NCBI GenBank assembly: GCA_016283295.1
Contig: JAEEMQ010000024.1
Span: 325 to 64,324 of the forward strand
From: Alphaproteobacteria bacterium
Lineage (GTDB): Bacteria; Pseudomonadota; Alphaproteobacteria; RF32; CAG-239
Direction of reading: 5' to 3'
DNA: 64,000 nt
Shown here: positions 1-64,000 of the stretch, in pieces
Layout: every line of letters starts with the position of its first letter
How positions within the stretch are numbered: the first letter of the stretch is position 1
Position numbers and translations under genes: made by a program
The notes under the pieces: generated by a model
The model's input: the letters and a program-made list of their open reading frames with translations, nothing else
Told to the model about the DNA's origin: nothing
Database searches by the model: none

Positions 1-45
1 CACGCGTCGTTCGATATCCTCGTATTTTTCTTTACTAATCCACAT
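1..45 (-). CDS. 5' end of an unidentified CDS running off the left edge (MWISKEKYEDIERRV...)
   Basis: ATG at 45-43 lies 1 nt after the TAA (49-47) of the WYL gene on the same strand. The frame is open to position 1. Only 15 codons are visible, so no product call. Confidence 0.3.
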   Translation of the reverse strand, partial: MWISKEKYEDIERRV

Positions 46-46
46 T

Positions 47-1012
47 TTATGCCTTCCAAACCTTACGCTTGTTAAAGTCTTTTGGTTTGATAACCTTGAC
101 GTGCTTTCCCCAAGTGTAGAGGTGCCAATCCATTTCTCTTGCACCACCTGCATGGAATTTAACCGTTAGCGTGCCATCGGGATTTTCAATCATTTCTTGG
201 GTTGGGTGGAAAATGTATTTGGCCGCTTCTTTGGCGACTTCCTTATCAAACTTCCATTCTACGTCAAACGGCTCCTCTTGATACACCCCGAACGACTGCC
301 GGCTGAACTCTTCGAGCGAGAACGAAGCATCCCGCGTGAAATACTCGTCTAACACCTGTATATCCTCAATGTTGTTCAAGTCAAAACTGCACATTTTCTT
401 GCGTTTGGTATGCCACGCAATCAAATAATGCTTGTTGCCGTAAAGAAAACCATACGGATGCACCGTGCGCCATTCGTCTTTGGTCTTGGATTGATACTTG
501 ATTTTGATGACTTTGCAAGCAATCACGGCATTACGCAGCTTTTGCATAAACTTATCGTCAACTTTGATTTTCGGCCCTGGGCGCAAAGCATAACCTTCCG
601 CCTCAAGCAAGACCTCGGCATCTGGCTCAATACGGTTGAGCGCTTCGCTGCTCATAGAGGCCTTGATTTTATGCATAACCGTTTCAATCGCCGCTACATC
701 TTCCGGCATTTTGGTTTTCATGAGTTTGATGGCATTTTGCAACGCATTGATTTCACTGAGTGAAAAGCCGACATATTGCCCGAGAGAGCCTTGCGGAATA
801 TACCAACGTTTGGTGTTGTGGGCACCGTTAATCTCCTTAATCTGCGGAAACTGCTCCTTAACCATATCTTTCATACGAATAGCGGTGCGCTTGGAAACCT
901 TGAATTTCTGCATAATATCAACAATAGACACGCCATTTTCGGCATTTTGCATCCATAGCGACATTTCTAACAACTTCTGCGTCTTTTGGTAAAACATATC
1001 AAACCTCTTCAA
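47..1012 (-). CDS. HTH-WYL-domain transcriptional regulator (BrxR/CapW-like architecture)
   Basis: 321-aa ORF. N-terminal HTH-like segment VSIVDIMQKFKVSKRTAIRMKDMV, central WYL-type motif HPYGFLYGNKHYLIAWH, and a C-terminal extension. Its start lies 1 nt after the stop of the upstream gene. Confidence 0.8.
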   Translation of the reverse strand: MKRFDMFYQKTQKLLEMSLWMQNAENGVSIVDIMQKFKVSKRTAIRMKDMVKEQFPQIKEINGAHNTKRWYIPQGSLGQYVGFSLSEINALQNAIKLMKTKMPEDVAAIETVMHKIKASMSSEALNRIEPDAEVLLEAEGYALRPGPKIKVDDKFMQKLRNAVIACKVIKIKYQSKTKDEWRTVHPYGFLYGNKHYLIAWHTKRKKMCSFDLNNIEDIQVLDEYFTRDASFSLEEFSRQSFGVYQEEPFDVEWKFDKEVAKEAAKYIFHPTQEMIENPDGTLTVKFHAGGAREMDWHLYTWGKHVKVIKPKDFNKRKVWKA

Positions 1013-1013
1013 A

Positions 1014-1619
1014 TTAGCATATATCTGGTAAATCTTTCAATTTCTTTCCATTATATTCAAAGTATGCAGCTCCTTGATAAGCACCACTTTTATTAGCTTC
1101 TCCTCGCTCTTGAAATAATTTCAAAGCTAACGGGGATAATTTGAATTTTTCTCCATTATATTCAACTTCTCGATCGTTAATAACTTTTGCTGTTATATTT
1201 TTATCTTTGATAAAAGTGATAATAGAACCTACTTTTATTCCTTTTTTAGAAAAATTGAATAATTTGTTTTGTTCATTAGTTTTATCTAATTCTGCAAATT
1301 CTTTTTCTTTATCTTGAACTTCAGGAAAGACAACTTGCCCTTCAAACGCCATTAGCAGTCTTTTAACTAATTCTGGATTGAGGCAAAATAATTCAGTATC
1401 TCCAATCCTTTGTTGGGAGAATACATCTTGTAGTAATCTTTCTTTAGCTTTGTAATCAGAAACTTTGATGGCAAATAGTTTATGTAATCCATTAATTTGA
1501 CGGTAGCCATTTGATTCTAAAAACCGCATACGCTCATTGTATTGTTTTTCCTTTGTAATTCCTATTTTAATCAAATTTTGCATAACTGTTGTCATAATAT
1601 AAACGATACCTTCTTCCAT
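1014..1619 (-). CDS. T5orf172 / GIY-YIG-superfamily domain protein with a C-terminal extension
   Basis: 201-aa ORF. N-terminus GIVYIMTT...LIKIGIT...R...E(x)L...F...R....ELF fits the T5orf172 (MUG113) pattern. First gene of the minus-strand operon, with an AAAGGAA ribosome-binding site upstream. Confidence 0.65.
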   Translation of the reverse strand: MEEGIVYIMTTVMQNLIKIGITKEKQYNERMRFLESNGYRQINGLHKLFAIKVSDYKAKERLLQDVFSQQRIGDTELFCLNPELVKRLLMAFEGQVVFPEVQDKEKEFAELDKTNEQNKLFNFSKKGIKVGSIITFIKDKNITAKVINDREVEYNGEKFKLSPLALKLFQERGEANKSGAYQGAAYFEYNGKKLKDLPDIC

Positions 1620-1827
1620 ATCAAATTCCTTTCTTATAAATCGAAACTAATATAAAGGTAAACCAACGATATTTAAAAAGGGTAAAGATAATGTCAGATT
1701 GTGGCAATGGTTTATACTAAGACTATTGCAATTGAAATTATTCAGTGTTAGATGTGGATATAATAACTTAATACTTGCAGTTGTTTGTGTAAAGGTTAGA
1801 GTTTAACTATAAGCAAGGAGAGTGTTA

Positions 1828-3093
1828 ATGGATAATGATTCTGTACTGGTAATGAATGTCGGAACGGGGGTTAAAGAAGAAAATAATCATTCTTCTTATA
1901 TAGAAGTAGTAAAGAAAGCAATTGACACAGCTGGCGCTTACAATATTGTTTTAATTTATTCGCAAAATGAGGTTAGTGAGCAAATTGTCGGTGAAATATG
2001 CGAAGATTATAATGAAACGTACCATATAGATAAACACAAACTTCCAAATAAAGAAATGGAATTTAATTTTGATGCGTGTTATAAAGAATATGATGAGTTG
2101 TTGAGAGATTATGCCGACAAACATATTATTCTTGATGTAACGCACGGAACGAAGGCAATGAGTGCGGCTCTTTATGCAGTGGGTTTGCACTATGATGTCA
2201 GAATTTTTCAATATAGCAAGAAGATAGAAAATAGTGACGGAGATTTTGTTGCCGGTGCGGAAACTATAGAAATTTTTGAGGCCTCATACGCAAGGTGGCG
2301 TGGGATATTCAAACAATGCCGGACATTGTTTGCCTCCAGACAATACGAAGCCGTAAAGGATATTGTTTCTAACGAAAAGTGCCCGAAAAATTTGGTTCGT
2401 GCAAAGGACGATTGTATCCAATTATCTGAATTTTGTGCCGCTTGGGATAGATTCGATTATAATATGGCCTTAGCGAAATTAGAAGAACTAGAAACTACAA
2501 TTCCGGAATTGAATTATGAGTATAGTCCTCAGGTCGAGAAATTGTTAAGTGTCTTGGCAGACGGCACCTCTCCATTAGAAAGAGCCAAATATCTTATGTT
2601 TGATTTGTATGCTAACGGATTAAGAAGATTGAAAAATGCTCAATACGAAGATGCCGGTGTCAGAGCTTATCGTATGGCAGAAATGTTGGGACAAATATAT
2701 TTAATGAAAGAAGGGTATCAATCTGACAGAATGCCTGCTTCAGATAAGAAAGTAAGTAGTTTTGCCGAAGCAAAAGGTATGCGATCAGAGGGAGGAACTT
2801 ATCGATTTAACAGAACTCAGGTAATAGATTTTTTGGACCAACAGTTAAACTATAATCCAAATGATATAAGATTTTTGAGAGATATAGAGAAAGATGTCCG
2901 TGATTTGCGAAACAAATCCATTCTGATTCACGGATATACAGCAAAAGTTGTTTCATCTGAAAGATTAGAACGTATTTTCAGTAGACGGCTATTTCCAAAG
3001 ATGAAAGAACTTATTCAAGAATCGGAATTTAACGAAATTCTGCAATCAGCTATGTTTTTGAACAATAATTTTAAGGCAGAAAATAATGAATGA
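1828..3093 (+). CDS. CARF-HEPN ancillary effector, Cas02710 (TIGR02710)-like, Csm6/Csx1 class
   Basis: N-terminal Rossmann-like CARF motifs (VMNVGTG, LDVTHGTKAMSAALY). C-terminal HEPN-type R-x6-H motif (LRNKSILIHGY). About 420 aa, as expected for the family. AGGAG lies 7 nt before the ATG at 1828; the track ORF starts at GTG 1822. The 3' end overlaps the cas10 start by 8 nt. Confidence 0.7.
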   Translation: MDNDSVLVMNVGTGVKEENNHSSYIEVVKKAIDTAGAYNIVLIYSQNEVSEQIVGEICEDYNETYHIDKHKLPNKEMEFNFDACYKEYDELLRDYADKHIILDVTHGTKAMSAALYAVGLHYDVRIFQYSKKIENSDGDFVAGAETIEIFEASYARWRGIFKQCRTLFASRQYEAVKDIVSNEKCPKNLVRAKDDCIQLSEFCAAWDRFDYNMALAKLEELETTIPELNYEYSPQVEKLLSVLADGTSPLERAKYLMFDLYANGLRRLKNAQYEDAGVRAYRMAEMLGQIYLMKEGYQSDRMPASDKKVSSFAEAKGMRSEGGTYRFNRTQVIDFLDQQLNYNPNDIRFLRDIEKDVRDLRNKSILIHGYTAKVVSSERLERIFSRRLFPKMKELIQESEFNEILQSAMFLNNNFKAENNE

Positions 3094-5602
3094 ATTGCTT
3101 ATACCATCGTGCCGTATGGCATTTTCGGCATTGATACACGATATCGGAAAGTTTGCCGAGCGTGCAAAAATAAATATCTCGCCGGCGGAAAAAGAGAATA
3201 ATGTGCATATCTATTGTCCGTTTAATGAACAAGGCGGATACCATACGCATATCCACGCGGCATATACGGGTATAGCCATCGACATTATTGAAAAGTATCT
3301 GCCTGCCATAAATAATACGGATACATTTCCGTTTCAGACGGATGACAAAGATAATTCCGTAATCAACGCGGCGGCGAAGCATCATCGACCGAATACATAT
3401 TTGCAAAATATAATCAGCACGGCAGACCGATTATCAAGCGCGTTTGAGCGCACAAAATATGATGAATATAACAATACATTGGATAATGAAAACTATCAAC
3501 AGGCGCGGCTTATTCCGCTGTTTGATAAATTGTTTGCCAAAGACAGACAAGTTGATTTCAAGTATCGATATCCTTTGGAAATTATGTCGCCGAAAGGTAT
3601 ATTTCCGGAGTTAAAACACAGCATTGATAAAGAAGAAGCAACTAAGGAATATAATCGGCTTTGGAACGGCTTTATACAAGATGTGCAAAAAATACGTAAC
3701 CGTGAAAATTGGAATTTGTGGTTAGATAATTTTGATACACTGTATGCTCTGTATGCACAAAATATTCCGTCAGCATCATATAAAACATTAGCCGATGTTT
3801 CGTTGTATGACCATTCAAAAAGCACGGCGGCACTGGCAACAGCGCTTTGGCGGTATCATCTTGAAACAAAAACGGAAACAATCGATGCATTGAAAAATGA
3901 TTCGGAACAAAAGTTTTTGCTTATTCAGGGCGATGTTTCGGGCATACAGGATTATATCTTTGAAACAGGAAAACATTCGCGCAAAAATGCGTATAAGTTT
4001 TTACGCGGACGTTCTTTTATGATTTCGCTGTTTTGTGAATGTGCCGCACTTAAAATACTGGATACGCTCGGGTTGCCTTCAACTTCGCAAATAATGAATG
4101 CGGCCGGAAAATTTGTTATTGTGGCACCGAATACCGATGAGGTGAAAAAACAACTCGGGCAAGTTAAAAATGAACTGAATAACTGGTTTAAATCAGAATA
4201 TTACGGCTTGGTTTCGGTCGGAATTGCATCAATTGAAGCTTCGCAGCAAGATTTTGAAAATAAAAACTTTTCATCTTTACAGGAGAATATTTATCATTCA
4301 TTAAGTATCGCTAAAATGCAAAAGTTTGATTTATGTCACGAATATTCGGAATTTGATGACTTTTTAACGCGATATAACAAAGATAAAGGCGTTTGTTGTT
4401 ATGACGGAAAAATGCCGGCAGAAGAATTGGTCCCGAATACCGAAAATGATTGGGCTTGCAAGCGTTGTAAGGATATTCTCTCATTAAGCGAACATTTAAC
4501 GCGGCAAAGCCGGATATTTATTTCGCAAACACCGCAAGACAACGGTTTCAAAACCGATATATTAGGATATTATGTCGGTTGGCAAAAATCAGACGATGAT
4601 CTTCGGATATGGGATATTTCTTTACCGACAAATGATGAAAAATCAATGTATTGCGGTTATGCTAAGCGCTATATTAATGCCTATATTCCGAGATTTACGG
4701 AAGATGATCTAGCTAAAAACGAAAGTATTTTTACGCCGAATAATAAATTAGAAAAGGCGGAGGCGGATAAGCCGAAAACATTTTCACATTTAGCTGTTGA
4801 AAATTGTATGTTTGAAGGGAATAAAATAAAAACAGTCTCGGCATTGATGTGTGTGAAAGGCGATATTGATAATTTAGGACATATTTTGCAAGCAGGTCTA
4901 AAGGAAACGACATTTGCAACAATGGCGGGGCTGAGCCGTCAAATCAATAACTTTTTTGCCGTATGGCTGCCTGATTTGTGTCAGACAAAAGCTAAAAATA
5001 TATATACGGTGTTTGCTGGCGGTGATGATTTTTATTTAATCGGACCGTGGTTGGATATGGTAGAGATTATACCGATTATCAGAAAAAAGTTTGCCGAATA
5101 TGTTTGTAATAATGTTCAGATTACTTTCTCGGTAGGTATGTGTATGACGCGTTCCGGTGATGATGCGGTTAATATGTCGGATATGGCTGAAAATGCACTC
5201 GAAAAAGCAAAGAAGCGTGAAGTAGGCAATGAAACAAAAAATGCGGTATGTTGTTTTAATCAAGTGGTTTCCTATACCGATTATGAAAACCTTTTGGAAC
5301 AAGAAAAAACGTTGGAACAGCTGCATCAAAAGTATGGGATATCCGGTAGTTACATATATGGTCTTTTGTCGTTGTGTGAAGATGCTGATGCCGTAAATAA
5401 AGATTTTATGCGCGCTATGTGGCGTTCGAAATTAGTGTACCGAACACAGCGAATGATTGAGACCAATCGCAACATTAAAGATGAAGATAAACAAACTGTA
5501 ACAAACACAATTGTTCAACATATTGCTTCGGCCATTGAACAATATAAAACAGACTACAAAATAGCATTATTTATATGGCTTTATAAACATAGGGAGAACT
5601 GA
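3086..5602 (+). CDS. cas10: Cas10 (Csm1), type III large subunit with HD nuclease and GGDD cyclase motifs
   Basis: 838 aa. HD motif SALIHDIGKF at the N-terminus, Cys-rich zinc finger (CCYDG...CKRC), and palm motif FAGGDDFYLIGPW. Confidence 0.92.
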   Translation: MNELLIPSCRMAFSALIHDIGKFAERAKINISPAEKENNVHIYCPFNEQGGYHTHIHAAYTGIAIDIIEKYLPAINNTDTFPFQTDDKDNSVINAAAKHHRPNTYLQNIISTADRLSSAFERTKYDEYNNTLDNENYQQARLIPLFDKLFAKDRQVDFKYRYPLEIMSPKGIFPELKHSIDKEEATKEYNRLWNGFIQDVQKIRNRENWNLWLDNFDTLYALYAQNIPSASYKTLADVSLYDHSKSTAALATALWRYHLETKTETIDALKNDSEQKFLLIQGDVSGIQDYIFETGKHSRKNAYKFLRGRSFMISLFCECAALKILDTLGLPSTSQIMNAAGKFVIVAPNTDEVKKQLGQVKNELNNWFKSEYYGLVSVGIASIEASQQDFENKNFSSLQENIYHSLSIAKMQKFDLCHEYSEFDDFLTRYNKDKGVCCYDGKMPAEELVPNTENDWACKRCKDILSLSEHLTRQSRIFISQTPQDNGFKTDILGYYVGWQKSDDDLRIWDISLPTNDEKSMYCGYAKRYINAYIPRFTEDDLAKNESIFTPNNKLEKAEADKPKTFSHLAVENCMFEGNKIKTVSALMCVKGDIDNLGHILQAGLKETTFATMAGLSRQINNFFAVWLPDLCQTKAKNIYTVFAGGDDFYLIGPWLDMVEIIPIIRKKFAEYVCNNVQITFSVGMCMTRSGDDAVNMSDMAENALEKAKKREVGNETKNAVCCFNQVVSYTDYENLLEQEKTLEQLHQKYGISGSYIYGLLSLCEDADAVNKDFMRAMWRSKLVYRTQRMIETNRNIKDEDKQTVTNTIVQHIASAIEQYKTDYKIALFIWLYKHREN

Positions 5603-5603
5603 A

Positions 5604-6056
5604 ATGGAATTATCAAATAATAAACGAAGTTTTACACCGCAAAGTCGTGATTTTCACAGTGGTGTGAAAGTTTTAGAAGACAGAACATTGCCGAATTTTG
5701 ATATAAGAAATCTTACAAAGGACTTGTTTGATAAAACGGCGGATGATTGCGCAAAAATAATTTCAGAATGCAAAGATCAGAATAAATCTACTCAAATTCG
5801 CCGATTTTATGATGAGTTGGTAATGTGGGAAGATCGAGCTTCTGTTTCTGAGATAGCATATAAAAATGCTGAACCTTTCATTTTTATGATAAAGTCAAAA
5901 GTTGCGTATGCCAAGGGACGTAAAACCGTCGATGCAACGTTCAAAAAATTTATGGATAAAGTAATTGATCAAATTTCCGACGCTAAAACATTGAAAAATG
6001 CCAAAATGTTTATGGAAGCGGTTATGGGCTTTTACAAGTCATATAGACAAGACTAA
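5604..6056 (+). CDS. csm2: Csm2 (Cas11) small subunit
   Basis: 150-aa helical protein directly after cas10 (1-nt gap). Contains the STQIRRFYDEL motif typical of Csm2. Confidence 0.8.
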   Translation: MELSNNKRSFTPQSRDFHSGVKVLEDRTLPNFDIRNLTKDLFDKTADDCAKIISECKDQNKSTQIRRFYDELVMWEDRASVSEIAYKNAEPFIFMIKSKVAYAKGRKTVDATFKKFMDKVIDQISDAKTLKNAKMFMEAVMGFYKSYRQD

Positions 6057-6071
6057 AAAAGGAGAAAATAG

Positions 6072-6716
6072 ATGAGTTTTACGATAAAAATGCTTACGGG
6101 AAAAATTAAGACTGTTACTGGTTTGCATATTGGTTCCGGCAATTCGGAAATGCACATCGGCGGCACGGATAATCCGGTAATTAAAAACGGCTCGGAGCCT
6201 TATATTCCAGGTTCTTCACTAAAAGGCAAGTTGCGTAGTTTGCTTTGTTTATATACTGGTGATGCCAATTCGGAAATCGTAGCGAAATTGTTCGGCGTTT
6301 CTGCCGATGATAAAACAAACAAGGCGGAACTGATTAAAACCACTCGTTTATCTTTTTGGGATTGTTTTATCACTGAAGAATGGCGTAAAAATATCATTGA
6401 TAAGCAAGCCGGATTTACCGAAGTAAAAATGGAAAACACAATTGACCGCGCCACCGGAACATCTAATAATCTCCGCAATACAGAGCGCGTAATACCGGAA
6501 ACCGAATTTGACTTCAAACTGACCTTGAAAGTTTTCGATGATGAAGATGTGCTTCCGGTTGTTTTAGGAACAATGAAGTTGTTGGAAATGGATAGCTTGG
6601 GCGGTTCCGGCTCGCGCGGTTACGGCAAAATTAAATTTATCGACCTGAAAATCGATGATACTGATATTCAAGGCGATTTTGATGCAGTTAAACCTTTTGA
6701 AAAACGTTTTATTTAG
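6072..6716 (+). CDS. csm3: Csm3 (Cas7) RAMP backbone subunit
   Basis: 214 aa. Motifs TGLHIGSG, IPGSSLKGKLRSLL and a C-terminal G-rich loop LGGSGSRGYGKI. AGGAGAA ribosome-binding site. Confidence 0.92.
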   Translation: MSFTIKMLTGKIKTVTGLHIGSGNSEMHIGGTDNPVIKNGSEPYIPGSSLKGKLRSLLCLYTGDANSEIVAKLFGVSADDKTNKAELIKTTRLSFWDCFITEEWRKNIIDKQAGFTEVKMENTIDRATGTSNNLRNTERVIPETEFDFKLTLKVFDDEDVLPVVLGTMKLLEMDSLGGSGSRGYGKIKFIDLKIDDTDIQGDFDAVKPFEKRFI

Positions 6717-6728
6717 CGAGAGTTTTAT

Positions 6729-7676
6729 ATGAATTTATATCAGATAAACATCCGTCCGTTCGGCAGTTTTTATTCGTCGATAAAAGGCGATATGCTGTTT
6801 GGAATGTTTTGTTGGGCGGTTGTTGAAAATTTAGGAGAAGAGCGGCTCAAGAAGTGCCTAGAAGGATATACGCAAAATCGTCCGTTTATTGTGTTTTCTG
6901 ATGCATTTCCTTGCGGATATCTGCCTAAGCCGACATTGCCATTTACATATTATCAAAAAGAGCAAAAAGACAGGAGCGAAGCCGTTCGCAACCGTAAAGA
7001 TTTTAAGCGTAAAAATTGGCTTGCGGCAGATAAAATAGGTATGCCGACAAATCAGATGTCGAAACTGTTTCAAGAGATTCCGTATATTGCAAAATCGCTT
7101 TATACCGCGGTGCATCTTGATCCTGTGTCTCAGCACACGAGCGGTGGACAATATTCGGCATATACTACTGAGCAATTGTCTTATACGAAGGATTTGACAT
7201 TGTATGTTCTGATTGACGAACAGCGAATTTCGCCCTCTGAAGTGCAAACACTTCTGCAATATATCGGGCAAAGCGGCTACGGTAAAAAAGCTTCGGCCGG
7301 AAACGGCAAGTTTGAACTGCTTGATGATTTGAAGGCGGTTGAGTTTTCGGATGTTTCATCGCCGTCATACTTAACTTTGGCACCGTGTGTTCCGCAACAA
7401 CAAACATTTGATGCTAACAAAAGTTTTTACCATATCTTTGTGCGCTTCGGCAAACACGGCAATATGGCGGCGCGTTCCGGATGTCCATTTAAAAAGCCGG
7501 TTATGACGGCGGATACGGGAGCCGTATTCACATTTTTGCCGGAGCACAAGGTGGATAAGCCGAAATTTATCGGCACCGGCATAAGCAATATTTCGCAAAC
7601 CGAGCCGGCAACTGTATTTCAAGGGTATGCACCGGTTATTCCGCTAAAAATAACGGAGGCAGAACATGGAAAATAA
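6729..7676 (+). CDS. csm4: Csm4 (Cas5-like) RAMP subunit
   Basis: 315 aa. Position between csm3 and csm5. N-terminus (IRPFGSF...GDMLFGMFCWA) and GYGKKASAGNGKF glycine loop. Confidence 0.8.
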   Translation: MNLYQINIRPFGSFYSSIKGDMLFGMFCWAVVENLGEERLKKCLEGYTQNRPFIVFSDAFPCGYLPKPTLPFTYYQKEQKDRSEAVRNRKDFKRKNWLAADKIGMPTNQMSKLFQEIPYIAKSLYTAVHLDPVSQHTSGGQYSAYTTEQLSYTKDLTLYVLIDEQRISPSEVQTLLQYIGQSGYGKKASAGNGKFELLDDLKAVEFSDVSSPSYLTLAPCVPQQQTFDANKSFYHIFVRFGKHGNMAARSGCPFKKPVMTADTGAVFTFLPEHKVDKPKFIGTGISNISQTEPATVFQGYAPVIPLKITEAEHGK

Positions 7677-8964
7677 AGTATTGCAAGCGTATAATCTGAA
7701 AATAACGACATTTTCGCCGATTCACATCGGGGATAATGTTGATTTTGAGCCGACGGAATATATTATTGCAAATTCTGACGCGGTAGTGCAAATTGCGCCA
7801 AAATCGGCAGAAACGGAAGATTTTATTATATGTCCGGAATGCGGATATAAAAACAATATTGCCAAATTAGATAAGAAGATACCTCAATGTTTGGATTGTG
7901 AAAGCGATTTAGAGTTGCCGGAGCATATAGCAAAGAAAGAATCTGAAAAACTTCCCGCCAACAGCACACCGTCATATCTTTACACATTTACCCCGAAGCA
8001 GATGGCAGAAGCACTATCGGACATTGATAAGAAAAAGTTGCTGACCGTGGCGCGCGAGGGCGATTATACTTCGTTGCAGAAGTTCTTTAAGGATAACACG
8101 TCTAAAATCATCAAAACTGCAGTAAAACATTCAAAAGTGTGTCCGGCGGTTGCAAAGCAATATGCGGATAAATGCGGCAATATGGATGTTCCGCAAAAAG
8201 AAAGAAATCAGTTTAAAATTGAAAAAAACATTTGCAATTTGGCAACCGATTTGGCGTATATTCCCGGTTCGTCGCTTAAAGGGGCAATTCGCACGGCATT
8301 GATGTCGGAGCGCAATCAATCAGCAGGGGTGACTTATAGAGATATTGAAAAGAAGAAACAAACACCGAAAGGCGAGAAAATAACTTATACCGCCGCGCCT
8401 GCCGAAAGAAAAATATATGAATACGGAGATCCGGCACAGGACCCGTTTAAATACCTGAAAATCGGCGATTCCACACCGCAGAATGCGTATTTGACCGAAA
8501 TCTGCGTGGCAAAGAATTATAAACGTCGCACCGGAGAAACGCAAATGCCGGTTTCCATCGAGGTTATTCCGCACGACATTGCGTTTACTACGGAATTGTC
8601 ATTAGCCGAAAACTCGTTTGCCAAAGCGCCGACACACAAAAAGCTGCCGGATACAATGTCGGATATCAGAACGGCGTGCAATAATTTTTACGGCGATATT
8701 TTGGCGCATGAGCAGTCGTATATCAACCAACCGGCATTATATACAAAGCTGAAACAGGCCTCGCAAAAACCGAATGCTTTTATTATCCGCATCGGCAAGC
8801 ACAGCGGCGCCGAGAGTGTGACCATCGACGGTCTGCGACGGATTCAAAACAGAAAATGCCCGAATTATTTTATGGACCATTCCACAACCTATTGGTTGGC
8901 GGAAAACGGACGCGAAAATTTGCCTTTCGGTTGGTGCGTTGTGGAGTATGATGAGGTAAAATAA
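7666..8964 (+). CDS. csm5: Csm5 RAMP subunit with an N-terminal CxxC...CxxC insertion
   Basis: 432 aa. Motifs SPIHIGD and YIPGSSLKGAIRTAL. CPEC (residues 56-59) and CLDC (residues 75-78) are encoded at 7831-7899. GGAGG ribosome-binding site. Overlaps csm4 by 11 nt. Confidence 0.8.
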   Translation: MENKVLQAYNLKITTFSPIHIGDNVDFEPTEYIIANSDAVVQIAPKSAETEDFIICPECGYKNNIAKLDKKIPQCLDCESDLELPEHIAKKESEKLPANSTPSYLYTFTPKQMAEALSDIDKKKLLTVAREGDYTSLQKFFKDNTSKIIKTAVKHSKVCPAVAKQYADKCGNMDVPQKERNQFKIEKNICNLATDLAYIPGSSLKGAIRTALMSERNQSAGVTYRDIEKKKQTPKGEKITYTAAPAERKIYEYGDPAQDPFKYLKIGDSTPQNAYLTEICVAKNYKRRTGETQMPVSIEVIPHDIAFTTELSLAENSFAKAPTHKKLPDTMSDIRTACNNFYGDILAHEQSYINQPALYTKLKQASQKPNAFIIRIGKHSGAESVTIDGLRRIQNRKCPNYFMDHSTTYWLAENGRENLPFGWCVVEYDEVK

Positions 8965-9896
8965 TGTTTCCGCTCATTAAAATACGCTTAATCTTCAAAG
9001 CATTGCAAGACATAAACTTTCCGTATTATGCCGGCTCGGCGTTGCGCGGTGTGTTCGGCAAATCGCTGCGCCGTGTTTCCTGTTTAACCCCAAAGACCAA
9101 ATGCACCGAATGCGCCATGGCAATAAATTGTCCGTATGCTTCAGTGTTTGAAAACGGATATGTCGCACAGGGCAAGCCGAATAAAAATGTGCCGAATCCG
9201 TATATAATCGAGCCGATGCCGTTGGGAGCAAAAGAAGTCAAACAAGGCGAATGTTTTGCATTTGAGCAAATTATTTTCGGCACGGCAGTCAGCAAATTGT
9301 CGTATATTCTGTTGGCATGGGTAAAAACCGGCAATTTGGGCTTTACAAAAGAGCGAACACCGGCGCAGTTGTTGCGTATTGAGCAAATAGAGCCGAATGG
9401 TAACATTTTGTTGTTGCACGACTTGGAAAATCCGACGCAGGAAACGGATTTGGCACAACCGACGTATGAACTTTTGCCGGAAAAAGTGGTGGAGCGACTT
9501 CAAATAGTGTTAGAAACACCGCTGAGGATACATCATCTCGGTCATCCGATAGTGCCGGAAGCGTTGACGGCGCAGGATTTTTTGGTATCAATGATGCGTA
9601 AACAGGCAAATATGGCGCAATATCATATTGCTGATTATGCACCGAATAAAAAAATGCTGCACGACATTATTCCGAGTATAAAGATAGAAAAAGCTGATTT
9701 GCACTGGCTGGATTGGAAACGTTATTCTTCGCGACAAAAGCAAGAAATTGCATTAGGCGGTATTATCGGCACGTTTGAATTGAGCGGAGATTTAGAAAAA
9801 CTATATCCGTATATAAAGGCGGGAGAATATTTTCATTGCGGCAAAAGCACAGTTATGGGTTTGGGTAAATACCGCGTTATAGAACATCGTAAATAA
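8964..9896 (+). CDS. cas6: Cas6 pre-crRNA endoribonuclease (Cys-cluster variant)
   Basis: 310 aa. N-terminus AGSALRGVFGKSLRR followed by C-x6-C-x2-C-x4-C. C-terminal glycine-rich loop HCGKSTVMGLGKY. Last gene before the leader and array, with ATG overlapping the csm5 stop. Confidence 0.75.
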   Translation: MFPLIKIRLIFKALQDINFPYYAGSALRGVFGKSLRRVSCLTPKTKCTECAMAINCPYASVFENGYVAQGKPNKNVPNPYIIEPMPLGAKEVKQGECFAFEQIIFGTAVSKLSYILLAWVKTGNLGFTKERTPAQLLRIEQIEPNGNILLLHDLENPTQETDLAQPTYELLPEKVVERLQIVLETPLRIHHLGHPIVPEALTAQDFLVSMMRKQANMAQYHIADYAPNKKMLHDIIPSIKIEKADLHWLDWKRYSSRQKQEIALGGIIGTFELSGDLEKLYPYIKAGEYFHCGKSTVMGLGKYRVIEHRK

Positions 9897-9999
9897 GAAA
9901 AAAACACTAAAAAAATGATGTTTTTGGTTATAAAAAAGTCATTTTTTTGCTATGTAAAAGCCGTATTATGTCGTAAAAACAAAAAATTGTGATATAGAG
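9897..9999 (+). promoter_or_regulatory. CRISPR leader (AT-rich)
   Basis: 103-nt AT-rich segment between the cas6 stop and the first, best-conserved repeat. Repeat degeneracy increases away from it. Confidence 0.55.
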
Positions 10000-10828
10000 A
10001 TAATAGAAGCCCCTGATTTGAGGGGATTGTGATACCAAGCTCAACATTGCTCTTAATAAGTCACGATAATAGAAGCCCCTGATTTGAGGGGATTGTGATA
10101 CTTTATATCCGTTATTAACAAGATAAAGAATTATAATAGAAGCCCCTGATTTGAGGGGATTGTGATACTAACGGAATCCAATTCCTTTTCCACAAGTGAT
10201 AATAGAAGCCCCTGATTTGAGGGGATTGTGATACTCAGCATAACTCCTCAATCTCTTGTTTTGTATAATAGAAGCCCCTGATTTGTGGGGATTGTGATAC
10301 AAACGTTTGTGTCGGTAGCTGTGAACGTCTATAATAGGAGCCCCTGATTTGAGGGGATTGTGATACTTCTTGAATATACTTTTTATCTTCTGTACTATAA
10401 TAGAAGCCCCTGATTTGTGGGGATTGTGATACTTGTAATACATTTCAACTTTCTTTCATGGTATAATAGAAGCCCCTGATTTGAGGGGATTGTGATACTA
10501 TCGTTATGTATTGCGTATGTGTTAGGCAATAATAGAAGCCCCTGATTTGAGGGGATTGTGATACAGATACATCGTATGAAAGCCAACACTCAAAATAATA
10601 GAAGCCCCTGATTTGAGGGGATTGAGATACGGATAGTAAAACATAAGGCCTGTCGTTCATATGATAGAAGCCCCTGATTTGAGGGGATTGTGATACTTTT
10701 ATCTGATTCATAGTCAGACCACTCGGAATAATAGAAGCCCCTGATTTGTGGGGATTGTGATACATTCTTAAGACATTTTTCAATAATCTTATTATAATAG
10801 AAGCCCCTGATTTGAGGGAATTGAGAAC
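10000..10828 (+). CRISPR. CRISPR array, leader-proximal block: 13 repeats, 12 spacers
   Basis: 36-nt repeat ATAATAGAAGCCCCTGATTTGAGGGGATTGTGATAC. Repeat starts: 10000, 10066, 10133, 10199, 10265, 10331, 10397, 10463, 10529, 10595, 10661, 10728, 10794. Spacers are 30-31 nt. Point variants occur in repeats 5, 6, 7, 10, 11 and 12. Repeat 13 is 35 nt and degenerate (..GAGGGAATTGAGAAC). Confidence 0.95.
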
Positions 10829-11010
10829 GCCCTAATGTCATCCCTCGAAGTGCGCCGCGCGTCACTTCGTCAAGGGATCTGACCTTTGCGAAGCGCAATA
10901 TTCTATGTGAATCGGAAGCAATGCTGTCGCATTGGAAGATGAGATCCTTGGACGCACGAATGCACAGTATCGTGCGAAGGATGACATCATCATTAAGGGG
11001 ATTGAGATAA
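10829..11010 (+). ncRNA. structured segment occupying the loop position of a repeat-like hairpin (possible MITE-like insertion or Cas6-processed structured RNA)
   Basis: GCCCT (10829-10833) and CATTAAGGGG (10991-11000) mimic the two arms of the repeat stem and are followed by the repeat handle ATTGAGATAA (11001-11010). Outer helix: 10830-10847 pairs with 10975-10999, with a CATCAT bulge. Inner hairpins lie at 10840-10878, 10919-10934 and 10953-10976. The strand is assumed from the array orientation. Confidence 0.45.
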
Positions 11011-11340
11011 GAACTCATCGGCAACTGTCTGTGCCTTACTATAATAGTAGCCCCACTTTTACGGGGATTGAGATACTGCGTTAGGAATTTCAAGAACAGG
11101 GCAAGTATAATAATAGCCCCGTAATTGCGGGGATTGAGATACCCAATATTTAATGACGTTTGTATAATCACCATAATAATAGCCCCGTAATTGCGGGGAT
11201 TGAGATACAAAGCAAGCGTTATAAATGAACGGTATTGTATAATATAAGCCCCCGACACAGCGGGGATTGAGACACATAGTAATATGTTGCTTGTCTTATA
11301 TACATATAATATAAGCCCTGCAGTTGCGGGGATTGAGATG
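10997..11340 (+). CRISPR. CRISPR array, distal block: one 3' half-repeat plus 5 divergent repeats, 5 spacers
   Basis: Half-repeat GGGGATTGAGATAA (10997-11010) is followed by a 30-nt spacer. Full repeats start at 11041, 11107, 11173, 11239 and 11306 (35-37 nt), all with 30-nt spacers. The conserved parts are the ATAATA 5' end and the GGGGATTGAGAYAC 3' end. Stem sequences differ but stay complementary. Confidence 0.85.
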
Positions 11341-11511
11341 TACAAAGGAAAAGAAATATATAAGATTATACAAGATAAGCAGAAGAAAGTATCCTCTAAA
11401 ACTATTTCCCTTTTTTGTCCTGGCATCAGAACAGAAATAGATGATAAGTTTATTAAAGAAGTAGAAAAAGTTCTAAAAGAATACGAAAAAAACAAAGCCG
11501 CCCAAGATTGA
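11338..11511 (+). CDS. possible 57-aa ORF starting in the last repeat (MYKGKEIYKIIQDKQKK...)
   Basis: Its ATG is formed by the last 3 nt of the terminal degenerate repeat (..GATTGAGATG). The hairpin GCCGCCCA/TGGGCGGT (11497-11527) overlaps the stop. No ribosome-binding site and no recognisable domain. Confidence 0.2.
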   Translation: MYKGKEIYKIIQDKQKKVSSKTISLFCPGIRTEIDDKFIKEVEKVLKEYEKNKAAQD

Positions 11512-11584
11512 TTTACTAATGGGCGGTTACCTAATTGACAGACACTGACTGGGGTCAAGCCCCTTCCTCAATTAACTTTATTCC

Positions 11585-11641
11585 GGAGAGCCACGCTGTA
11601 AAGTAGATAAAACTACCTTATGCTACAGACCGTGGCTCTCC
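11585..11641 (+). repeat. hairpin element H1 (GGAGAGCCACG ... CGTGGCTCTCC)
   Basis: Perfect 11-bp outer stem. Inner helices CTGTA/TACAG and AAGTAG/CTACCTT close an ATAAAA loop. A second copy lies at 11780-11831. Confidence 0.6.
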
Positions 11642-11726
11642 ATAATAACTGAAAGCGATAGAGGACTTACACACTATATCTATCTTTAAGGTTGACAGAC
11701 CGAATTCTACAACCACTTTCAGCCTA

Positions 11727-11768
11727 CCTAATCCCGACCGCATCTACGACACTTTGTCTGGGATTAGG
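11727..11768 (+). promoter_or_regulatory. 12-13-bp-arm palindrome overlapping a promoter (possible operator)
   Basis: CCTAATCCCGAC (11727-11738) pairs with GTCTGGGATTAGG (11756-11768), with one bulged base. It abuts TATAAT at 11769-11774. Confidence 0.4.
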
Positions 11769-11774
11769 TATAAT
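11746..11774 (+). promoter_or_regulatory. sigma70-like promoter firing into H2
   Basis: -35 ACGACA (11746-11751), 17-bp spacer, consensus -10 TATAAT (11769-11774). The predicted start falls at about the first G of H2 (11780). Confidence 0.45.
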
Positions 11775-11779
11775 CTGTT

Positions 11780-11831
11780 GGAGAGCCACGCCGCTTGGAG
11801 AAAACTCCCTATAACGCAGTCCGTGGCTCTC
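11780..11831 (+). repeat. hairpin element H2 (GGAGAGCCACG ... CGTGGCTCTC)
   Basis: Same outer stem as H1 (10-11 bp). The inner sequence differs, with helix GGAG/CTCC closing an AAAA loop. Confidence 0.6.
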
Positions 11832-11934
11832 AGCAGTAATTATATTATAACGCAACAAAATCAACATTCAAGAGCCAAAAACAGCAAAAGTTAACAGTAA
11901 TGCCACAATCTGACAATTCTGCAGTTTTGATAGC

Positions 11935-11963
11935 TTGCAAACAAAATTTACCGGTGCTAATAT
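11935..11963 (+). promoter_or_regulatory. sigma70-like promoter of the small-ORF operon
   Basis: TTGCAA (11935-11940), 17-bp spacer, TAATAT (11958-11963). Followed by an AGGGAGG ribosome-binding site and ATG at 11984. Confidence 0.5.
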
Positions 11964-11983
11964 TTCAATAAAGGGAGGCCAAA

Positions 11984-12130
11984 ATGGGAATTTTAGTTTT
12001 ATTGCTTATCGGTTATGTTATTTGGAAGTGTGTCAGTAGTGCCCCGGTAAGCACCGGAAGGGAAGACAGAGAATTTGAAGATATGTGCCTGTCTTTGCAA
12101 GATGTAGATGATGATTTCGATGTGTTTTAG
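11984..12130 (+). CDS. 48-aa small membrane peptide (MGILVLLLIGYVIWKCVSSAPVSTGREDREFEDMCLSLQDVDDDFDVF)
   Basis: Absent from the ORF track because it is under 60 aa. Strong ribosome-binding site AAGGGAGG 6 nt upstream. Hydrophobic N-terminal helix followed by an acidic tail. TAG at 12128-12130. Confidence 0.55.
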   Translation: MGILVLLLIGYVIWKCVSSAPVSTGREDREFEDMCLSLQDVDDDFDVF

Positions 12131-12141
12131 GAGCGTGATAA

Positions 12142-12363
12142 ATGACTTGTAAAATAATTGATGCAAAAATGCTGTTTGATGCTATTCGGAACAAAGAAGA
12201 TGAGTTCTGGAAAGCAGCAACCATTATAACAATGGATAATATTTCGACTTTTAACAAAAACAAGGTAGCAAAAACACTGATAAAATCGAAATCTGCCCAA
12301 AAATGGTACAAACTCAAATTAGTGGAATACGAATATACGCAGGACGATGATGATTTGGCATAA
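12142..12363 (+). CDS. 73-aa hypothetical protein with an acidic C-terminus
   Basis: AGGAG ribosome-binding site 8 nt upstream. Starts 11 nt after the preceding small ORF. No recognisable domain. Confidence 0.5.
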   Translation: MTCKIIDAKMLFDAIRNKEDEFWKAATIITMDNISTFNKNKVAKTLIKSKSAQKWYKLKLVEYEYTQDDDDLA

Positions 12364-12603
12364 TTTGCGAACAATCTACTTTATACAGCTTCTGATGGCA
12401 CCGCAGGCATCGTAAATTCTGACAGCGGTGCATACAAATCCCCAGACATCAATCTGTTTTTCAAAAAATTTTTTCCCGACTCATCCTGTTGAATTTAAAA
12501 GAAAAATTGCATAACTCATTGATTCTGGCTCATTTTTATTAAAAATAAAGCTTGACAAGATTCACATGATCTGTCCTGATATAGGTATGAACAGGACAAT
12601 TTT

Positions 12604-12948
12604 ATGGAGAATCTTATGGAAAACAGCCAGTTTCAGAGCATTGCCGAACAAAATGATGACTTTCGCTTGCACCCTTCAAAAGGTACGTTTTGCCTCACTT
12701 CCGGTATTCGTGCTTTGGGCAAGGATTGCGTTAGAGAAATCATCAACATAGTTCGCAATTTCAACAGCTTCAACGAAGATAATGATCCTTACGGTGAGCA
12801 TGACTTCGGTGCCTTTTATTACCGTAATCGTCAGATTTTCTTCAAAATTGATAACTACGACCGCGAGTTTCTTTACCTTTCGCCCGATGTTACCAATCCG
12901 AAGCTGACCAATAAAGTTTTAACAATTATGCTTGCACAGGAGTATTAA
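12604..12948 (+). CDS. DUF3768 family protein (plasmid/ICE-associated)
   Basis: Motifs EDNDPYGEHDFGAF, FFKIDNYD and the C-terminal VLTIMLAQEY are characteristic of DUF3768. TTGACA lies upstream at about 12553. Confidence 0.75.
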   Translation: MENLMENSQFQSIAEQNDDFRLHPSKGTFCLTSGIRALGKDCVREIINIVRNFNSFNEDNDPYGEHDFGAFYYRNRQIFFKIDNYDREFLYLSPDVTNPKLTNKVLTIMLAQEY

Positions 12949-12950
12949 AA

Positions 12951-13130
12951 ATGGAATACGATGTTATATCAACACCTGATTTAGAGGAACTTTGCCTTTG
13001 GGTAAACGAAAAACTGCGTCAAGGTTGGCGTTTGCAGGGCGGTATTGCTACGGTGGTTCTGCCGAAAAGATATACGGTTTTTTACCAAGCGATTGCCCGA
13101 GAAAGAAAAAAGAGAGTTTCACAAAATTAA
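12951..13130 (+). CDS. DUF1737-like small protein (59 aa)
   Basis: Not in the track. ATG lies 2 nt after the DUF3768 stop. Sequence MEYDVISTPDLEELCLWVNEKLRQGWRLQGGIA... carries the GW-x-x-GG signature. Confidence 0.5.
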   Translation: MEYDVISTPDLEELCLWVNEKLRQGWRLQGGIATVVLPKRYTVFYQAIARERKKRVSQN

Positions 13131-13162
13131 TTATTATGTTTCTTTCGTAAAAATCCAAATGT

Positions 13163-13190
13163 GCCGCAGGTCTCAACGCCTGCGGCTTTA
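13163..13190 (+). terminator. hairpin terminator after the DUF3768-DUF1737 pair
   Basis: GCCGCAGG (13163-13170) pairs with CCTGCGGC (13179-13186), followed by TTTAT. Confidence 0.5.
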
Positions 13191-13202
13191 TAGGAGAAAA
13201 CC

Positions 13203-13787
13203 ATGACTAACAGTGAATTTGTAGATGACAAGAAAATTAAGGACATTATGCTCTATATTAAGTCAATGAAACACGCCGAGCAAATCCGGATGATGTTTAT
13301 GTGCAGCTTGAACGGGCTTCGCTCCATAAATTTTGCATATTTGCAGGTCAAGGACTGCTATACAGACCAGCTGAAACCCAAAGATGTGATCAATCTTGAT
13401 TACGATAAAAACAAGGGCAAGCATAAATGCTCATACTTTATGAATAGCCAGATGAAGAAGGAATTTGCGGACTATTTGAACTATTTGCAACAAAAATGGG
13501 GTGAAGACCTTTCGCCGGAAACATACTTGTTTACGTCGCAGAAACGGAACCGACCGTATAATCGCGTAAGCATCAGTCGGATGTTTGGCTTCATTTATAA
13601 CAAATTCGGCATAAAGGGAGCCAGTCATTTGGGAAGGCATCTATTTGTTTCAAAACTGGTTAATGCTGGTGTAAATATCTGTTTGGTACAAAAATTAGCT
13701 AATCATCGCAATATAGCAACAACCCAAAAGTATTTTATTTATTCCGAGAAAATGCTGGCTAATGCCGTAGAAAACGTGAGGGTGTGA
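13203..13787 (+). CDS. small (194-aa) tyrosine site-specific recombinase, catalytic domain only (FimB/FimE-sized)
   Basis: Catalytic signature in order: GLRSINF (Arg), ASHLGRHLF (H-x-x-R), LANHRNIATTQKYF (His ... Tyr). No N-terminal SAM-like DNA-binding domain. AGGAGAA ribosome-binding site. Confidence 0.8.
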   Translation: MTNSEFVDDKKIKDIMLYIKSMKHAEQIRMMFMCSLNGLRSINFAYLQVKDCYTDQLKPKDVINLDYDKNKGKHKCSYFMNSQMKKEFADYLNYLQQKWGEDLSPETYLFTSQKRNRPYNRVSISRMFGFIYNKFGIKGASHLGRHLFVSKLVNAGVNICLVQKLANHRNIATTQKYFIYSEKMLANAVENVRV

Positions 13788-13927
13788 CGGGATTGACTGT
13801 ATGAACTATAAATAGCATGTCGTAATAGTGATCTAATTTATAATTTTGCTTGAATTTTGCCCAATTTGGAATTTATAATCATTTTACAAATAACATAAAG
13901 ATTATATTACCAATCTGATTAATCCAA

Positions 13928-16612
13928 ATGAAAGGTCTTAAAATGGCTGATATTTTTGAGCAAATAAAGCAAGAGTATTATTCTATGGATTCTCAGTTAA
14001 AAGATGAGATTTCTTCCGGATATACGCATTTCAAAACAACCTATAATCCTGAAATTCTAAAATCATTAAGCGGCGAAGAACTGCTTGATAAGATGTTTTT
14101 AGGGAAAGGTGATAATGAAAATCTATGCTATTATTTGGAAAAGGATAAAAGAAGTAAGATATATGGCGGAATCGGTGGCGGAAATGCTTCCAAATTTGGT
14201 TTATATTACTCAAAAGATAAAAATTCATGGGTTAAAGGTAAAGGAAATTCCACTCGAATACTGTCTGTGGAAGAAGCCATTGAGGAAGGTATCAAAATCA
14301 GGGATGAGATTGTTGATGCCTGTAAATTGGTATCAAATCTAAAATTTGATACTATTGAGGATTATCGAAAGCTAGATGAGTATAAAAATGGCAGTCAAAA
14401 TATAAAAAATTTATGGGTTAGAAAATATTTGCATATGATGTTTCCAGAACATTTTCCTCTATGGTATAATGCAGATATGCTTGATGCTATTATTCAATAC
14501 TTTGGTGAAATCTCTGAAGATGGTGTATTTGCAAAAGAGGGACAAATTGCAATGATTGCTAAGAGATGCAATATTCCATTAAACCTTTTTTCTAGTTTAG
14601 ATAGTATCGTAGATATAGCACAATCTGTGAAACACTCTGATTGGACGAAAGACAATACAAATAATGAGGGCATCCATTATTGGGTTTGTGCTCCTGGTAG
14701 AAATGCCGAAAAATGGGAGGAATGTTATCAAAAAGGTATTTTGGTTTTAGGTTGGGATGAACTCGGTGATTACAGAGAATATGCAGATAGAAAAGAAATA
14801 GAAGAAGCAATAAAACATTACGATAGTAGTAAAAAAGGTCCCAATAACGATACATTAGCTGTTTGGGGATTTTGCCATGTTATGAAAGAAGGAGATATAG
14901 TGTATGCCAAGAAAGGTAGAACAAAAATTATTGGTCGGGGCATAGTGAAATCCGAATATATATATGATGCTGATAGGCAAGATTATAAAAACATAAGAAA
15001 AGTAGATTGGACGGCTGGAGATTGGGAATTAGCGGAAGAGTGGAGTAAAGCGCCATTAGCCCCCAAAACCCTAACAGATATAACAAAGTACCCAGATTGG
15101 TATCGGAGACTTGAAGATATAACGTTAGGAGTAAGTATGATAAAATCAAAAAAGGATTTACAAATGAGACAAATGCGAAATATTCCATTAAATCAAATTT
15201 TATATGGTCCTCCGGGAACTGGTAAAACATACAACACGGTAATAGAGTGTATTCATATATTAAATAATGATTTATACAATGAATATTTGAACAGTAGTGA
15301 TAAATCAAGATTTTATAAAGATAATCTTTTACCTGAGTACAATCGCCTCAGAGAGCAAGGAGTGATAGAATTTATTACATTTCACCAATCATATTCATAT
15401 GAAGAGTTTGTTGAAGGTATAAAACCAGAGGTTTCTGGTGATACAAAAGAGGTTGAATACAATGTGAAACCAGGTATTTTTAGAACAATTTGTGAAAAAG
15501 CGTCAACACCAACAGTTTTGCAAAATAAGTGGAATATTGATTCAGATGTATCAATATGGAAAGTTTCATTAGGGGGAACCTATGATAACCCAATCAGAAA
15601 AGATTGTTTTGAGAATAATCGGATTAGAATAGGATGGGACGATTATGGGGAGAATTATGAGGACAAGGCAACGGAAGGAAAACGAACTTTAGATGCTTTT
15701 TATCAAAAAATGAAAAAGGGTGATATTGTTTTATCCTGTTATACTAATCGGATAATAGATGGAATTGGAATAGTGGAAGGAAATCCTGTCTTTGATACAT
15801 CATTAAGCGAGTATAAAAGAACAAGGAAGGTCAATTGGATATTAAAAAACATTAGAGAAGATATTTTCAGTATAAATGATGATACAACAATGACTTTACC
15901 TGCTGTATATAAATTAAAGATTCCTTTGAATAAAATAATTGAGATTCTGCATAAGTATAATACTCATGCTCCAGTAACCAAGGAAAATAGTCAGAAGTTT
16001 GTTTTGGTAATTGATGAGATAAATCGTGGTAATATATCTAAAATTTTTGGAGAACTTATTACCTTAATCGAAGAAGATAAGCGTTCAAACCTATCTGTAA
16101 GACTTCCTTATTCACAAGAAACTCTTACTGTACCTAAGAATTTGTATATCATTGGCACAATGAATACATCTGACCGTTCAATTGCGACAATTGATATTGC
16201 TTTGAGGCGGAGATTTACATTTATTCCTAAAATGCCTGACGAAAATTTAGTTCCGGATAAATTTAATATGAAAGAAGCTTTTAAGAATCTAAACAAAAAA
16301 ATACGGATTCTTCTTGATGAAGACCATCAGATAGGTCACAGCTATTTTATGAATATTGAGACTATTTCAGACTTAAAGGAAACTTGGGCGAATAAAATCA
16401 TTCCATTGCTAAATGAATACTTTTACGGTGATTGGACTAAGCTGAGATTGTTAATTCCTGGATTTATTTCTGAAAACCCAATAGAAGATAAAGAATTAGA
16501 AGATGAAATTGGTGAAAATTGTTATTATAGGTTTAAAAATCCTTTTTCATTAAGCGATGATGATTTTATAAAAGCGACAATGGGACGGAAAATTGAAACA
16601 GATAAAGATTAG
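13928..16612 (+). CDS. mcrB: McrB-family AAA+ GTPase with a long N-terminal region and a domain inserted in the AAA+ core
   Basis: Walker A LYGPPGTGKTY. FHQSYSYEEFVEG. Walker B and McrB signature VLVIDEINRGNISKIFGELITLIEEDKR. IIGTMNTSDRSIATIDIALRRRF. Two homologous ~110-aa modules are present, one N-terminal and one between Walker A and Walker B. An alternative start lies at 13943. Confidence 0.85.
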   Translation: MKGLKMADIFEQIKQEYYSMDSQLKDEISSGYTHFKTTYNPEILKSLSGEELLDKMFLGKGDNENLCYYLEKDKRSKIYGGIGGGNASKFGLYYSKDKNSWVKGKGNSTRILSVEEAIEEGIKIRDEIVDACKLVSNLKFDTIEDYRKLDEYKNGSQNIKNLWVRKYLHMMFPEHFPLWYNADMLDAIIQYFGEISEDGVFAKEGQIAMIAKRCNIPLNLFSSLDSIVDIAQSVKHSDWTKDNTNNEGIHYWVCAPGRNAEKWEECYQKGILVLGWDELGDYREYADRKEIEEAIKHYDSSKKGPNNDTLAVWGFCHVMKEGDIVYAKKGRTKIIGRGIVKSEYIYDADRQDYKNIRKVDWTAGDWELAEEWSKAPLAPKTLTDITKYPDWYRRLEDITLGVSMIKSKKDLQMRQMRNIPLNQILYGPPGTGKTYNTVIECIHILNNDLYNEYLNSSDKSRFYKDNLLPEYNRLREQGVIEFITFHQSYSYEEFVEGIKPEVSGDTKEVEYNVKPGIFRTICEKASTPTVLQNKWNIDSDVSIWKVSLGGTYDNPIRKDCFENNRIRIGWDDYGENYEDKATEGKRTLDAFYQKMKKGDIVLSCYTNRIIDGIGIVEGNPVFDTSLSEYKRTRKVNWILKNIREDIFSINDDTTMTLPAVYKLKIPLNKIIEILHKYNTHAPVTKENSQKFVLVIDEINRGNISKIFGELITLIEEDKRSNLSVRLPYSQETLTVPKNLYIIGTMNTSDRSIATIDIALRRRFTFIPKMPDENLVPDKFNMKEAFKNLNKKIRILLDEDHQIGHSYFMNIETISDLKETWANKIIPLLNEYFYGDWTKLRLLIPGFISENPIEDKELEDEIGENCYYRFKNPFSLSDDDFIKATMGRKIETDKD

Positions 16613-17816
16613 AGAATACGAATCATCAACCGATGTATCAAGTAATGATTTAATCTTGTTGAAACGATATTTAGATAAACAAGGTTTATCCGATGCATTT
16701 GATGTTGCTCCAAATAAAATACGTGCATCTTCTTATGTCGGGGTTATAAGGTGTCATAACCTGCAAATTGAAGTTCTTCCGAAACTTCTGGCGGATGAAT
16801 ATGCTAGTGATTCTGTCATTTTAAGAAATCTTCTGTATATGCTATCATATACAAGGAAAATGGAGATTAAGTCCGATAATAATGTTAAGCTCAACAATAG
16901 CAAGAATCCATTTCTTGAGATATTGATACATGAATACGCTACATCTTTATTTGAAAATTTGAGAAAACAAACTCCAAAAACCTATATACATGAACAAAAT
17001 AATCTATCGTATATGAAAGGAAAATTGAATTTTTCCCAGCATATTAAGTACAATTCTACTAATAAGGCGAAGTTTTATTGTGAATATGATGAATTTGCCG
17101 AGAATAATATCTTAAATCAGCTGTTTTTATATGTTTCAAGCCTACTACATCAAATAACGACGAACAATGAGAATAAAAAGATTTTGAAACAGATTATGAA
17201 CTTTTATGCGGATATTGAATTTGTTAGAATATCCTCACAAAGGGCAAATAAAATTAAATTGTTAAGAAATCAACAGTTGTTCCAGAAGGCTTTTGATTTG
17301 GCGAAAATGTTCTTATCACATTTGAGTATTGATTTTAGTAGAAATAAAATTGAAAACATCACTCTTTTGTGGGATATGAATGTTCTATTTGAAGAATACG
17401 TTTTTGAGATAATGCGAAGAAAATGCCCAGAAATATCTGTTACCGCTCAAAAAGGAAAGAAATTATTGGTAGAAGTTGAAAGTAATCATAAAAGACGCAA
17501 TACATTCGTTGATATATTGGTTGAAAAAGGTAACGAGAAGATAATTGTTGATACGAAATATAAAAAATTTGAATCTCTTTATGATTTCAGTAATGCGGAT
17601 GTATTCCAGGTTTCAACATATTGCCTTTTGCACGACACGAAGAAAGCAATCTTGATCTATCCACAATGGAGTGACGATGCCCAAACAACACAAATTTGCC
17701 ATCTGAATGCGCCTGAAGAGAATTATATCATCCAATTTTCTACCGTTAATTTACGGAAAGATTTAAGAGTAAGTAATATTGAAGATGAGTTGATTAATAT
17801 AATCAATCAAAATTAG
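16593..17816 (+). CDS. mcrC: McrC-like nuclease subunit (PD-(D/E)xK)
   Basis: 407 aa. Overlaps the mcrB 3' end by 20 nt (TTG start). Motif FVDILVE...IIVDTKYKK fits D...(D/E)xK. Confidence 0.75.
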   Translation: MKQIKIREYESSTDVSSNDLILLKRYLDKQGLSDAFDVAPNKIRASSYVGVIRCHNLQIEVLPKLLADEYASDSVILRNLLYMLSYTRKMEIKSDNNVKLNNSKNPFLEILIHEYATSLFENLRKQTPKTYIHEQNNLSYMKGKLNFSQHIKYNSTNKAKFYCEYDEFAENNILNQLFLYVSSLLHQITTNNENKKILKQIMNFYADIEFVRISSQRANKIKLLRNQQLFQKAFDLAKMFLSHLSIDFSRNKIENITLLWDMNVLFEEYVFEIMRRKCPEISVTAQKGKKLLVEVESNHKRRNTFVDILVEKGNEKIIVDTKYKKFESLYDFSNADVFQVSTYCLLHDTKKAILIYPQWSDDAQTTQICHLNAPEENYIIQFSTVNLRKDLRVSNIEDELINIINQN

Positions 17817-17827
17817 ACCATGGGCTA

Positions 17828-17880
17828 TAAATGTTAAACAATGTGGCGAATCTGCACAAAGTTTAACATTTTTTTATTTT
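17828..17880 (+). terminator. rho-independent terminator of mcrBC
   Basis: AAATGTTAAAC (17828-17838) pairs with GTTTAACATTT (17860-17870), followed by a T-run. Confidence 0.7.
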
Positions 17881-17929
17881 CTGTATTTTGCTCATTTTCA
17901 AAAGTGCTTATTTTACGCGGTTTTCCGAG

Positions 17930-17963
17930 AAAATGTTAAAGAATGCACATTCTTTAACATTTT
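17930..17963. promoter_or_regulatory. perfect 16-bp-arm palindrome
   Basis: AAAATGTTAAAGAATG ca CATTCTTTAACATTTT. It shares the TGTTAAA/TTTAACA motif with the mcrC terminator stem. Confidence 0.5.
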
Positions 17964-18069
17964 GAGATTTACATGACAAATTTTACTTTTTATGCAAAAA
18001 TATGATTAAAAAATAAAGTTTTTTAAATTTCAGAAAAACTTTTAACACAGAACTAACATTTTTTAGAAA

Positions 18070-18178
18070 AATGTGTATTTTTTAACAAATCTCACTAAGA
18101 ATAATGTGTATAAATAGTGAAATTATCACTTGAAAAATGTGTATTTTTATGTTATATATGCCTTATAAAATGTGTATA
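18070..18178 (+). promoter_or_regulatory. four phased AATGTGTAT boxes upstream of the AAA+ ATPase gene
   Basis: The 9-mer AATGTGTAT starts at 18070, 18103, 18136 and 18169, exactly 33 bp apart. Flanks alternate, giving a 66-bp double unit. The last box ends 23 nt before the ATG at 18201. Confidence 0.6.
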
Positions 18179-18200
18179 AATAATTTATAGGGCAAGTAAA

Positions 18201-19550
18201 ATGTATCGTAAAGCAGAGCATAGACTACAAAAGTGGAAGGCAAGCCAAAAGAAAAAAGCCTTGCTGATTACTGGACCAAGACAGGTTGGAAAAACTTACA
18301 TTGTTCGTGAATTTGGTAAAGCTAATTATAAGCATTTTGTTGAAATAAACTTTATTACCACACCAACAGCAGCCGATATTTTCTCTGGTGATTTGAATGC
18401 CGATACAATCATTATGAACCTGACTGCCTTTATAGGCAGACCGCTGGAAAACGGCAAGACACTGATATTCCTTGATGAAATACAAGAATGTCCTAATGCC
18501 CGAACAGCCATTAAATTTTTGGTTGATGATGGAAGATTTGATTACATAGAATCTGGCTCACTCTTGGGAGTTCAATATAAGCAAGTTCCATCTTATCCTG
18601 TTGGTTATGAAGAAATATTCCAGATGTATCCTATGGATTTTGAAGAGTTTTGTATTGCTAATGGAGTCCAGCAATCAACTATTGATTACCTGCGTGAATG
18701 CTATGAAAAACAGCAAGTCATAACCGATTCTATTCATCAAACAATGACTAATTTATTTAAGTATTATATTGTGGTGGGAGGTATGCCTGATGTGGTTCAA
18801 AGATTTATTGATACCCACGATATAGGTCAAGTGGTGGGCGTTCAGCGTGATATCATCACTCAATATAGACAAGATATCAATAAGTATGCCAAGGTTGGAA
18901 AGAATATGATTAGTAATATTTTTAATAATATTCCTTCTCAGTTAGACGATAAAAACCGTAGGTTTATGCTTACATCTATTCAAAAGAGTGCCAGACTTCG
19001 TGATTATGAAGACTCGTTCTTGTGGCTCTCTGATGCTGGCGTAGCTCTACCTTGTTATAATTTATCAGAACCAAAGATACCTCTTAAAATCAACGAACAA
19101 AGCCGTTTGTTTAAGTTATATCTTAATGATGTAGGGTTGCTTTGCTCTATGAGTTTGGAGAACGTTCAATTTGAGATTCTACAAGGAAATCTCTCTATCA
19201 ATATGGGTGGAATATTGGAAAATGCTTTTGCTGAACTATTGAAGACCAACGGATTTGCTTTAAGATATATGAATAAAAAGAATATTGGTGAACTGGATTT
19301 TGTCGTTCAGAAGAAAAATGATGTTATTCCAATAGAAATTAAATCTGGCAAGGATTATAAGACACACGCTGCCATCAATAATGCTATGGAAGTAAAGGAA
19401 TGGAAATTGGATAAAGGTATCGTGTTCTGTATGAATAATATAGAAAAAGAGGAAAAGATATTATACCTTCCTTGGTATATGGTGATGTTTTTCAAATCTG
19501 AAAATCAAGATACCTCAATGATTGTTAACGTTGATTTAAGCGGATTGTAA
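18201..19550 (+). CDS. AAA+ ATPase, AAA_14 + DUF4143 type
   Basis: Walker A ITGPRQVGKTY, Walker B LIFLDEIQ. 449-aa length and C-terminal region are typical of the COG1373 family. Confidence 0.75.
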   Translation: MYRKAEHRLQKWKASQKKKALLITGPRQVGKTYIVREFGKANYKHFVEINFITTPTAADIFSGDLNADTIIMNLTAFIGRPLENGKTLIFLDEIQECPNARTAIKFLVDDGRFDYIESGSLLGVQYKQVPSYPVGYEEIFQMYPMDFEEFCIANGVQQSTIDYLRECYEKQQVITDSIHQTMTNLFKYYIVVGGMPDVVQRFIDTHDIGQVVGVQRDIITQYRQDINKYAKVGKNMISNIFNNIPSQLDDKNRRFMLTSIQKSARLRDYEDSFLWLSDAGVALPCYNLSEPKIPLKINEQSRLFKLYLNDVGLLCSMSLENVQFEILQGNLSINMGGILENAFAELLKTNGFALRYMNKKNIGELDFVVQKKNDVIPIEIKSGKDYKTHAAINNAMEVKEWKLDKGIVFCMNNIEKEEKILYLPWYMVMFFKSENQDTSMIVNVDLSGL

Positions 19551-19628
19551 GTGGCTAATTGCAAAAATTTATGTACTTTTAATTTTTTCATATTATAATA
19601 TTGATGTTGATAAAAAAAAGGCAAATTT

Positions 19629-20759
19629 ATGGAAAAAGACCCATTTGAAGAATATCTAAAGCAAGCAGAACCAAGCAAGAGAGATAAAAGCTATGCTTGG
19701 CGAACGGCTATAGGGTTGCAAAAAGTTGACGGATTAGAGCCTTCCCAATACCTGATTGATACTGCCATCAAAAATATTGAAGGTGATATCACAATAAAAG
19801 AAGCCCAAGCTCTACTTAATTCGTATTATAAAGAGAATGGCAAAGTTAATGACAAGGGGCGAACCGAAGAAGCTGATAAAGTTTCTGCTCAAATTACCGA
19901 ACTTCTATCAGAAAAGGCCTTTAGTTTTTCAACAAACGAATATATTTCTATTCATAAAAAGCTTTTTGACGGTATATACGATTATGCCGGCATACTCCGC
20001 AACTATAATATCACTAAAAAAGAATGGGTATTAAACGGAGAAACGGTCGTTTACGGAACAGCAACAGAGTTAAGGGCAACTCTTGATTATGATATAAATC
20101 AAGAAAAAAAGTTTAATTACAAAGGACTGTCTGTTAAAGACATTATTCACCATTTGGCTGTTTTTGTTTCAGGATTATGGCAAATACACGCATTTAGCGA
20201 AGGAAACACCAGAACAACCGCCGTATTTTTCATTAAATACCTAAGAACCTTAGGTTACAATGTGACAAATGATATTTTTGCTGAGAATGCTTGGTATTTC
20301 AGAAACGCTTTGGTTCGAGCAAATTATACGGATTTGAAGAACGATATACACTCAACAACCGAATATTTAGAGTTGTTTTTGGAAAATTTGTTGCTGAATA
20401 AAGGCCATAAACTACTTAACCGTACAATGCATATAAACTATGTTTCAAATGAAAAAGTAGACATTGAAAGCCCAAAAGTAGACATTCAAGCATCAAAAGT
20501 AGATATTCAAGCATCAAAAGTAGACATTGAAAGTCTATGCAAAGAAAGGTTACCTAACATTTCAGCCAAATCAATTGGTCATATCTTGAAAATATATGAA
20601 GCTTATGGAAGTACCAAACATTTTGGGCGTTCTGACGTAATTGAAAAAATAAAAGTCAAGCCGGCAACGGCATCAAAATTTATTAAACTTCTTTTAGATA
20701 ACCAAATTATTAAACCCGTCCAAGGTCATGGCAAAGGCAAATATGTCTTTGTGATTTAA
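19629..20759 (+). CDS. Fic/DOC family protein with internal 7-aa tandem repeats
   Basis: Fic motif HAFSEGNTRTTAVF (HxFx[DE]GNxR). Repeat stretch KVDIESP KVDIQAS KVDIQAS KVDIESL. Confidence 0.8.
   Translation: MEKDPFEEYLKQAEPSKRDKSYAWRTAIGLQKVDGLEPSQYLIDTAIKNIEGDITIKEAQALLNSYYKENGKVNDKGRTEEADKVSAQITELLSEKAFSFSTNEYISIHKKLFDGIYDYAGILRNYNITKKEWVLNGETVVYGTATELRATLDYDINQEKKFNYKGLSVKDIIHHLAVFVSGLWQIHAFSEGNTRTTAVFFIKYLRTLGYNVTNDIFAENAWYFRNALVRANYTDLKNDIHSTTEYLELFLENLLLNKGHKLLNRTMHINYVSNEKVDIESPKVDIQASKVDIQASKVDIESLCKERLPNISAKSIGHILKIYEAYGSTKHFGRSDVIEKIKVKPATASKFIKLLLDNQIIKPVQGHGKGKYVFVI
20454..20537 (+). repeat. 4 x 21-bp in-frame tandem repeat inside the Fic gene
   Basis: Units of AAAGTAGACATTSAAGCMYCA-type sequence start at 20454, 20475, 20496 and 20517. 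Confidence 0.85.
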
Positions 20760-20772
20760 GTATTAAATACCT

Positions 20773-22083
20773 TTACTCTTTGCCTAATAACCAATCAAGC
20801 ACATTTAAGCGCTTTATACCATCATTTTCACCAGAACCATAATCCATCGTCAATAAAAACTTCGGATAATTATCCTCGATAGCTTTAAGTGGTGCGAGTT
20901 CTCGCTCCAAAAGCTCTGTTCCTATTACATTCAGCGCAACTTGGTAATATTCGACAATACCACCGCTTTTTTTAGCCACAAAATCAACTTCAATTATCTT
21001 ATTGCCCTTATGAATTTTACCAACTGTAACCTCATAGCCCCGGCGTATTAATTCAAGATATACCACGTTTTCAAAAATATGACCTGCATCCATATCCTTC
21101 ATACCGATTAAAGCTGTTCTTAAGCCAATATCAGCAACATAATACTTCGAATTGCTATCAAGATACTGCTTACCTTTAATATCGTAACGATCGCATTTAT
21201 ACATCAAGAAGCTATCGAGCAGACCTTCAATAATTCTATCTATCGTTGGTACAGAGATTTTATGCCCCCCAGCACTCAATCCACGCTCAATATTGCGGAC
21301 AGACGTTTCATTGCCAATATTATCAAACATATATTTAACCACAGAATCAAGCTTGTTCGTATCAGCTATATTAAAACGTTTCACAATATCCTTCTGAACT
21401 GTATTCAAATAAACTGTATCATGCAAATAGTCGCTGATATGTTGACGATCATATAACATCTTCAAAGTCTGCGGAAAGCCACTTTCACGGATGTAATGTT
21501 CATAAGTAGCTTGAAAATCACCAAACTCCAAAAAGTCCTTACGAGTTCTTAAAGTATTTCCAGCAGTAAGTCGATATGCCATATAATACTCCAAAAACGA
21601 TAACGGTTGCATTTTAATTTCAACATAACGACCACCTAAGGAATTGGCTAAATCAGAAGAGAACATATACGCATTGGAACCAGTCAAATATACATCAACA
21701 TTTTTCTGCAAACGTAACGTATTGGCGACTTTTTGCCAACCTATTAATAGTTGGACTTCATCAATAAAAACAAAGTTCATTTTTTGCGGATTTAATCTTG
21801 CTAAAATGTAATCAAGTAGCTTTTCATAACCAACAAGAAAATGCTCGCTGTTTTCGGTTAAACCTATTTTTTGAGTTTGTATAAGATCTTCAAGGTTTAT
21901 ACTGACGATTTGATCATCATCGGCTATTTTATCAAATTGTAACTGTGTTTGAAACAACTCAAACAATTTAGACTTTCCACAGCGCCGAACACCAGTCACT
22001 ATTTTTATTAAATCGTTTTGGCCTTGCCAAGCTTTTAGTTGACGTATATATTCAGGTCTATCCATTAATGTTTCTGTTGTCAT
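20773..22083 (-). CDS. AAA+ ATPase, AAA_14 + DUF4143 type (second copy, divergent sequence)
   Basis: Walker A VTGVRRCGKSKLF, Walker B FVFIDEVQ. 436 aa. AAGGAGAG ribosome-binding site. Confidence 0.75.
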   Translation of the reverse strand: MTTETLMDRPEYIRQLKAWQGQNDLIKIVTGVRRCGKSKLFELFQTQLQFDKIADDDQIVSINLEDLIQTQKIGLTENSEHFLVGYEKLLDYILARLNPQKMNFVFIDEVQLLIGWQKVANTLRLQKNVDVYLTGSNAYMFSSDLANSLGGRYVEIKMQPLSFLEYYMAYRLTAGNTLRTRKDFLEFGDFQATYEHYIRESGFPQTLKMLYDRQHISDYLHDTVYLNTVQKDIVKRFNIADTNKLDSVVKYMFDNIGNETSVRNIERGLSAGGHKISVPTIDRIIEGLLDSFLMYKCDRYDIKGKQYLDSNSKYYVADIGLRTALIGMKDMDAGHIFENVVYLELIRRGYEVTVGKIHKGNKIIEVDFVAKKSGGIVEYYQVALNVIGTELLERELAPLKAIEDNYPKFLLTMDYGSGENDGIKRLNVLDWLLGKE

Positions 22084-22352
22084 TTTCGCTCTCCTTTAAT
22101 GTTAATTATAATTAACAAAATCAAAATAGTCAATGTTTTTGTTAAATACAATTTACAATTTTTAATATTTTAGTATTTTGATTAAGCGTATTTTACAATT
22201 TTTGCATAGTTTGCAAGATAATGATCAAGACTATGTTTTTATGTAAAAAAGCAATACCATTGCAGATTTGCATAAAAGATAACTTTTCGATCAGATGCTA
22301 TTCAATAAACAATTTACTTAAATCTGCAAAAAAGGATAAAGCATCATCATAT

Positions 22353-22778
22353 TTAATGCGTTCGGATAGTAGATTGTTCATAGCTTATTTCTCTTCCATT
22401 ATATGATATTGTTCTAGATATTCTTTTATTAACACCAATACGCAAACCGGTAGGTACCTGAGTAGATTTTCCTGAATTATAATCCTGTTCTGCTTTAGAT
22501 GGAAATATTTTCACCTTTAATTTTTTTAATGCCTGTTTAGCGATGGTAATAAAATCAGTTTCCAGAATACGTTTACCGGTTAATTTAGATTCTTTTGTTT
22601 TAGCAAATATACCTTGTCCAATTTTGATAAGAAATTGTTCTTTCACCATTTTTCTTAATACACGTCCAACCTGATCTCTATCGCTTAAATCATAGAAATC
22701 AGATAAAATAAATGCAGATACCTTACTCTTATTAATACGATATCTCATTTTAGCTTCTAATGTATTACCAACCGGCAT
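22353..22778 (-). CDS. AbiEi/DUF6088-like antitoxin-domain protein (orphan)
   Basis: 141 aa. The pattern SDF...RDQVGRVLRKMVKEQFLIKIGQGIFA resembles the AbiEi_4/DUF6088 N-terminal winged helix. No AbiEii-like gene is adjacent. Confidence 0.4.
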   Translation of the reverse strand: MPVGNTLEAKMRYRINKSKVSAFILSDFYDLSDRDQVGRVLRKMVKEQFLIKIGQGIFAKTKESKLTGKRILETDFITIAKQALKKLKVKIFPSKAEQDYNSGKSTQVPTGLRIGVNKRISRTISYNGREISYEQSTIRTH

Positions 22779-23186
22779 ATATGTATCCTTTTACAAAAAC
22801 ACAACATTATTTAATGCAAATATACGACATTTTATTTTAAAAACAAATAGATAAAATGCAGTAAATAAAAGGATTATGATAAATCTTATGATAATTACGA
22901 AATTATAATTACTATATAAATGAAATTATTTAGCATACAAACTACACCATTTATACAAATAACCTAAGATATGTTAATTATGCATCATTCAATAATTCTG
23001 TAGACAATTCTTTGTTGAAACCATATTTTCTACTTAATTTATGATTTTGTTATAAAAAGTAGATATTCAATTTATTGAGTAAAAGTTCTGGAATCCCGAT
23101 ATATAGCCATTTACAAAGGGAATAATATCTATTAAAATTCATTATATAGCAAAAAATATTCACTAATAACGGTTCAAAAAGAAACA

Positions 23187-42970: not shown

Positions 42971-43438
42971 TCAATAAATCGTCTTGTTCATTTTCTGATA
43001 TTCTGCAAACAACCGCAAACACTCCTCACGGTCAAGTTCATTGATTTCCATAACCGTCTTATCGCAACAATTATTTTCGATAAACCGATAGATAAAATCA
43101 TCGCGGAACCCGATGGCTTCAGCATCTTGAGGCTGACAACCGAAATACACTTTTTTGATGTTGGCCCAAATAATCGCCGCCAAACACATCGGGCACGGAT
43201 AGGCCGTGGTATACAGCACGCAATCGGATAAATCATAACTGCCGATTTTTTTGCAGGCCGCGCGAATGGCGTTGACTTCGGCATGCGCTGTCGGATCGTT
43301 ATCGCGCAACACCGAATTGGAGGCCACCGCCAAAATATCGCCTTTTTCGCTGATGATTGCCGCCCCGAACGGACCGCCGATATTTTCGTTCATGGTTTTG
43401 CGGGCGCGTTCGAGTGCCTGTTGCATTATTTCATTCAT
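42971..43438 (-). CDS. guanine deaminase-like CDA-fold zinc deaminase
   Basis: 155 aa. Motifs IGGPFGAAI, DPTAHAEVNAIR, PCPMCLAAI and GFRDDFIY resemble the small GuaD type. Confidence 0.7.
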   Translation of the reverse strand: MNEIMQQALERARKTMNENIGGPFGAAIISEKGDILAVASNSVLRDNDPTAHAEVNAIRAACKKIGSYDLSDCVLYTTAYPCPMCLAAIIWANIKKVYFGCQPQDAEAIGFRDDFIYRFIENNCCDKTVMEINELDREECLRLFAEYQKMNKTIY

Positions 43439-43548
43439 TAAAGCTTTCCTTCAAAAAATTACCTTACATTTCAGCTTAACATTATCATCTTTACAAAAAG
43501 TAAAAACCGCCGCAAATTGCGACGGTTTTCTTAAACGATGCGCGGAAT

Positions 43549-45054
43549 TTATACATGCACGATGCCGCTCATAAAGGCATAAACCGCAAACACCGCGACC
43601 AGTACCATAAAGCCGGCAATAATCCCCTCACCCACGGTAAAGGCCGGACTTTCCTCATCGCGTTCTTTACACGCCCAAATATAAACCGGAATGCCGATAA
43701 CCATAAAAATTACGGCCAAAAGCAGATATTGCAAACCGGCGGCATAAATCAACCACAATGCATATACTGCGCCGACCATAGCCGAAATCAGAGCCTGAGC
43801 ACGGCGGATATAAAAATTGTTCGGATATTCGTGGTCTTCACAGATTTTCCATAAATAGGCACAGCTGGCAAAATAAGCCGGCAACACCATCACGCCGGTA
43901 ATGCTGAGCATAGTGTTCCACGCGTTGCTCGAAAAATAAACGAGCAACATAAATATCTGCATCAGCGTACTGGTTACCCATAACGATACTGCCGGCGCTT
44001 TATGCTTGTTTTCTTGAGCAAATGCATTCGGGAAAGTGCCGTTGACGGCGGCCGCCTGCGGAATTTGTGCCGTAACCATGGTCCATGCCAGCCAACTGGT
44101 CAGCACCGAAATCAGCAGGCCGATATTCATCAGCCAGGCACCCCATTTGCCGACCAATGCTTCCAAAATGCCGGCGGTCGACGGGTTGGCAATTTTGGCC
44201 AGTTCGCTCTGATGCATTACCCCATACGGCAAAACCGACAGCAACACATAAATCAGCAAACAGCCGGCGAATCCCAAGACCGTGGCGTGTCCGACCGTTT
44301 GCGGCGATTTGGCATGTTTTGACATTACCACCGCTCCTTCGATGCCGATAAACGCCCACAGAGTTACGAGCATGGTGCTCTTAATCTGCGTTGATAAACT
44401 GCCGAGGCCGGCCGAACTTACCGTTTCGTTGCCCCAAAAATCAAACTCGAACAAATTAAAGCGGAACATAAACATCACGATAATGATAAACAATATCAGC
44501 GGCACGATTTTGGCTATCGTTCCGATAAGATTGATGATTGTCGCCTGTTTAATGCCGCGCAAAACCAGCCAGTTAAACCCCCAAATCAACAGCGAACCGC
44601 CGATAATCGACGGCAAGTTATTGCCCCCGGCAAAGTGCGGCGGGAAAAAGTAATTGAGCGCATCCATCGTAATCACGGCATAACCGACGTTGCCGCAAAT
44701 CTGGCACAGCCAATACGACCAACCGATGACAAAGCCGATAAACGGTCCGAATCCGGCTCGACTGTACATATAAATACCGGCAGTCAAATCCGGCTTGGCG
44801 GCCGAAAGAATCCGAAACGTGTTGGCAATAAAATAAACGCCGATACCGGTAATCAGCCACGCCAACAGCACTGCTCCCACCGAAGCTCCTGCCGCCATAT
44901 TCTGCGGCAGACTGTAAATACCGCCGCCAATCATCGAGCTGACAACAATCGCCGCCAATGCCCACACCCCGAGCCCCTGCGCATTATAATTGTTTTGCGA
45001 ATCGGCCGGCGCGGCAGCTTGATTTTCTTTTTTATTCATCTTTACCCCTTTCAT
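43549..45054 (-). CDS. APC-family amino acid antiporter, AaxC-like arginine/agmatine exchanger (by context)
   Basis: About 12 TM helices, APC-type sequence. Immediately downstream of the decarboxylase gene. The likely start is the second ATG, at 45039 (AGGGG ribosome-binding site). Confidence 0.65.
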   Translation of the reverse strand: MKGVKMNKKENQAAAPADSQNNYNAQGLGVWALAAIVVSSMIGGGIYSLPQNMAAGASVGAVLLAWLITGIGVYFIANTFRILSAAKPDLTAGIYMYSRAGFGPFIGFVIGWSYWLCQICGNVGYAVITMDALNYFFPPHFAGGNNLPSIIGGSLLIWGFNWLVLRGIKQATIINLIGTIAKIVPLILFIIIVMFMFRFNLFEFDFWGNETVSSAGLGSLSTQIKSTMLVTLWAFIGIEGAVVMSKHAKSPQTVGHATVLGFAGCLLIYVLLSVLPYGVMHQSELAKIANPSTAGILEALVGKWGAWLMNIGLLISVLTSWLAWTMVTAQIPQAAAVNGTFPNAFAQENKHKAPAVSLWVTSTLMQIFMLLVYFSSNAWNTMLSITGVMVLPAYFASCAYLWKICEDHEYPNNFYIRRAQALISAMVGAVYALWLIYAAGLQYLLLAVIFMVIGIPVYIWACKERDEESPAFTVGEGIIAGFMVLVAVFAVYAFMSGIVHV

Positions 45055-45092
45055 CGTTTAAAGGCGGTGTTTTTGCACCGCCCCTCCTTTTT

Positions 45093-45674
45093 TTATGCTT
45101 TTGCCGGCTCGGCATTTTCAAAATTCAAGAAGCCGAGTGCGGTCAGACAATAGCCGAAGTGCTGGGTTATGTTGATGTAATTATGCCACATCTGGAACTC
45201 GCTGTGTTTTTCCACCCCGCGAATATCCAGCTCGTGCTGCAACGATTTATTGAGCCACATTTCGGCATGACCGCGCGCAATATCGTCGTCAATGTGCGTA
45301 TCAAAATATTCCACGTATTCGGCCGCCCAACCGCCGATTAATTCTCCGTCGGAGTTCTTACCCCAACAAATGCCGACACCGGTGGCAATCGCCTTATGGT
45401 CGTCATGACAAGCGCCGTTGCCGGCCATAATCACTTCCAGCACCGCGCCGTGTTTGAACTGATTAACCACCCGGTCAACCGGCACAATATTACCGTAAAT
45501 TTCCTTAGGTAAAACCGAGGTATAAGGAATAACGTTAAAGTTTTCAATTCGGGCTTGCATCAGGGCCGAATCGTAGCAAAAGGTTTCAAACGGCTGCGGC
45601 GGAATACCGTCGTTGGCCTCGCCGGCACCGCCGGTAATAAAAGCTAAAGTCGGATAACGAACTCCATAAGTCAT
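45093..45674 (-). CDS. aaxB: pyruvoyl-dependent arginine decarboxylase, AaxB type
   Basis: 193 aa from [12 protein letters not shown] (AAAGGAGAAAAAG ribosome-binding site). [10 protein letters not shown] places Thr52-Ser53 at the known AaxB self-cleavage position. Conserved C-terminus [13 protein letters not shown]. Confidence 0.8.
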
Positions 45675-45807
45675 CTTTTTCTCCTTTCTGATTAAAACAA
45701 TGTTATACGCCAGATGACTTATGCTGTTTAAGGCCACTTTCAATATGGCCTTTGGGTATAAAAAAACCTCAAGAAACATTTTACTGTTTTTTGAGGTATG
45801 ACACGGA

Positions 45808-46083
45808 TTAAAGCAAGGTTTGAATCAGCAACTTTTGCGCCGCCGCACACAGAGGATGACGTTGCAGTTGTTGCAAAAGTGCCTTCTTGAGCCGTAACTC
45901 GACCATTCTCACTTGCGCTTCTTTGCAAAATGAAAAATGCGTGGCATATTCAATCAAGATATTTTCATCTTGTCGTTCAACCAATACTACTTGAGCCTCA
46001 TGGCTGAAAAATGTGTGTTCCCACCAACGGCATAACTCGGGCAAACTCCCGGTTTTTGCCAATTCAATTTCTTTCTTGTTCAT
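45808..46083 (-). CDS. 91-aa hypothetical protein
   Basis: ORF only. No recognisable motif. Confidence 0.35.
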
Positions 46084-46128
46084 AATGATAATGTTGTTAT
46101 AAATATATAAAAATAATAATTTGAAACT

Positions 46129-46545
46129 TTACTTTTTAAGCTCGGCGCGAATCGCGGTTGTCGAGCGCACCGGCAACAAATCTTTCGGGATACGGTTGCT
46201 GACGACATAGCGCACGCCCAAACCTTCCACAAACGCACGTTTTTCGGCACTATCGCCATCGGAATTAACAAAGAAAATATCCGGCTTTATTTGCTTAATT
46301 TCCTCGGCAAAATCGAGTTTGCCGGAGCCGCGCGCCACAAACGCCTGATGCACAAATTTTATGGACGACACCATATATAACCGCTCGGCTTCGTTATACA
46401 GTGTCGGGCGATGTTTGAGTTCTTCCACGGTTTTATCGGAGCCGATAGAGACGTACAAATCGCCGTATTGCGCGGCCTCTTCAAAAAAGCGAATATGTCC
46501 GCTGTGCAACACATCAAAACAACCCGATACAAACACCTTTGTCAT
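46129..46545 (-). CDS. cytidylyltransferase-family protein (TagD-like, HxGH)
   Basis: 138 aa. Motif VSGCFDVLHSGHIRFFEEA. Last gene of the glycan operon. Confidence 0.8.
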   Translation of the reverse strand: MTKVFVSGCFDVLHSGHIRFFEEAAQYGDLYVSIGSDKTVEELKHRPTLYNEAERLYMVSSIKFVHQAFVARGSGKLDFAEEIKQIKPDIFFVNSDGDSAEKRAFVEGLGVRYVVSNRIPKDLLPVRSTTAIRAELKK

Positions 46546-46546
46546 A

Positions 46547-47557
46547 TTATTTTTCCTCTATCGATAACAACGGAATAAAACCGAGAAGATAGAAACCCTC
46601 TCGATTGATTTTCTGTTTTTCCATAGCAAAAAAAGATTTGTAATCTTTGCCATCTGCCAACCATTTATACAGCTTTTTAATCTCCATTGATTGATTGTGT
46701 TTTTTATAATAGTTTTTTATTTTATTCAAATATTCTTTTTTATATTCAGCGGGCACATCGGCATCAAGGTAATTTATTCTGGAAATAAACTGCTCAGTCA
46801 ATATATTTTTGTATTTATCTATGTCTTTATATTTTTTTACTTCGTTATATATTAAACCATCAATATCTAGTATATCCAGCATTTTTATACTTTTTAATCT
46901 TTTTCCCATAATAGAATCTGCTCGTTGCAAATAAAAATACAAATCTTTATCAATCTCTGAATAAGTATTGCAATGAATCATATAAGCCCACAGCCAGTAC
47001 TCATCTTCGTTAATCAGCCCGACTGGAAAACGAATGTCATATTTATCTATAATCGATTTTTTATAAAGCTTGTTACATGAAACAACCGTAAGATCTTTTC
47101 TTACATCCGGTTGAACAGTGTAGATACCTGTTTTCTTCATATACCAGTCAAATCCTTTTTGTTTTCTTGTCAGTACATCGGTAGAAACTTTTCCGAAACA
47201 TTTAATATGCCCCTGAGCCATATCGGACTTATCATTAATAATGGCATCTGTTAAAATTTTCAAAGTGTGTTTATCGATGTAGTCGTCCGAATCTAAAAAA
47301 TAAACATAGTCACCTTCACATTTGGACAATCCATTATTTCTGCTAACCGCCAAACCTTGATTTTTTTGTGTAATTACTTTTATGCGCTTATCTTTTTTGG
47401 CATATTTATCCAAAACTTTACCGGAATCATCAGTAGAGCCGTCATTAACACAAACAATTTCAATATCCGATAATGTCTGATTTATCACACTATTGAGACA
47501 TTTAGGTAGATATTTCTCCACATTATATATCGGTATAATCACACTTACTTTAGGCAT
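46547..47557 (-). CDS. family 2 glycosyltransferase with shared C-terminal tail
   Basis: VSVIIPIYNVEKYLPKCLNSVINQT...VCVNDGSTD, DSDD. Tail YLLGFIPLLSIEEK. Confidence 0.85.
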   Translation of the reverse strand: MPKVSVIIPIYNVEKYLPKCLNSVINQTLSDIEIVCVNDGSTDDSGKVLDKYAKKDKRIKVITQKNQGLAVSRNNGLSKCEGDYVYFLDSDDYIDKHTLKILTDAIINDKSDMAQGHIKCFGKVSTDVLTRKQKGFDWYMKKTGIYTVQPDVRKDLTVVSCNKLYKKSIIDKYDIRFPVGLINEDEYWLWAYMIHCNTYSEIDKDLYFYLQRADSIMGKRLKSIKMLDILDIDGLIYNEVKKYKDIDKYKNILTEQFISRINYLDADVPAEYKKEYLNKIKNYYKKHNQSMEIKKLYKWLADGKDYKSFFAMEKQKINREGFYLLGFIPLLSIEEK

Positions 47558-47558
47558 T

Positions 47559-48293
47559 TTATTTTTCCTCTATCGATAACAACGGAATAAATCCGAATAA
47601 GTAGTATTTATCAATCTGTCTGTAAAAATCTGCCCATACACTGGCTATTTCTTGATTATTCAGCGCACTGCCGTTAGAGCCGATACCTGTTCCATCAAAA
47701 TCACAAATAATCATATTCAAATGTTTAAATACGCGCTCATGTTCTGTAAAAACAATCCACTTTTCCCAATCACTGGCAATCCTGTATTTCTCATTATATA
47801 ATCCATATTGTCTAAACAGGTCGTACTTGATGAATGCGGCCTGATGCCCTATGCGTCCGTTTCTAAAATATTGCTTACTGACTTTATCCGGATAATGATT
47901 CACCCGAATTTCTTTGCAGTTTTTTACTATTCTCATATCGCCATATAGCACATCGGCATCATAATCCTTATTCTTAAACACCTTTTCCAAAACGTCCTTT
48001 GTTGCAAAGCAATCTCCGCCGTTCATAAAATTAAGCCACTTACCTTTAGCCAGTTTAATGCCTTTATTCATGGCATTATAAATACCTTTATCCGGCTCCG
48101 AAATTAAAACGCTCATCTTTTTTTGATATTTTTTTAAGATATCTACCGTGCCGTCAGTGGAGCCTCCGTCAACCACAATCCATTCAAAATCCTGCCAGGT
48201 CTGATTGACAATGCTCTTGCAAGTGCGCTCTATTTCGTCCTTTATATTATAGCAAATTGTTATAATGCTTAAAGTAGGCGTTTTCTGCTTCAT
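47559..48293 (-). CDS. family 2 glycosyltransferase with shared C-terminal tail
   Basis: LSIITICYN...WIVVDGGSTDGT. Tail YLFGFIPLLSIEEK. Confidence 0.8.
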   Translation of the reverse strand: MKQKTPTLSIITICYNIKDEIERTCKSIVNQTWQDFEWIVVDGGSTDGTVDILKKYQKKMSVLISEPDKGIYNAMNKGIKLAKGKWLNFMNGGDCFATKDVLEKVFKNKDYDADVLYGDMRIVKNCKEIRVNHYPDKVSKQYFRNGRIGHQAAFIKYDLFRQYGLYNEKYRIASDWEKWIVFTEHERVFKHLNMIICDFDGTGIGSNGSALNNQEIASVWADFYRQIDKYYLFGFIPLLSIEEK

Positions 48294-48294
48294 C

Positions 48295-49299
48295 TTACAT
48301 TTCCTCTACACTTAATAACGGGATAAAACCGAACAGTTTATATGTTGCTTTGGTTTTTTGTTGAATTTCAAAAGATGATTGGTATGGATAATGATATTGC
48401 AAATAAGCATGTATACCTTTTGTTGGCTGATTGGCACAAACCAGCGCTGTTCGTGCCGGTGCGTCAGTTCGACGACAACAATTATCGTTCCATAACACGT
48501 CTGAATCTGTATTATCTTTATCCAATATTTTTAACAAAGCCCTTTTTTTTACAACATCAACAATGGATACTATTATGCGCTGAATATCGGTATCTTCGCG
48601 AAATCTATGCTTTCCGGTTCGTTTAAATTCTTCCTTAAACATATTGAAGGTGTCGATATAATACGATTTGCAATACGCATCAACATTGTGATGAGAATGG
48701 TAACGCCGAGCGATTTTGATATTTTGCTTTTGTTCAAAAACATCATATGAGTGCAAAACTTGTTTAGCATGATTATTGCCGCAGAACGGAAAATCGGCAC
48801 GTAATCGAACAATCGGATTGCCGTTCTTATCAAAAAAATCTTGTGGTTTAACCGGTCGGGAAAACATTGTATCGTCATTGGCATACAAAAAATGTTCTGA
48901 TAAATTGGGAATTTTATACAGATAAGCTTCAAGTGCAACCGAGTTAAAAGTCGGTAATGTATTTGCCGGCATCATTTCCGTATGGTCAACAATCGTTACC
49001 TTTTCGTTTTTCGGATTCAGCCACTTCGGTTTTTGATTATCGGTTACGATAAAAATATGATTTATCCACGGCGCATACATTTCCACCGAGCGCAACAAAT
49101 AGCGTAATTCATCAATGGTTTCAAAACGTTCCGGAATAATGTTTTTATCTTGTTGCAAGCCCAGTTTATTCTGCCAATAAATCCGTTTGGCGCGAAACTC
49201 CGGTGTGTCGTCGCACCACAAAATAACCAAGTCTATCGGAAAATCACAGGGATAATCTTTTTCCGGTTTATAGGTATTTTTAAGTGTATAGGTTTTCAT
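48295..49299 (-). CDS. Stealth-family hexose-1-phosphoryltransferase with shared C-terminal tail
   Basis: Stealth CR2-like IDELRYLLRSVEMYAPWINHIFIVTDNQKPKWLN and CR3-like FLYANDDTMF. Tail KLFGFIPLLSVEEM. Confidence 0.7.
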   Translation of the reverse strand: MKTYTLKNTYKPEKDYPCDFPIDLVILWCDDTPEFRAKRIYWQNKLGLQQDKNIIPERFETIDELRYLLRSVEMYAPWINHIFIVTDNQKPKWLNPKNEKVTIVDHTEMMPANTLPTFNSVALEAYLYKIPNLSEHFLYANDDTMFSRPVKPQDFFDKNGNPIVRLRADFPFCGNNHAKQVLHSYDVFEQKQNIKIARRYHSHHNVDAYCKSYYIDTFNMFKEEFKRTGKHRFREDTDIQRIIVSIVDVVKKRALLKILDKDNTDSDVLWNDNCCRRTDAPARTALVCANQPTKGIHAYLQYHYPYQSSFEIQQKTKATYKLFGFIPLLSVEEM

Positions 49300-50207
49300 T
49301 ATTTTTCCTCAATACTCAATATCGGCAAAAAACCGAACAATTTATATTTACGAACCTTTTTAATTTGATGACCGTACAATCCTTTTATAGGGTAGAATTT
49401 TGTTTTTTCCAAAACTTCCAGAAACTCTTGCGCAAACGGAACCGTATCATAATCCCATGGCTTACGGCCGGTATAGTGAATAATAAACGGATTTTTGAAT
49501 GATGCCGCCAGCTTAGAACTGGCATTTCTTTGAGCCCACGCGTGTGCACAAACGCAATATTTCAAATCAATCTGTTTATATTTGTTGGCAAAAATCATAT
49601 TCATGACATCTAAATCAGGCGCTTTTAAATCATCTTTCTTTTCAAGCGTTTTCGCTACCAATTTATCCGCAATTTTATTTTTACGCCAATAGTCTCCGCT
49701 GATGATAATGTTACCGGCTGCAAAATATTTATGTTTGGGATTGATTCCGAATAACTTCTTGCGATATTCATGATTCCATGGAAGTCCATATTTAACTCCG
49801 GTTTCTTCGGTCACGGCTGCCAGACCTTTATTTCCTAAATCTATATCGTAATATTTTTGAATATCGTCCATAAAAATAACATCGGAATCAGTGTATATAA
49901 TTTTATCATATTGCGGTAAAATATCCGCCAAAAAATAACGTGAAAAGGTTGACGTGCTATAGTGCTCTAAATTCGGAAAACGATCCAAATCGAATCTATC
50001 CATATTGACATAGGTCAATTTATAATTATCAAACCGATTTAACGATTGACGTATTAGCTTTTTCTTGGCATCGGATATATTTTGATCCAACACATAAATA
50101 TCTAAAAAAGCCTTTGTTTTATCCAATATGGAATACAGTAGTGTTGCCACTCCTACCGCGTATTTATCGTTACTTGCCGTTACAACCGGTATGGTTTTAT
50201 TTACCAT
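49299..50207 (-). CDS. family 8 glycosyltransferase (LgtC/RfaJ-like) with shared C-terminal tail
   Basis: Motifs VVTASNDKYAVGVATLLYSIL and YTDSDVIF (DxD). Tail KLFGFLPILSIEEK. Confidence 0.8.
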   Translation of the reverse strand: MVNKTIPVVTASNDKYAVGVATLLYSILDKTKAFLDIYVLDQNISDAKKKLIRQSLNRFDNYKLTYVNMDRFDLDRFPNLEHYSTSTFSRYFLADILPQYDKIIYTDSDVIFMDDIQKYYDIDLGNKGLAAVTEETGVKYGLPWNHEYRKKLFGINPKHKYFAAGNIIISGDYWRKNKIADKLVAKTLEKKDDLKAPDLDVMNMIFANKYKQIDLKYCVCAHAWAQRNASSKLAASFKNPFIIHYTGRKPWDYDTVPFAQEFLEVLEKTKFYPIKGLYGHQIKKVRKYKLFGFLPILSIEEK

Positions 50208-50219
50208 GGACCCAAACTC

Positions 50220-50429
50220 CTATACCAACTTTTTGCTGACTTTCATTAACGGAAGACCGAAGGTATAGTATTTGGTCGTGATGTTGTTTTCAAAACGACG
50301 AATCGTAAACACCGGTAAGCCCAAAATCTTCCACGTTTTTTTGCCGCCGCGTTGTGTCCAGCCATATATCGGCAAAATACAGAACAACTTAATAGTGCGT
50401 GAGTGCTTGATTACGTTTTGTTTAGCCAT
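50220..50429 (-). CDS. 69-aa basic mini-protein built of three tail-like motifs
   Basis: AGGAGAGAAAA ribosome-binding site. Motifs KLFCILPIYGW, KILGLPVFTIRR and YTFGLPLMKVSKK resemble the glycosyltransferase tails. First gene of the operon. Confidence 0.55.
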   Translation of the reverse strand: MAKQNVIKHSRTIKLFCILPIYGWTQRGGKKTWKILGLPVFTIRRFENNITTKYYTFGLPLMKVSKKLV

Positions 50430-50501
50430 TTTTCTCTCCTAAAAAAAACACTGATTGCAATTAAATTTAAACTGCAATTTTTTGTATTGTCAGATAGAGA
50501 A

Positions 50502-50530
50502 TCTATATCTTTGCGGATTGTGATTGTCAA
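50502..50530 (-). promoter_or_regulatory. sigma70-like promoter of the glycan operon
   Basis: On the minus strand: TTGACA (50530-50525), 17-bp spacer, TATAGA (50507-50502). Confidence 0.45.
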
Positions 50531-50558
50531 GCAAAATTACGTAATTTTAAGTGCATAA

Positions 50559-52685
50559 TCAGCGATATTTTTTAATGATTGCAACCGCGTGCACAAAGTC
50601 CTCATTTTGGCCGTAATCCTCGATTTTTACCGGCAATTTGCGGCGCCAATTCGGGTGCTTGTCGCGGTCGGTTCCCGGCAGATTTTGCAGCACCTCCACC
50701 CCGAATATATCTTCAAGTTGCGCCAAATACACTATACTGCACGACGAAGATACATACGCCTCAACTGCTTCCATAATACCCTGCGGATAGCCTTCACCGT
50801 ACAGACAATCGCCCTGCCGCGGCTTATCTGCCGGCCATACACCTGCCCAATCCAGTGCCCCGAGCAAGCGTTTACGTTCATCTTCGCGTCCCTTATATTG
50901 ATTTTGCCGCTCGGCATCGTCAAGCATTTTCAGCTTATACATGGTTTCGATATCATAACCGAACCAGCGCATTTTGAGCGGTGCCATATCGTGAGTACCG
51001 ACGGAGCAAAACGCACTCGGCGCAAAATCAAACGGTGCCTTAAAATCGCCGCAGCCGTTCCAACGTTCCGCCCACAACACGCTCAGCGAATAAATGCCGC
51101 GTTCGTGAATTTTATCAATAAAACCGTCCGGCACGTTACCGATGCTTTCGCCCACCACCATACACTTATTCAAATAACTTTCCAATGCCACAATTCCGAG
51201 CATGTCGTCAAAGTTGTAATAAACATAAGTGCCGTCTTCGGAAGCGTCCGGAATAATATATAAACGCATCAGACTCATAACGTGGTCAATTCTGAGTGCC
51301 CCCGCACCTTGCATCGCCGCCCGCAAAATCTTGATAAACGGCCGATATGTCGCTTCTTTCAGGCGATACGGATTAAACGCGCCCAAACACCACTTTTGCC
51401 CGGTCGGGAAAAACACATCGGGCGGAGCTCCGGCACCGCAATTTTTGATAAACAAATCATTGTCCGCCCACAGCTCGGCGCTGTCTTTACACAAACCCAC
51501 CGGCAAATCGCGGTATAATCCGATGCTTAAACCGTTTTCTTCAATTATTTGATATACATTTTGTAATTGCGTATCGGCAACATATTGCAAAAACTTAAAA
51601 AACAAAATCTCTTTTTGATGTGATTTTTTAAACTCCGCCACCGCCGAAGAATGCGGATTTTGCAATTCTTTGGGCCACGCGTTCCACCCGCCGTAAACCT
51701 TATCTTTTTGCTCCGAATAAAGCGCCTGAAAAGTCGCCAGATTATCCAAATCAGCACCGGCTCGGGCACAATATTTCGCAAATTTTTGATATTCTTTGCT
51801 CTGCGGCTTGATAATGAAATTATCAAAAATTTTCTGCAACGCTTTTATTTTTAAATTATACACGGTCGTATAATCAATATCCTTGGCAGAACGCGCCGCG
51901 GCAAGAGCCTTTTCATCAACGTATTGCGGCTTGTAACCGGCCACCTTCTCCACATCAATATAAATCGGATTCAAGAATAATCGGCTGATGGATGAATAAG
52001 GGCTGGCGTTTTCCGGATAATCGTGAAACAGCACGTTGAGCGGATTAACCCCGATAACATCGGCGCCGACTTTTGCACACATCAGGGCAAAATTTTGCAA
52101 ATCGGTAAAATCGCCCACTCCCCAATTACGCGCACTGGTCAAAGAGTAGAGCTGAACGGCAAAACCCCACGGCTTTTTGTGGTGCAGAACTTCCGGCACA
52201 TAACATTTATCGGGAGTTACCGCCAGTACCGAGCGCGATACGTTTTCGCCCGCTTTCAATTCGATATCATAATATTGCGGCGCCAACTCGGAAGTAATTT
52301 CCAGTTGCACCCGCACATATTCGTTGCGACCGATTTGTTTGGTTTCGGCGATGTGCCAGGTATAATCAACCTTAATCGGCTTGCCGTTAAGATTAAGTTG
52401 TAAGCTCAGCGAATCCGTTTTTTCTGCCTTAATTACCGCATCAAAAACTTTTTTCCCGGTACGCACCACATAAATCGGCTCCAAAACGTATTGCCAGCGC
52501 CGGTCCTCGATTTTTTGCAACAAACGCTCGCTCTCATTTTTATCTTTGAGCTTAAATCCGAGATAATTTATCATCTGCCGCAACGTTTCGTCGTCAACGG
52601 TATATACTTTATGGTTTTGCGCCGCATCGCTGAAGGTTTTGGCAATGCCGATTTTTGCAAGTAATGTATCCCAACTGTCCGCCAA
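50559..52685 (-). CDS. malQ: 4-alpha-glucanotransferase (GH77 amylomaltase) with N-terminal extension
   Basis: 708 aa. Includes motifs YRDLPVGL and LRIDHVMSL. Confidence 0.85.
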   Translation of the reverse strand: MADSWDTLLAKIGIAKTFSDAAQNHKVYTVDDETLRQMINYLGFKLKDKNESERLLQKIEDRRWQYVLEPIYVVRTGKKVFDAVIKAEKTDSLSLQLNLNGKPIKVDYTWHIAETKQIGRNEYVRVQLEITSELAPQYYDIELKAGENVSRSVLAVTPDKCYVPEVLHHKKPWGFAVQLYSLTSARNWGVGDFTDLQNFALMCAKVGADVIGVNPLNVLFHDYPENASPYSSISRLFLNPIYIDVEKVAGYKPQYVDEKALAAARSAKDIDYTTVYNLKIKALQKIFDNFIIKPQSKEYQKFAKYCARAGADLDNLATFQALYSEQKDKVYGGWNAWPKELQNPHSSAVAEFKKSHQKEILFFKFLQYVADTQLQNVYQIIEENGLSIGLYRDLPVGLCKDSAELWADNDLFIKNCGAGAPPDVFFPTGQKWCLGAFNPYRLKEATYRPFIKILRAAMQGAGALRIDHVMSLMRLYIIPDASEDGTYVYYNFDDMLGIVALESYLNKCMVVGESIGNVPDGFIDKIHERGIYSLSVLWAERWNGCGDFKAPFDFAPSAFCSVGTHDMAPLKMRWFGYDIETMYKLKMLDDAERQNQYKGREDERKRLLGALDWAGVWPADKPRQGDCLYGEGYPQGIMEAVEAYVSSSCSIVYLAQLEDIFGVEVLQNLPGTDRDKHPNWRRKLPVKIEDYGQNEDFVHAVAIIKKYR

Positions 52686-52690
52686 TTATT

Positions 52691-54775
52691 TTACTCCGGT
52701 TTTTTGATTTCCACCACGACGACGCTCCAGGCCGGCACGCTGAAAGCTTCGCCCGGATTGAGTTTTTTCCCGTTGATTTGTGCGGAACTGTCGAACACCG
52801 CTTCAACCGCCAGATTTTTGCAAAATGCCGGCAGATGCCATTCTTCCGCAACGGCATTGGCGTTACATATCAGCATATAAGAGCAGTTTTCCTGATATAC
52901 AAAACTGGCAATGCTGCGGCGATTTTCCAAATACCAATCGGCTGTTTCAAACTCGTTGCCGTCATTTTTAATCCACATCATATCTTTGACTTTGAAGCGC
53001 GCAAATTTTTCAACCAATCTGCCGTCAAAGAATTTCATCCGTTTAAAGATACCCATTTTCTTGCGCAGCATAATCAGTTTGCGCACAAAAGCCGTAAGGT
53101 CGTGACCTTCTTTATCGATGGCTTCCCACACCAGCCACGTCATCACATTATCCTGACAATACGGGTTATTGTTGCCGAATTGAGTGTTGCCGAATTCGTC
53201 GCCTGATACCAGCATCGGCGTACCGAAACTCATTAAGAGAGTTGCCAACATTGCTTTTTTGCGCAGCAAACGGTTGCGTCTGACTTCCGCATCGTCGCTT
53301 TTGCCTTCCTGTCCGGAATTCCAACTCCAGTTACAATCGTTACCGTCGCGGTTGCGCTCGCCGTTAACCATATTGTGTTTTTCGTTATAGCTGACCAAAT
53401 CGGTTAAGCTGAAGCCGTCATGCGACGTAATGAAATTGATGCTGCTCCAAATATCGCGATTGGCATAACCGAAAACATCGCTGGAACCGGAAATACGGCT
53501 GGCAAACTCGCCCACCTGTTTTTCATCGCCGCGCCAAAAACGTCTGACCACATCACGATAGCGATCGTTCCATTCCGCCCATCCTTGAGGGAATGCACCG
53601 ATTTGATAGCCGTCCATGGTGGCATCCCACGGCTCGGCAATCATCTTGCAGGAACGCAGGCTCGGGTCTTGTCTGGCCGCCAGCAAAAAGCCGCTGTCTT
53701 GCGTAAACTTGCCGCGAACCCGGCTCAGGCTGGTAGCCAAATCCAAGCGGAAACCGTCGACGTGCATCACATCATGCCAATATCTCAGCGAATCCATCAC
53801 CAGAGTCAACACATACGGATTTTGCAAATTAAACGAGGCGCCGCAACCGGTGGTATCAAAATAAAAACGTTTGTTTTCGGCCTGCAAAGTATAGTAGCTT
53901 TCGTTATCAATGCCGCGATAACACAGCGTCGGCCCCATCTGATTGCCCTCAATCGTGTGATTATAAACCACGTCCAAAATAACTTCTTTGTTGTGCTCGT
54001 GCAGGGTTTTGACCATTCGCTTGAATTCGTCGATATCGTTACCGACCATATATTTAGCTTCCGGAATAAAATACGACAGCGTTTCGTAGCCCCAAAAATT
54101 ATCGATATACATTCCGTCTTTTTCGCCGAAAAACGCAAACACCGGCAACAGTTCCACCGCCGTCACGCCGAGCCAATCCAAATAACTCGTAACGCAATCC
54201 GCGGTAAGCCCCAAAAATTTGCCGCGATTACGGGTCGGCACTTTCGGGTGCAACATAGTATAGCCGCGCACGTGCATTTCATAAATCACGCTTTGTTCAA
54301 ACGGAATCTGCGGATGCTTATCCCGTCCCCAATCAAAAGTATCGGCAACCACCACCGACTTCGGCACATAAGGAGCGCTGTCGAGAGTGCTGAACGACAA
54401 ATCCTTTTGCGCGCTGTCAACATCATAGCCGAACAGAGCCTTATGCCAAATCAATCTGCCGATAAGCTTTTTGGCATACGGGTCCAACAGCAGTTTATTC
54501 GGATTGAAGCGCTTGCCCTCCTCCGGCTTATACGGCCCGTAAACGCGGTATCCGTAAACCTGCTCCGGCTTGATTCCTTCCAGATAAATATGCCAAACGT
54601 TATTATCGTTTTCGTTGATACAAAAACGCTTTTCTTCTTTGGTTCCGGTAGCGTTGAACAAGCAAAGTTCCACCTTTTCGGCATTGGCGGAAAACAGAGC
54701 AAAATTGACACCCTTGCCGTCGTAAGTTGCGCCAAGAGGATATGCCCGTCCCGCTGAAACTTTTATCTCTTTCAT
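52691..54775 (-). CDS. glgX: glycogen debranching enzyme GlgX (GH13)
   Basis: N-terminus GRAYPLGATYDGKGVNFALFS. Catalytic motifs VILDVVYNHT, GFRLDLA and AEPWD. Confidence 0.9.
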   Translation of the reverse strand: MKEIKVSAGRAYPLGATYDGKGVNFALFSANAEKVELCLFNATGTKEEKRFCINENDNNVWHIYLEGIKPEQVYGYRVYGPYKPEEGKRFNPNKLLLDPYAKKLIGRLIWHKALFGYDVDSAQKDLSFSTLDSAPYVPKSVVVADTFDWGRDKHPQIPFEQSVIYEMHVRGYTMLHPKVPTRNRGKFLGLTADCVTSYLDWLGVTAVELLPVFAFFGEKDGMYIDNFWGYETLSYFIPEAKYMVGNDIDEFKRMVKTLHEHNKEVILDVVYNHTIEGNQMGPTLCYRGIDNESYYTLQAENKRFYFDTTGCGASFNLQNPYVLTLVMDSLRYWHDVMHVDGFRLDLATSLSRVRGKFTQDSGFLLAARQDPSLRSCKMIAEPWDATMDGYQIGAFPQGWAEWNDRYRDVVRRFWRGDEKQVGEFASRISGSSDVFGYANRDIWSSINFITSHDGFSLTDLVSYNEKHNMVNGERNRDGNDCNWSWNSGQEGKSDDAEVRRNRLLRKKAMLATLLMSFGTPMLVSGDEFGNTQFGNNNPYCQDNVMTWLVWEAIDKEGHDLTAFVRKLIMLRKKMGIFKRMKFFDGRLVEKFARFKVKDMMWIKNDGNEFETADWYLENRRSIASFVYQENCSYMLICNANAVAEEWHLPAFCKNLAVEAVFDSSAQINGKKLNPGEAFSVPAWSVVVVEIKKPE

Positions 54776-54782
54776 ATTGCCC

Positions 54783-56981
54783 CTATCTCAAAGGTTTTAA
54801 CACAATGGTAGAAAGCGGCGGCAATATCAATTCTATCGAATACGGTAAATTGTTGACGCCGTAATTCTGTGCCTGCTTCGGTCCTTCGTTGCGCACACCG
54901 CTGCCCCAATAATTTCTGTCGTCGCTGTTGAAAATTTCCTGATACGCACAAGCCTCACGCACCCCGACGCGGAAATTATGACGTACCACCGGCGTAAAGT
55001 TGCAAATCACAATTACATAATCGTCCGGATTGTGACCTTTGCGGAAGTACGAAATCACGCTGTCGTCGCAGTTGGCATAATCTATCCATTCAAACCCGCG
55101 CGAATCGAAATCTTCTTCATACAACGGCGCATTGCCCCGATACATCAAATTCAAATCGCGCACGCAGTTTTGCATACCCTGATACATCGGATATTGCAAC
55201 AAATGCCAACGCAGACTTTCGCCGGAATTCCATTCCCAATCCTGCGCAAATTCGTTGCCCATAAACAACAGTTTTTTGCCCGGATGAGTCCACATAAAGC
55301 CGTAATAAGCGCGCAAGCTGGCAAATTTTTGCCATTCGTCGCCCGGCATTTTAGAGAGCATTGAGCCCTTGCCGTGCACCACCTCGTCATGCGAAATCGG
55401 CAAAATAAAGTTTTCGTTGAAGGCATACAGCAACCCGAAAGTCAACAGGCCGTGATGATATTTGCGGTGTACCGGTTCATGGCTGATATAGCGCAACGTG
55501 TCGTTCATCCAACCCATGTTCCACTTAAAGCCGAAACCGAGACCGCCGGCCGAAACCGGACGCGATACCATCGGCCACGCGGTTGATTCTTCGGCACAAG
55601 AAAACGAGCCCGGAGATTGCGAATAAATCAGTTCGTTCATTTTGCGCAAAAAGGCGATTGCCTCCAGATTCTCGTTACCGCCGTAAACATTCGGAATCCA
55701 CTCGCCGGACTTACGCGAATAATCCAAATAAAGCATTGAAGCCACCGCATCAACCCGCAAACCGTCGATATGAAATTCCTTGAGCCAATAAAGCGCACTC
55801 ACGCATAAAAAGTTGCAAACTTCGGTGCGGCCGAAATTATAAATTTTGGTGCCCCAATCTTTTTGCTCGCCCTTACGCGGATCGGCATGTTCGTATAAAC
55901 AGGTACCGTCAAACTCGGCCAAACCGTGCCCGTCTTTCGGGAAATGCGCCGGCACCCAATCCATAATCACACCGATGCCTGCCTGATGGAATTTATCAAT
56001 CATATAACGAAAATCGTCCGGATTACCGAAGCGCGAAGTCGGCGCAAACAAACCGGTAATCTGATATCCCCACGAGGCGTCGAGCGGGTGCTCACACAGC
56101 GGCAGAAATTCAACATGAGTAAAGCCCATATTGCTGACGTACGGCACCAGTCTATCGGCAAATTCGCGATAGGTCAAAAACTCGGATCCGTTATCGCCTT
56201 TGCGCCGCCATGAACCCAGGTGCACTTCATAAATCGACATCGGTTTATCATAAATATTGTTGTTGGCCCGATAATTAAGCCAAGCTTCATCGCCCCATTT
56301 ATAATGATTTATATCAAACACAATCGAGGCAGTTTTCGGGCGCATTTCGGAAAATGTTGCCATCGGGTCGGCTTTACTCAAAATATGGCCTTCATAAGTT
56401 TTGACCTCAAACTTATAATATTCGCCTTCCACCAAATTCGGAATAAAAATATCCCAAATACCGCAGCTGATGTGTTTGCGCATCACATTGATACGACCGT
56501 CCCAGTTGTTGAAACTGCCGACCACCGATACGCGTTTGGCATTCGGAGCCCATACCGCAAAAGCAACACCTTTGACCCCGTCCATTTCAATCAGGTGCGC
56601 GCCGAGTTTTTTATACATTTCGCGATGGTTACCCTGCGCAAACAAATAGGCATCAATATCACCGATGGTTGCCGGAAAACGATACACGTCTTCGGCTTCG
56701 TAAACATGACCTTGGTCATTGGTGATTTTGAACTTGTATTTGAATTCTTCGGTTTTATCCGAATTGAATTGGAAAAAGCCGCGATCATCAATCTTCGTCA
56801 TTTTACCGAGAGATTTTTTGGCGGCATCAATTACTTCTATTTCTGTAGCAAACGGTTGATACGCACGAATAAAAACTTTTTTGCTTCCCTTGTCGCGGTG
56901 TATTCCCAAAACCGCAAAAACATTTCCGTGATCACCGTTGATAATGGCGTCGATTTCTTCTTTAGGCAACATATTATCCAT
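54783..56981 (-). CDS. glgB: 1,4-alpha-glucan branching enzyme GlgB (GH13)
   Basis: 732 aa. Motifs VIMDWVPAHF, GLRVDAVASMLY and FILPISHDEVVHGK. Confidence 0.92.
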   Translation of the reverse strand: MDNMLPKEEIDAIINGDHGNVFAVLGIHRDKGSKKVFIRAYQPFATEIEVIDAAKKSLGKMTKIDDRGFFQFNSDKTEEFKYKFKITNDQGHVYEAEDVYRFPATIGDIDAYLFAQGNHREMYKKLGAHLIEMDGVKGVAFAVWAPNAKRVSVVGSFNNWDGRINVMRKHISCGIWDIFIPNLVEGEYYKFEVKTYEGHILSKADPMATFSEMRPKTASIVFDINHYKWGDEAWLNYRANNNIYDKPMSIYEVHLGSWRRKGDNGSEFLTYREFADRLVPYVSNMGFTHVEFLPLCEHPLDASWGYQITGLFAPTSRFGNPDDFRYMIDKFHQAGIGVIMDWVPAHFPKDGHGLAEFDGTCLYEHADPRKGEQKDWGTKIYNFGRTEVCNFLCVSALYWLKEFHIDGLRVDAVASMLYLDYSRKSGEWIPNVYGGNENLEAIAFLRKMNELIYSQSPGSFSCAEESTAWPMVSRPVSAGGLGFGFKWNMGWMNDTLRYISHEPVHRKYHHGLLTFGLLYAFNENFILPISHDEVVHGKGSMLSKMPGDEWQKFASLRAYYGFMWTHPGKKLLFMGNEFAQDWEWNSGESLRWHLLQYPMYQGMQNCVRDLNLMYRGNAPLYEEDFDSRGFEWIDYANCDDSVISYFRKGHNPDDYVIVICNFTPVVRHNFRVGVREACAYQEIFNSDDRNYWGSGVRNEGPKQAQNYGVNNLPYSIELILPPLSTIVLKPLR

Positions 56982-57287
56982 AATAAACTCCTGTGTGATA
57001 AGACCGAATCGTCAGTCGCTACAATCCTTATAAAATATTCGTTATATCTATATCTGTTTATCGGCAAAATTGCAAGTAAAATTACTAAAAAAAAGTATGT
57101 TTGTTTTAGCGGCAACAATAATAAATATTTTCAAAGATTTTATTTTCAAACCTTAATAAACAATTAATTTACACACACCGAATTTTTCCGAATTTAGGTA
57201 TTGACGCTTTTAAAAAAGTGATTATACTGGAAAACGGTTATATAAACTATTGGTAAATTATATTTAAATTTATTAGGAGAAATAACA

Positions 57288-57524
57288 ATGTCTACGACGA
57301 AAAAATCATACAACGAAAATTACATCCGTGAAGCAGCTTATTACTGCTGGAAAAATGCCGGTTGTCCGTGGGGCCAGGATGAATATTTCTGGAACATGGC
57401 TATTAAACAGCTTTACGGTTCCAGCTGCCCGAAATCTTCTTGCAGCACATCTTCTTGCTCTTCTTCCAGCAAAAAGAGCTCTACAACTTCTTCGAAGAAA
57501 ACTTCTACCCCGAGCAAAAAATAA
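57288..57524 (+). CDS. DUF2934-like small protein with a Ser/Cys-rich tail
   Basis: YIREAAYYCWKNAGCPWGQDEYFWNMA fits the DUF2934 pattern. AGGAGAA ribosome-binding site. The tail is SSCPKSSCSTSSCSSSSKKSS.... Confidence 0.55.
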   Translation: MSTTKKSYNENYIREAAYYCWKNAGCPWGQDEYFWNMAIKQLYGSSCPKSSCSTSSCSSSSKKSSTTSSKKTSTPSKK

Positions 57525-57611
57525 TTTAAGAAACATATATTAAGTGCATTGTTTCTGAAAATATCCGCTTATGTTTTTAAGCGGATATTTTTTTATGACT
57601 TTCTGTTGAGA

Positions 57612-58433
57612 TTAATCAAAAATGTCGTTACCCAAAAACTCGGTCATCAACTTCTTTTTATCCGACGAATCCTTGTCATCCATCTGCACCTTAATCCGCG
57701 CCGCCGCCTTTTTTTCAGCTGCGGCTTTTCTTTGAGCGCGCGATATTTCACGTTCTTTTTGCCGTTCGGCGCGTTTTTTCTCCGCTTCGGCGCGAGCAAT
57801 TTGTTTTAAGCGTTCCTGCTCGGCTTTCAGCTCGTCTTTGGTAATGATGAAAGTGTTGAAAAATTCCAATGCAAACTTATAAATAATCGCTTTTCTTTTT
57901 TTGATGTCGTTATCGTTAAGCGTTATTTTATCCTGCTCGCTCAAACCGGAATCAATAACAAAATCATAAACCGGAATGGTGCGCTCAAACCACGACTTTA
58001 CCTGGATATTGTTGGTGGTTTCGATATAAGGCGTATCGCCGGTGCCGCTGGAATGAATATGCGCCAAATCGGTAGCGCCGGAGGTAATGTCAACAAAAAC
58101 CTCGCAGGTGCGCCAGGCTTCGTGCCGACCTTCGGTGTTGTAATAGTAGCGGTTGTGAGCGGCAAAAGAGGTCATAACATACAGCATGCCCTCGGAGCTG
58201 AGGGCTTTTTTGATAATCGGCACCACATAATATTTGGATTGACTGCATTGATGCGCTGCCTCGTGCTGAGTTTCCGGTTTGGTTCCGGAAATTGACCACG
58301 TCGCAACCGCAAACCGCTTGCGACTGAAAATACCACCGGTCGAAACAACCCGAAAACCGGAAAACTCTATTTCCTGATTATAATGCTGCTTATAATGCGC
58401 TTCCAAATCCTGTTTTGATATCGTAATTGCCAT
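57612..58433 (-). CDS. 273-aa hypothetical protein with a Lys/Ala/Glu-rich C-terminal coiled coil
   Basis: ORF with coding-like composition. No recognisable domain. Confidence 0.45.
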   Translation of the reverse strand: MAITISKQDLEAHYKQHYNQEIEFSGFRVVSTGGIFSRKRFAVATWSISGTKPETQHEAAHQCSQSKYYVVPIIKKALSSEGMLYVMTSFAAHNRYYYNTEGRHEAWRTCEVFVDITSGATDLAHIHSSGTGDTPYIETTNNIQVKSWFERTIPVYDFVIDSGLSEQDKITLNDNDIKKRKAIIYKFALEFFNTFIITKDELKAEQERLKQIARAEAEKKRAERQKEREISRAQRKAAAEKKAAARIKVQMDDKDSSDKKKLMTEFLGNDIFD

Positions 58434-58566
58434 AATATTTTACCTCTGATTAAGCTCAGCTTAAAATAAAAAATCAAACTTTGCAAGAGTGATAAAAATT
58501 TTTTTACGCGGCATAGAAAATAGTGCTCACATAAACTGCGCAGAATGGCTCCGATAGAAAAAGAGC

Positions 58567-58852
58567 GTTTTGCGCGGTGTACACAAAAGGTACACACACC
58601 AAAAAAACTCGGATAACGCGGTAAATACGACGGAAGTCTGTTTGCGCGGTGTACACAAAAGGTACACACACCAAAAAACTCGGATAACGCGGTAAATACG
58701 AAGGAAGTCTGTTTGCGCGGTGTACACAAAAGGTACACACACCAAAAAAACTCGGATAACGCGGTAAATACGACGGAAGTCTGTTTGTGCGGTGTACACA
58801 AAAGGTACATAAGCAAACAGACTTCCTAGTAGTTACCCGTTATACGAGTTTC
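58567..58852. repeat. 71-73-bp tandem repeat (3.4 copies) ending in an inverted copy that forms a long hairpin
   Basis: Units start at 58567, 58640, 58711 and 58783 (the last is partial). GCAAACAGACTTCC..TTACCCGTTATACGAG (58813-58849) is the imperfect reverse complement of the preceding unit's 3' part. The element lies 5 nt beyond the rpsA stop. Confidence 0.85.
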
Positions 58853-58856
58853 TTAA

Positions 58857-60539
58857 TTAGTTGGCTTTTTTCAAGGCCTCACCCAAAGCCTCTCCGAGCG
58901 ATGAACCGCCGGAAGTGTTGGAATATTCTTCCAAAACTTTCTTTTCTTCATCTACTTCGAGAGCCTTGATGGACAAGCCGATTTTTACGTTCTTCTTGTC
59001 AACCGAGGTTACTTTGGCTTCTACGGTGTCGCCTTCGTTGAAGTTAGCCGGATTTTGCAAAGCCTTATCCTTCGAGAGGTCGGCTTTCTTGATTATGGCG
59101 TTCAAACCTTCAACTTCAACGGTGATACCTTTATCATCGATTTCCTTTACTACAGCCTTTACGGTATCGCCCTTCTTGATGCTGGCGAGTGCCTGATTTA
59201 CGCTGTCTTCGGAAAGCTGTTTAATGCCGAGGCTGATGCGCTCTTTTTCAACATCAACATCGATGATTTTAGCTTCGATTTCCTGACCCTTGGTATAGTC
59301 TTTAACAGCTTCTTCGCCGGACTTTTCCCAAGAGATATCGGAAAGGTGAATCATACCGTCGATTTCATCGGTCAAACCGATAAACAAACCGAATTCGGTA
59401 ATGTTCTTGATTTTGCCGGTAATAACCGAGCCGACCGGATGCTCTTCAACATAAGCAGCCCACGGGTTCGGTTGGCATTGTTTAATGCCGAGGCTGATAC
59501 GACGTTTGTCGGCATCAACTTCCAAAACCTTAACTTCAACTTCTTCGGAAGTAGAAACGATTTTGCCCGGATGAACGTTCTTTCTGGTCCAGCTCATTTC
59601 GGAAACGTGTACCAAACCTTCGATACCGTCTTCGAGTTCAACAAACGCGCCGTAATCGGTAATGTTGGTGACTTTACCTTTGTAAATTTCATCAACTTTA
59701 TACTTATCGGCAACTGCCTGCCACGGGTCGTTTTCAAGCTGTTTCATACCGAGGCTGATACGTTGTGTATCTTCGTTGAAACGAATCACCTGAACTTTTA
59801 CGTTTTGACCAACCGTCAAAACTTCGGCCGGATGATTGATGCGTTTCCAAGAAATATCGGTAACGTGCAACAAACCGTCAACGCCGCCGAGGTCAATAAA
59901 CGCACCGTAATCGGTAATGTTTTTAACCACACCATCAAGAATAGCGCCTTCTTTAATGCCGTCAATCAATTCGGCACGAGCTTCGGCTCTGGTTTCTTCT
60001 AAGACAACACGACGCGAAACAACGATGTTGCCGCGAACCTTATCCATCTTCAAAATTTGGAACGGTTGGGAAATACCCATCAAAGGAGTAATGTCTCTAA
60101 TCGGGCGAATATCAATTTGCGAACCCGGCAAGAAAGCGATTGCGCCGTTCAAATCAACCGTAAAGCCGCCTTTAACGCGACCGAAAATGATACCGTTAAC
60201 ACGTTCACCGGCGTTCATGGATTTTTCAAGATCAACCCATACTTCTTCACGGCGAGCTTTTTCACGAGAAAGTACAATGTTGCCGTCTTTGTCTTCATAT
60301 CTGTCAACCAAAACTTCAACAACATCGCCGACTTTAAGTTCCGGATTGGTGCCGAATTCGCGCACCGGAATGTTGCCCTCGGATTTGAGGCCGACATCAA
60401 CCGTAACATAGTCATCGGAAATTCTAACGATTGTACCCTTAACAACGGTACCCAAGATGCCGTTTTCACCGAATTGTTCGTTCAAAAGATCTGCGAAATT
60501 TTCGGTCATTTCCGGCATTTTAAATTCTGTATTTGTCAT
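58857..60539 (-). CDS. rpsA: 30S ribosomal protein S1
   Basis: 560 aa with six S1 domains (repeated G.V..I..FGAF). Confidence 0.95.
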   Translation of the reverse strand: MTNTEFKMPEMTENFADLLNEQFGENGILGTVVKGTIVRISDDYVTVDVGLKSEGNIPVREFGTNPELKVGDVVEVLVDRYEDKDGNIVLSREKARREEVWVDLEKSMNAGERVNGIIFGRVKGGFTVDLNGAIAFLPGSQIDIRPIRDITPLMGISQPFQILKMDKVRGNIVVSRRVVLEETRAEARAELIDGIKEGAILDGVVKNITDYGAFIDLGGVDGLLHVTDISWKRINHPAEVLTVGQNVKVQVIRFNEDTQRISLGMKQLENDPWQAVADKYKVDEIYKGKVTNITDYGAFVELEDGIEGLVHVSEMSWTRKNVHPGKIVSTSEEVEVKVLEVDADKRRISLGIKQCQPNPWAAYVEEHPVGSVITGKIKNITEFGLFIGLTDEIDGMIHLSDISWEKSGEEAVKDYTKGQEIEAKIIDVDVEKERISLGIKQLSEDSVNQALASIKKGDTVKAVVKEIDDKGITVEVEGLNAIIKKADLSKDKALQNPANFNEGDTVEAKVTSVDKKNVKIGLSIKALEVDEEKKVLEEYSNTSGGSSLGEALGEALKKAN

Positions 60540-60786
60540 ATAAATTTAGTTTTCAAAAAATTGCCAACTTTCATAAAAGCGGACTTGTGCGAGGTTAAAC
60601 CACAGCCGTTTTCGAGCGCACCCTCAAAAACAACTGCCTTTCTTATACACAAAAAATATTATTTTTCAAGCATTTTTTTACGCGTTTTGCAGATTTTTTT
60701 CATAATCGTCGCCTATTGACAAAGAACAATATTGTGCTATATTCGGCGCAAATTTCAATTATTGTTTCATAAAAACTATTCTGCCT

Positions 60787-61581
60787 ATGATTAAAATTGG
60801 TATTGTAGGTGCATTGAGTCCGTTAGGGCAAGAAATGCTCACTTTATTAGCCGGTGACTGCGAAGTGGTTTGGGCGGTTGACGAGCATTATGAGGCCGAC
60901 GATCCGCAAAAAAATCAATTCACGGACTTTGAAACGGCTTTGCTTTATGCTCGGCCGGATATTGTCCTTGATTTCGCGGCATACGGTTCTCTCCGACAGC
61001 GAATTGAAGCCTATCGTATCTGCAGTATTCCCGCCATTGTGCAAGGTGTATTGCCCAAAGAAGAAATTGCCGCGTTGGAAAAGAAGACTTGGGACGGTGT
61101 TTGCGCACCCGTAATCCTCGAGCCGGATTTCTCAACCGTGATTACGCAGGAGGTGAAAAATCTTTTGTGCCAAACTCATCATCTTATGAACTCGGTGCAG
61201 AGTATTCGCGTGGATATACGGCATAACTCCGATATTGAGCTCGTGCGCTCATCATGGTTGCATTGGGCAGAGACGCTGAATTCCATTATCGGTGACTATG
61301 CAGAATCTCCAACCGGCGACAAGACAAAGTTCAGCTTGGGCTGTGTGAATGTCCACTGCCATTATGCTCCCGAACTGCCGCAAGATGAGGAGGTTATCAA
61401 TATTGAGCTTATCTTTGATGATGCCAAAGGCAGTTTAATCAGCAACATTGTCTGCCCGCTGTTGCCAACGCGAGTTGACGGTGTGTTGCTCCTGTTGGAG
61501 TGGTATATCGCCCAGCGCGAGATTAACCAGAGCCTGGTGATGGGAGAGATCTCAACCGATATGTTGGCGCTGTTGATTTGA
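60787..61581 (+). CDS. DapB-like (dihydrodipicolinate-reductase-fold) protein, divergent
   Basis: N-terminus KIGIVGALSPLGQEM. DIVLDFAAY and EPDFSTV align with the DapB landmarks DVLIDFT and APNFS. The HH..K.DAPSGTA catalytic block is not recognisable. Confidence 0.35.
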   Translation: MIKIGIVGALSPLGQEMLTLLAGDCEVVWAVDEHYEADDPQKNQFTDFETALLYARPDIVLDFAAYGSLRQRIEAYRICSIPAIVQGVLPKEEIAALEKKTWDGVCAPVILEPDFSTVITQEVKNLLCQTHHLMNSVQSIRVDIRHNSDIELVRSSWLHWAETLNSIIGDYAESPTGDKTKFSLGCVNVHCHYAPELPQDEEVINIELIFDDAKGSLISNIVCPLLPTRVDGVLLLLEWYIAQREINQSLVMGEISTDMLALLI

Positions 61582-61597
61582 CCTGCATGACTTTTAA

Positions 61598-61636
61598 AAG
61601 AAGCCGTCTGTTGATTCAGACGACTTCTTTTTTTGC
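61598..61636. terminator. bidirectional terminator
   Basis: AAGAAGCCGTCTG ttgatt CAGACGACTTCTT, flanked by A-run and T-run. Lies between convergent genes. Confidence 0.7.
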
Positions 61637-61640
61637 ATTT

Positions 61641-62135
61641 TTATTCCTTGCAGGTTTGTTCGATATCGGCGAGAAAGTCCTCGAGTTCCTGTTCGTGCTC
61701 GATTTCTTCCTTTAAGATTTTCTCGGAAATACGATAGGTTTCATAATCGCGGCCGTGGGTCATCTCGCAAATCCCCTCATAGCGACCGACGGCGCAACGT
61801 TCGGCCTCCAGATTATCGTGCAACAACGCCGTCACGTTGAAGTCGTGCGGCGTGATATATTTACAATGCGCCAACTCGTTCCAGCTCATCGGCTCCAGCA
61901 CCGGCACTCCGCCCAGTTGAATAATGCGCTCTGCCAGCCAATCGGCGTGTTTCAATTCTTCCGCCGCATGCTCGGCAAACTCCTCCTCAATTTTGGCGCG
62001 CTCCTGCCCGTAGGCAATTTTGGCCGCCACCCAGTATTGATAATAGGCCAGCCACTCCTCGGCGTATGCTTCATTTAATACTTTAAGTAAATTCTCTATA
62101 TCGACTTTAGCGATTTTTTTAGCCATTTCTCCCAT
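61641..62135 (-). CDS. ferritin-like diiron protein (bacterioferritin/DpsL-like)
   Basis: Start MGEMAKK at 62135 after AAGGAGAAAAATT. Motifs AEEWLAYYQYW and EHAAEELKHADWLAERI. Confidence 0.7.
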   Translation of the reverse strand: MGEMAKKIAKVDIENLLKVLNEAYAEEWLAYYQYWVAAKIAYGQERAKIEEEFAEHAAEELKHADWLAERIIQLGGVPVLEPMSWNELAHCKYITPHDFNVTALLHDNLEAERCAVGRYEGICEMTHGRDYETYRISEKILKEEIEHEQELEDFLADIEQTCKE

Positions 62136-62270
62136 AATTTTTCTCCTTTGCTGTTTGTTATACGTCGCAAAAAGTAATCGCTGAAACGCAAAAATCAATA
62201 TCACTTTATGCTTGAAATTTTACGACATATTAACTTTCCGACATTATATTATAGGGCAAAGGAGAGCGCG

Positions 62271-62921
62271 ATGATTTTGGTTGCACCGAGTATATTGGCC
62301 GCCGATTACGGTCGCTTGCATCAGCAAATCAATATGGTTGAAAATGCCGGTGCCGATTGGCTGCACTTTGATATTATGGACGGACATTTTGTGCCGAACT
62401 TAAGTTACGGTGCCGATTTGGTGCGGCAAATGCGACCGGTCAGCACGTTGTTTTTCGATGTGCATCTGATGGTGGAAGAACCGCTTAATTTTCTGCCGAT
62501 GTTTGAGCATTGCGGCGCCGACCAGATTACGGTGCATTATGAAGCCTGCTCCGATTTGCCGGCGGTTATATCTTATTTGAAACAGCGGCATATCAAGGTC
62601 GGCATTTCGCTCAAACCGAGTACTCCGGCCAAGGTGTTAAAACCGTACCTCGACGATATCGACAATGTTTTGATTATGACGGTGGAACCGGGGTTCGGCG
62701 GTCAGGCCTTTATGCCGGATATGCTGCAAAAAATCAAAGAAGCGGCGCAGCTCATCAACGATCAAACCGTTACGCTTGAAGTTGACGGCGGCATAAATCC
62801 GCAAACGGCCGAATTGTGTTTTGAGGCCGGCGCCGATGTTTTTGTGGCCGGTAATGCCGTATTTAAGGCACAAAATCCGGCGGAAATTATAAAACAACTG
62901 CATCTTTTGGGAGAAAAATAA
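62271..62921 (+). CDS. rpe: ribulose-phosphate 3-epimerase
   Basis: MILVAPSILAADYGRL...HFDIMDGHFVPN...MTVEPGFGGQ. AGGAG ribosome-binding site before the ATG at 62271; the track ORF starts earlier. Confidence 0.9.
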   Translation: MILVAPSILAADYGRLHQQINMVENAGADWLHFDIMDGHFVPNLSYGADLVRQMRPVSTLFFDVHLMVEEPLNFLPMFEHCGADQITVHYEACSDLPAVISYLKQRHIKVGISLKPSTPAKVLKPYLDDIDNVLIMTVEPGFGGQAFMPDMLQKIKEAAQLINDQTVTLEVDGGINPQTAELCFEAGADVFVAGNAVFKAQNPAEIIKQLHLLGEK

Positions 62922-63619
62922 TGGCAAAAATTTTGGTTGTTGAAGATGAACAGGCTATTGCCGTGTTGCTTAAATACAATTTGGAAAAGGCCGGTTACGA
63001 AACAATTTGCGTGGCGCAGGGCAACAAAGTTCTGCCGGCCGTGGAAAAAGATACGCCGTCTCTCATTTTGCTTGATTGGATGTTGCCGGAGATGTCCGGC
63101 CTGGAGCTGTGCAAAATCATTCGCAACAATCCGGATTTGAAAAATATTCCGATTATTATGCTGACGGCCAAAGGTCAGGAAGAAGATAAAATCGCCGGAC
63201 TTTCCGCCGGTGCCGATGACTATGTGACCAAGCCGTTCTCTATTCCGGAGCTTTTGGCGCGTATTCAAACCAACTTGCGCCGTGCCGGTAATGTGGCATC
63301 GAGTATCAAAAAAGAATATGTTTTCCGCGATATTGTGCTGAAAAGCAACGAGAAAAAAGTTTTCCGCGGCGAAAATTATATCCAACTCGGGCCGACGGAA
63401 TTTCGCATTCTGCAACTGTTGATTTCTAACCCGACACAGGTGTTTTCACGCGATGAGGTCTTAAAAACGGTGTGGGGCAACAGTATTTATGTGGAGCCGC
63501 GCACGGTAGACGTGCATATCCGCCGCCTGCGCAAAGCCCTCAACGAGTTCGGGCCGGATTATATCCGCACCATTCGCTCGACCGGCTATTCGCTTGATGA
63601 CCACCAAGTGGAAGAATAG
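62921..63619 (+). CDS. phoB: OmpR/PhoB-family response regulator (PhoB-like)
   Basis: Receiver domain ILVVEDE...LILLDWMLPEMSG...MLTAKG...GADDYVTKPF and a winged-helix C-terminus. ATG overlaps the rpe stop. Confidence 0.7.
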   Translation: MAKILVVEDEQAIAVLLKYNLEKAGYETICVAQGNKVLPAVEKDTPSLILLDWMLPEMSGLELCKIIRNNPDLKNIPIIMLTAKGQEEDKIAGLSAGADDYVTKPFSIPELLARIQTNLRRAGNVASSIKKEYVFRDIVLKSNEKKVFRGENYIQLGPTEFRILQLLISNPTQVFSRDEVLKTVWGNSIYVEPRTVDVHIRRLRKALNEFGPDYIRTIRSTGYSLDDHQVEE

Positions 63620-64000
63620 TTATTTTCCGTTTTCGTACAGCTGTTGCGCCGATACGTAATCGAACTTACCGCTGCCGAGAAGCGGCGGTTCGGCCGTATA
63701 CACTATCTCGCGCGGAATCCACAATTCGCTGACACCCTGCTTTTGAAAATACTTTTTGATTTCGGCAACACTTGCTTTGTTATCCGAGGTTATCAGTACC
63801 AGTTTTTCGCCTTTTTTCTCGTCTTCAACCGCGATGATGCCTTGCTTTACGTCAGGATACAGCGCATCCAGCAACTGCTCCACCGCCGTCAGCGACACCA
63901 TCTCGCCGCCGATTTTGGCAAAGCGTTTGGCGCGACCGCAAATCGAAACAAACCCCTCATCGTCAACGCTGACAATATCGCCGGTATCATACCACTCGCC
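63620..64000 (-). CDS. AMP-dependent synthetase/ligase, C-terminal part (partial, continues beyond the window)
   Basis: The frame is open to position 64000 (..GEWYDTGDIVSVDDEGFVSICGRAKRFAKIGGEMVSL..IPREIVYTAEPPLLGSGKFDY), typical of the ANL-superfamily C-terminal domain. Confidence 0.7.
   Translation of the reverse strand, partial: GEWYDTGDIVSVDDEGFVSICGRAKRFAKIGGEMVSLTAVEQLLDALYPDVKQGIIAVEDEKKGEKLVLITSDNKASVAEIKKYFQKQGVSELWIPREIVYTAEPPLLGSGKFDYVSAQQLYENGK

Follow-up and report, generated by a model that had tools for sequence, protein, structure and literature searches.

What is the structured segment that divides the type III-A CRISPR array in the 64-kb window (the whole stretch of DNA analysed here, 64,000 nt), and does it belong to the CRISPR system at all? 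A preliminary description of the locus had offered two readings, a small MITE-like mobile element that landed in a repeat and a structured RNA that Cas6 excises from the pre-crRNA. Our comparative analysis favors the first of these in a modified form. With a probability of roughly 85%, positions 10836-10986 are a copy of a dispersed MITE/REPIN-like repeat that inserted into the array (Table 1). A CRISPR-specific reading of the segment is not supported.

Table 1. Features of the divided CRISPR array and of the element within it (positions in the window).
Feature	Position	Strand	Basis or remark
Type III-A cas operon: CARF protein, Cas10/Csm1, Csm2, Csm3, Csm4, Csm5, Cas6	1822-9896	+	NCBIfam and Pfam matches
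CRISPR array part A: 13 near-identical 36-nt repeats ATAATAGAAGCCCCTGATTTGAGGGGATTGTGATAC, period 66-67 nt	10000-10829	+	Repeat analysis
Left junction CCCTAA between repeat 13 and element	10830-10835	+	Outside family alignment
Dispersed hairpin-ended repeat, TGTCAT...ATGACA, 151 nt, MITE/REPIN-like	10836-10986	no strand	nhmmer, window E=7e-46; seven other full or near-full copies
Left terminal inverted repeat TGTCATCCCTCG	10836-10847	+	Mirrors 10975-10986; invariant in full copies, L028 without the first T
Left bulged hairpin ATCCCT-CGAAGTG-loop-CACTTCG-TCA-AGGGAT	10840-10878	no strand	15 pairs kept in 8/8 copies, invariant
Small hairpin TTGCG-AAG-CGCAA, then T-rich tail; weakly terminator-like	10886-10898	+	Consensus scan
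Central hairpin CAATGC-TGTC-GCATTG	10919-10934	no strand	5/6 pairs change on both sides
Right bulged hairpin ATCCTT-GGA-CGCACGA-loop-TCGTGCG-AAGGAT, inverted mirror of left hairpin	10944-10982	no strand	10/16 pairs compensatory; 99-100% of cells paired
Right terminal inverted repeat, TGTCATCCTTCG on the minus strand	10975-10986	-	Same ends in all full copies
Right junction TCATCA between element and half-repeat	10987-10992	+	Outside family alignment
Half-repeat: 3' half of CRISPR repeat TTAAGGGGATTGAGATAA, 3' stem arm and handle	10993-11010	+	Repeat family match
30-nt spacer after half-repeat	11011-11040	+	Also in metagenome contig L037/L039
CRISPR array part B: five older repeats, starts 11041, 11107, 11173, 11239, 11306	11041-11341	+	Repeat analysis

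The array starts at 10000, after an AT-rich leader of 100 nt, and follows a type III-A operon in which the Cas10/Csm1 match reaches E=1e-189 (NCBIfam/Pfam profiles). The plus-strand ORF at 8964-9896 had been called Cas6 from its sequence, and its profile match (PF10040, E=1e-12) and its position in the operon bear this out. In repeat 13 (10794-10829, ATAATAGAAGCCCCTGATTTGAGGGAATTGAGAACG), the 3' arm and the handle have degenerated to ...GAGGGAATTGAGAACG, and no spacer follows it. G10829 and the left junction together give the GCCC that the preliminary description took for a 5' stem arm. The layout given there (a degenerate repeat 13 without a spacer, a half-repeat, a 30-nt spacer, and the next repeat at 11041) is as described, and all its coordinates are correct as sequence positions. 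The half-repeat may be either a duplicate of the 3' end of repeat 13 (10812-10829) or the leftover of a separate repeat.

The presence of copies outside CRISPR arrays had been named as a check on the two readings. An 18-mer from the segment (GTCATCCCTCGAAGTGCG) was scanned against 185,579 species-representative genomes, which returned 10 loci, seven of them true homologues. There was no self-hit, so the window's own genome is absent from this collection. "Proteobacteria bacterium MAG-R073" carries at least four copies on three contigs (L027, L028, and L031, the last with two), and the rumen MAG RUG13901 carries at least three on three contigs (L029, L030, and L035). One contig of Alphaproteobacteria UBA3773 (L034) has the left hairpin only. 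The seven full or near-full copies are 74-91% identical to the window over about 150 nt (E=1e-32 to 1e-47, BLAST and nhmmer), and all of them occupy intergenic, non-CRISPR sites in the two related MAGs. The CRISPR repeat core is absent from their loci and from the partial locus L034. Multi-copy dispersal is thus seen in MAG-R073 and RUG13901; the 64-kb window holds one copy, and no second copy was found within it.

The other copies lie beside ordinary genes. Neighboring genes encode an outer-membrane beta-barrel protein (L028), an ABC transporter (L035), a nucleoside phosphorylase (L030), and a class II aminoacyl-tRNA synthetase (L029), and these four copies are located after stop codons or between convergent genes. 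The loci with copies are similar in GC content (40-48%). In MAG-R073, clusters of 30-nt units surround the element, and a unit corresponds to half of an end hairpin (TGTCATCCCT..., ...GGTATGACAATA). The L027 cluster adjoins a tRNA gene, the L031 cluster adjoins a gene for a 95-aa GIY-YIG protein, and both are near further repeats starting with GTCAT. These clusters have the look of REP/BIME-type or MITE-type intergenic repeats. In the window, three extra GTCAT-headed half-sites were counted against 1.3 expected, which is not significant. No transposase adjoins any family copy, and no RAYT or transposase was found among 10 small ORFs of the window.

Searches in other collections gave little. 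Neither the PLSDB plasmids nor the INPHARED phages matched the insert in BLAST, and IMG/VR scans with pieces of the element gave chance-length matches or none, apart from 25 identical nt in L025. The open minus-strand frame of the element, compared with a protein database in search of mis-called ORFs, produced no candidates.

Alignment of the family copies with 60 nt of flank defines the unit. The common ends TGTCAT...ATGACA are abrupt, and the flanks are unrelated. Because family similarity begins and ends sharply at these ends, we take the unit to be 10836-10986, in place of the 10829-11000 given previously. The terminal inverted repeats are 12 nt long (TGTCATCC[C/T]TCG), and this replaces the earlier assignment of TAATG..TCATCCCTCG. 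The earlier MITE-like reading therefore stands in its substance, with homologues at 74-91% identity at seven non-CRISPR sites, sharp ends, and terminal inverted repeats, but its boundaries and its terminal repeat sequence had to be revised. The insert stretch has a GC content of 51%, compared with 41% for the window. The element is non-coding, and its only ORF is a spurious read-through frame.

The two ends of the element are mirror-image bulged hairpins of about 40 nt each. The left end follows the plan TGTC-ATCCCT-CGAAGTG-loop-CACTTCG-TCA-AGGGAT, and the right end follows the plan ATCCTT-GGA-CGCACGA-loop-TCGTGCG-AAGGAT-GACA. Three fully compensated versions of the right hairpin occur in the family: CGCACGA/TCGTGCG with ATACCT/AGGTAT or ATCCTT/AAGGAT, CGACTTG/CAAGTCG with ATCGCT/AGCGAT, and CGGTCTG/CAGACCG with ATCGCT/AGCGAT. 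For the central hairpin there are two versions, the one in the RUG13901 copies being GTGGCAC/GTGCCA. In the small TTGCG/CGCAA hairpin, three central pairs are kept in seven of eight copies, without covariation.

Structure of the segment was a central claim of the preliminary description, and it is confirmed in part. Positions 10829-11010 fold better than chance (z=-3.8 on the plus strand and z=-5.1 on the minus strand), and none of 200 shuffles folded as well. A DNA palindrome would likewise fold equally well on its two strands. A covariation analysis, proposed in that description, was run on the homologues and found 15 compensatory pairs (RNAalifold and explicit count). RNAalifold on the family alignment gave 43 consensus pairs, the 15 being those with double-sided changes, and 98.5% of the cells over the 43 pairs are paired by explicit count. 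None of 500 shuffles equaled this covariation, and slid controls had no more than three covarying pairs. The compensatory pairs are almost all Watson-Crick, with only one G-U pair and no strand bias. This fits hairpins at the DNA level and does not point to one transcribed strand.

Three of the helices proposed earlier are upheld by the family data: 10840-10878 (invariant), 10919-10934 (five compensatory pairs), and CGCACGA/TCGTGCG. The last of these extends to ATCCTT/AAGGAT over 10944-10982, with 10 compensatory pairs. Two other proposed pairings fared less well. The GGATCT/AGATCC pairing is not among the covarying pairs, and the long-range rod of TCATCCCTCG with CGAAGGATGA is unsupported. 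The right-end bases covary with local partners and the left end is invariant, so the family supports local hairpins and not a long terminal rod. Judged from the alignment, the helices are genuine and a property of the dispersed element, not of a CRISPR-specific RNA, since the family to which structure and covariation belong is found outside CRISPR arrays.

The sites of the copies suggest how the array was entered. No short fixed-length target-site duplication is present next to the element ends in the family alignment. No conserved target sequence was found there either, and the left-flank tetranucleotides (CTAA, AACC, AAGA, AACT, GTTA, and CAAA) differ. Longer duplications are seen instead. 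In L028, the element lies 5 nt past the intrinsic terminator of the upstream gene, and the last 13 nt of this terminator (TCGTTTTTTTGTG) recur 28 nt past the element (matched by 1 of 200 shuffles). In L029, a 38-nt terminator sequence is on both sides of the element as a direct duplication (0 of 200 shuffles match). At three of eight sites, long duplications flank the element at a distance of a few bases, and their length varies (13 nt, 38 nt, and, in the window, about 14-18 nt). In the window, the repeat 13 hairpin lies 6 nt to the left of the element, and a copy of its 3' arm and tail lies 6-10 nt to the right. The element appears to be mobile and to prefer the 3' side of hairpins. The sites give no support to the earlier idea of palindrome targeting, in the sense of entry into the loop; the placement seen is just 3' of hairpins, with the 3' part of the hairpin duplicated.

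A single event could account for this layout. The element would have entered an existing type III-A array directly 3' of the repeat 13 hairpin, and the insertion would have duplicated the last ~15-18 nt of repeat 13 to give the half-repeat at 10993-11010. With this duplication, the 30-nt spacer at 11011-11040 would be the original spacer 13, and no unit would have been lost. Because L028 and L029 show a parallel arrangement of hairpin and duplication, the half-repeat may be the duplicated end of repeat 13. We propose this origin tentatively, at a little less than even odds. The half-repeat (TTAAGGGGATTGAGATAA) and the 3' end of repeat 13 (TTGAGGGAATTGAGAACG, 10812-10829) are identical at 13 of 18 positions, and the half-repeat resembles other repeats no less than it resembles repeat 13. 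Put most simply, insertion with duplication in one event would be the most economical account. The array is probably transcribed through the element into the old repeats, because the element contains only a weak 5-bp terminator-like hairpin (10886-10898). If Cas6 cuts at the repeat remnants on either side, this would be a side effect of the insertion.

Related loci did not provide the uninterrupted array. Contigs with the exact Cas6 protein or with homologues at 91-74% identity end 140-1000 nt into the array, and contigs found via the downstream DUF3768 protein or a 48-aa ORF start past it. In a metagenome scan, one contig has spacer 11011-11040, and it starts at window position 11004, inside the half-repeat. 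We infer the insertion event, rather than observe it, because there was no empty site among the contigs retrieved by Cas6, DUF3768, the 48-aa ORF, and spacer 11011-11040.

A different history of the same insertion is possible, although we consider it unlikely. The element could have inserted into a separate repeat, within its loop (GCCC-TAA^...TTAA-GGGG), and a later deletion of about 40 nt could have taken out spacer 13 together with that repeat's first nine bases, so that its remainder was joined to repeat 13. The flanks CCCTAA and TTAAGGG are complementary, and joined as GCCCTAA+TTAAGGGG they resemble the GCCCC-GTAATTGC-GGGG hairpin (GCCCCGTAATTGCGGGG) of repeats 15 and 16. AGAA(C)GCCC at 10824-10832 is loosely like AGAAGCCCC at the 5' side of the repeat. 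However, two events are needed where one suffices, the six extra bases TCATCA are left unexplained, and the other family copies are 3' of complete hairpins, not in hairpin loops. The 5' arm has just 4 nt, and where a repeat should have nine further bases upstream of GCCC, the sequence is that of the 3' end of repeat 13. A partition-function fold of 10728-11142 predicts two partners for the GGGG arm (10997-11000), CCC at 10830-10832 with P about 0.33 and the CCCC of repeat 13 (10804-10807) with P about 0.59. The preliminary description had placed the insert in the loop of a repeat hairpin; this may hold, but the arm (GCCC, closing helix P about 0.33) is only 4 nt, the upstream bases are wrong, and pairing with repeat 13 competes.

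Terminal repeats of CRISPR arrays are commonly degenerate in their 3' part. The degenerate repeat 13 would fit such a terminal repeat if two independent arrays abut here, with part A ending at repeat 13, an older, unrelated, 5'-truncated part B beginning at 10993, and the element filling the gap. The repeats also differ between the parts, with ATTGTGATAC and a uniform loop in 11 of the 13 part A repeats and ATTGAGATAC and variable loops in part B. We regard this arrangement as improbable. Orientation, stem, and handle are common to both parts. Part B keeps the GCCCC/GGGG stem and the ATTGAGA handle, and the ATTGAGA variant is already present in repeats 10 and 13 of part A. Only 6 nt separate repeat 13 from the element and only 6 nt separate the element from the half-repeat, and there is no leader-like AT-rich sequence before part B.

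Excision of a structured RNA by Cas6 had been put forward as an origin or reason for the segment, and this is unsupported by the family data, since the covarying structure belongs to a family outside CRISPR arrays and has no strand bias. A secondary role for an inserted element is a separate matter. Cas6 cuts in repeat 13 and in the half-repeat might free a stable structured RNA about 180 nt long, or else one that is crRNA-like and bears the mutated tag UGAGAACG, that has its own function in regulation, as a decoy, or in array insulation. The Cas6 gene is 100 nt upstream of the array, the handle ATTGAGATAA is intact, and so is the 30-nt spacer register. Because the GGGG arm is predicted to pair with either CCC(C) arm, a hairpin-plus-handle substrate for Cas6 could conceivably form at the half-repeat. 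If Cas6 cut there, the tag on the crRNA of spacer 11011-11040 would be near-normal (UGAGAUAA). The product on the upstream side would have the mutated tag UGAGAACG ahead of the structured element, and nothing suggests selection for it. Against such exaptation, all seven other full or near-full copies are outside CRISPR arrays, and the conserved structure shows no strand preference. The 3' arm and tag of repeat 13 are mutated, the closing helix would be only 4 bp around a 160-nt multiloop, and the array starts of related Cas6 loci (on contigs ending inside the array) are without the element. We consider it very improbable. A broader proposal joins several of these points: a previously undescribed GTCAT-headed hairpin-repeat family of gut and rumen Proteobacteria that inserts 3' of DNA or RNA hairpins such as terminators with long, variable target duplications, that has CRISPR repeats as natural targets, and whose array copy is carried in the pre-crRNA and released by Cas6 as a stable ~180-nt RNA. 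Taken as a whole, this combination has a low probability.

Three other identities were rejected. A ribozyme, riboswitch, or tracr-like RNA of known type was dismissed because Rfam gave no match. Decay of repeat-spacer units does not fit either, since the gap of 247 nt cannot be divided into units of 66 and contains nothing similar to a repeat. Finally, the segment is GC-rich, whereas a leader of the second array should be AT-rich.

Splitting of CRISPR arrays by MITEs is already documented in passages of two sources (bioRxiv 10.1101/2020.04.14.041012; PMC4390879). The first cites Hou et al. 2019 for a 134-nt MITE between CR_6 and CR_7 of Anabaena sp. PCC 7120, and the second cites a 132-bp MITE in a euryarchaeal CRISPR array. 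Like these, the element described here is a small non-coding inverted-repeat unit (~130-150 bp class) that divides an array into two blocks of the same kind of repeat. Unlike them, it belongs to a different sequence family, the half-repeat at its border may represent a long target duplication, and the repeats have diverged across it. It resembles MITEs, which measure less than about 500 bp, in being 151 nt long and non-coding and in having terminal inverted repeats. Dispersal to several sites per genome is seen in the relatives MAG-R073 and RUG13901, and the 64-kb window has one copy. The element differs from MITEs in having no short fixed-length target-site duplication. A full-text literature search with sequence motifs of the element and peptide motifs of similar repeats found no description of the family.

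REP sequences and REPINs are mobilized by RAYTs, which are IS200/IS605-like Y1 transposases. The element is REPIN-like in having short imperfect palindromes with a conserved head ((T)GTCAT) arranged as an inverted doublet. As with REP sequences, its copies are intergenic, often just past genes or between convergent genes, its hairpins are kept by compensatory changes, short target-site duplications are absent, and there are clusters with partial units. Unlike a REPIN, each arm is a ~40-nt bulged hairpin, the center of ~60 nt has its own conserved hairpin, and tandem 30-nt half-site units flank some copies.

Among dispersed intergenic sequences of ~100-150 bp that end in inverted repeats are the Correia elements of Neisseria and the ERIC, RUP, and BOX-type repeats. 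Once transcribed, they form strong folds, and they can change how transcripts are processed or terminated; Correia elements have a TA duplication. The element is similar to them in size, terminal inverted repeats, and intergenic dispersal, but it has no sequence similarity to them and no Correia-like TA duplication. IS200/IS605-derived PATEs have ends that are not inverted repeats, and they insert 3' of a fixed tetra- or pentanucleotide. Subterminal hairpins, the lack of a short target duplication, and placement beside hairpins are shared with PATEs. Identity as a PATE was nevertheless rejected, as the ends are inverted mirrors and the flanking bases, including the left-flank tetranucleotides, are not conserved.

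The locus calls for caution in the search for new CRISPR-associated RNAs. A strongly folding, covarying segment framed by parts of CRISPR repeats mimics a new Cas6-processed RNA, and its explanation here is most probably a dispersed hairpin repeat that landed in the array. It would add to the natural cases in which a small mobile repeat divides a CRISPR array. The locus also draws attention to a repeat family for which we found no description, with copies just 3' of hairpins and with long flanking duplications. If this placement reflects the mechanism of insertion, CRISPR repeats that form hairpins should be predictable as targets, and arrays without an adaptation module could be truncated or re-partitioned by such insertions. 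No cas1 or cas2 adjoins the present type III-A module.

Rfam searches of the window and of 10700-12000 (both strands, E<=10) gave nothing overlapping 10829-11010, and searches of the relatives' copies (E<=0.1) gave nothing. The only matches in 10700-12000 are sub-threshold and include weak CRISPR-DR matches at repeats 15-16, and the single gathering-level match in the 64-kb window is a tRNA at 24236-24309. The type III-A module is preceded by genes for WYL and T5orf172 proteins, and the array is followed by genes for DUF3768, integrase fragment, McrBC, Fic, and AAA_14/DUF4143 proteins. Those Cas6 relatives that carry names likewise come from Alphaproteobacteria MAGs.

All five distal repeats of the CRISPR array (window 11041-11341) retain the GCCCC/GGGG stem along with the ATTGAGA handle. 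The loops of these repeats vary (ACTTTTAC, GTAATTGC in two repeats, CGACACAGC, and TGCAGTTGC), and part of the loop changes lengthen the stem. No cas1 or cas2 gene is present near the array. Because stem and handle have been kept while the loops differ, with some changes extending the stem, the distal repeats suggest long persistence with selection on the Cas6 hairpin and without new acquisition. Throughout the array (window 10000-11345), the start of a repeat reads TATAAT wherever the preceding base is T, so sigma-70 -10-like boxes recur along its length. Several of them were detected by promoter scan (e.g., 10770-10798 and 11018-11045), but they are likely incidental.

Immediately 3' of the array, approximately 320 nt (window 11530-11850) show exceptional folding (z = -7.6, 0/100 shuffles). 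This stretch contains two similar hairpins in direct orientation relative to each other. It is kept in the strain-variant metagenome contigs L037/L039 and only partly in metagenome contig L038. Comparison of the stretch with Rfam gave nothing at gathering score, and comparison with plasmid and phage sequences gave no match. One IMG/VR pattern match was unrelated.

The CRISPR locus has defence-island-like surroundings on both sides (table). The window and metagenome contigs L037/L039 and L038 have in common the distal array, the structured stretch downstream of it, and a 48-aa ORF (11984-12130), and the metagenome contigs part from the window directly past this ORF (window ~12133 onward). Beyond it, L038 carries an 85-aa ORF and the gene for a 1155-aa HEPN_Swt1/SNF2 helicase protein, whereas the window carries DUF3768, an integrase fragment, and McrBC at the matching place. 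This difference in gene content right after the 48-aa ORF points to strain-level exchange of the defence genes beside the array.

Features flanking the CRISPR array, in window coordinates
Feature	Coordinates	Remarks
WYL/WCX regulator and T5orf172 (GIY-YIG-superfamily) protein	47-1619	Upstream of CRISPR locus
Hairpin 1 of structured stretch	~11583-11641	GGAGAGCCACG...CGTGGCTCTCC
Hairpin 2 of structured stretch	~11779-11831	Like hairpin 1, 3' end one C shorter
DUF3768, 194-aa tyrosine-recombinase fragment, McrB-like AAA_5 and McrC, two AAA_14/DUF4143 ATPases, Fic protein	12604-22083	Downstream of CRISPR locus

Two solo motifs similar to the right end of the 151-nt element that splits the array, TGAGGTATGACA and CAGAGGATGACG, lie at window 45792-45861 in the intergenic gap 3' of ORF 45093-45779. 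The window holds three occurrences of the motif against 1.3 expected, which is not significant. The central hairpin region of the element (window 10912-10936) also shares a 25-nt exact identity, TCGGAAGCAATGCTGTCGCATTGGA, with positions 13289-13313 of L025, a 94.7-kb IMG/VR contig, where it lies within the coding sequence of a 291-aa ORF. This identity exceeds the 18-mer query by 7 nt, nhmmer found similarity between L025 and the element to be no wider, and the match may be due to chance.

In two contigs of the relative MAG-R073, copies of the element are embedded in clusters of tandem 30-nt units (L031 560-1279 and L027 6700-7360), and every unit (TGTCATCCCTTGCGGTGTGCGATAATAACC or ...CCGTGCGAGGTATGACAATA) corresponds to half of a hairpin from the element's ends. 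The cluster in L031 adjoins a 95-aa GIY-YIG gene (L031 276-563), whereas the one in L027 adjoins a tRNA gene. Both contigs also contain a different GTCAT-headed repeat, GTCATCCTGAACGAATGTGAAGGATCC..., and still another, GAGATTACCACG...CTCGTAATGAC, occurs in L030 and L035 of the rumen MAG RUG13901.

Follow-up and report, generated by a model that had tools for sequence, protein, structure and literature searches.

A tandemly duplicated pair of palindromic hairpin units between a type III-A CRISPR array and a small-ORF operon in an alphaproteobacterium

The window analysed here is a 64-kb stretch of alphaproteobacterial DNA (contig JAEEMQ010000024.1), in which a compact module of hairpins lies directly downstream of a type III-A CRISPR array. 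Repeats that end in ATTGnGATAC, a leader that adjoins cas6 and degenerate repeats at the far end place the array's direction of reading on the + strand. The first feature past the array is a 57-codon ORF (Table 1), which may not be a gene; it has no match in Pfam, PADLOC or PHROGs, and a comparison with 1.84 billion representative proteins returned only its own 75-aa cluster and one marginal match (E = 3.7e-4, without an aligned stretch). The sixth spacer of the array (10367-10396) was considered as a possible partner of 11439-11463 and of the H1 interior, but its best ungapped complementarity, 20/30, equals chance matches elsewhere in the window and the idea was dropped.

The 523-nt segment 11343-11865, which has no homologue in anything searched, forms the right end of a 10.1-kb CRISPR-Cas insertion, with the module about 30 nt from the junction. 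The insertion (1745-11865) is defined relative to an empty-site-like intergenic region of the related loci L085-L091, where the similarity of the left flank has p = 0.002-0.006; no significant terminal inverted repeats were found at its two ends (p = 0.17). Homology to the small-ORF operon of these relatives begins at 11866, and from this point the region upstream of the operon, which includes an operator-like motif, is conserved. The conserved element at 11935-11963 is a putative promoter of the operon. The operon itself has homologues of 65-94% identity and is present in relatives that lack the hairpins, none of which were found in the regions upstream of the homologues of its 48-aa ORF. A related type III-A locus, L099, whose Cas6 is 66% identical and whose array is fully assembled, likewise has no such hairpins after the array. 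L099 is the one contig that spans its array, most contigs with Cas6 homologues ending inside theirs, and its lack of hairpins indicates that the module is not a general feature of this CRISPR type.

Table 1. Positions in the window of the hairpin module and its neighbours
Feature	Position	Strand	Details
Orphan ORF, 57 codons	11338-11511	+	Right after the last degenerate CRISPR repeat; mostly in the 523-nt segment
hp0	11496-11528	+	9-bp stem AGCCGCCCA / TGGGCGGTT, 15-nt loop; overlaps the ORF stop codon
X1, upstream hairpin of unit 1	11528-11578	+	Begins with TACCTAAT; stem TAATTGA/TCAATTA
H1, extended	11578-11648	+	11-bp outer stem GGAGAGCCACG/CGTGGCTCTCC (11585-11595 / 11631-11641)
H1, inner parts and extension			5-bp outward extension TTATT/AATAA; middle stem CTGTA/TACAG; apical stem; loop ATAAAA
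Inter-unit spacer	11649-11724	+	Weaker structure; second TTGACAGAC at 11692-11700
X2, upstream hairpin of unit 2 (central palindrome)	11725-11770	+	Perfect 11-bp arms TACCTAATCCC/GGGATTAGGTA
Sigma-70-like match	11746-11774	+	ACGACA-17-TATAAT; inside and overlapping X2
H2, extended	11775-11836	+	10-bp outer stem (11781-11790 / 11822-11831)
H2, inner parts and extension			Outward extension CTGTT/AGCAG; apical stem GGAG/CTCC; loop AAAA
Right junction of the 10.1-kb insertion	11866-11870		ATTCA, repeated at the left junction (1740-1744)
Conserved promoter-like element	11935-11963	+	TTGCAA-17-TAATAT; conserved in L085-L091
Two-gene small-ORF operon	11984-12363	+	48-aa membrane peptide (11984-12130); 73-aa protein (12142-12363)
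194-aa tyrosine recombinase (PF00589)	13203-13787	+	Triad with DUF3768 (12604-12948) and DUF1737 (12951-13130)

The core of the module is an 11-mer, GGAGAGCCACG, found on the + strand at 11585 and 11780 and as its reverse complement at 11631 (exact) and 11822 (10/11, base 11832 being A rather than C). A scan of the window recovered all four sites listed by the first-pass annotation, the copy at 11822 with its single mismatch. With up to one mismatch allowed there are no others in the 64 kb and all four lie in H1 and H2, against 0.26 expected by chance, and at least four were reached in 0/100 shuffles. The coordinates given for the two hairpins that these sites form also hold (H1, 11585-11641, 57 nt; H2, 11780-11831, 52 nt), and the folds contain the A-rich apical loops and the inner pairings described for them, namely CTGTA/TACAG and AAGTAG/CTA-C-CTT, with a bulged C, in H1 and GGAG/CTCC in H2. 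Taken alone, the inner pairing is not clearly above chance when compared with shuffled inner sequence (p = 0.07 for H1 and 0.28 for H2). The stems of both hairpins extend outwards, and in H2 G11780 faces A11832 and is unpaired. H1 has a folding energy of -28.2 kcal/mol on the + strand and -33.4 on the - strand, and H2 of -26.7 kcal/mol on the + strand. The outer stems are perfectly Watson-Crick paired with zero wobble pairs and have the same sequence in both copies, whereas the interiors have diverged. Such identity of the A stems amid diverged units points to sequence-specific recognition or to gene conversion. It also goes beyond what a purely structural role demands.

H1 and H2 lie within a tandem duplication of about 195 nt, each unit of which consists of an upstream hairpin (X1 or X2) followed by an A-type hairpin (H1 or H2). 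A distance of 195 nt separates the A 11-mers, the TACCTAAT motif with which X1 begins recurs 197 nt downstream at the start of X2, and the alignment of unit 1 with unit 2 has a z-score of 4.7. On the 5' side H1 and H2 agree over 12 nt, and on the 3' side over 15 nt (1 mismatch). Both also run from an outer stem through a bulge, a middle stem, an asymmetric internal loop and an apical stem to an A-rich loop, and they are clearly to be regarded as paralogues. One compensatory change, U-A to C-G in the middle stem, was found by RNAalifold, and further ones emerge in a manual register, two of them in the stem extensions and one, U-A to G-C, in the apical stem. The earlier proposal that the hairpins are paralogous structured RNAs whose inner changes keep pairing survives as far as the paralogy, the common layout, the duplication and the retention of some pairs are concerned, but the units match no Rfam family. 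A triple compensatory change between X1 and X2 (TGA/TCA to CCC/GGG) was rejected as weak evidence, as it depends on a manual register; the primary-sequence alignment sets the 3' arm of X2 against GGGGTCAAG of X1 instead.

Within X1 there is a small GGGG(T)/(G)CCCC hairpin as well as TTGACAGAC (11535-11543), a motif reported at 11535 and 11692 and present at both. The central palindrome is likewise present, although its extent is 11725-11770, with 11-bp arms and three more pairs, and thus wider than the 11727-11768 originally assigned; its folding energy is -17.6 kcal/mol on the + strand and -22.2 on the - strand. The hp0 hairpin upstream has a minimum free energy of -14.8 kcal/mol and no U-tract after it.

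As a whole, 11520-11860 folds far better than shuffled sequence (z = -6.3 and -6.7, one value per strand), and it packs into 250 nt three hairpins whose perfect stems reach 10 bp or more, of which the entire 64 kb has 17. The two strands of the module fold about equally well. G.U pairs occur on the + strand only, in H2 and in the small GGGG hairpin, which fits a + strand RNA. From end to end the module is bracketed by an 18-nt terminal inverted repeat, TTATTCCGGAGAGCCACG / CGTGGCTCTCAGCAGTAA, with 83% complementarity. A search of 11300-12100 against Rfam with E up to 10 gave only noise (E >= 0.64), and the sole gathering-level match across the window is a tRNA-Arg (24236-24309). No U-tract follows H1 or H2, the 3' flanks of which are CCATAATAAC and AGCAGTAATTAT, respectively, and a terminator scan lists neither. 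A canonical intrinsic terminator was consequently rejected, for although the stems are strong no hairpin has a U-tract downstream.

No further copy of the module was found in the window, in the relatives' loci L069-L098 or in any collection scanned. Sensitive blastn and nhmmer searches with 11343-11866 against the window and L069-L098 gave self matches only, and blastn in distant mode against plasmids and phages gave nothing. The exact-stem pattern GGAGAGCCACG-N20-50-CGTGGCTCTC was scanned over genome, metagenome and viral contig collections; the only true match, L052, is the same locus as L079, which comes from this strain and is 100% identical. Likewise, the JAEEGJ metagenome assembly, in which this strain is present, gave this locus only. 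Relaxed stem and X2 patterns in viral contigs produced unrelated high-GC matches or none. Two sets of hits were discarded as unrelated: CACGGAG-type REP-like hairpins in high-GC soil MAGs and, in Blautia and many gut contigs, a 48-nt terminator that follows a heavy-metal ATPase gene and contains CAGACCGTGGCTCTC coincidentally. A single locus in all of the scanned collections makes a poor fit to a dispersed REP family.

The module may well be a BIME/REP-like cluster of alternating palindromic units rather than a recombination switch, and one that, if functional, serves as a barrier or protector at the RNA level; this is a tentative preference. Any function that the module has would most probably be exerted on RNA. 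As the pre-crRNA is of + strand sense and the array is followed by no canonical terminator, the transcript should run from the array into the hairpins, which could then act on it as a read-through barrier, a processing site or a 3'-end protector. The hairpins might in this way insulate the array from the operon that follows, for which a separate promoter and an operator are predicted. That operon comes with a conserved upstream region of its own and with an operator-like motif, so that an array inserted upstream of it would gain from insulation. Against this reading stand the missing U-tracts, the hairpin-free L099 locus, the lack of further copies in the sequences scanned, the sequence identity of the A stems and the similar folding of the two strands.

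An unlikely but respectable alternative is that the module is neutral or selfish palindromic DNA without current function, either a MITE, REP or PATE-like non-autonomous remnant or the product of local duplication; hairpin-templated (quasi-palindrome) correction or gene conversion would have preserved its perfect arms. The orphan nature of the segment, found in this strain only, is consistent with such an origin, as are the wobble-free outer stems that remain identical between copies with diverged interiors, the terminal inverted repeat across the module and inner pairing that shuffling does not make significant. Yet no target-site duplication is seen around 11578-11839, no second copy exists in the 64 kb or in the JAEEGJ assembly, no transposase is found among the window proteins scanned, and several pairs have been retained through compensatory changes. 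A MITE in particular was rejected, for it would have its terminal inverted repeat but neither a flanking direct duplication of 11578-11839 nor a further copy.

It is rather improbable that the hairpins are one or two stand-alone sRNAs with their own promoters, for instance the ACGACA-17-TATAAT match at H2, that act in trans or on the small-ORF mRNA, as when CUCCCU of H2 pairs with the AGGGAG Shine-Dalgarno sequence at 11973-11978. Tandem paralogous units recall the tandem sRNA pairs of Alphaproteobacteria, the folding is strong, there is some covariation and the promoter-like match stops 6 nt upstream of H2. However, Rfam offers no match even at E up to 10, a terminator U-tract is missing, the promoter match is at chance frequency and relatives that carry the same small-ORF operon at about 90% identity are entirely without the module. 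By our own estimate, moreover, about 8% of such regions would contain a 6-nt anti-Shine-Dalgarno match by chance.

The position of the module at an insertion edge raises the question of DNA recombination sites, attP-arm-like or attC-like, that would lie by an ATTCA crossover core and would serve to integrate the 10.1-kb cassette into a defence-island hotspot. This reading, which is quite improbable, draws on the insertion relative to L085-L091 with ATTCA at both junctions and a similar left flank, on the hairpin cluster 30-340 nt from the right junction, on stems that are conserved around variable interiors, as in attC, and on the tyrosine recombinase encoded by the island. On the other hand, there is no GTTRRRY-type box, the recombinase is a catalytic domain alone without an arm-binding or IntI-specific domain, and the nine relatives' loci whose recombinases are about 88-92% identical to that of the window are without such hairpins within 10 kb. 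The breakpoint between strains, 12133/12134, is not at a hairpin, the junction is a single example, the 5-bp ATTCA match could be microhomology and the insert is without terminal inverted repeats.

A bolder and very improbable version would have proteins recognise the cluster as the end of a mobile type III-A CRISPR-Cas cassette, or else make it a new CRISPR-trailer-associated structured RNA. As a mobile end, it would offer the four 11-mers and the TACCTAAT motifs as binding sites beside an ATTCA crossover core. Through them, entire defence cassettes would be exchanged at a hotspot that WYL operators flank in gut Alphaproteobacteria, and the DUF3768-DUF1737-194-aa recombinase triad could be the machinery.

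The first-pass annotation had put forward, as one of two readings, a fimS-type inverton in which the 194-aa recombinase flips the segment 11642-11779, bounded on one side by the right arm of H1 and on the other by the left arm of H2, and so redirects the promoter. Some of its components are real. The inverted repeats are perfect and even slightly longer than described, 12 bp (11631-11642 / 11779-11790) around 136 bp that contain the sigma-70-like match; the ORF, 1.4 kb away, is indeed a small, catalytic-domain-only tyrosine recombinase, as its PF00589 match confirms. A kinship with FimB/FimE is not borne out, for the PRK09870 model (NCBIfam) gives 25.3 bits against a cutoff of 221 and the XerA and XerC models score higher. 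The outward promoter sequence is present (10/12), but matches of this kind are no commoner than chance predicts, with 14 in 9700-14000 against 14.4 +/- 3.8 expected from shuffles. As for orientation, the window and four independent metagenome contigs show one orientation only, at 100% identity (5/5), in consensus sequences that a minority orientation could escape; the full segment is covered in the window, L079 and L128, L129 is without the 3' arm of H2 only, and L078 has only the right part.

The wider context of the recombinase points the same way. The DUF3768-DUF1737-recombinase triad is conserved and found in over 100 protein clusters assigned to MAGs of Alphaproteobacteria, and its recombinase homologues are 75-92% identical and all 194 aa long. 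In the nine relatives' loci that were fetched the recombinase stands beside DUF3768, and beside DUF1737 where that gene is called, and the 11-mer, with two mismatches allowed, is absent within 10 kb of it. The recombinase thus appears from these comparisons not to be linked to the hairpins. Several ORFs, four conserved genes among them, separate it from the supposed site, and the downstream operon has its own conserved promoter-like region, which lies outside the proposed invertible segment. Four 11-mers in both direct and inverted arrangement, with direct copies 195 nt apart, would moreover favour deletion as much as inversion. With a fixed orientation, a recombinase that scores far below the FimB cutoff and is conserved in many genomes without these repeats, and a chance-level promoter match, the inverton is scarcely credible. 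A literature search on DUF3768, and on invertons with CRISPR, found nothing relevant.

An inverton beside a type III CRISPR array would, if true, be an unusual phase switch, and the evidence opposes it; the lesson is that a short inverted repeat with a small recombinase nearby does not make an inverton. What is left is a pair of orphan hairpin units, well defined and related by duplication, that sits at the margin of a CRISPR-Cas cassette inserted horizontally. Of modest practical value, the module marks the right boundary of this 10.1-kb defence cassette insertion and is a candidate for insulating the array and the separately regulated operon from one another. The surrounding island, in which a conserved recombinase triad occurs together with variable defence cassettes and operator-like inverted repeats, may reward study more.

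Among known systems, the fimS element of E. coli resembles the locus in its short perfect inverted repeats around about 140 bp with a promoter-like match, and FimB/FimE in the encoding of a tyrosine recombinase of about 200 aa nearby. The repeats here are instead the arms of two palindromic hairpins, in four copies both direct and inverted, the alternative orientation was not found in the five assemblies, the recombinase falls far below the FimB cutoff and is conserved in genomes without the repeats, and the promoter match is of chance level. The attC sites of integrons also have a conserved stem and a variable interior, and the present hairpins (52-71 nt) resemble them in this and in their position 3' of an inserted cassette with a tyrosine recombinase nearby. 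They differ in that the hairpin bases read GGAGAGC...GCTCTCC with no R''/R' boxes (RYYYAAC / GTTRRRY), in that the nearby 194-aa recombinase is no IntI-type integrase with its extra domain, and in that the hairpins occur at one cassette boundary only, with strain breakpoints elsewhere.

AbcR1/AbcR2 are a tandem sRNA pair of Alphaproteobacteria. The units recall both this pair and the RNase III-type processing hairpins that separate cistrons in phage T7, as tandem structured paralogues between transcription units, each with a lower stem, an internal loop and an upper stem; unlike them, they have no Rfam match, U-tract terminator or conservation in relatives. The roles known for BIME/REP elements (bacterial interspersed mosaic elements) in enterobacteria and pseudomonads are mRNA 3'-end protection and partial termination. 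The module differs from these elements in the length of its units (46-71 nt as against about 35-40 nt), in its restriction to one locus in the 64 kb and the scanned collections, in the unlike interiors of its two A-type hairpins and in that no RAYT gene was identified among the window proteins scanned. It resembles them in consisting of extragenic imperfect palindromes of two alternating types (X1-H1-X2-H2) that lie downstream of a transcription unit and have stem sequences identical between copies.

The hairpin feature beyond the CRISPR array is real. The 11-mer GGAGAGCCACG occurs at 11585 and 11780 and its reverse complement exactly at 11631 and with 10 of 11 positions at 11822, where the first-pass annotation had placed them. 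These are the only four copies in 64 kb at up to one mismatch, against 0.26 expected by chance, and none of 100 shuffles produced four or more. The copies form two hairpins, H1 and H2, and the region 11520-11860 folds far better than its shuffles (z = -6.3 and -6.7 on the two strands). The central palindrome was also found. The inner pairings and A-rich loops described for H1 and H2 are present, but on its own the inner pairing does not clearly exceed chance (p = 0.07 and 0.28 for H1 and H2, by shuffling). Similarly, the annotated promoter, ACGACA-17-TATAAT, exists as a sequence match, but as one of 14 in 4.3 kb, where chance predicts 14.4, which weakens the promoter call.

The region is a tandem duplication of a unit of two stem-loops, since TACCTAAT recurs at 11528 and 11725 (spacing 197 nt), the 11-mer copies at 11585 and 11780 are 195 nt apart, and the two stretches of about 200 nt align with z = 4.7. 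H1 and H2 are alike in layout and have 12 nt on the 5' side and 15 nt on the 3' side in common, with one mismatch. The earlier proposal that they are paralogous structured hairpins is partly supported: the paralogy is clear, and some pairs persist through two-sided changes. RNAalifold retains one such pair (U-A to C-G, middle stem), and a manual register adds three more, U-A to G-C in the apical stem and two pairs in the extended parts of the stems. A triple compensatory change between the upstream hairpins X1 and X2 is weak evidence, being register-dependent and receiving no support from primary-sequence alignment. A few G.U pairs occur on the + strand only. The outer stems contain no wobble pairs and are identical across copies, with the remainder of the units diverged, a pattern that points to sequence-specific recognition, gene conversion or palindrome correction, and that purely structural constraint would not give.

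Positions of the type III-A locus, its array and the duplicated hairpin units
Feature	Unit	Position	Remarks
Type III-A locus (csm6, cas10, csm2-5, cas6)		1822-9896	upstream of hairpins
CRISPR array		10000-11342	read on + strand; degenerate repeats at far end
X1, upstream hairpin	1	11528-11578	
H1	1	11585-11641	stem extends out to 11578-11648
X2, central palindrome	2	11725-11770	perfect 11-bp arms
H2	2	11780-11831	stem extends out to 11775-11836

Downstream of the hairpins follow, in this order, a small-ORF operon (a 48-aa membrane peptide gene and a 73-aa ORF), DUF3768, DUF1737, the 194-aa tyrosine recombinase and McrBC. The array itself is interrupted in its 10830-11342 part, where the repeat at 10794 is followed by 211 nt of G+C-richer sequence ending in a half repeat (10993-11012) and then by five variant repeats whose loops differ and whose stems still pair.

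Homologues of the 48-aa ORF are 65-94% identical, and an ORF of about 74-85 aa comes next in every locus fetched. In L085-L091, the closest of these loci at about 90% identity, homology begins exactly at window position 11866 and the hairpin region is absent. The left flank of CRISPR-Cas (1666-1744) aligns with the region directly upstream of the operon in L085-L089 (p = 0.002-0.006), stopping at ...AATTATTCA, and the right flank resumes at ATTCAAGAGCC. From these alignments, 1745-11865 looks like a 10.1-kb insertion of CRISPR-Cas plus an orphan segment relative to the intergenic arrangement of L085-L091, which places the hairpin module within the inserted defence cassette, 30-340 nt from its right end, and outside the conserved 5' region of the operon. 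ATTCA is found at both junctions (1740-1744 and 11866-11870), and no terminal inverted repeats reach significance at the insert ends. A 15-bp inverted repeat, TGTCAGATTGTGGCA (1692-1706) and TGCCACAATCTGACA (11901-11915), brackets the insertion, and in L085 both copies share one intergenic region about 75 nt apart. It looks operator-like and may serve the WYL regulator encoded at 47-1012. This WYL/WCX gene forms the left island edge (47-1619, - strand) with that of a T5orf172 protein (1014-1619), which matches the PADLOC candidate defence family PDC-S57; in relatives the same T5orf172 gene adjoins the recombinase triad.

Exact-stem scans of genome, metagenome and viral collections matched only the window's own strain (L079, also L052, 100% identical over 11003-12133), the remaining matches being judged unrelated hairpins. 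The hairpins have no match in plasmid and phage collections, in Rfam or by relaxed patterns, and among 1.84 billion representative proteins there is none homologous to a 57-codon ORF lying between array and hairpins. By these comparisons, the segment 11343-11865 is an orphan. Most contigs with Cas6 homologues stop inside arrays; in the sole one spanning its array (L099, a related type III-A locus), the terminal repeat is followed by about 135 nt that are plain and AT-rich, with no hairpins. Source names of homologues read "MAG: Alphaproteobacteria bacterium".

A widespread REP-like hairpin family on CACGGAG-AGC-CACGGAG stems contains the same 11-mer by coincidence and was judged unrelated; many copies of it occur in MAGs of high-GC soil Alphaproteobacteria, Acetobacteraceae and Fimbriiglobus (L001, L003-L005, L013-L016, L018, L021, L022, L025, L046, L049 and L065). 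Within the window, another set of four 11-mers, AAAATGTTAAA, in + - + - order, forms two hairpins directly after mcrC (17829-17963), one of which has a GCAC loop on a perfect 15-bp stem. Relatives L073-L077 (11813-11950) carry a 75% identical set of the same layout upstream of a T5orf172 gene.

The module can tentatively be viewed as a BIME/REP-like cluster in which palindromic units alternate, with an RNA-level role at the pre-crRNA end. The cluster would have arisen within the tail of the CRISPR-Cas cassette through local tandem duplication, and its hairpins may act as a barrier, be a place of processing or protect the 3' end, which would keep the array insulated from the regulated small-ORF operon. 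We infer such a role as the most plausible because no canonical terminator follows the array, because the downstream operon comes with a conserved promoter-like element of its own (TTGCAA-17-TAATAT, 11935-11963) and the operator-like motif at 11901-11915, and because a WYL regulator is encoded at 47-1012. Against it, none of the hairpins is followed by a U-tract, L099 lacks hairpins, and the identical stem sequences are not accounted for. There is a modest chance that the hairpins are instead neutral or selfish palindromic DNA; that they are stand-alone sRNAs is doubtful, and a use as cassette recombination or arm sites beside the ATTCA core is slightly more doubtful still.

Very improbable is a fimS-type inverton flipped by the 194-aa recombinase, an earlier proposal that is not supported. 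Four independent metagenome contigs are collinear with the window at 100% identity (L079 and L128 span H1 to H2 completely, L129 runs from H1 through the middle into H2, most of which it includes, and L078 has the right part), with no inverted or deleted form among them, although these are consensus assemblies that could mask a minority form. The recombinase scores 25 bits with the FimB-type invertase model (cutoff 221) and higher with XerA and XerC models, and its PDB sequence relatives are only XerA and a XerC-like protein. It has 269 matches at E <= 0.001; among the 120 listed, identity is 71-99% and the length almost always exactly 194 aa. The nine loci fetched place it next to DUF3768 (and next to DUF1737, if that gene was called) among variable defence genes (GmrSD, SNF2 helicases, restriction-modification and McrBC, for example), with no 11-mer within 10 kb at two mismatches and no comparable hairpins near the triad. 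L078 and L079, both from the window's strain, match it fully up to 12133 and then carry another second gene, L078 running on into a different defence cassette; the hairpins thus go with the array and the 48-aa ORF rather than with the recombinase module. Moreover, four copies, direct and inverted, permit deletion as readily as inversion.

The DUF3768-DUF1737-recombinase triad (12604-13787; L069-L077) is itself a conserved module, whose recombinase homologues (75-92% identical and nearly always of exactly 194 aa) fall into more than 100 protein clusters and which lies, in the loci examined, within variable defence islands of gut Alphaproteobacteria MAGs bearing GmrSD, SNF2, restriction-modification, McrBC or CRISPR. 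The between-strain breakpoint at 12133/12134 is sharp and falls just past the stop codon of the 48-aa ORF (L078, L079, L092); beyond it, otherwise identical strains have a second small gene of 84-85 aa versus 73 aa, and the L078 cassette comprises HEPN-SNF2 plus SACS.

The function of the hairpin module is probably ordinary, and its best place is among the extragenic palindromic repeat clusters, taken as a broad class, of which it is a new and orphan member.

Follow-up and report, generated by a model that had tools for sequence, protein, structure and literature searches.

Peripheral glycosyltransferases must reach lipid-linked substrates at the membrane, and how sets of bacterial glycosyltransferases are brought together in one place is, to our knowledge, poorly understood. 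LgtC and WaaJ are examples of peripheral glycosyltransferases with C-terminal segments for membrane association. A C-terminal membrane-association segment of this kind is also reported for the peripheral glycosyltransferase TagA (PMC6493773). GOLPH3/Vps74 is reported to be an adaptor recognizing the short tails of many Golgi glycosyltransferases (PMC13408441, PMC12478125).

Within a stretch of 64,000 nucleotides of DNA from an uncultured alphaproteobacterium of the rumen or gut (hereafter the window), ORF listing and sequence place four adjacent minus-strand genes, all co-directional, for two GT2 enzymes, a Stealth-family protein and a GT8 enzyme (Table 1). All four enzymes share a C-terminus of about 16 residues, [YK]-x-L-[LF]-G-F-[IL]-P-[LI]-L-S-[IV]-E-E-[KM], the individual ends being, in order of rising coordinates, REGFYLLGFIPLLSIEEK (first GT2), DKYYLFGFIPLLSIEEK (WcaE-like GT2), ATYKLFGFIPLLSVEEM (Stealth) and RKYKLFGFLPILSIEEK (GT8). 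The last 33 nt of both GT2 genes form an identical run (TTATTTTTCCTCTATCGATAACAACGGAATAAA, at 46547 and 47559), and a repeat search of the window returned a 50-nt junction repeat in four copies with identities of 100, 90, 72 and 62%. The observations from which the initial annotation had started, i.e. the shared tail, the 33-nt identity, a GAGGA motif, and genes spaced by 1 nt or overlapping by 1 nt, are thus all present in the ORF listing, the sequence and the repeat search. The second GT2, WcaE-like, has a match to the wcaE-like NCBIfam model (1.4e-28) that lies below the family cut-off.

Table 1. Features of the locus, with coordinates in the window, supporting matches and positions of tail and GAGGA motif
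Feature	Coordinates (strand)	Length	Supporting evidence	Tail	GAGGA	Remark
Cytidylyltransferase-like gene without tail	46129..46545 (-)		Pfam CTP_transf_like, 2.4e-13			Conserved 3' flank of variable block
GT2 with tail	46547..47557 (-)	336 aa	Pfam PF00535 Glycos_transf_2, 4e-41	~46547-46597	46554-46558	Last variable cassette
WcaE-like GT2 with tail	47559..48293 (-)	244 aa	Pfam PF00535 Glycos_transf_2, 6e-26	~47559-47609	47566-47570	
Stealth-family hexose-1-phosphate transferase with tail	48295..49299 (-)	334 aa	Pfam Stealth_CR2, 9e-44	~48295-48345	48302-48306	
GT8 glycosyltransferase with tail	49299..50207 (-)	302 aa	Pfam PF01501 Glyco_transf_8, 3.9e-45	~49299-49349	49306-49310	
Basic protein with three hairpin units	50220..50429 (-)	69 aa	AlphaFold; profile search; conserved in relatives			Operon head

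The assignment of the four enzymes to different folds in the initial annotation requires correction: GT2 and GT8 are separate families, both with GT-A folds, and the four genes represent three families. In relatives, the tail is also carried by a DUF459-like protein, an unassigned 324-aa protein and GT2+GT4 fusions, and it is found N-terminally on a hexapeptide acyltransferase. Once relatives are counted in, the tail does occur on unrelated folds. A six-frame search of the 1.65-Mb assembly with the strict tail pattern returned only these four ORFs; this pattern missed looser copies in the same genome, which were recovered by profile search, namely C22 (140 aa) and the GT2 C10, whose tail consists of two hairpins, both encoded elsewhere in the genome.

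The tail appears to be an addition to these enzymes. Pfam matches to the catalytic domains end before the tail in all four proteins, leaving it outside every family, and K, R and Y flank its hydrophobic core in this position after the catalytic domain. Only the 4 closest of 120 listed Stealth homologues carry the tail. Eight more distant Stealth homologues end in ..KS.FE[KL] or similar, which corresponds to QSSFEI in the window protein and indicates that about 19 residues were appended in the latter. GT8 orthologues retain the tail down to 39% identity; GT8 orthologues at about 65% identity have a different, Lys-rich tail. The proposed portability of the peptide is borne out by its presence on many unrelated enzymes and by its addition beyond the point where the Stealth domain canonically ends.

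The shared tail is probably a single unit of an unannotated beta-hairpin repeat of about 20 residues (consensus K-[YK]-[KY]-L-F-G-x(1,2)-P-L-L-x-[IV]-charged), which has been attached repeatedly to cytoplasmic enzymes of glycan synthesis from unrelated families. A profile of the 69-aa protein, searched against 1.84e9 proteins, matched 94 clusters of stand-alone or fused modules. The matched sequences hold from 1 to 6 or more units in C-terminal, internal or N-terminal placement, with GT2, GT4, GT8, Stealth, DUF4422, DUF6492, FUT8-like, TupA ATP-grasp and FkbM as partner domains; the hosts are rumen and gut alphaproteobacterial MAGs and one Campylobacter isolate. The GT8 tail aligns to positions 2–23 of the 62-position module profile, i.e. 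to hairpin 1. Hence, the tail is not the stand-alone C-terminal motif it was first taken for. It represents one hairpin of a repeat module, and this module is found at N-termini, within proteins and as a separate protein, too. For neither the 69-aa protein nor the tail did Pfam or NCBIfam display a match. A Pfam scan of 29 module homologues at E up to 10 yielded chance hits only (no CW_binding_1, MORN or other repeat), a PDB sequence search found no relative, and the full text of the literature contained no match to the motif strings. These searches agree with the earlier impression that the tail is no named motif, and they speak against its being the terminus of a known, widely annotated domain. 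The module is undescribed so far, and of a familiar functional kind.

The 69-aa protein itself is strongly basic (K+R 14, D+E 1, pI 10.7) and contains nine aromatic residues. Its gene ends in a stop codon that overlaps a TAGGAG, 9 nt ahead of the GT8 start codon (ATG). The gene heads the locus in L001, L003, L005, L006, L009, L012, L015 and L019 and stands at the head of every examinable locus with single-hairpin tails; in L017/L022 no tailed enzymes adjoin it. AlphaFold models the protein, from an alignment of only 29 sequences, with pLDDT 81 and strands at residues 8–15, 19–27, 30–35, 38–45, 51–56 and 59–65, which form three beta-hairpins with a conserved F/L-G (FG or LG) at each turn. A Foldseek search with this model gave nothing significant (best E-value 0.26), and resemblances to the beta-meanders of OspA and TarM were non-significant and set aside. 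In the model of the GT8 monomer the catalytic domain is predicted with pLDDT above 90, and residues 279–302 form a coil below 50, with no helix. A tail that is unstructured on the monomer is in keeping with a peptide in need of a partner surface. The hydrophobic stretch covers about 10 residues and both predicted hairpin faces bear hydrophobic residues, a pattern that burial in a protein-protein interface fits equally well as membrane.

The codons of the tail appear to serve a further function. Between each stop codon and the next start there is 1 nt, or the two overlap by 1 nt (at 49299). Every following ATG is preceded by a GAGGA within the coding sequence of the gene before it, the end of the motif being 8 nt upstream of the ATG. 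In the junction table, GAGGA or AAGGA is found in 31/31 tails with an adjacent start, a count that takes in orthologous junctions, so that P values are illustrative only; the motif is lost in 4/5 tails that have no adjacent start. At all 31 of these tails the codon is the rare one (GAG or AAG), compared with a genome usage of 28–33%. SD-like motifs occur at about 50% of the gene starts in the genome versus a background of 7%; the 3' end of the 16S rRNA was not found in the assembly. It is therefore well supported that the last codons (GAG-GAA or AAG-GAx) act as the putative Shine-Dalgarno sequence (SD) of the next start, and the claim that the tail codons provide the ribosome-binding site of the following gene is upheld by the contrast of 31/31 with 1/5 and by the uniform choice of GAG or AAG. 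An SD within the tail codons, together with stop and start codons that adjoin or overlap, suggests that the genes are translationally coupled. In L003, L005 and L018 the ribosome-binding site is lost where no gene follows, yet the peptide is kept; the terminal gene of L019 keeps GAGGA without a following gene. The acidic E-E end of the window's tails would be unusual in a binder of anionic lipids and may serve the ribosome-binding site. A stem that pairs UUCC with the GGAA of the SD, hiding it until the tail is translated, was considered and lacks statistical support, and a scan for promoters and terminators found sites no commoner than in shuffled sequences.

Comparison with relatives bears on the suggestion that the junctions allow enzyme cassettes to be exchanged. 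Relatives with flanks of about 90% identity hold different enzyme sets, and homology to a relative breaks off precisely where the 69-aa gene has its stop codon, to resume within the last tail. In the comparison with G017, DNA homology picks up again at 46584: the first GT2 has 33% identity to the G017 gene in the same position while the tail is identical, the WcaE-like GT2 has 68% identity to its G017 orthologue, and the cytidylyltransferase-like gene has 91% DNA identity. The latter gene also closes the locus in L005, L006, L009 and L015. Locus composition varies in every examined relative but L015, which has the gene order of the window. The tails vary freely at synonymous sites (codon identity 0.545 within and 0.474 between genomes), which suggests that gene conversion is occasional at most and homogenization weak; the two GT2 tails (GT2a/GT2b) have identical codons, with a chance expectation of 5e-5. 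Moreover, since selection keeps the tail in every cassette, breakpoints would seem to lie at tails under any mechanism of replacement. Hence, of the proposed cassette exchange, variable content between conserved flanks and homology resuming in the last tail stand, whereas the synonymous divergence does not favor gene conversion as a regular process. Conserved junctions of about 40–50 bp would bound variable enzyme cassettes and probably aid their replacement by homologous recombination, for which support is partial. Between the 69-aa gene and the cytidylyltransferase gene, both of them conserved, the locus would accordingly behave as one of glycan diversity.

As a whole, we consider it rather probable that the hairpin module, here in the form of the tail, tethers enzymes to the membrane, doubles as ribosome-binding site and bounds exchangeable cassettes. 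Its role is most likely that of a peripheral membrane or assembly anchor. A conserved segment of greasy character, L-F-G-(F)-I, with Lys, Tyr or Trp next to it on its flanks, would lie at and around each hairpin turn, and in a beta-meander the three turns would come to lie on one edge of the sheet, an edge deduced in the model from strand topology alone. This turn edge may dip into that leaflet of the inner membrane which faces the cytoplasm, and might in this way keep otherwise soluble enzymes near the lipid-linked acceptor. Single-hairpin tails may also pair among themselves or with the free three-hairpin protein, which would cluster the enzymes of one pathway. A more far-reaching version appears rather unlikely to us: here, strand addition would join the single-hairpin tails to the free three-hairpin protein in one shared beta-sheet on the membrane, and any cassette gaining the tail of about 16 residues would be drawn into the same glycan assembly line. 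If true, it would amount to a plug-and-play 'address tag' for bacterial glycosyltransferases, functionally like the recognition of tails by GOLPH3 in the Golgi; the tag would be fused to a recombination and translation junction, and the gain of a cassette would bring expression, localization and complex membership in one step. A degradation tag or a secretion signal was rejected on grounds of sequence alone, because of the charged EEK end, the occurrence of the motif in N-terminal and internal positions, and the use of cytoplasmic nucleotide sugars by the enzymes.

Other explanations of the tail are conceivable. It may be a docking peptide for a scaffold, adding strands to the free three-hairpin protein or to other tails and so assembling the pathway, with membrane contact being secondary; by analogy, this would resemble the Golgi adaptor GOLPH3/Vps74 reading short glycosyltransferase tails. 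The joint occurrence of single-hairpin tails and the 69-aa gene in every examinable locus is consistent with docking, as are the disorder of the tail alone, where one hairpin makes no stable fold, and the hydrophobic residues that sequence and AlphaFold topology place on both hairpin faces. However, many enzymes bear a complete three-hairpin module themselves, making a scaffold superfluous, and the 69-aa gene is present in L017/L022 without adjoining tailed enzymes; we regard this explanation as possible but somewhat unlikely. A ligand-binding function, with the hairpins holding the growing glycan, a phospho-polymer, or an undecaprenyl or lipid A carrier, seems quite improbable. Choline-binding and cell-wall-binding hairpin repeats bind teichoic acid, and the module, with its hairpin period of about 20 residues and conserved aromatic residues and Gly, is presumably reminiscent of these. 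The strongly basic character of the module points in the same direction, as does the presence of a Stealth phosphotransferase and a cytidylyltransferase in the locus, which suggests an anionic product, and there is a weak, non-significant likeness to the beta-sheet domain of TarM. On the other hand, Pfam finds no CW_binding, MORN or other repeat at E up to 10, and the products of the partner enzymes are chemically different. The lipid carrier or the membrane would hence be the only ligand they could have in common, by which this explanation merges with that of an anchor.

It is highly improbable that the feature is primarily one of the DNA, i.e. that a repeated junction cassette of ribosome-binding site, stop and start is propagated through recombination, or as a mobile in-frame repeat like RPE/REP or attC, and that the peptide is a tolerated by-product. 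The 50-nt junction in four copies, the 33 nt identical in two genes, the cassette-like architecture with variable content and a slight excess of within-genome codon identity would agree with such an element. The peptide, however, stays conserved despite variation at synonymous sites (codon identity about 0.5), it persists without a following gene or ribosome-binding site (L003, L005, L018), and the module is also found N-terminally and internally. Furthermore, the junctions have no significant hairpin (z-scores +0.35 to -1.03), and ORF listing and Pfam display no integrase or transposase within the locus. Identity with a mobile repeat or attC site was rejected on codon identity, the non-significant fold z-scores and the lack of a recombinase in the locus.

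A portable hairpin tag across enzyme families would constitute a new annotatable domain, for a module that now appears as 'hypothetical' proteins of 60–70 aa and as unexplained enzyme tails in rumen and gut Alphaproteobacteria and Campylobacter. It would provide a handle for probing the localization and clustering of enzymes, and possibly a tethering tool in glyco-engineering. At the junction, selection at the level of the protein, of translation and possibly of recombination would act together on one stretch of DNA.

Compared with known systems, the anchor proposed here is closest to those of the glycosyltransferases for LPS, LOS and teichoic acid. These act on lipid-linked acceptors at the cytoplasmic face of the membrane, to which the tailed enzymes may be likened, and they too are soluble-fold enzymes that carry, apart from the catalytic domain, a short appendage of basic, aromatic and hydrophobic residues. 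Their anchors are amphipathic alpha-helices particular to each enzyme family, whereas the module is a predicted beta-hairpin repeat common to unrelated families; it comes in 1 to 6 or more copies, placed N-terminally, C-terminally or internally, and as a free protein as well. The terminal basic and aromatic appendage of an amphipathic-helix anchor is found here; in place of an alpha-helix, AlphaFold predicts hairpins in the 69-aa protein and a coil in the tail. As to gene order, O-antigen, LOS and capsule loci likewise have conserved flanks (of about 90% identity in the present locus) between which the enzymes are swapped or far more divergent among close relatives. In contrast to those loci, each cassette here ends in the same coding junction of about 40–50 bp, providing internal homology at every boundary, and no flippase, polymerase or ABC transporter genes are evident among the ORFs flanking the present locus. 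In classical operon junctions (ATGA, TAAATG), too, stop and start codons overlap or are separated by 1 nt, with an SD inside the upstream gene, and spacing, adjacency and the dependence of the SD on a downstream start agree, at the sequence level, with a translationally coupled junction. Different from the classical case, all gene boundaries here employ one and the same dual-coding junction, since it is part of the shared protein module, and codon choice tracks the downstream start. Finally, as with GOLPH3/Vps74, one short peptide on many glycosyltransferases could be read by one small partner; that system is eukaryotic, is unrelated in sequence and fold and concerns the tails of integral membrane proteins, and the role of the 69-aa protein as its bacterial counterpart is hypothetical.

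The four adjacent glycan enzymes are encoded co-directionally, according to the ORF listing and the sequence, and all of them (4/4) end in x-L-[LF]-G-F-[IL]-P-[LI]-L-S-[IV]-E-E-[KM]; no Pfam or NCBIfam model covers their last ~20 residues. A repeat search of the window recovers the junctions as a 50-nt repeat family with four copies (100, 90, 72 and 62% identity). The 33-nt run at 46547 is identical to that at 47559, and stop and start codons are spaced by 1 nt or overlap by 1 nt, with the last base of GAGGA 8 nt before every next ATG. The shared tail, the identical gene ends and the tight spacing described in the initial annotation are thus all present; as a correction to the claim of different folds, GT2 and GT8 are separate families that both adopt the GT-A fold. 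A six-frame regular-expression search of the 1.65-Mb assembly (45.5% G+C) finds the strict tail confined to these four ORFs. Immediately upstream of the operon, in the same orientation, are glgB, glgX and malQ (50559-56981, minus).

Tailed genes and the small upstream ORF
Feature	Coordinates	Strand	Product and basis
GT2	46547-47557	minus	336 aa; Pfam
WcaE-like GT2	47559-48293	minus	244 aa; Pfam
Stealth	48295-49299	minus	334 aa; Pfam
GT8	49299-50207	minus	302 aa; Pfam
69-aa ORF	50220-50429		directly upstream of GT8; three degenerate motif copies

The tail is one unit of a larger repeat. Its match is the first hairpin (positions 2-23 of 62) of a profile built on the 69-aa ORF. This ORF is a real gene: all relatives examined (L001, L003, L005, L006, L009, L012, L015, L019) have it at the head of the corresponding locus, and among its 28 small homologues L15, F16, P20, W33, G37, Y54, Y55 and G58 are invariant. 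Among 1.84 billion representative proteins, the profile matched only 94 clusters. Roughly one in three is a free-standing protein (59-93 aa); the remainder carry the same ~57-residue module fused to larger proteins, as a rule C-terminally, occasionally internally (P0010, P0080, P0085, P0086) or N-terminally (P0054, P0057, P0060, P0063, P0090). Partner domains comprise GT2, GT4, GT8, Stealth, DUF4422, DUF6492, FUT8-like, TupA-type ATP-grasp and FkbM methyltransferase; in L005 a unit occupies the N-terminus of a hexapeptide acyltransferase (MKKEIRWKLFGFIPLFSIKEK). Two-unit tails occur in two relatives (G003, G019) and in the window's own genome, where a 335-aa GT2 on contig C10 (L021:1233-2240, plus) has a two-hairpin tail ending ..KCYLFDCIPLLTVRKYEGKKYIKLFGKIPLYKVKTYYK; hence the repeat is not confined to the window's operon. 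Contig C22 of this genome (L020:4457-4879, minus) encodes a 140-aa protein that groups in one small family with P0054, P0057 and P0060 and has an N-terminal three-hairpin module, a coiled-coil-like region and the ending ..IRVYHAELLERLDNLPMKK.

A search of 60 relatives detects the module in 27 of the 37 genomes that belong to the window's genus, at most nine times per genome, and hardly at all in 24 other families of the class. Across the genus the single-hairpin 'SIEEK' form is patchy, and its copies always cluster at a single locus. The named sources are MAGs from the rumen or gut (labelled Alphaproteobacteria, 'Rhodospirillales' or 'Azospirillum'), apart from a GT2 with six or more tandem units in the cultured Campylobacter sp. 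RM12637, an isolate that could supply the repeat for experimental work. In this 735-aa protein (P0085) the units lie mid-protein, at residues of about 340-480, and include near-identical 40-residue double units.

Comparison with homologues shows that the tail is an add-on. Of 120 listed Stealth homologues, the four closest alone possess it; eight more distant ones end in ..KS.FE[KL] or similar, aligned with QSSFEI of the window protein, so that ~19 residues are appended there. Among GT8 orthologues, the tail is retained in proteins as little as 39% identical, and one that is more distant is without it. Two orthologues of ~65% identity (P0004, P0005) carry a different, Lys-rich tail (..FSIKN...KYKILTILFMKFKIKRK), which looks like another hairpin-type appendage and suggests that tail types are swappable on one catalytic domain.

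That the terminal codons of the tail serve as ribosome-binding site of the next gene is well supported by 36 tails from 12 loci. GAGGA or AAGGA is found in 31/31 tails with an adjacent start, against 1/5 of the others; GAG or AAG is used at that codon in 31/31, against genome frequencies of 28% and 33% (nominal P 8e-5 and 1e-15 are illustrative, as the counts include orthologous junctions). AGGA survives E-to-K replacements. Across the window's genome, a Shine-Dalgarno-like motif precedes ~50% of long ORFs, with a background of 7%. In four of five tails without an adjacent start the motif is lost (GAAGAC in L003 and L018, GATGAT in L005, GAGAAA in L012) and the peptide kept, so the peptide does not exist merely as a consequence of the Shine-Dalgarno sequence; the terminal gene of L019 retains the motif. 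A small predicted stem on the minus strand (46552-46578 and 47564-47590) pairs UUCC of the Pro codon region with GGAA of the Shine-Dalgarno sequence and could keep the latter hidden until translation of the tail; statistically, the stem does not stand out from shuffled sequence.

AlphaFold2, given a 29-sequence alignment, predicts six strands for the 69-aa protein (8-15, 19-27, 30-35, 38-45, 51-56, 59-65; mean pLDDT 81), forming three hairpins with a conserved F/L-G at each intra-repeat turn. This strand topology would correspond to a beta-meander with the turns along one edge and, opposite them, the polar linkers (TQRGGKK, RRFENNITTK). With 14 K+R against 1 D+E (pI 10.7), the protein is very basic, and it contains nine aromatic residues; against the PDB, neither Foldseek nor a sequence search returned anything significant. 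The GT8 model is confident over the catalytic domain, with pLDDT <50 and no secondary structure over the linker and tail (residues 279-302); the tail is thus predicted not to pack on its own enzyme. We consider a peripheral membrane anchor the most likely reading of the module: a greasy-tipped hairpin with flanking Lys, Tyr and Trp would hold soluble-fold enzymes near their lipid-linked acceptors. Pairing of the tails with the free three-hairpin protein or with each other, clustering the enzymes, is a serious second possibility, since one hairpin by itself does not make a stable fold and the free three-hairpin gene is always present in single-hairpin loci. Such pairing and membrane anchoring are mutually compatible.

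The proposed cassette exchange is partly supported, by variation of enzyme sets between conserved flanks; synonymous divergence of the tails speaks against frequent gene conversion. Genome G017 has the same context (malQ, 69-aa gene, enzyme block, cytidylyltransferase, arginine decarboxylase) with flanks 88-91% identical to the window. Homology breaks off precisely with the 69-aa gene's stop codon (50220) and restarts at 46584, inside the last tail. In between, G017 encodes an unknown protein of 330 aa, a GT2 of 361 aa, the WcaE-like GT2 (68% identity) and a GT2 of 316 aa; apart from an identical tail, this last one shares just 33% identity with its window counterpart. Enzyme sets differ again in each of L001, L003, L005, L006, L018 and L019, including fusions (Stealth+GT2, GT2+GT4) and decayed cassettes. 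At L001:13903-14760, an ATG and no more than a short or broken frame come after each of two junctions; these are decayed cassettes with intact tails and Shine-Dalgarno sequences, and one of the frames looks like the beginning of a lost cytidylyltransferase gene (MKKVFV..). The equivalent locus of L001 and L006 lies between clpX and recA, unlike the window's neighbourhood, so the whole block occupies different genomic sites across species. After the cytidylyltransferase gene, a 91-aa ORF without Pfam match (45808-46083, minus) has a 93-aa counterpart in L005 and L015; the ~370-nt segment holding it is absent from the otherwise collinear G017 locus.

Tails vary freely at synonymous sites (codon identity 0.545 within and 0.474 between genomes; permutation p 0.007, computed without relatedness correction), which counts against frequent gene conversion. 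The identical tails of the window's two GT2 genes (chance about 5e-5) are therefore regarded as a local event; L015, a close relative, already has them. An integron-like or REP/RPE-like element was rejected, because no junction hairpin is significant and the locus contains no recombinase.

Taken together, the initial observation is confirmed and its interpretation partly supported. The module to which the tail belongs is undescribed, though functionally of a familiar kind: Pfam, NCBIfam, the PDB and a full-text search yielded neither a curated family nor a solved structure nor a paper on the repeat. Peripheral LPS, LOS and teichoic-acid glycosyltransferases have terminal membrane-association segments functionally like the tail; however, those are family-specific amphipathic helices, whereas the tail belongs to a repeat predicted to form beta-hairpins, common to several enzyme families and also encoded as a free protein. 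Likewise, coupling via a Shine-Dalgarno sequence inside the upstream gene is classical, but here it is part of a reusable protein module.
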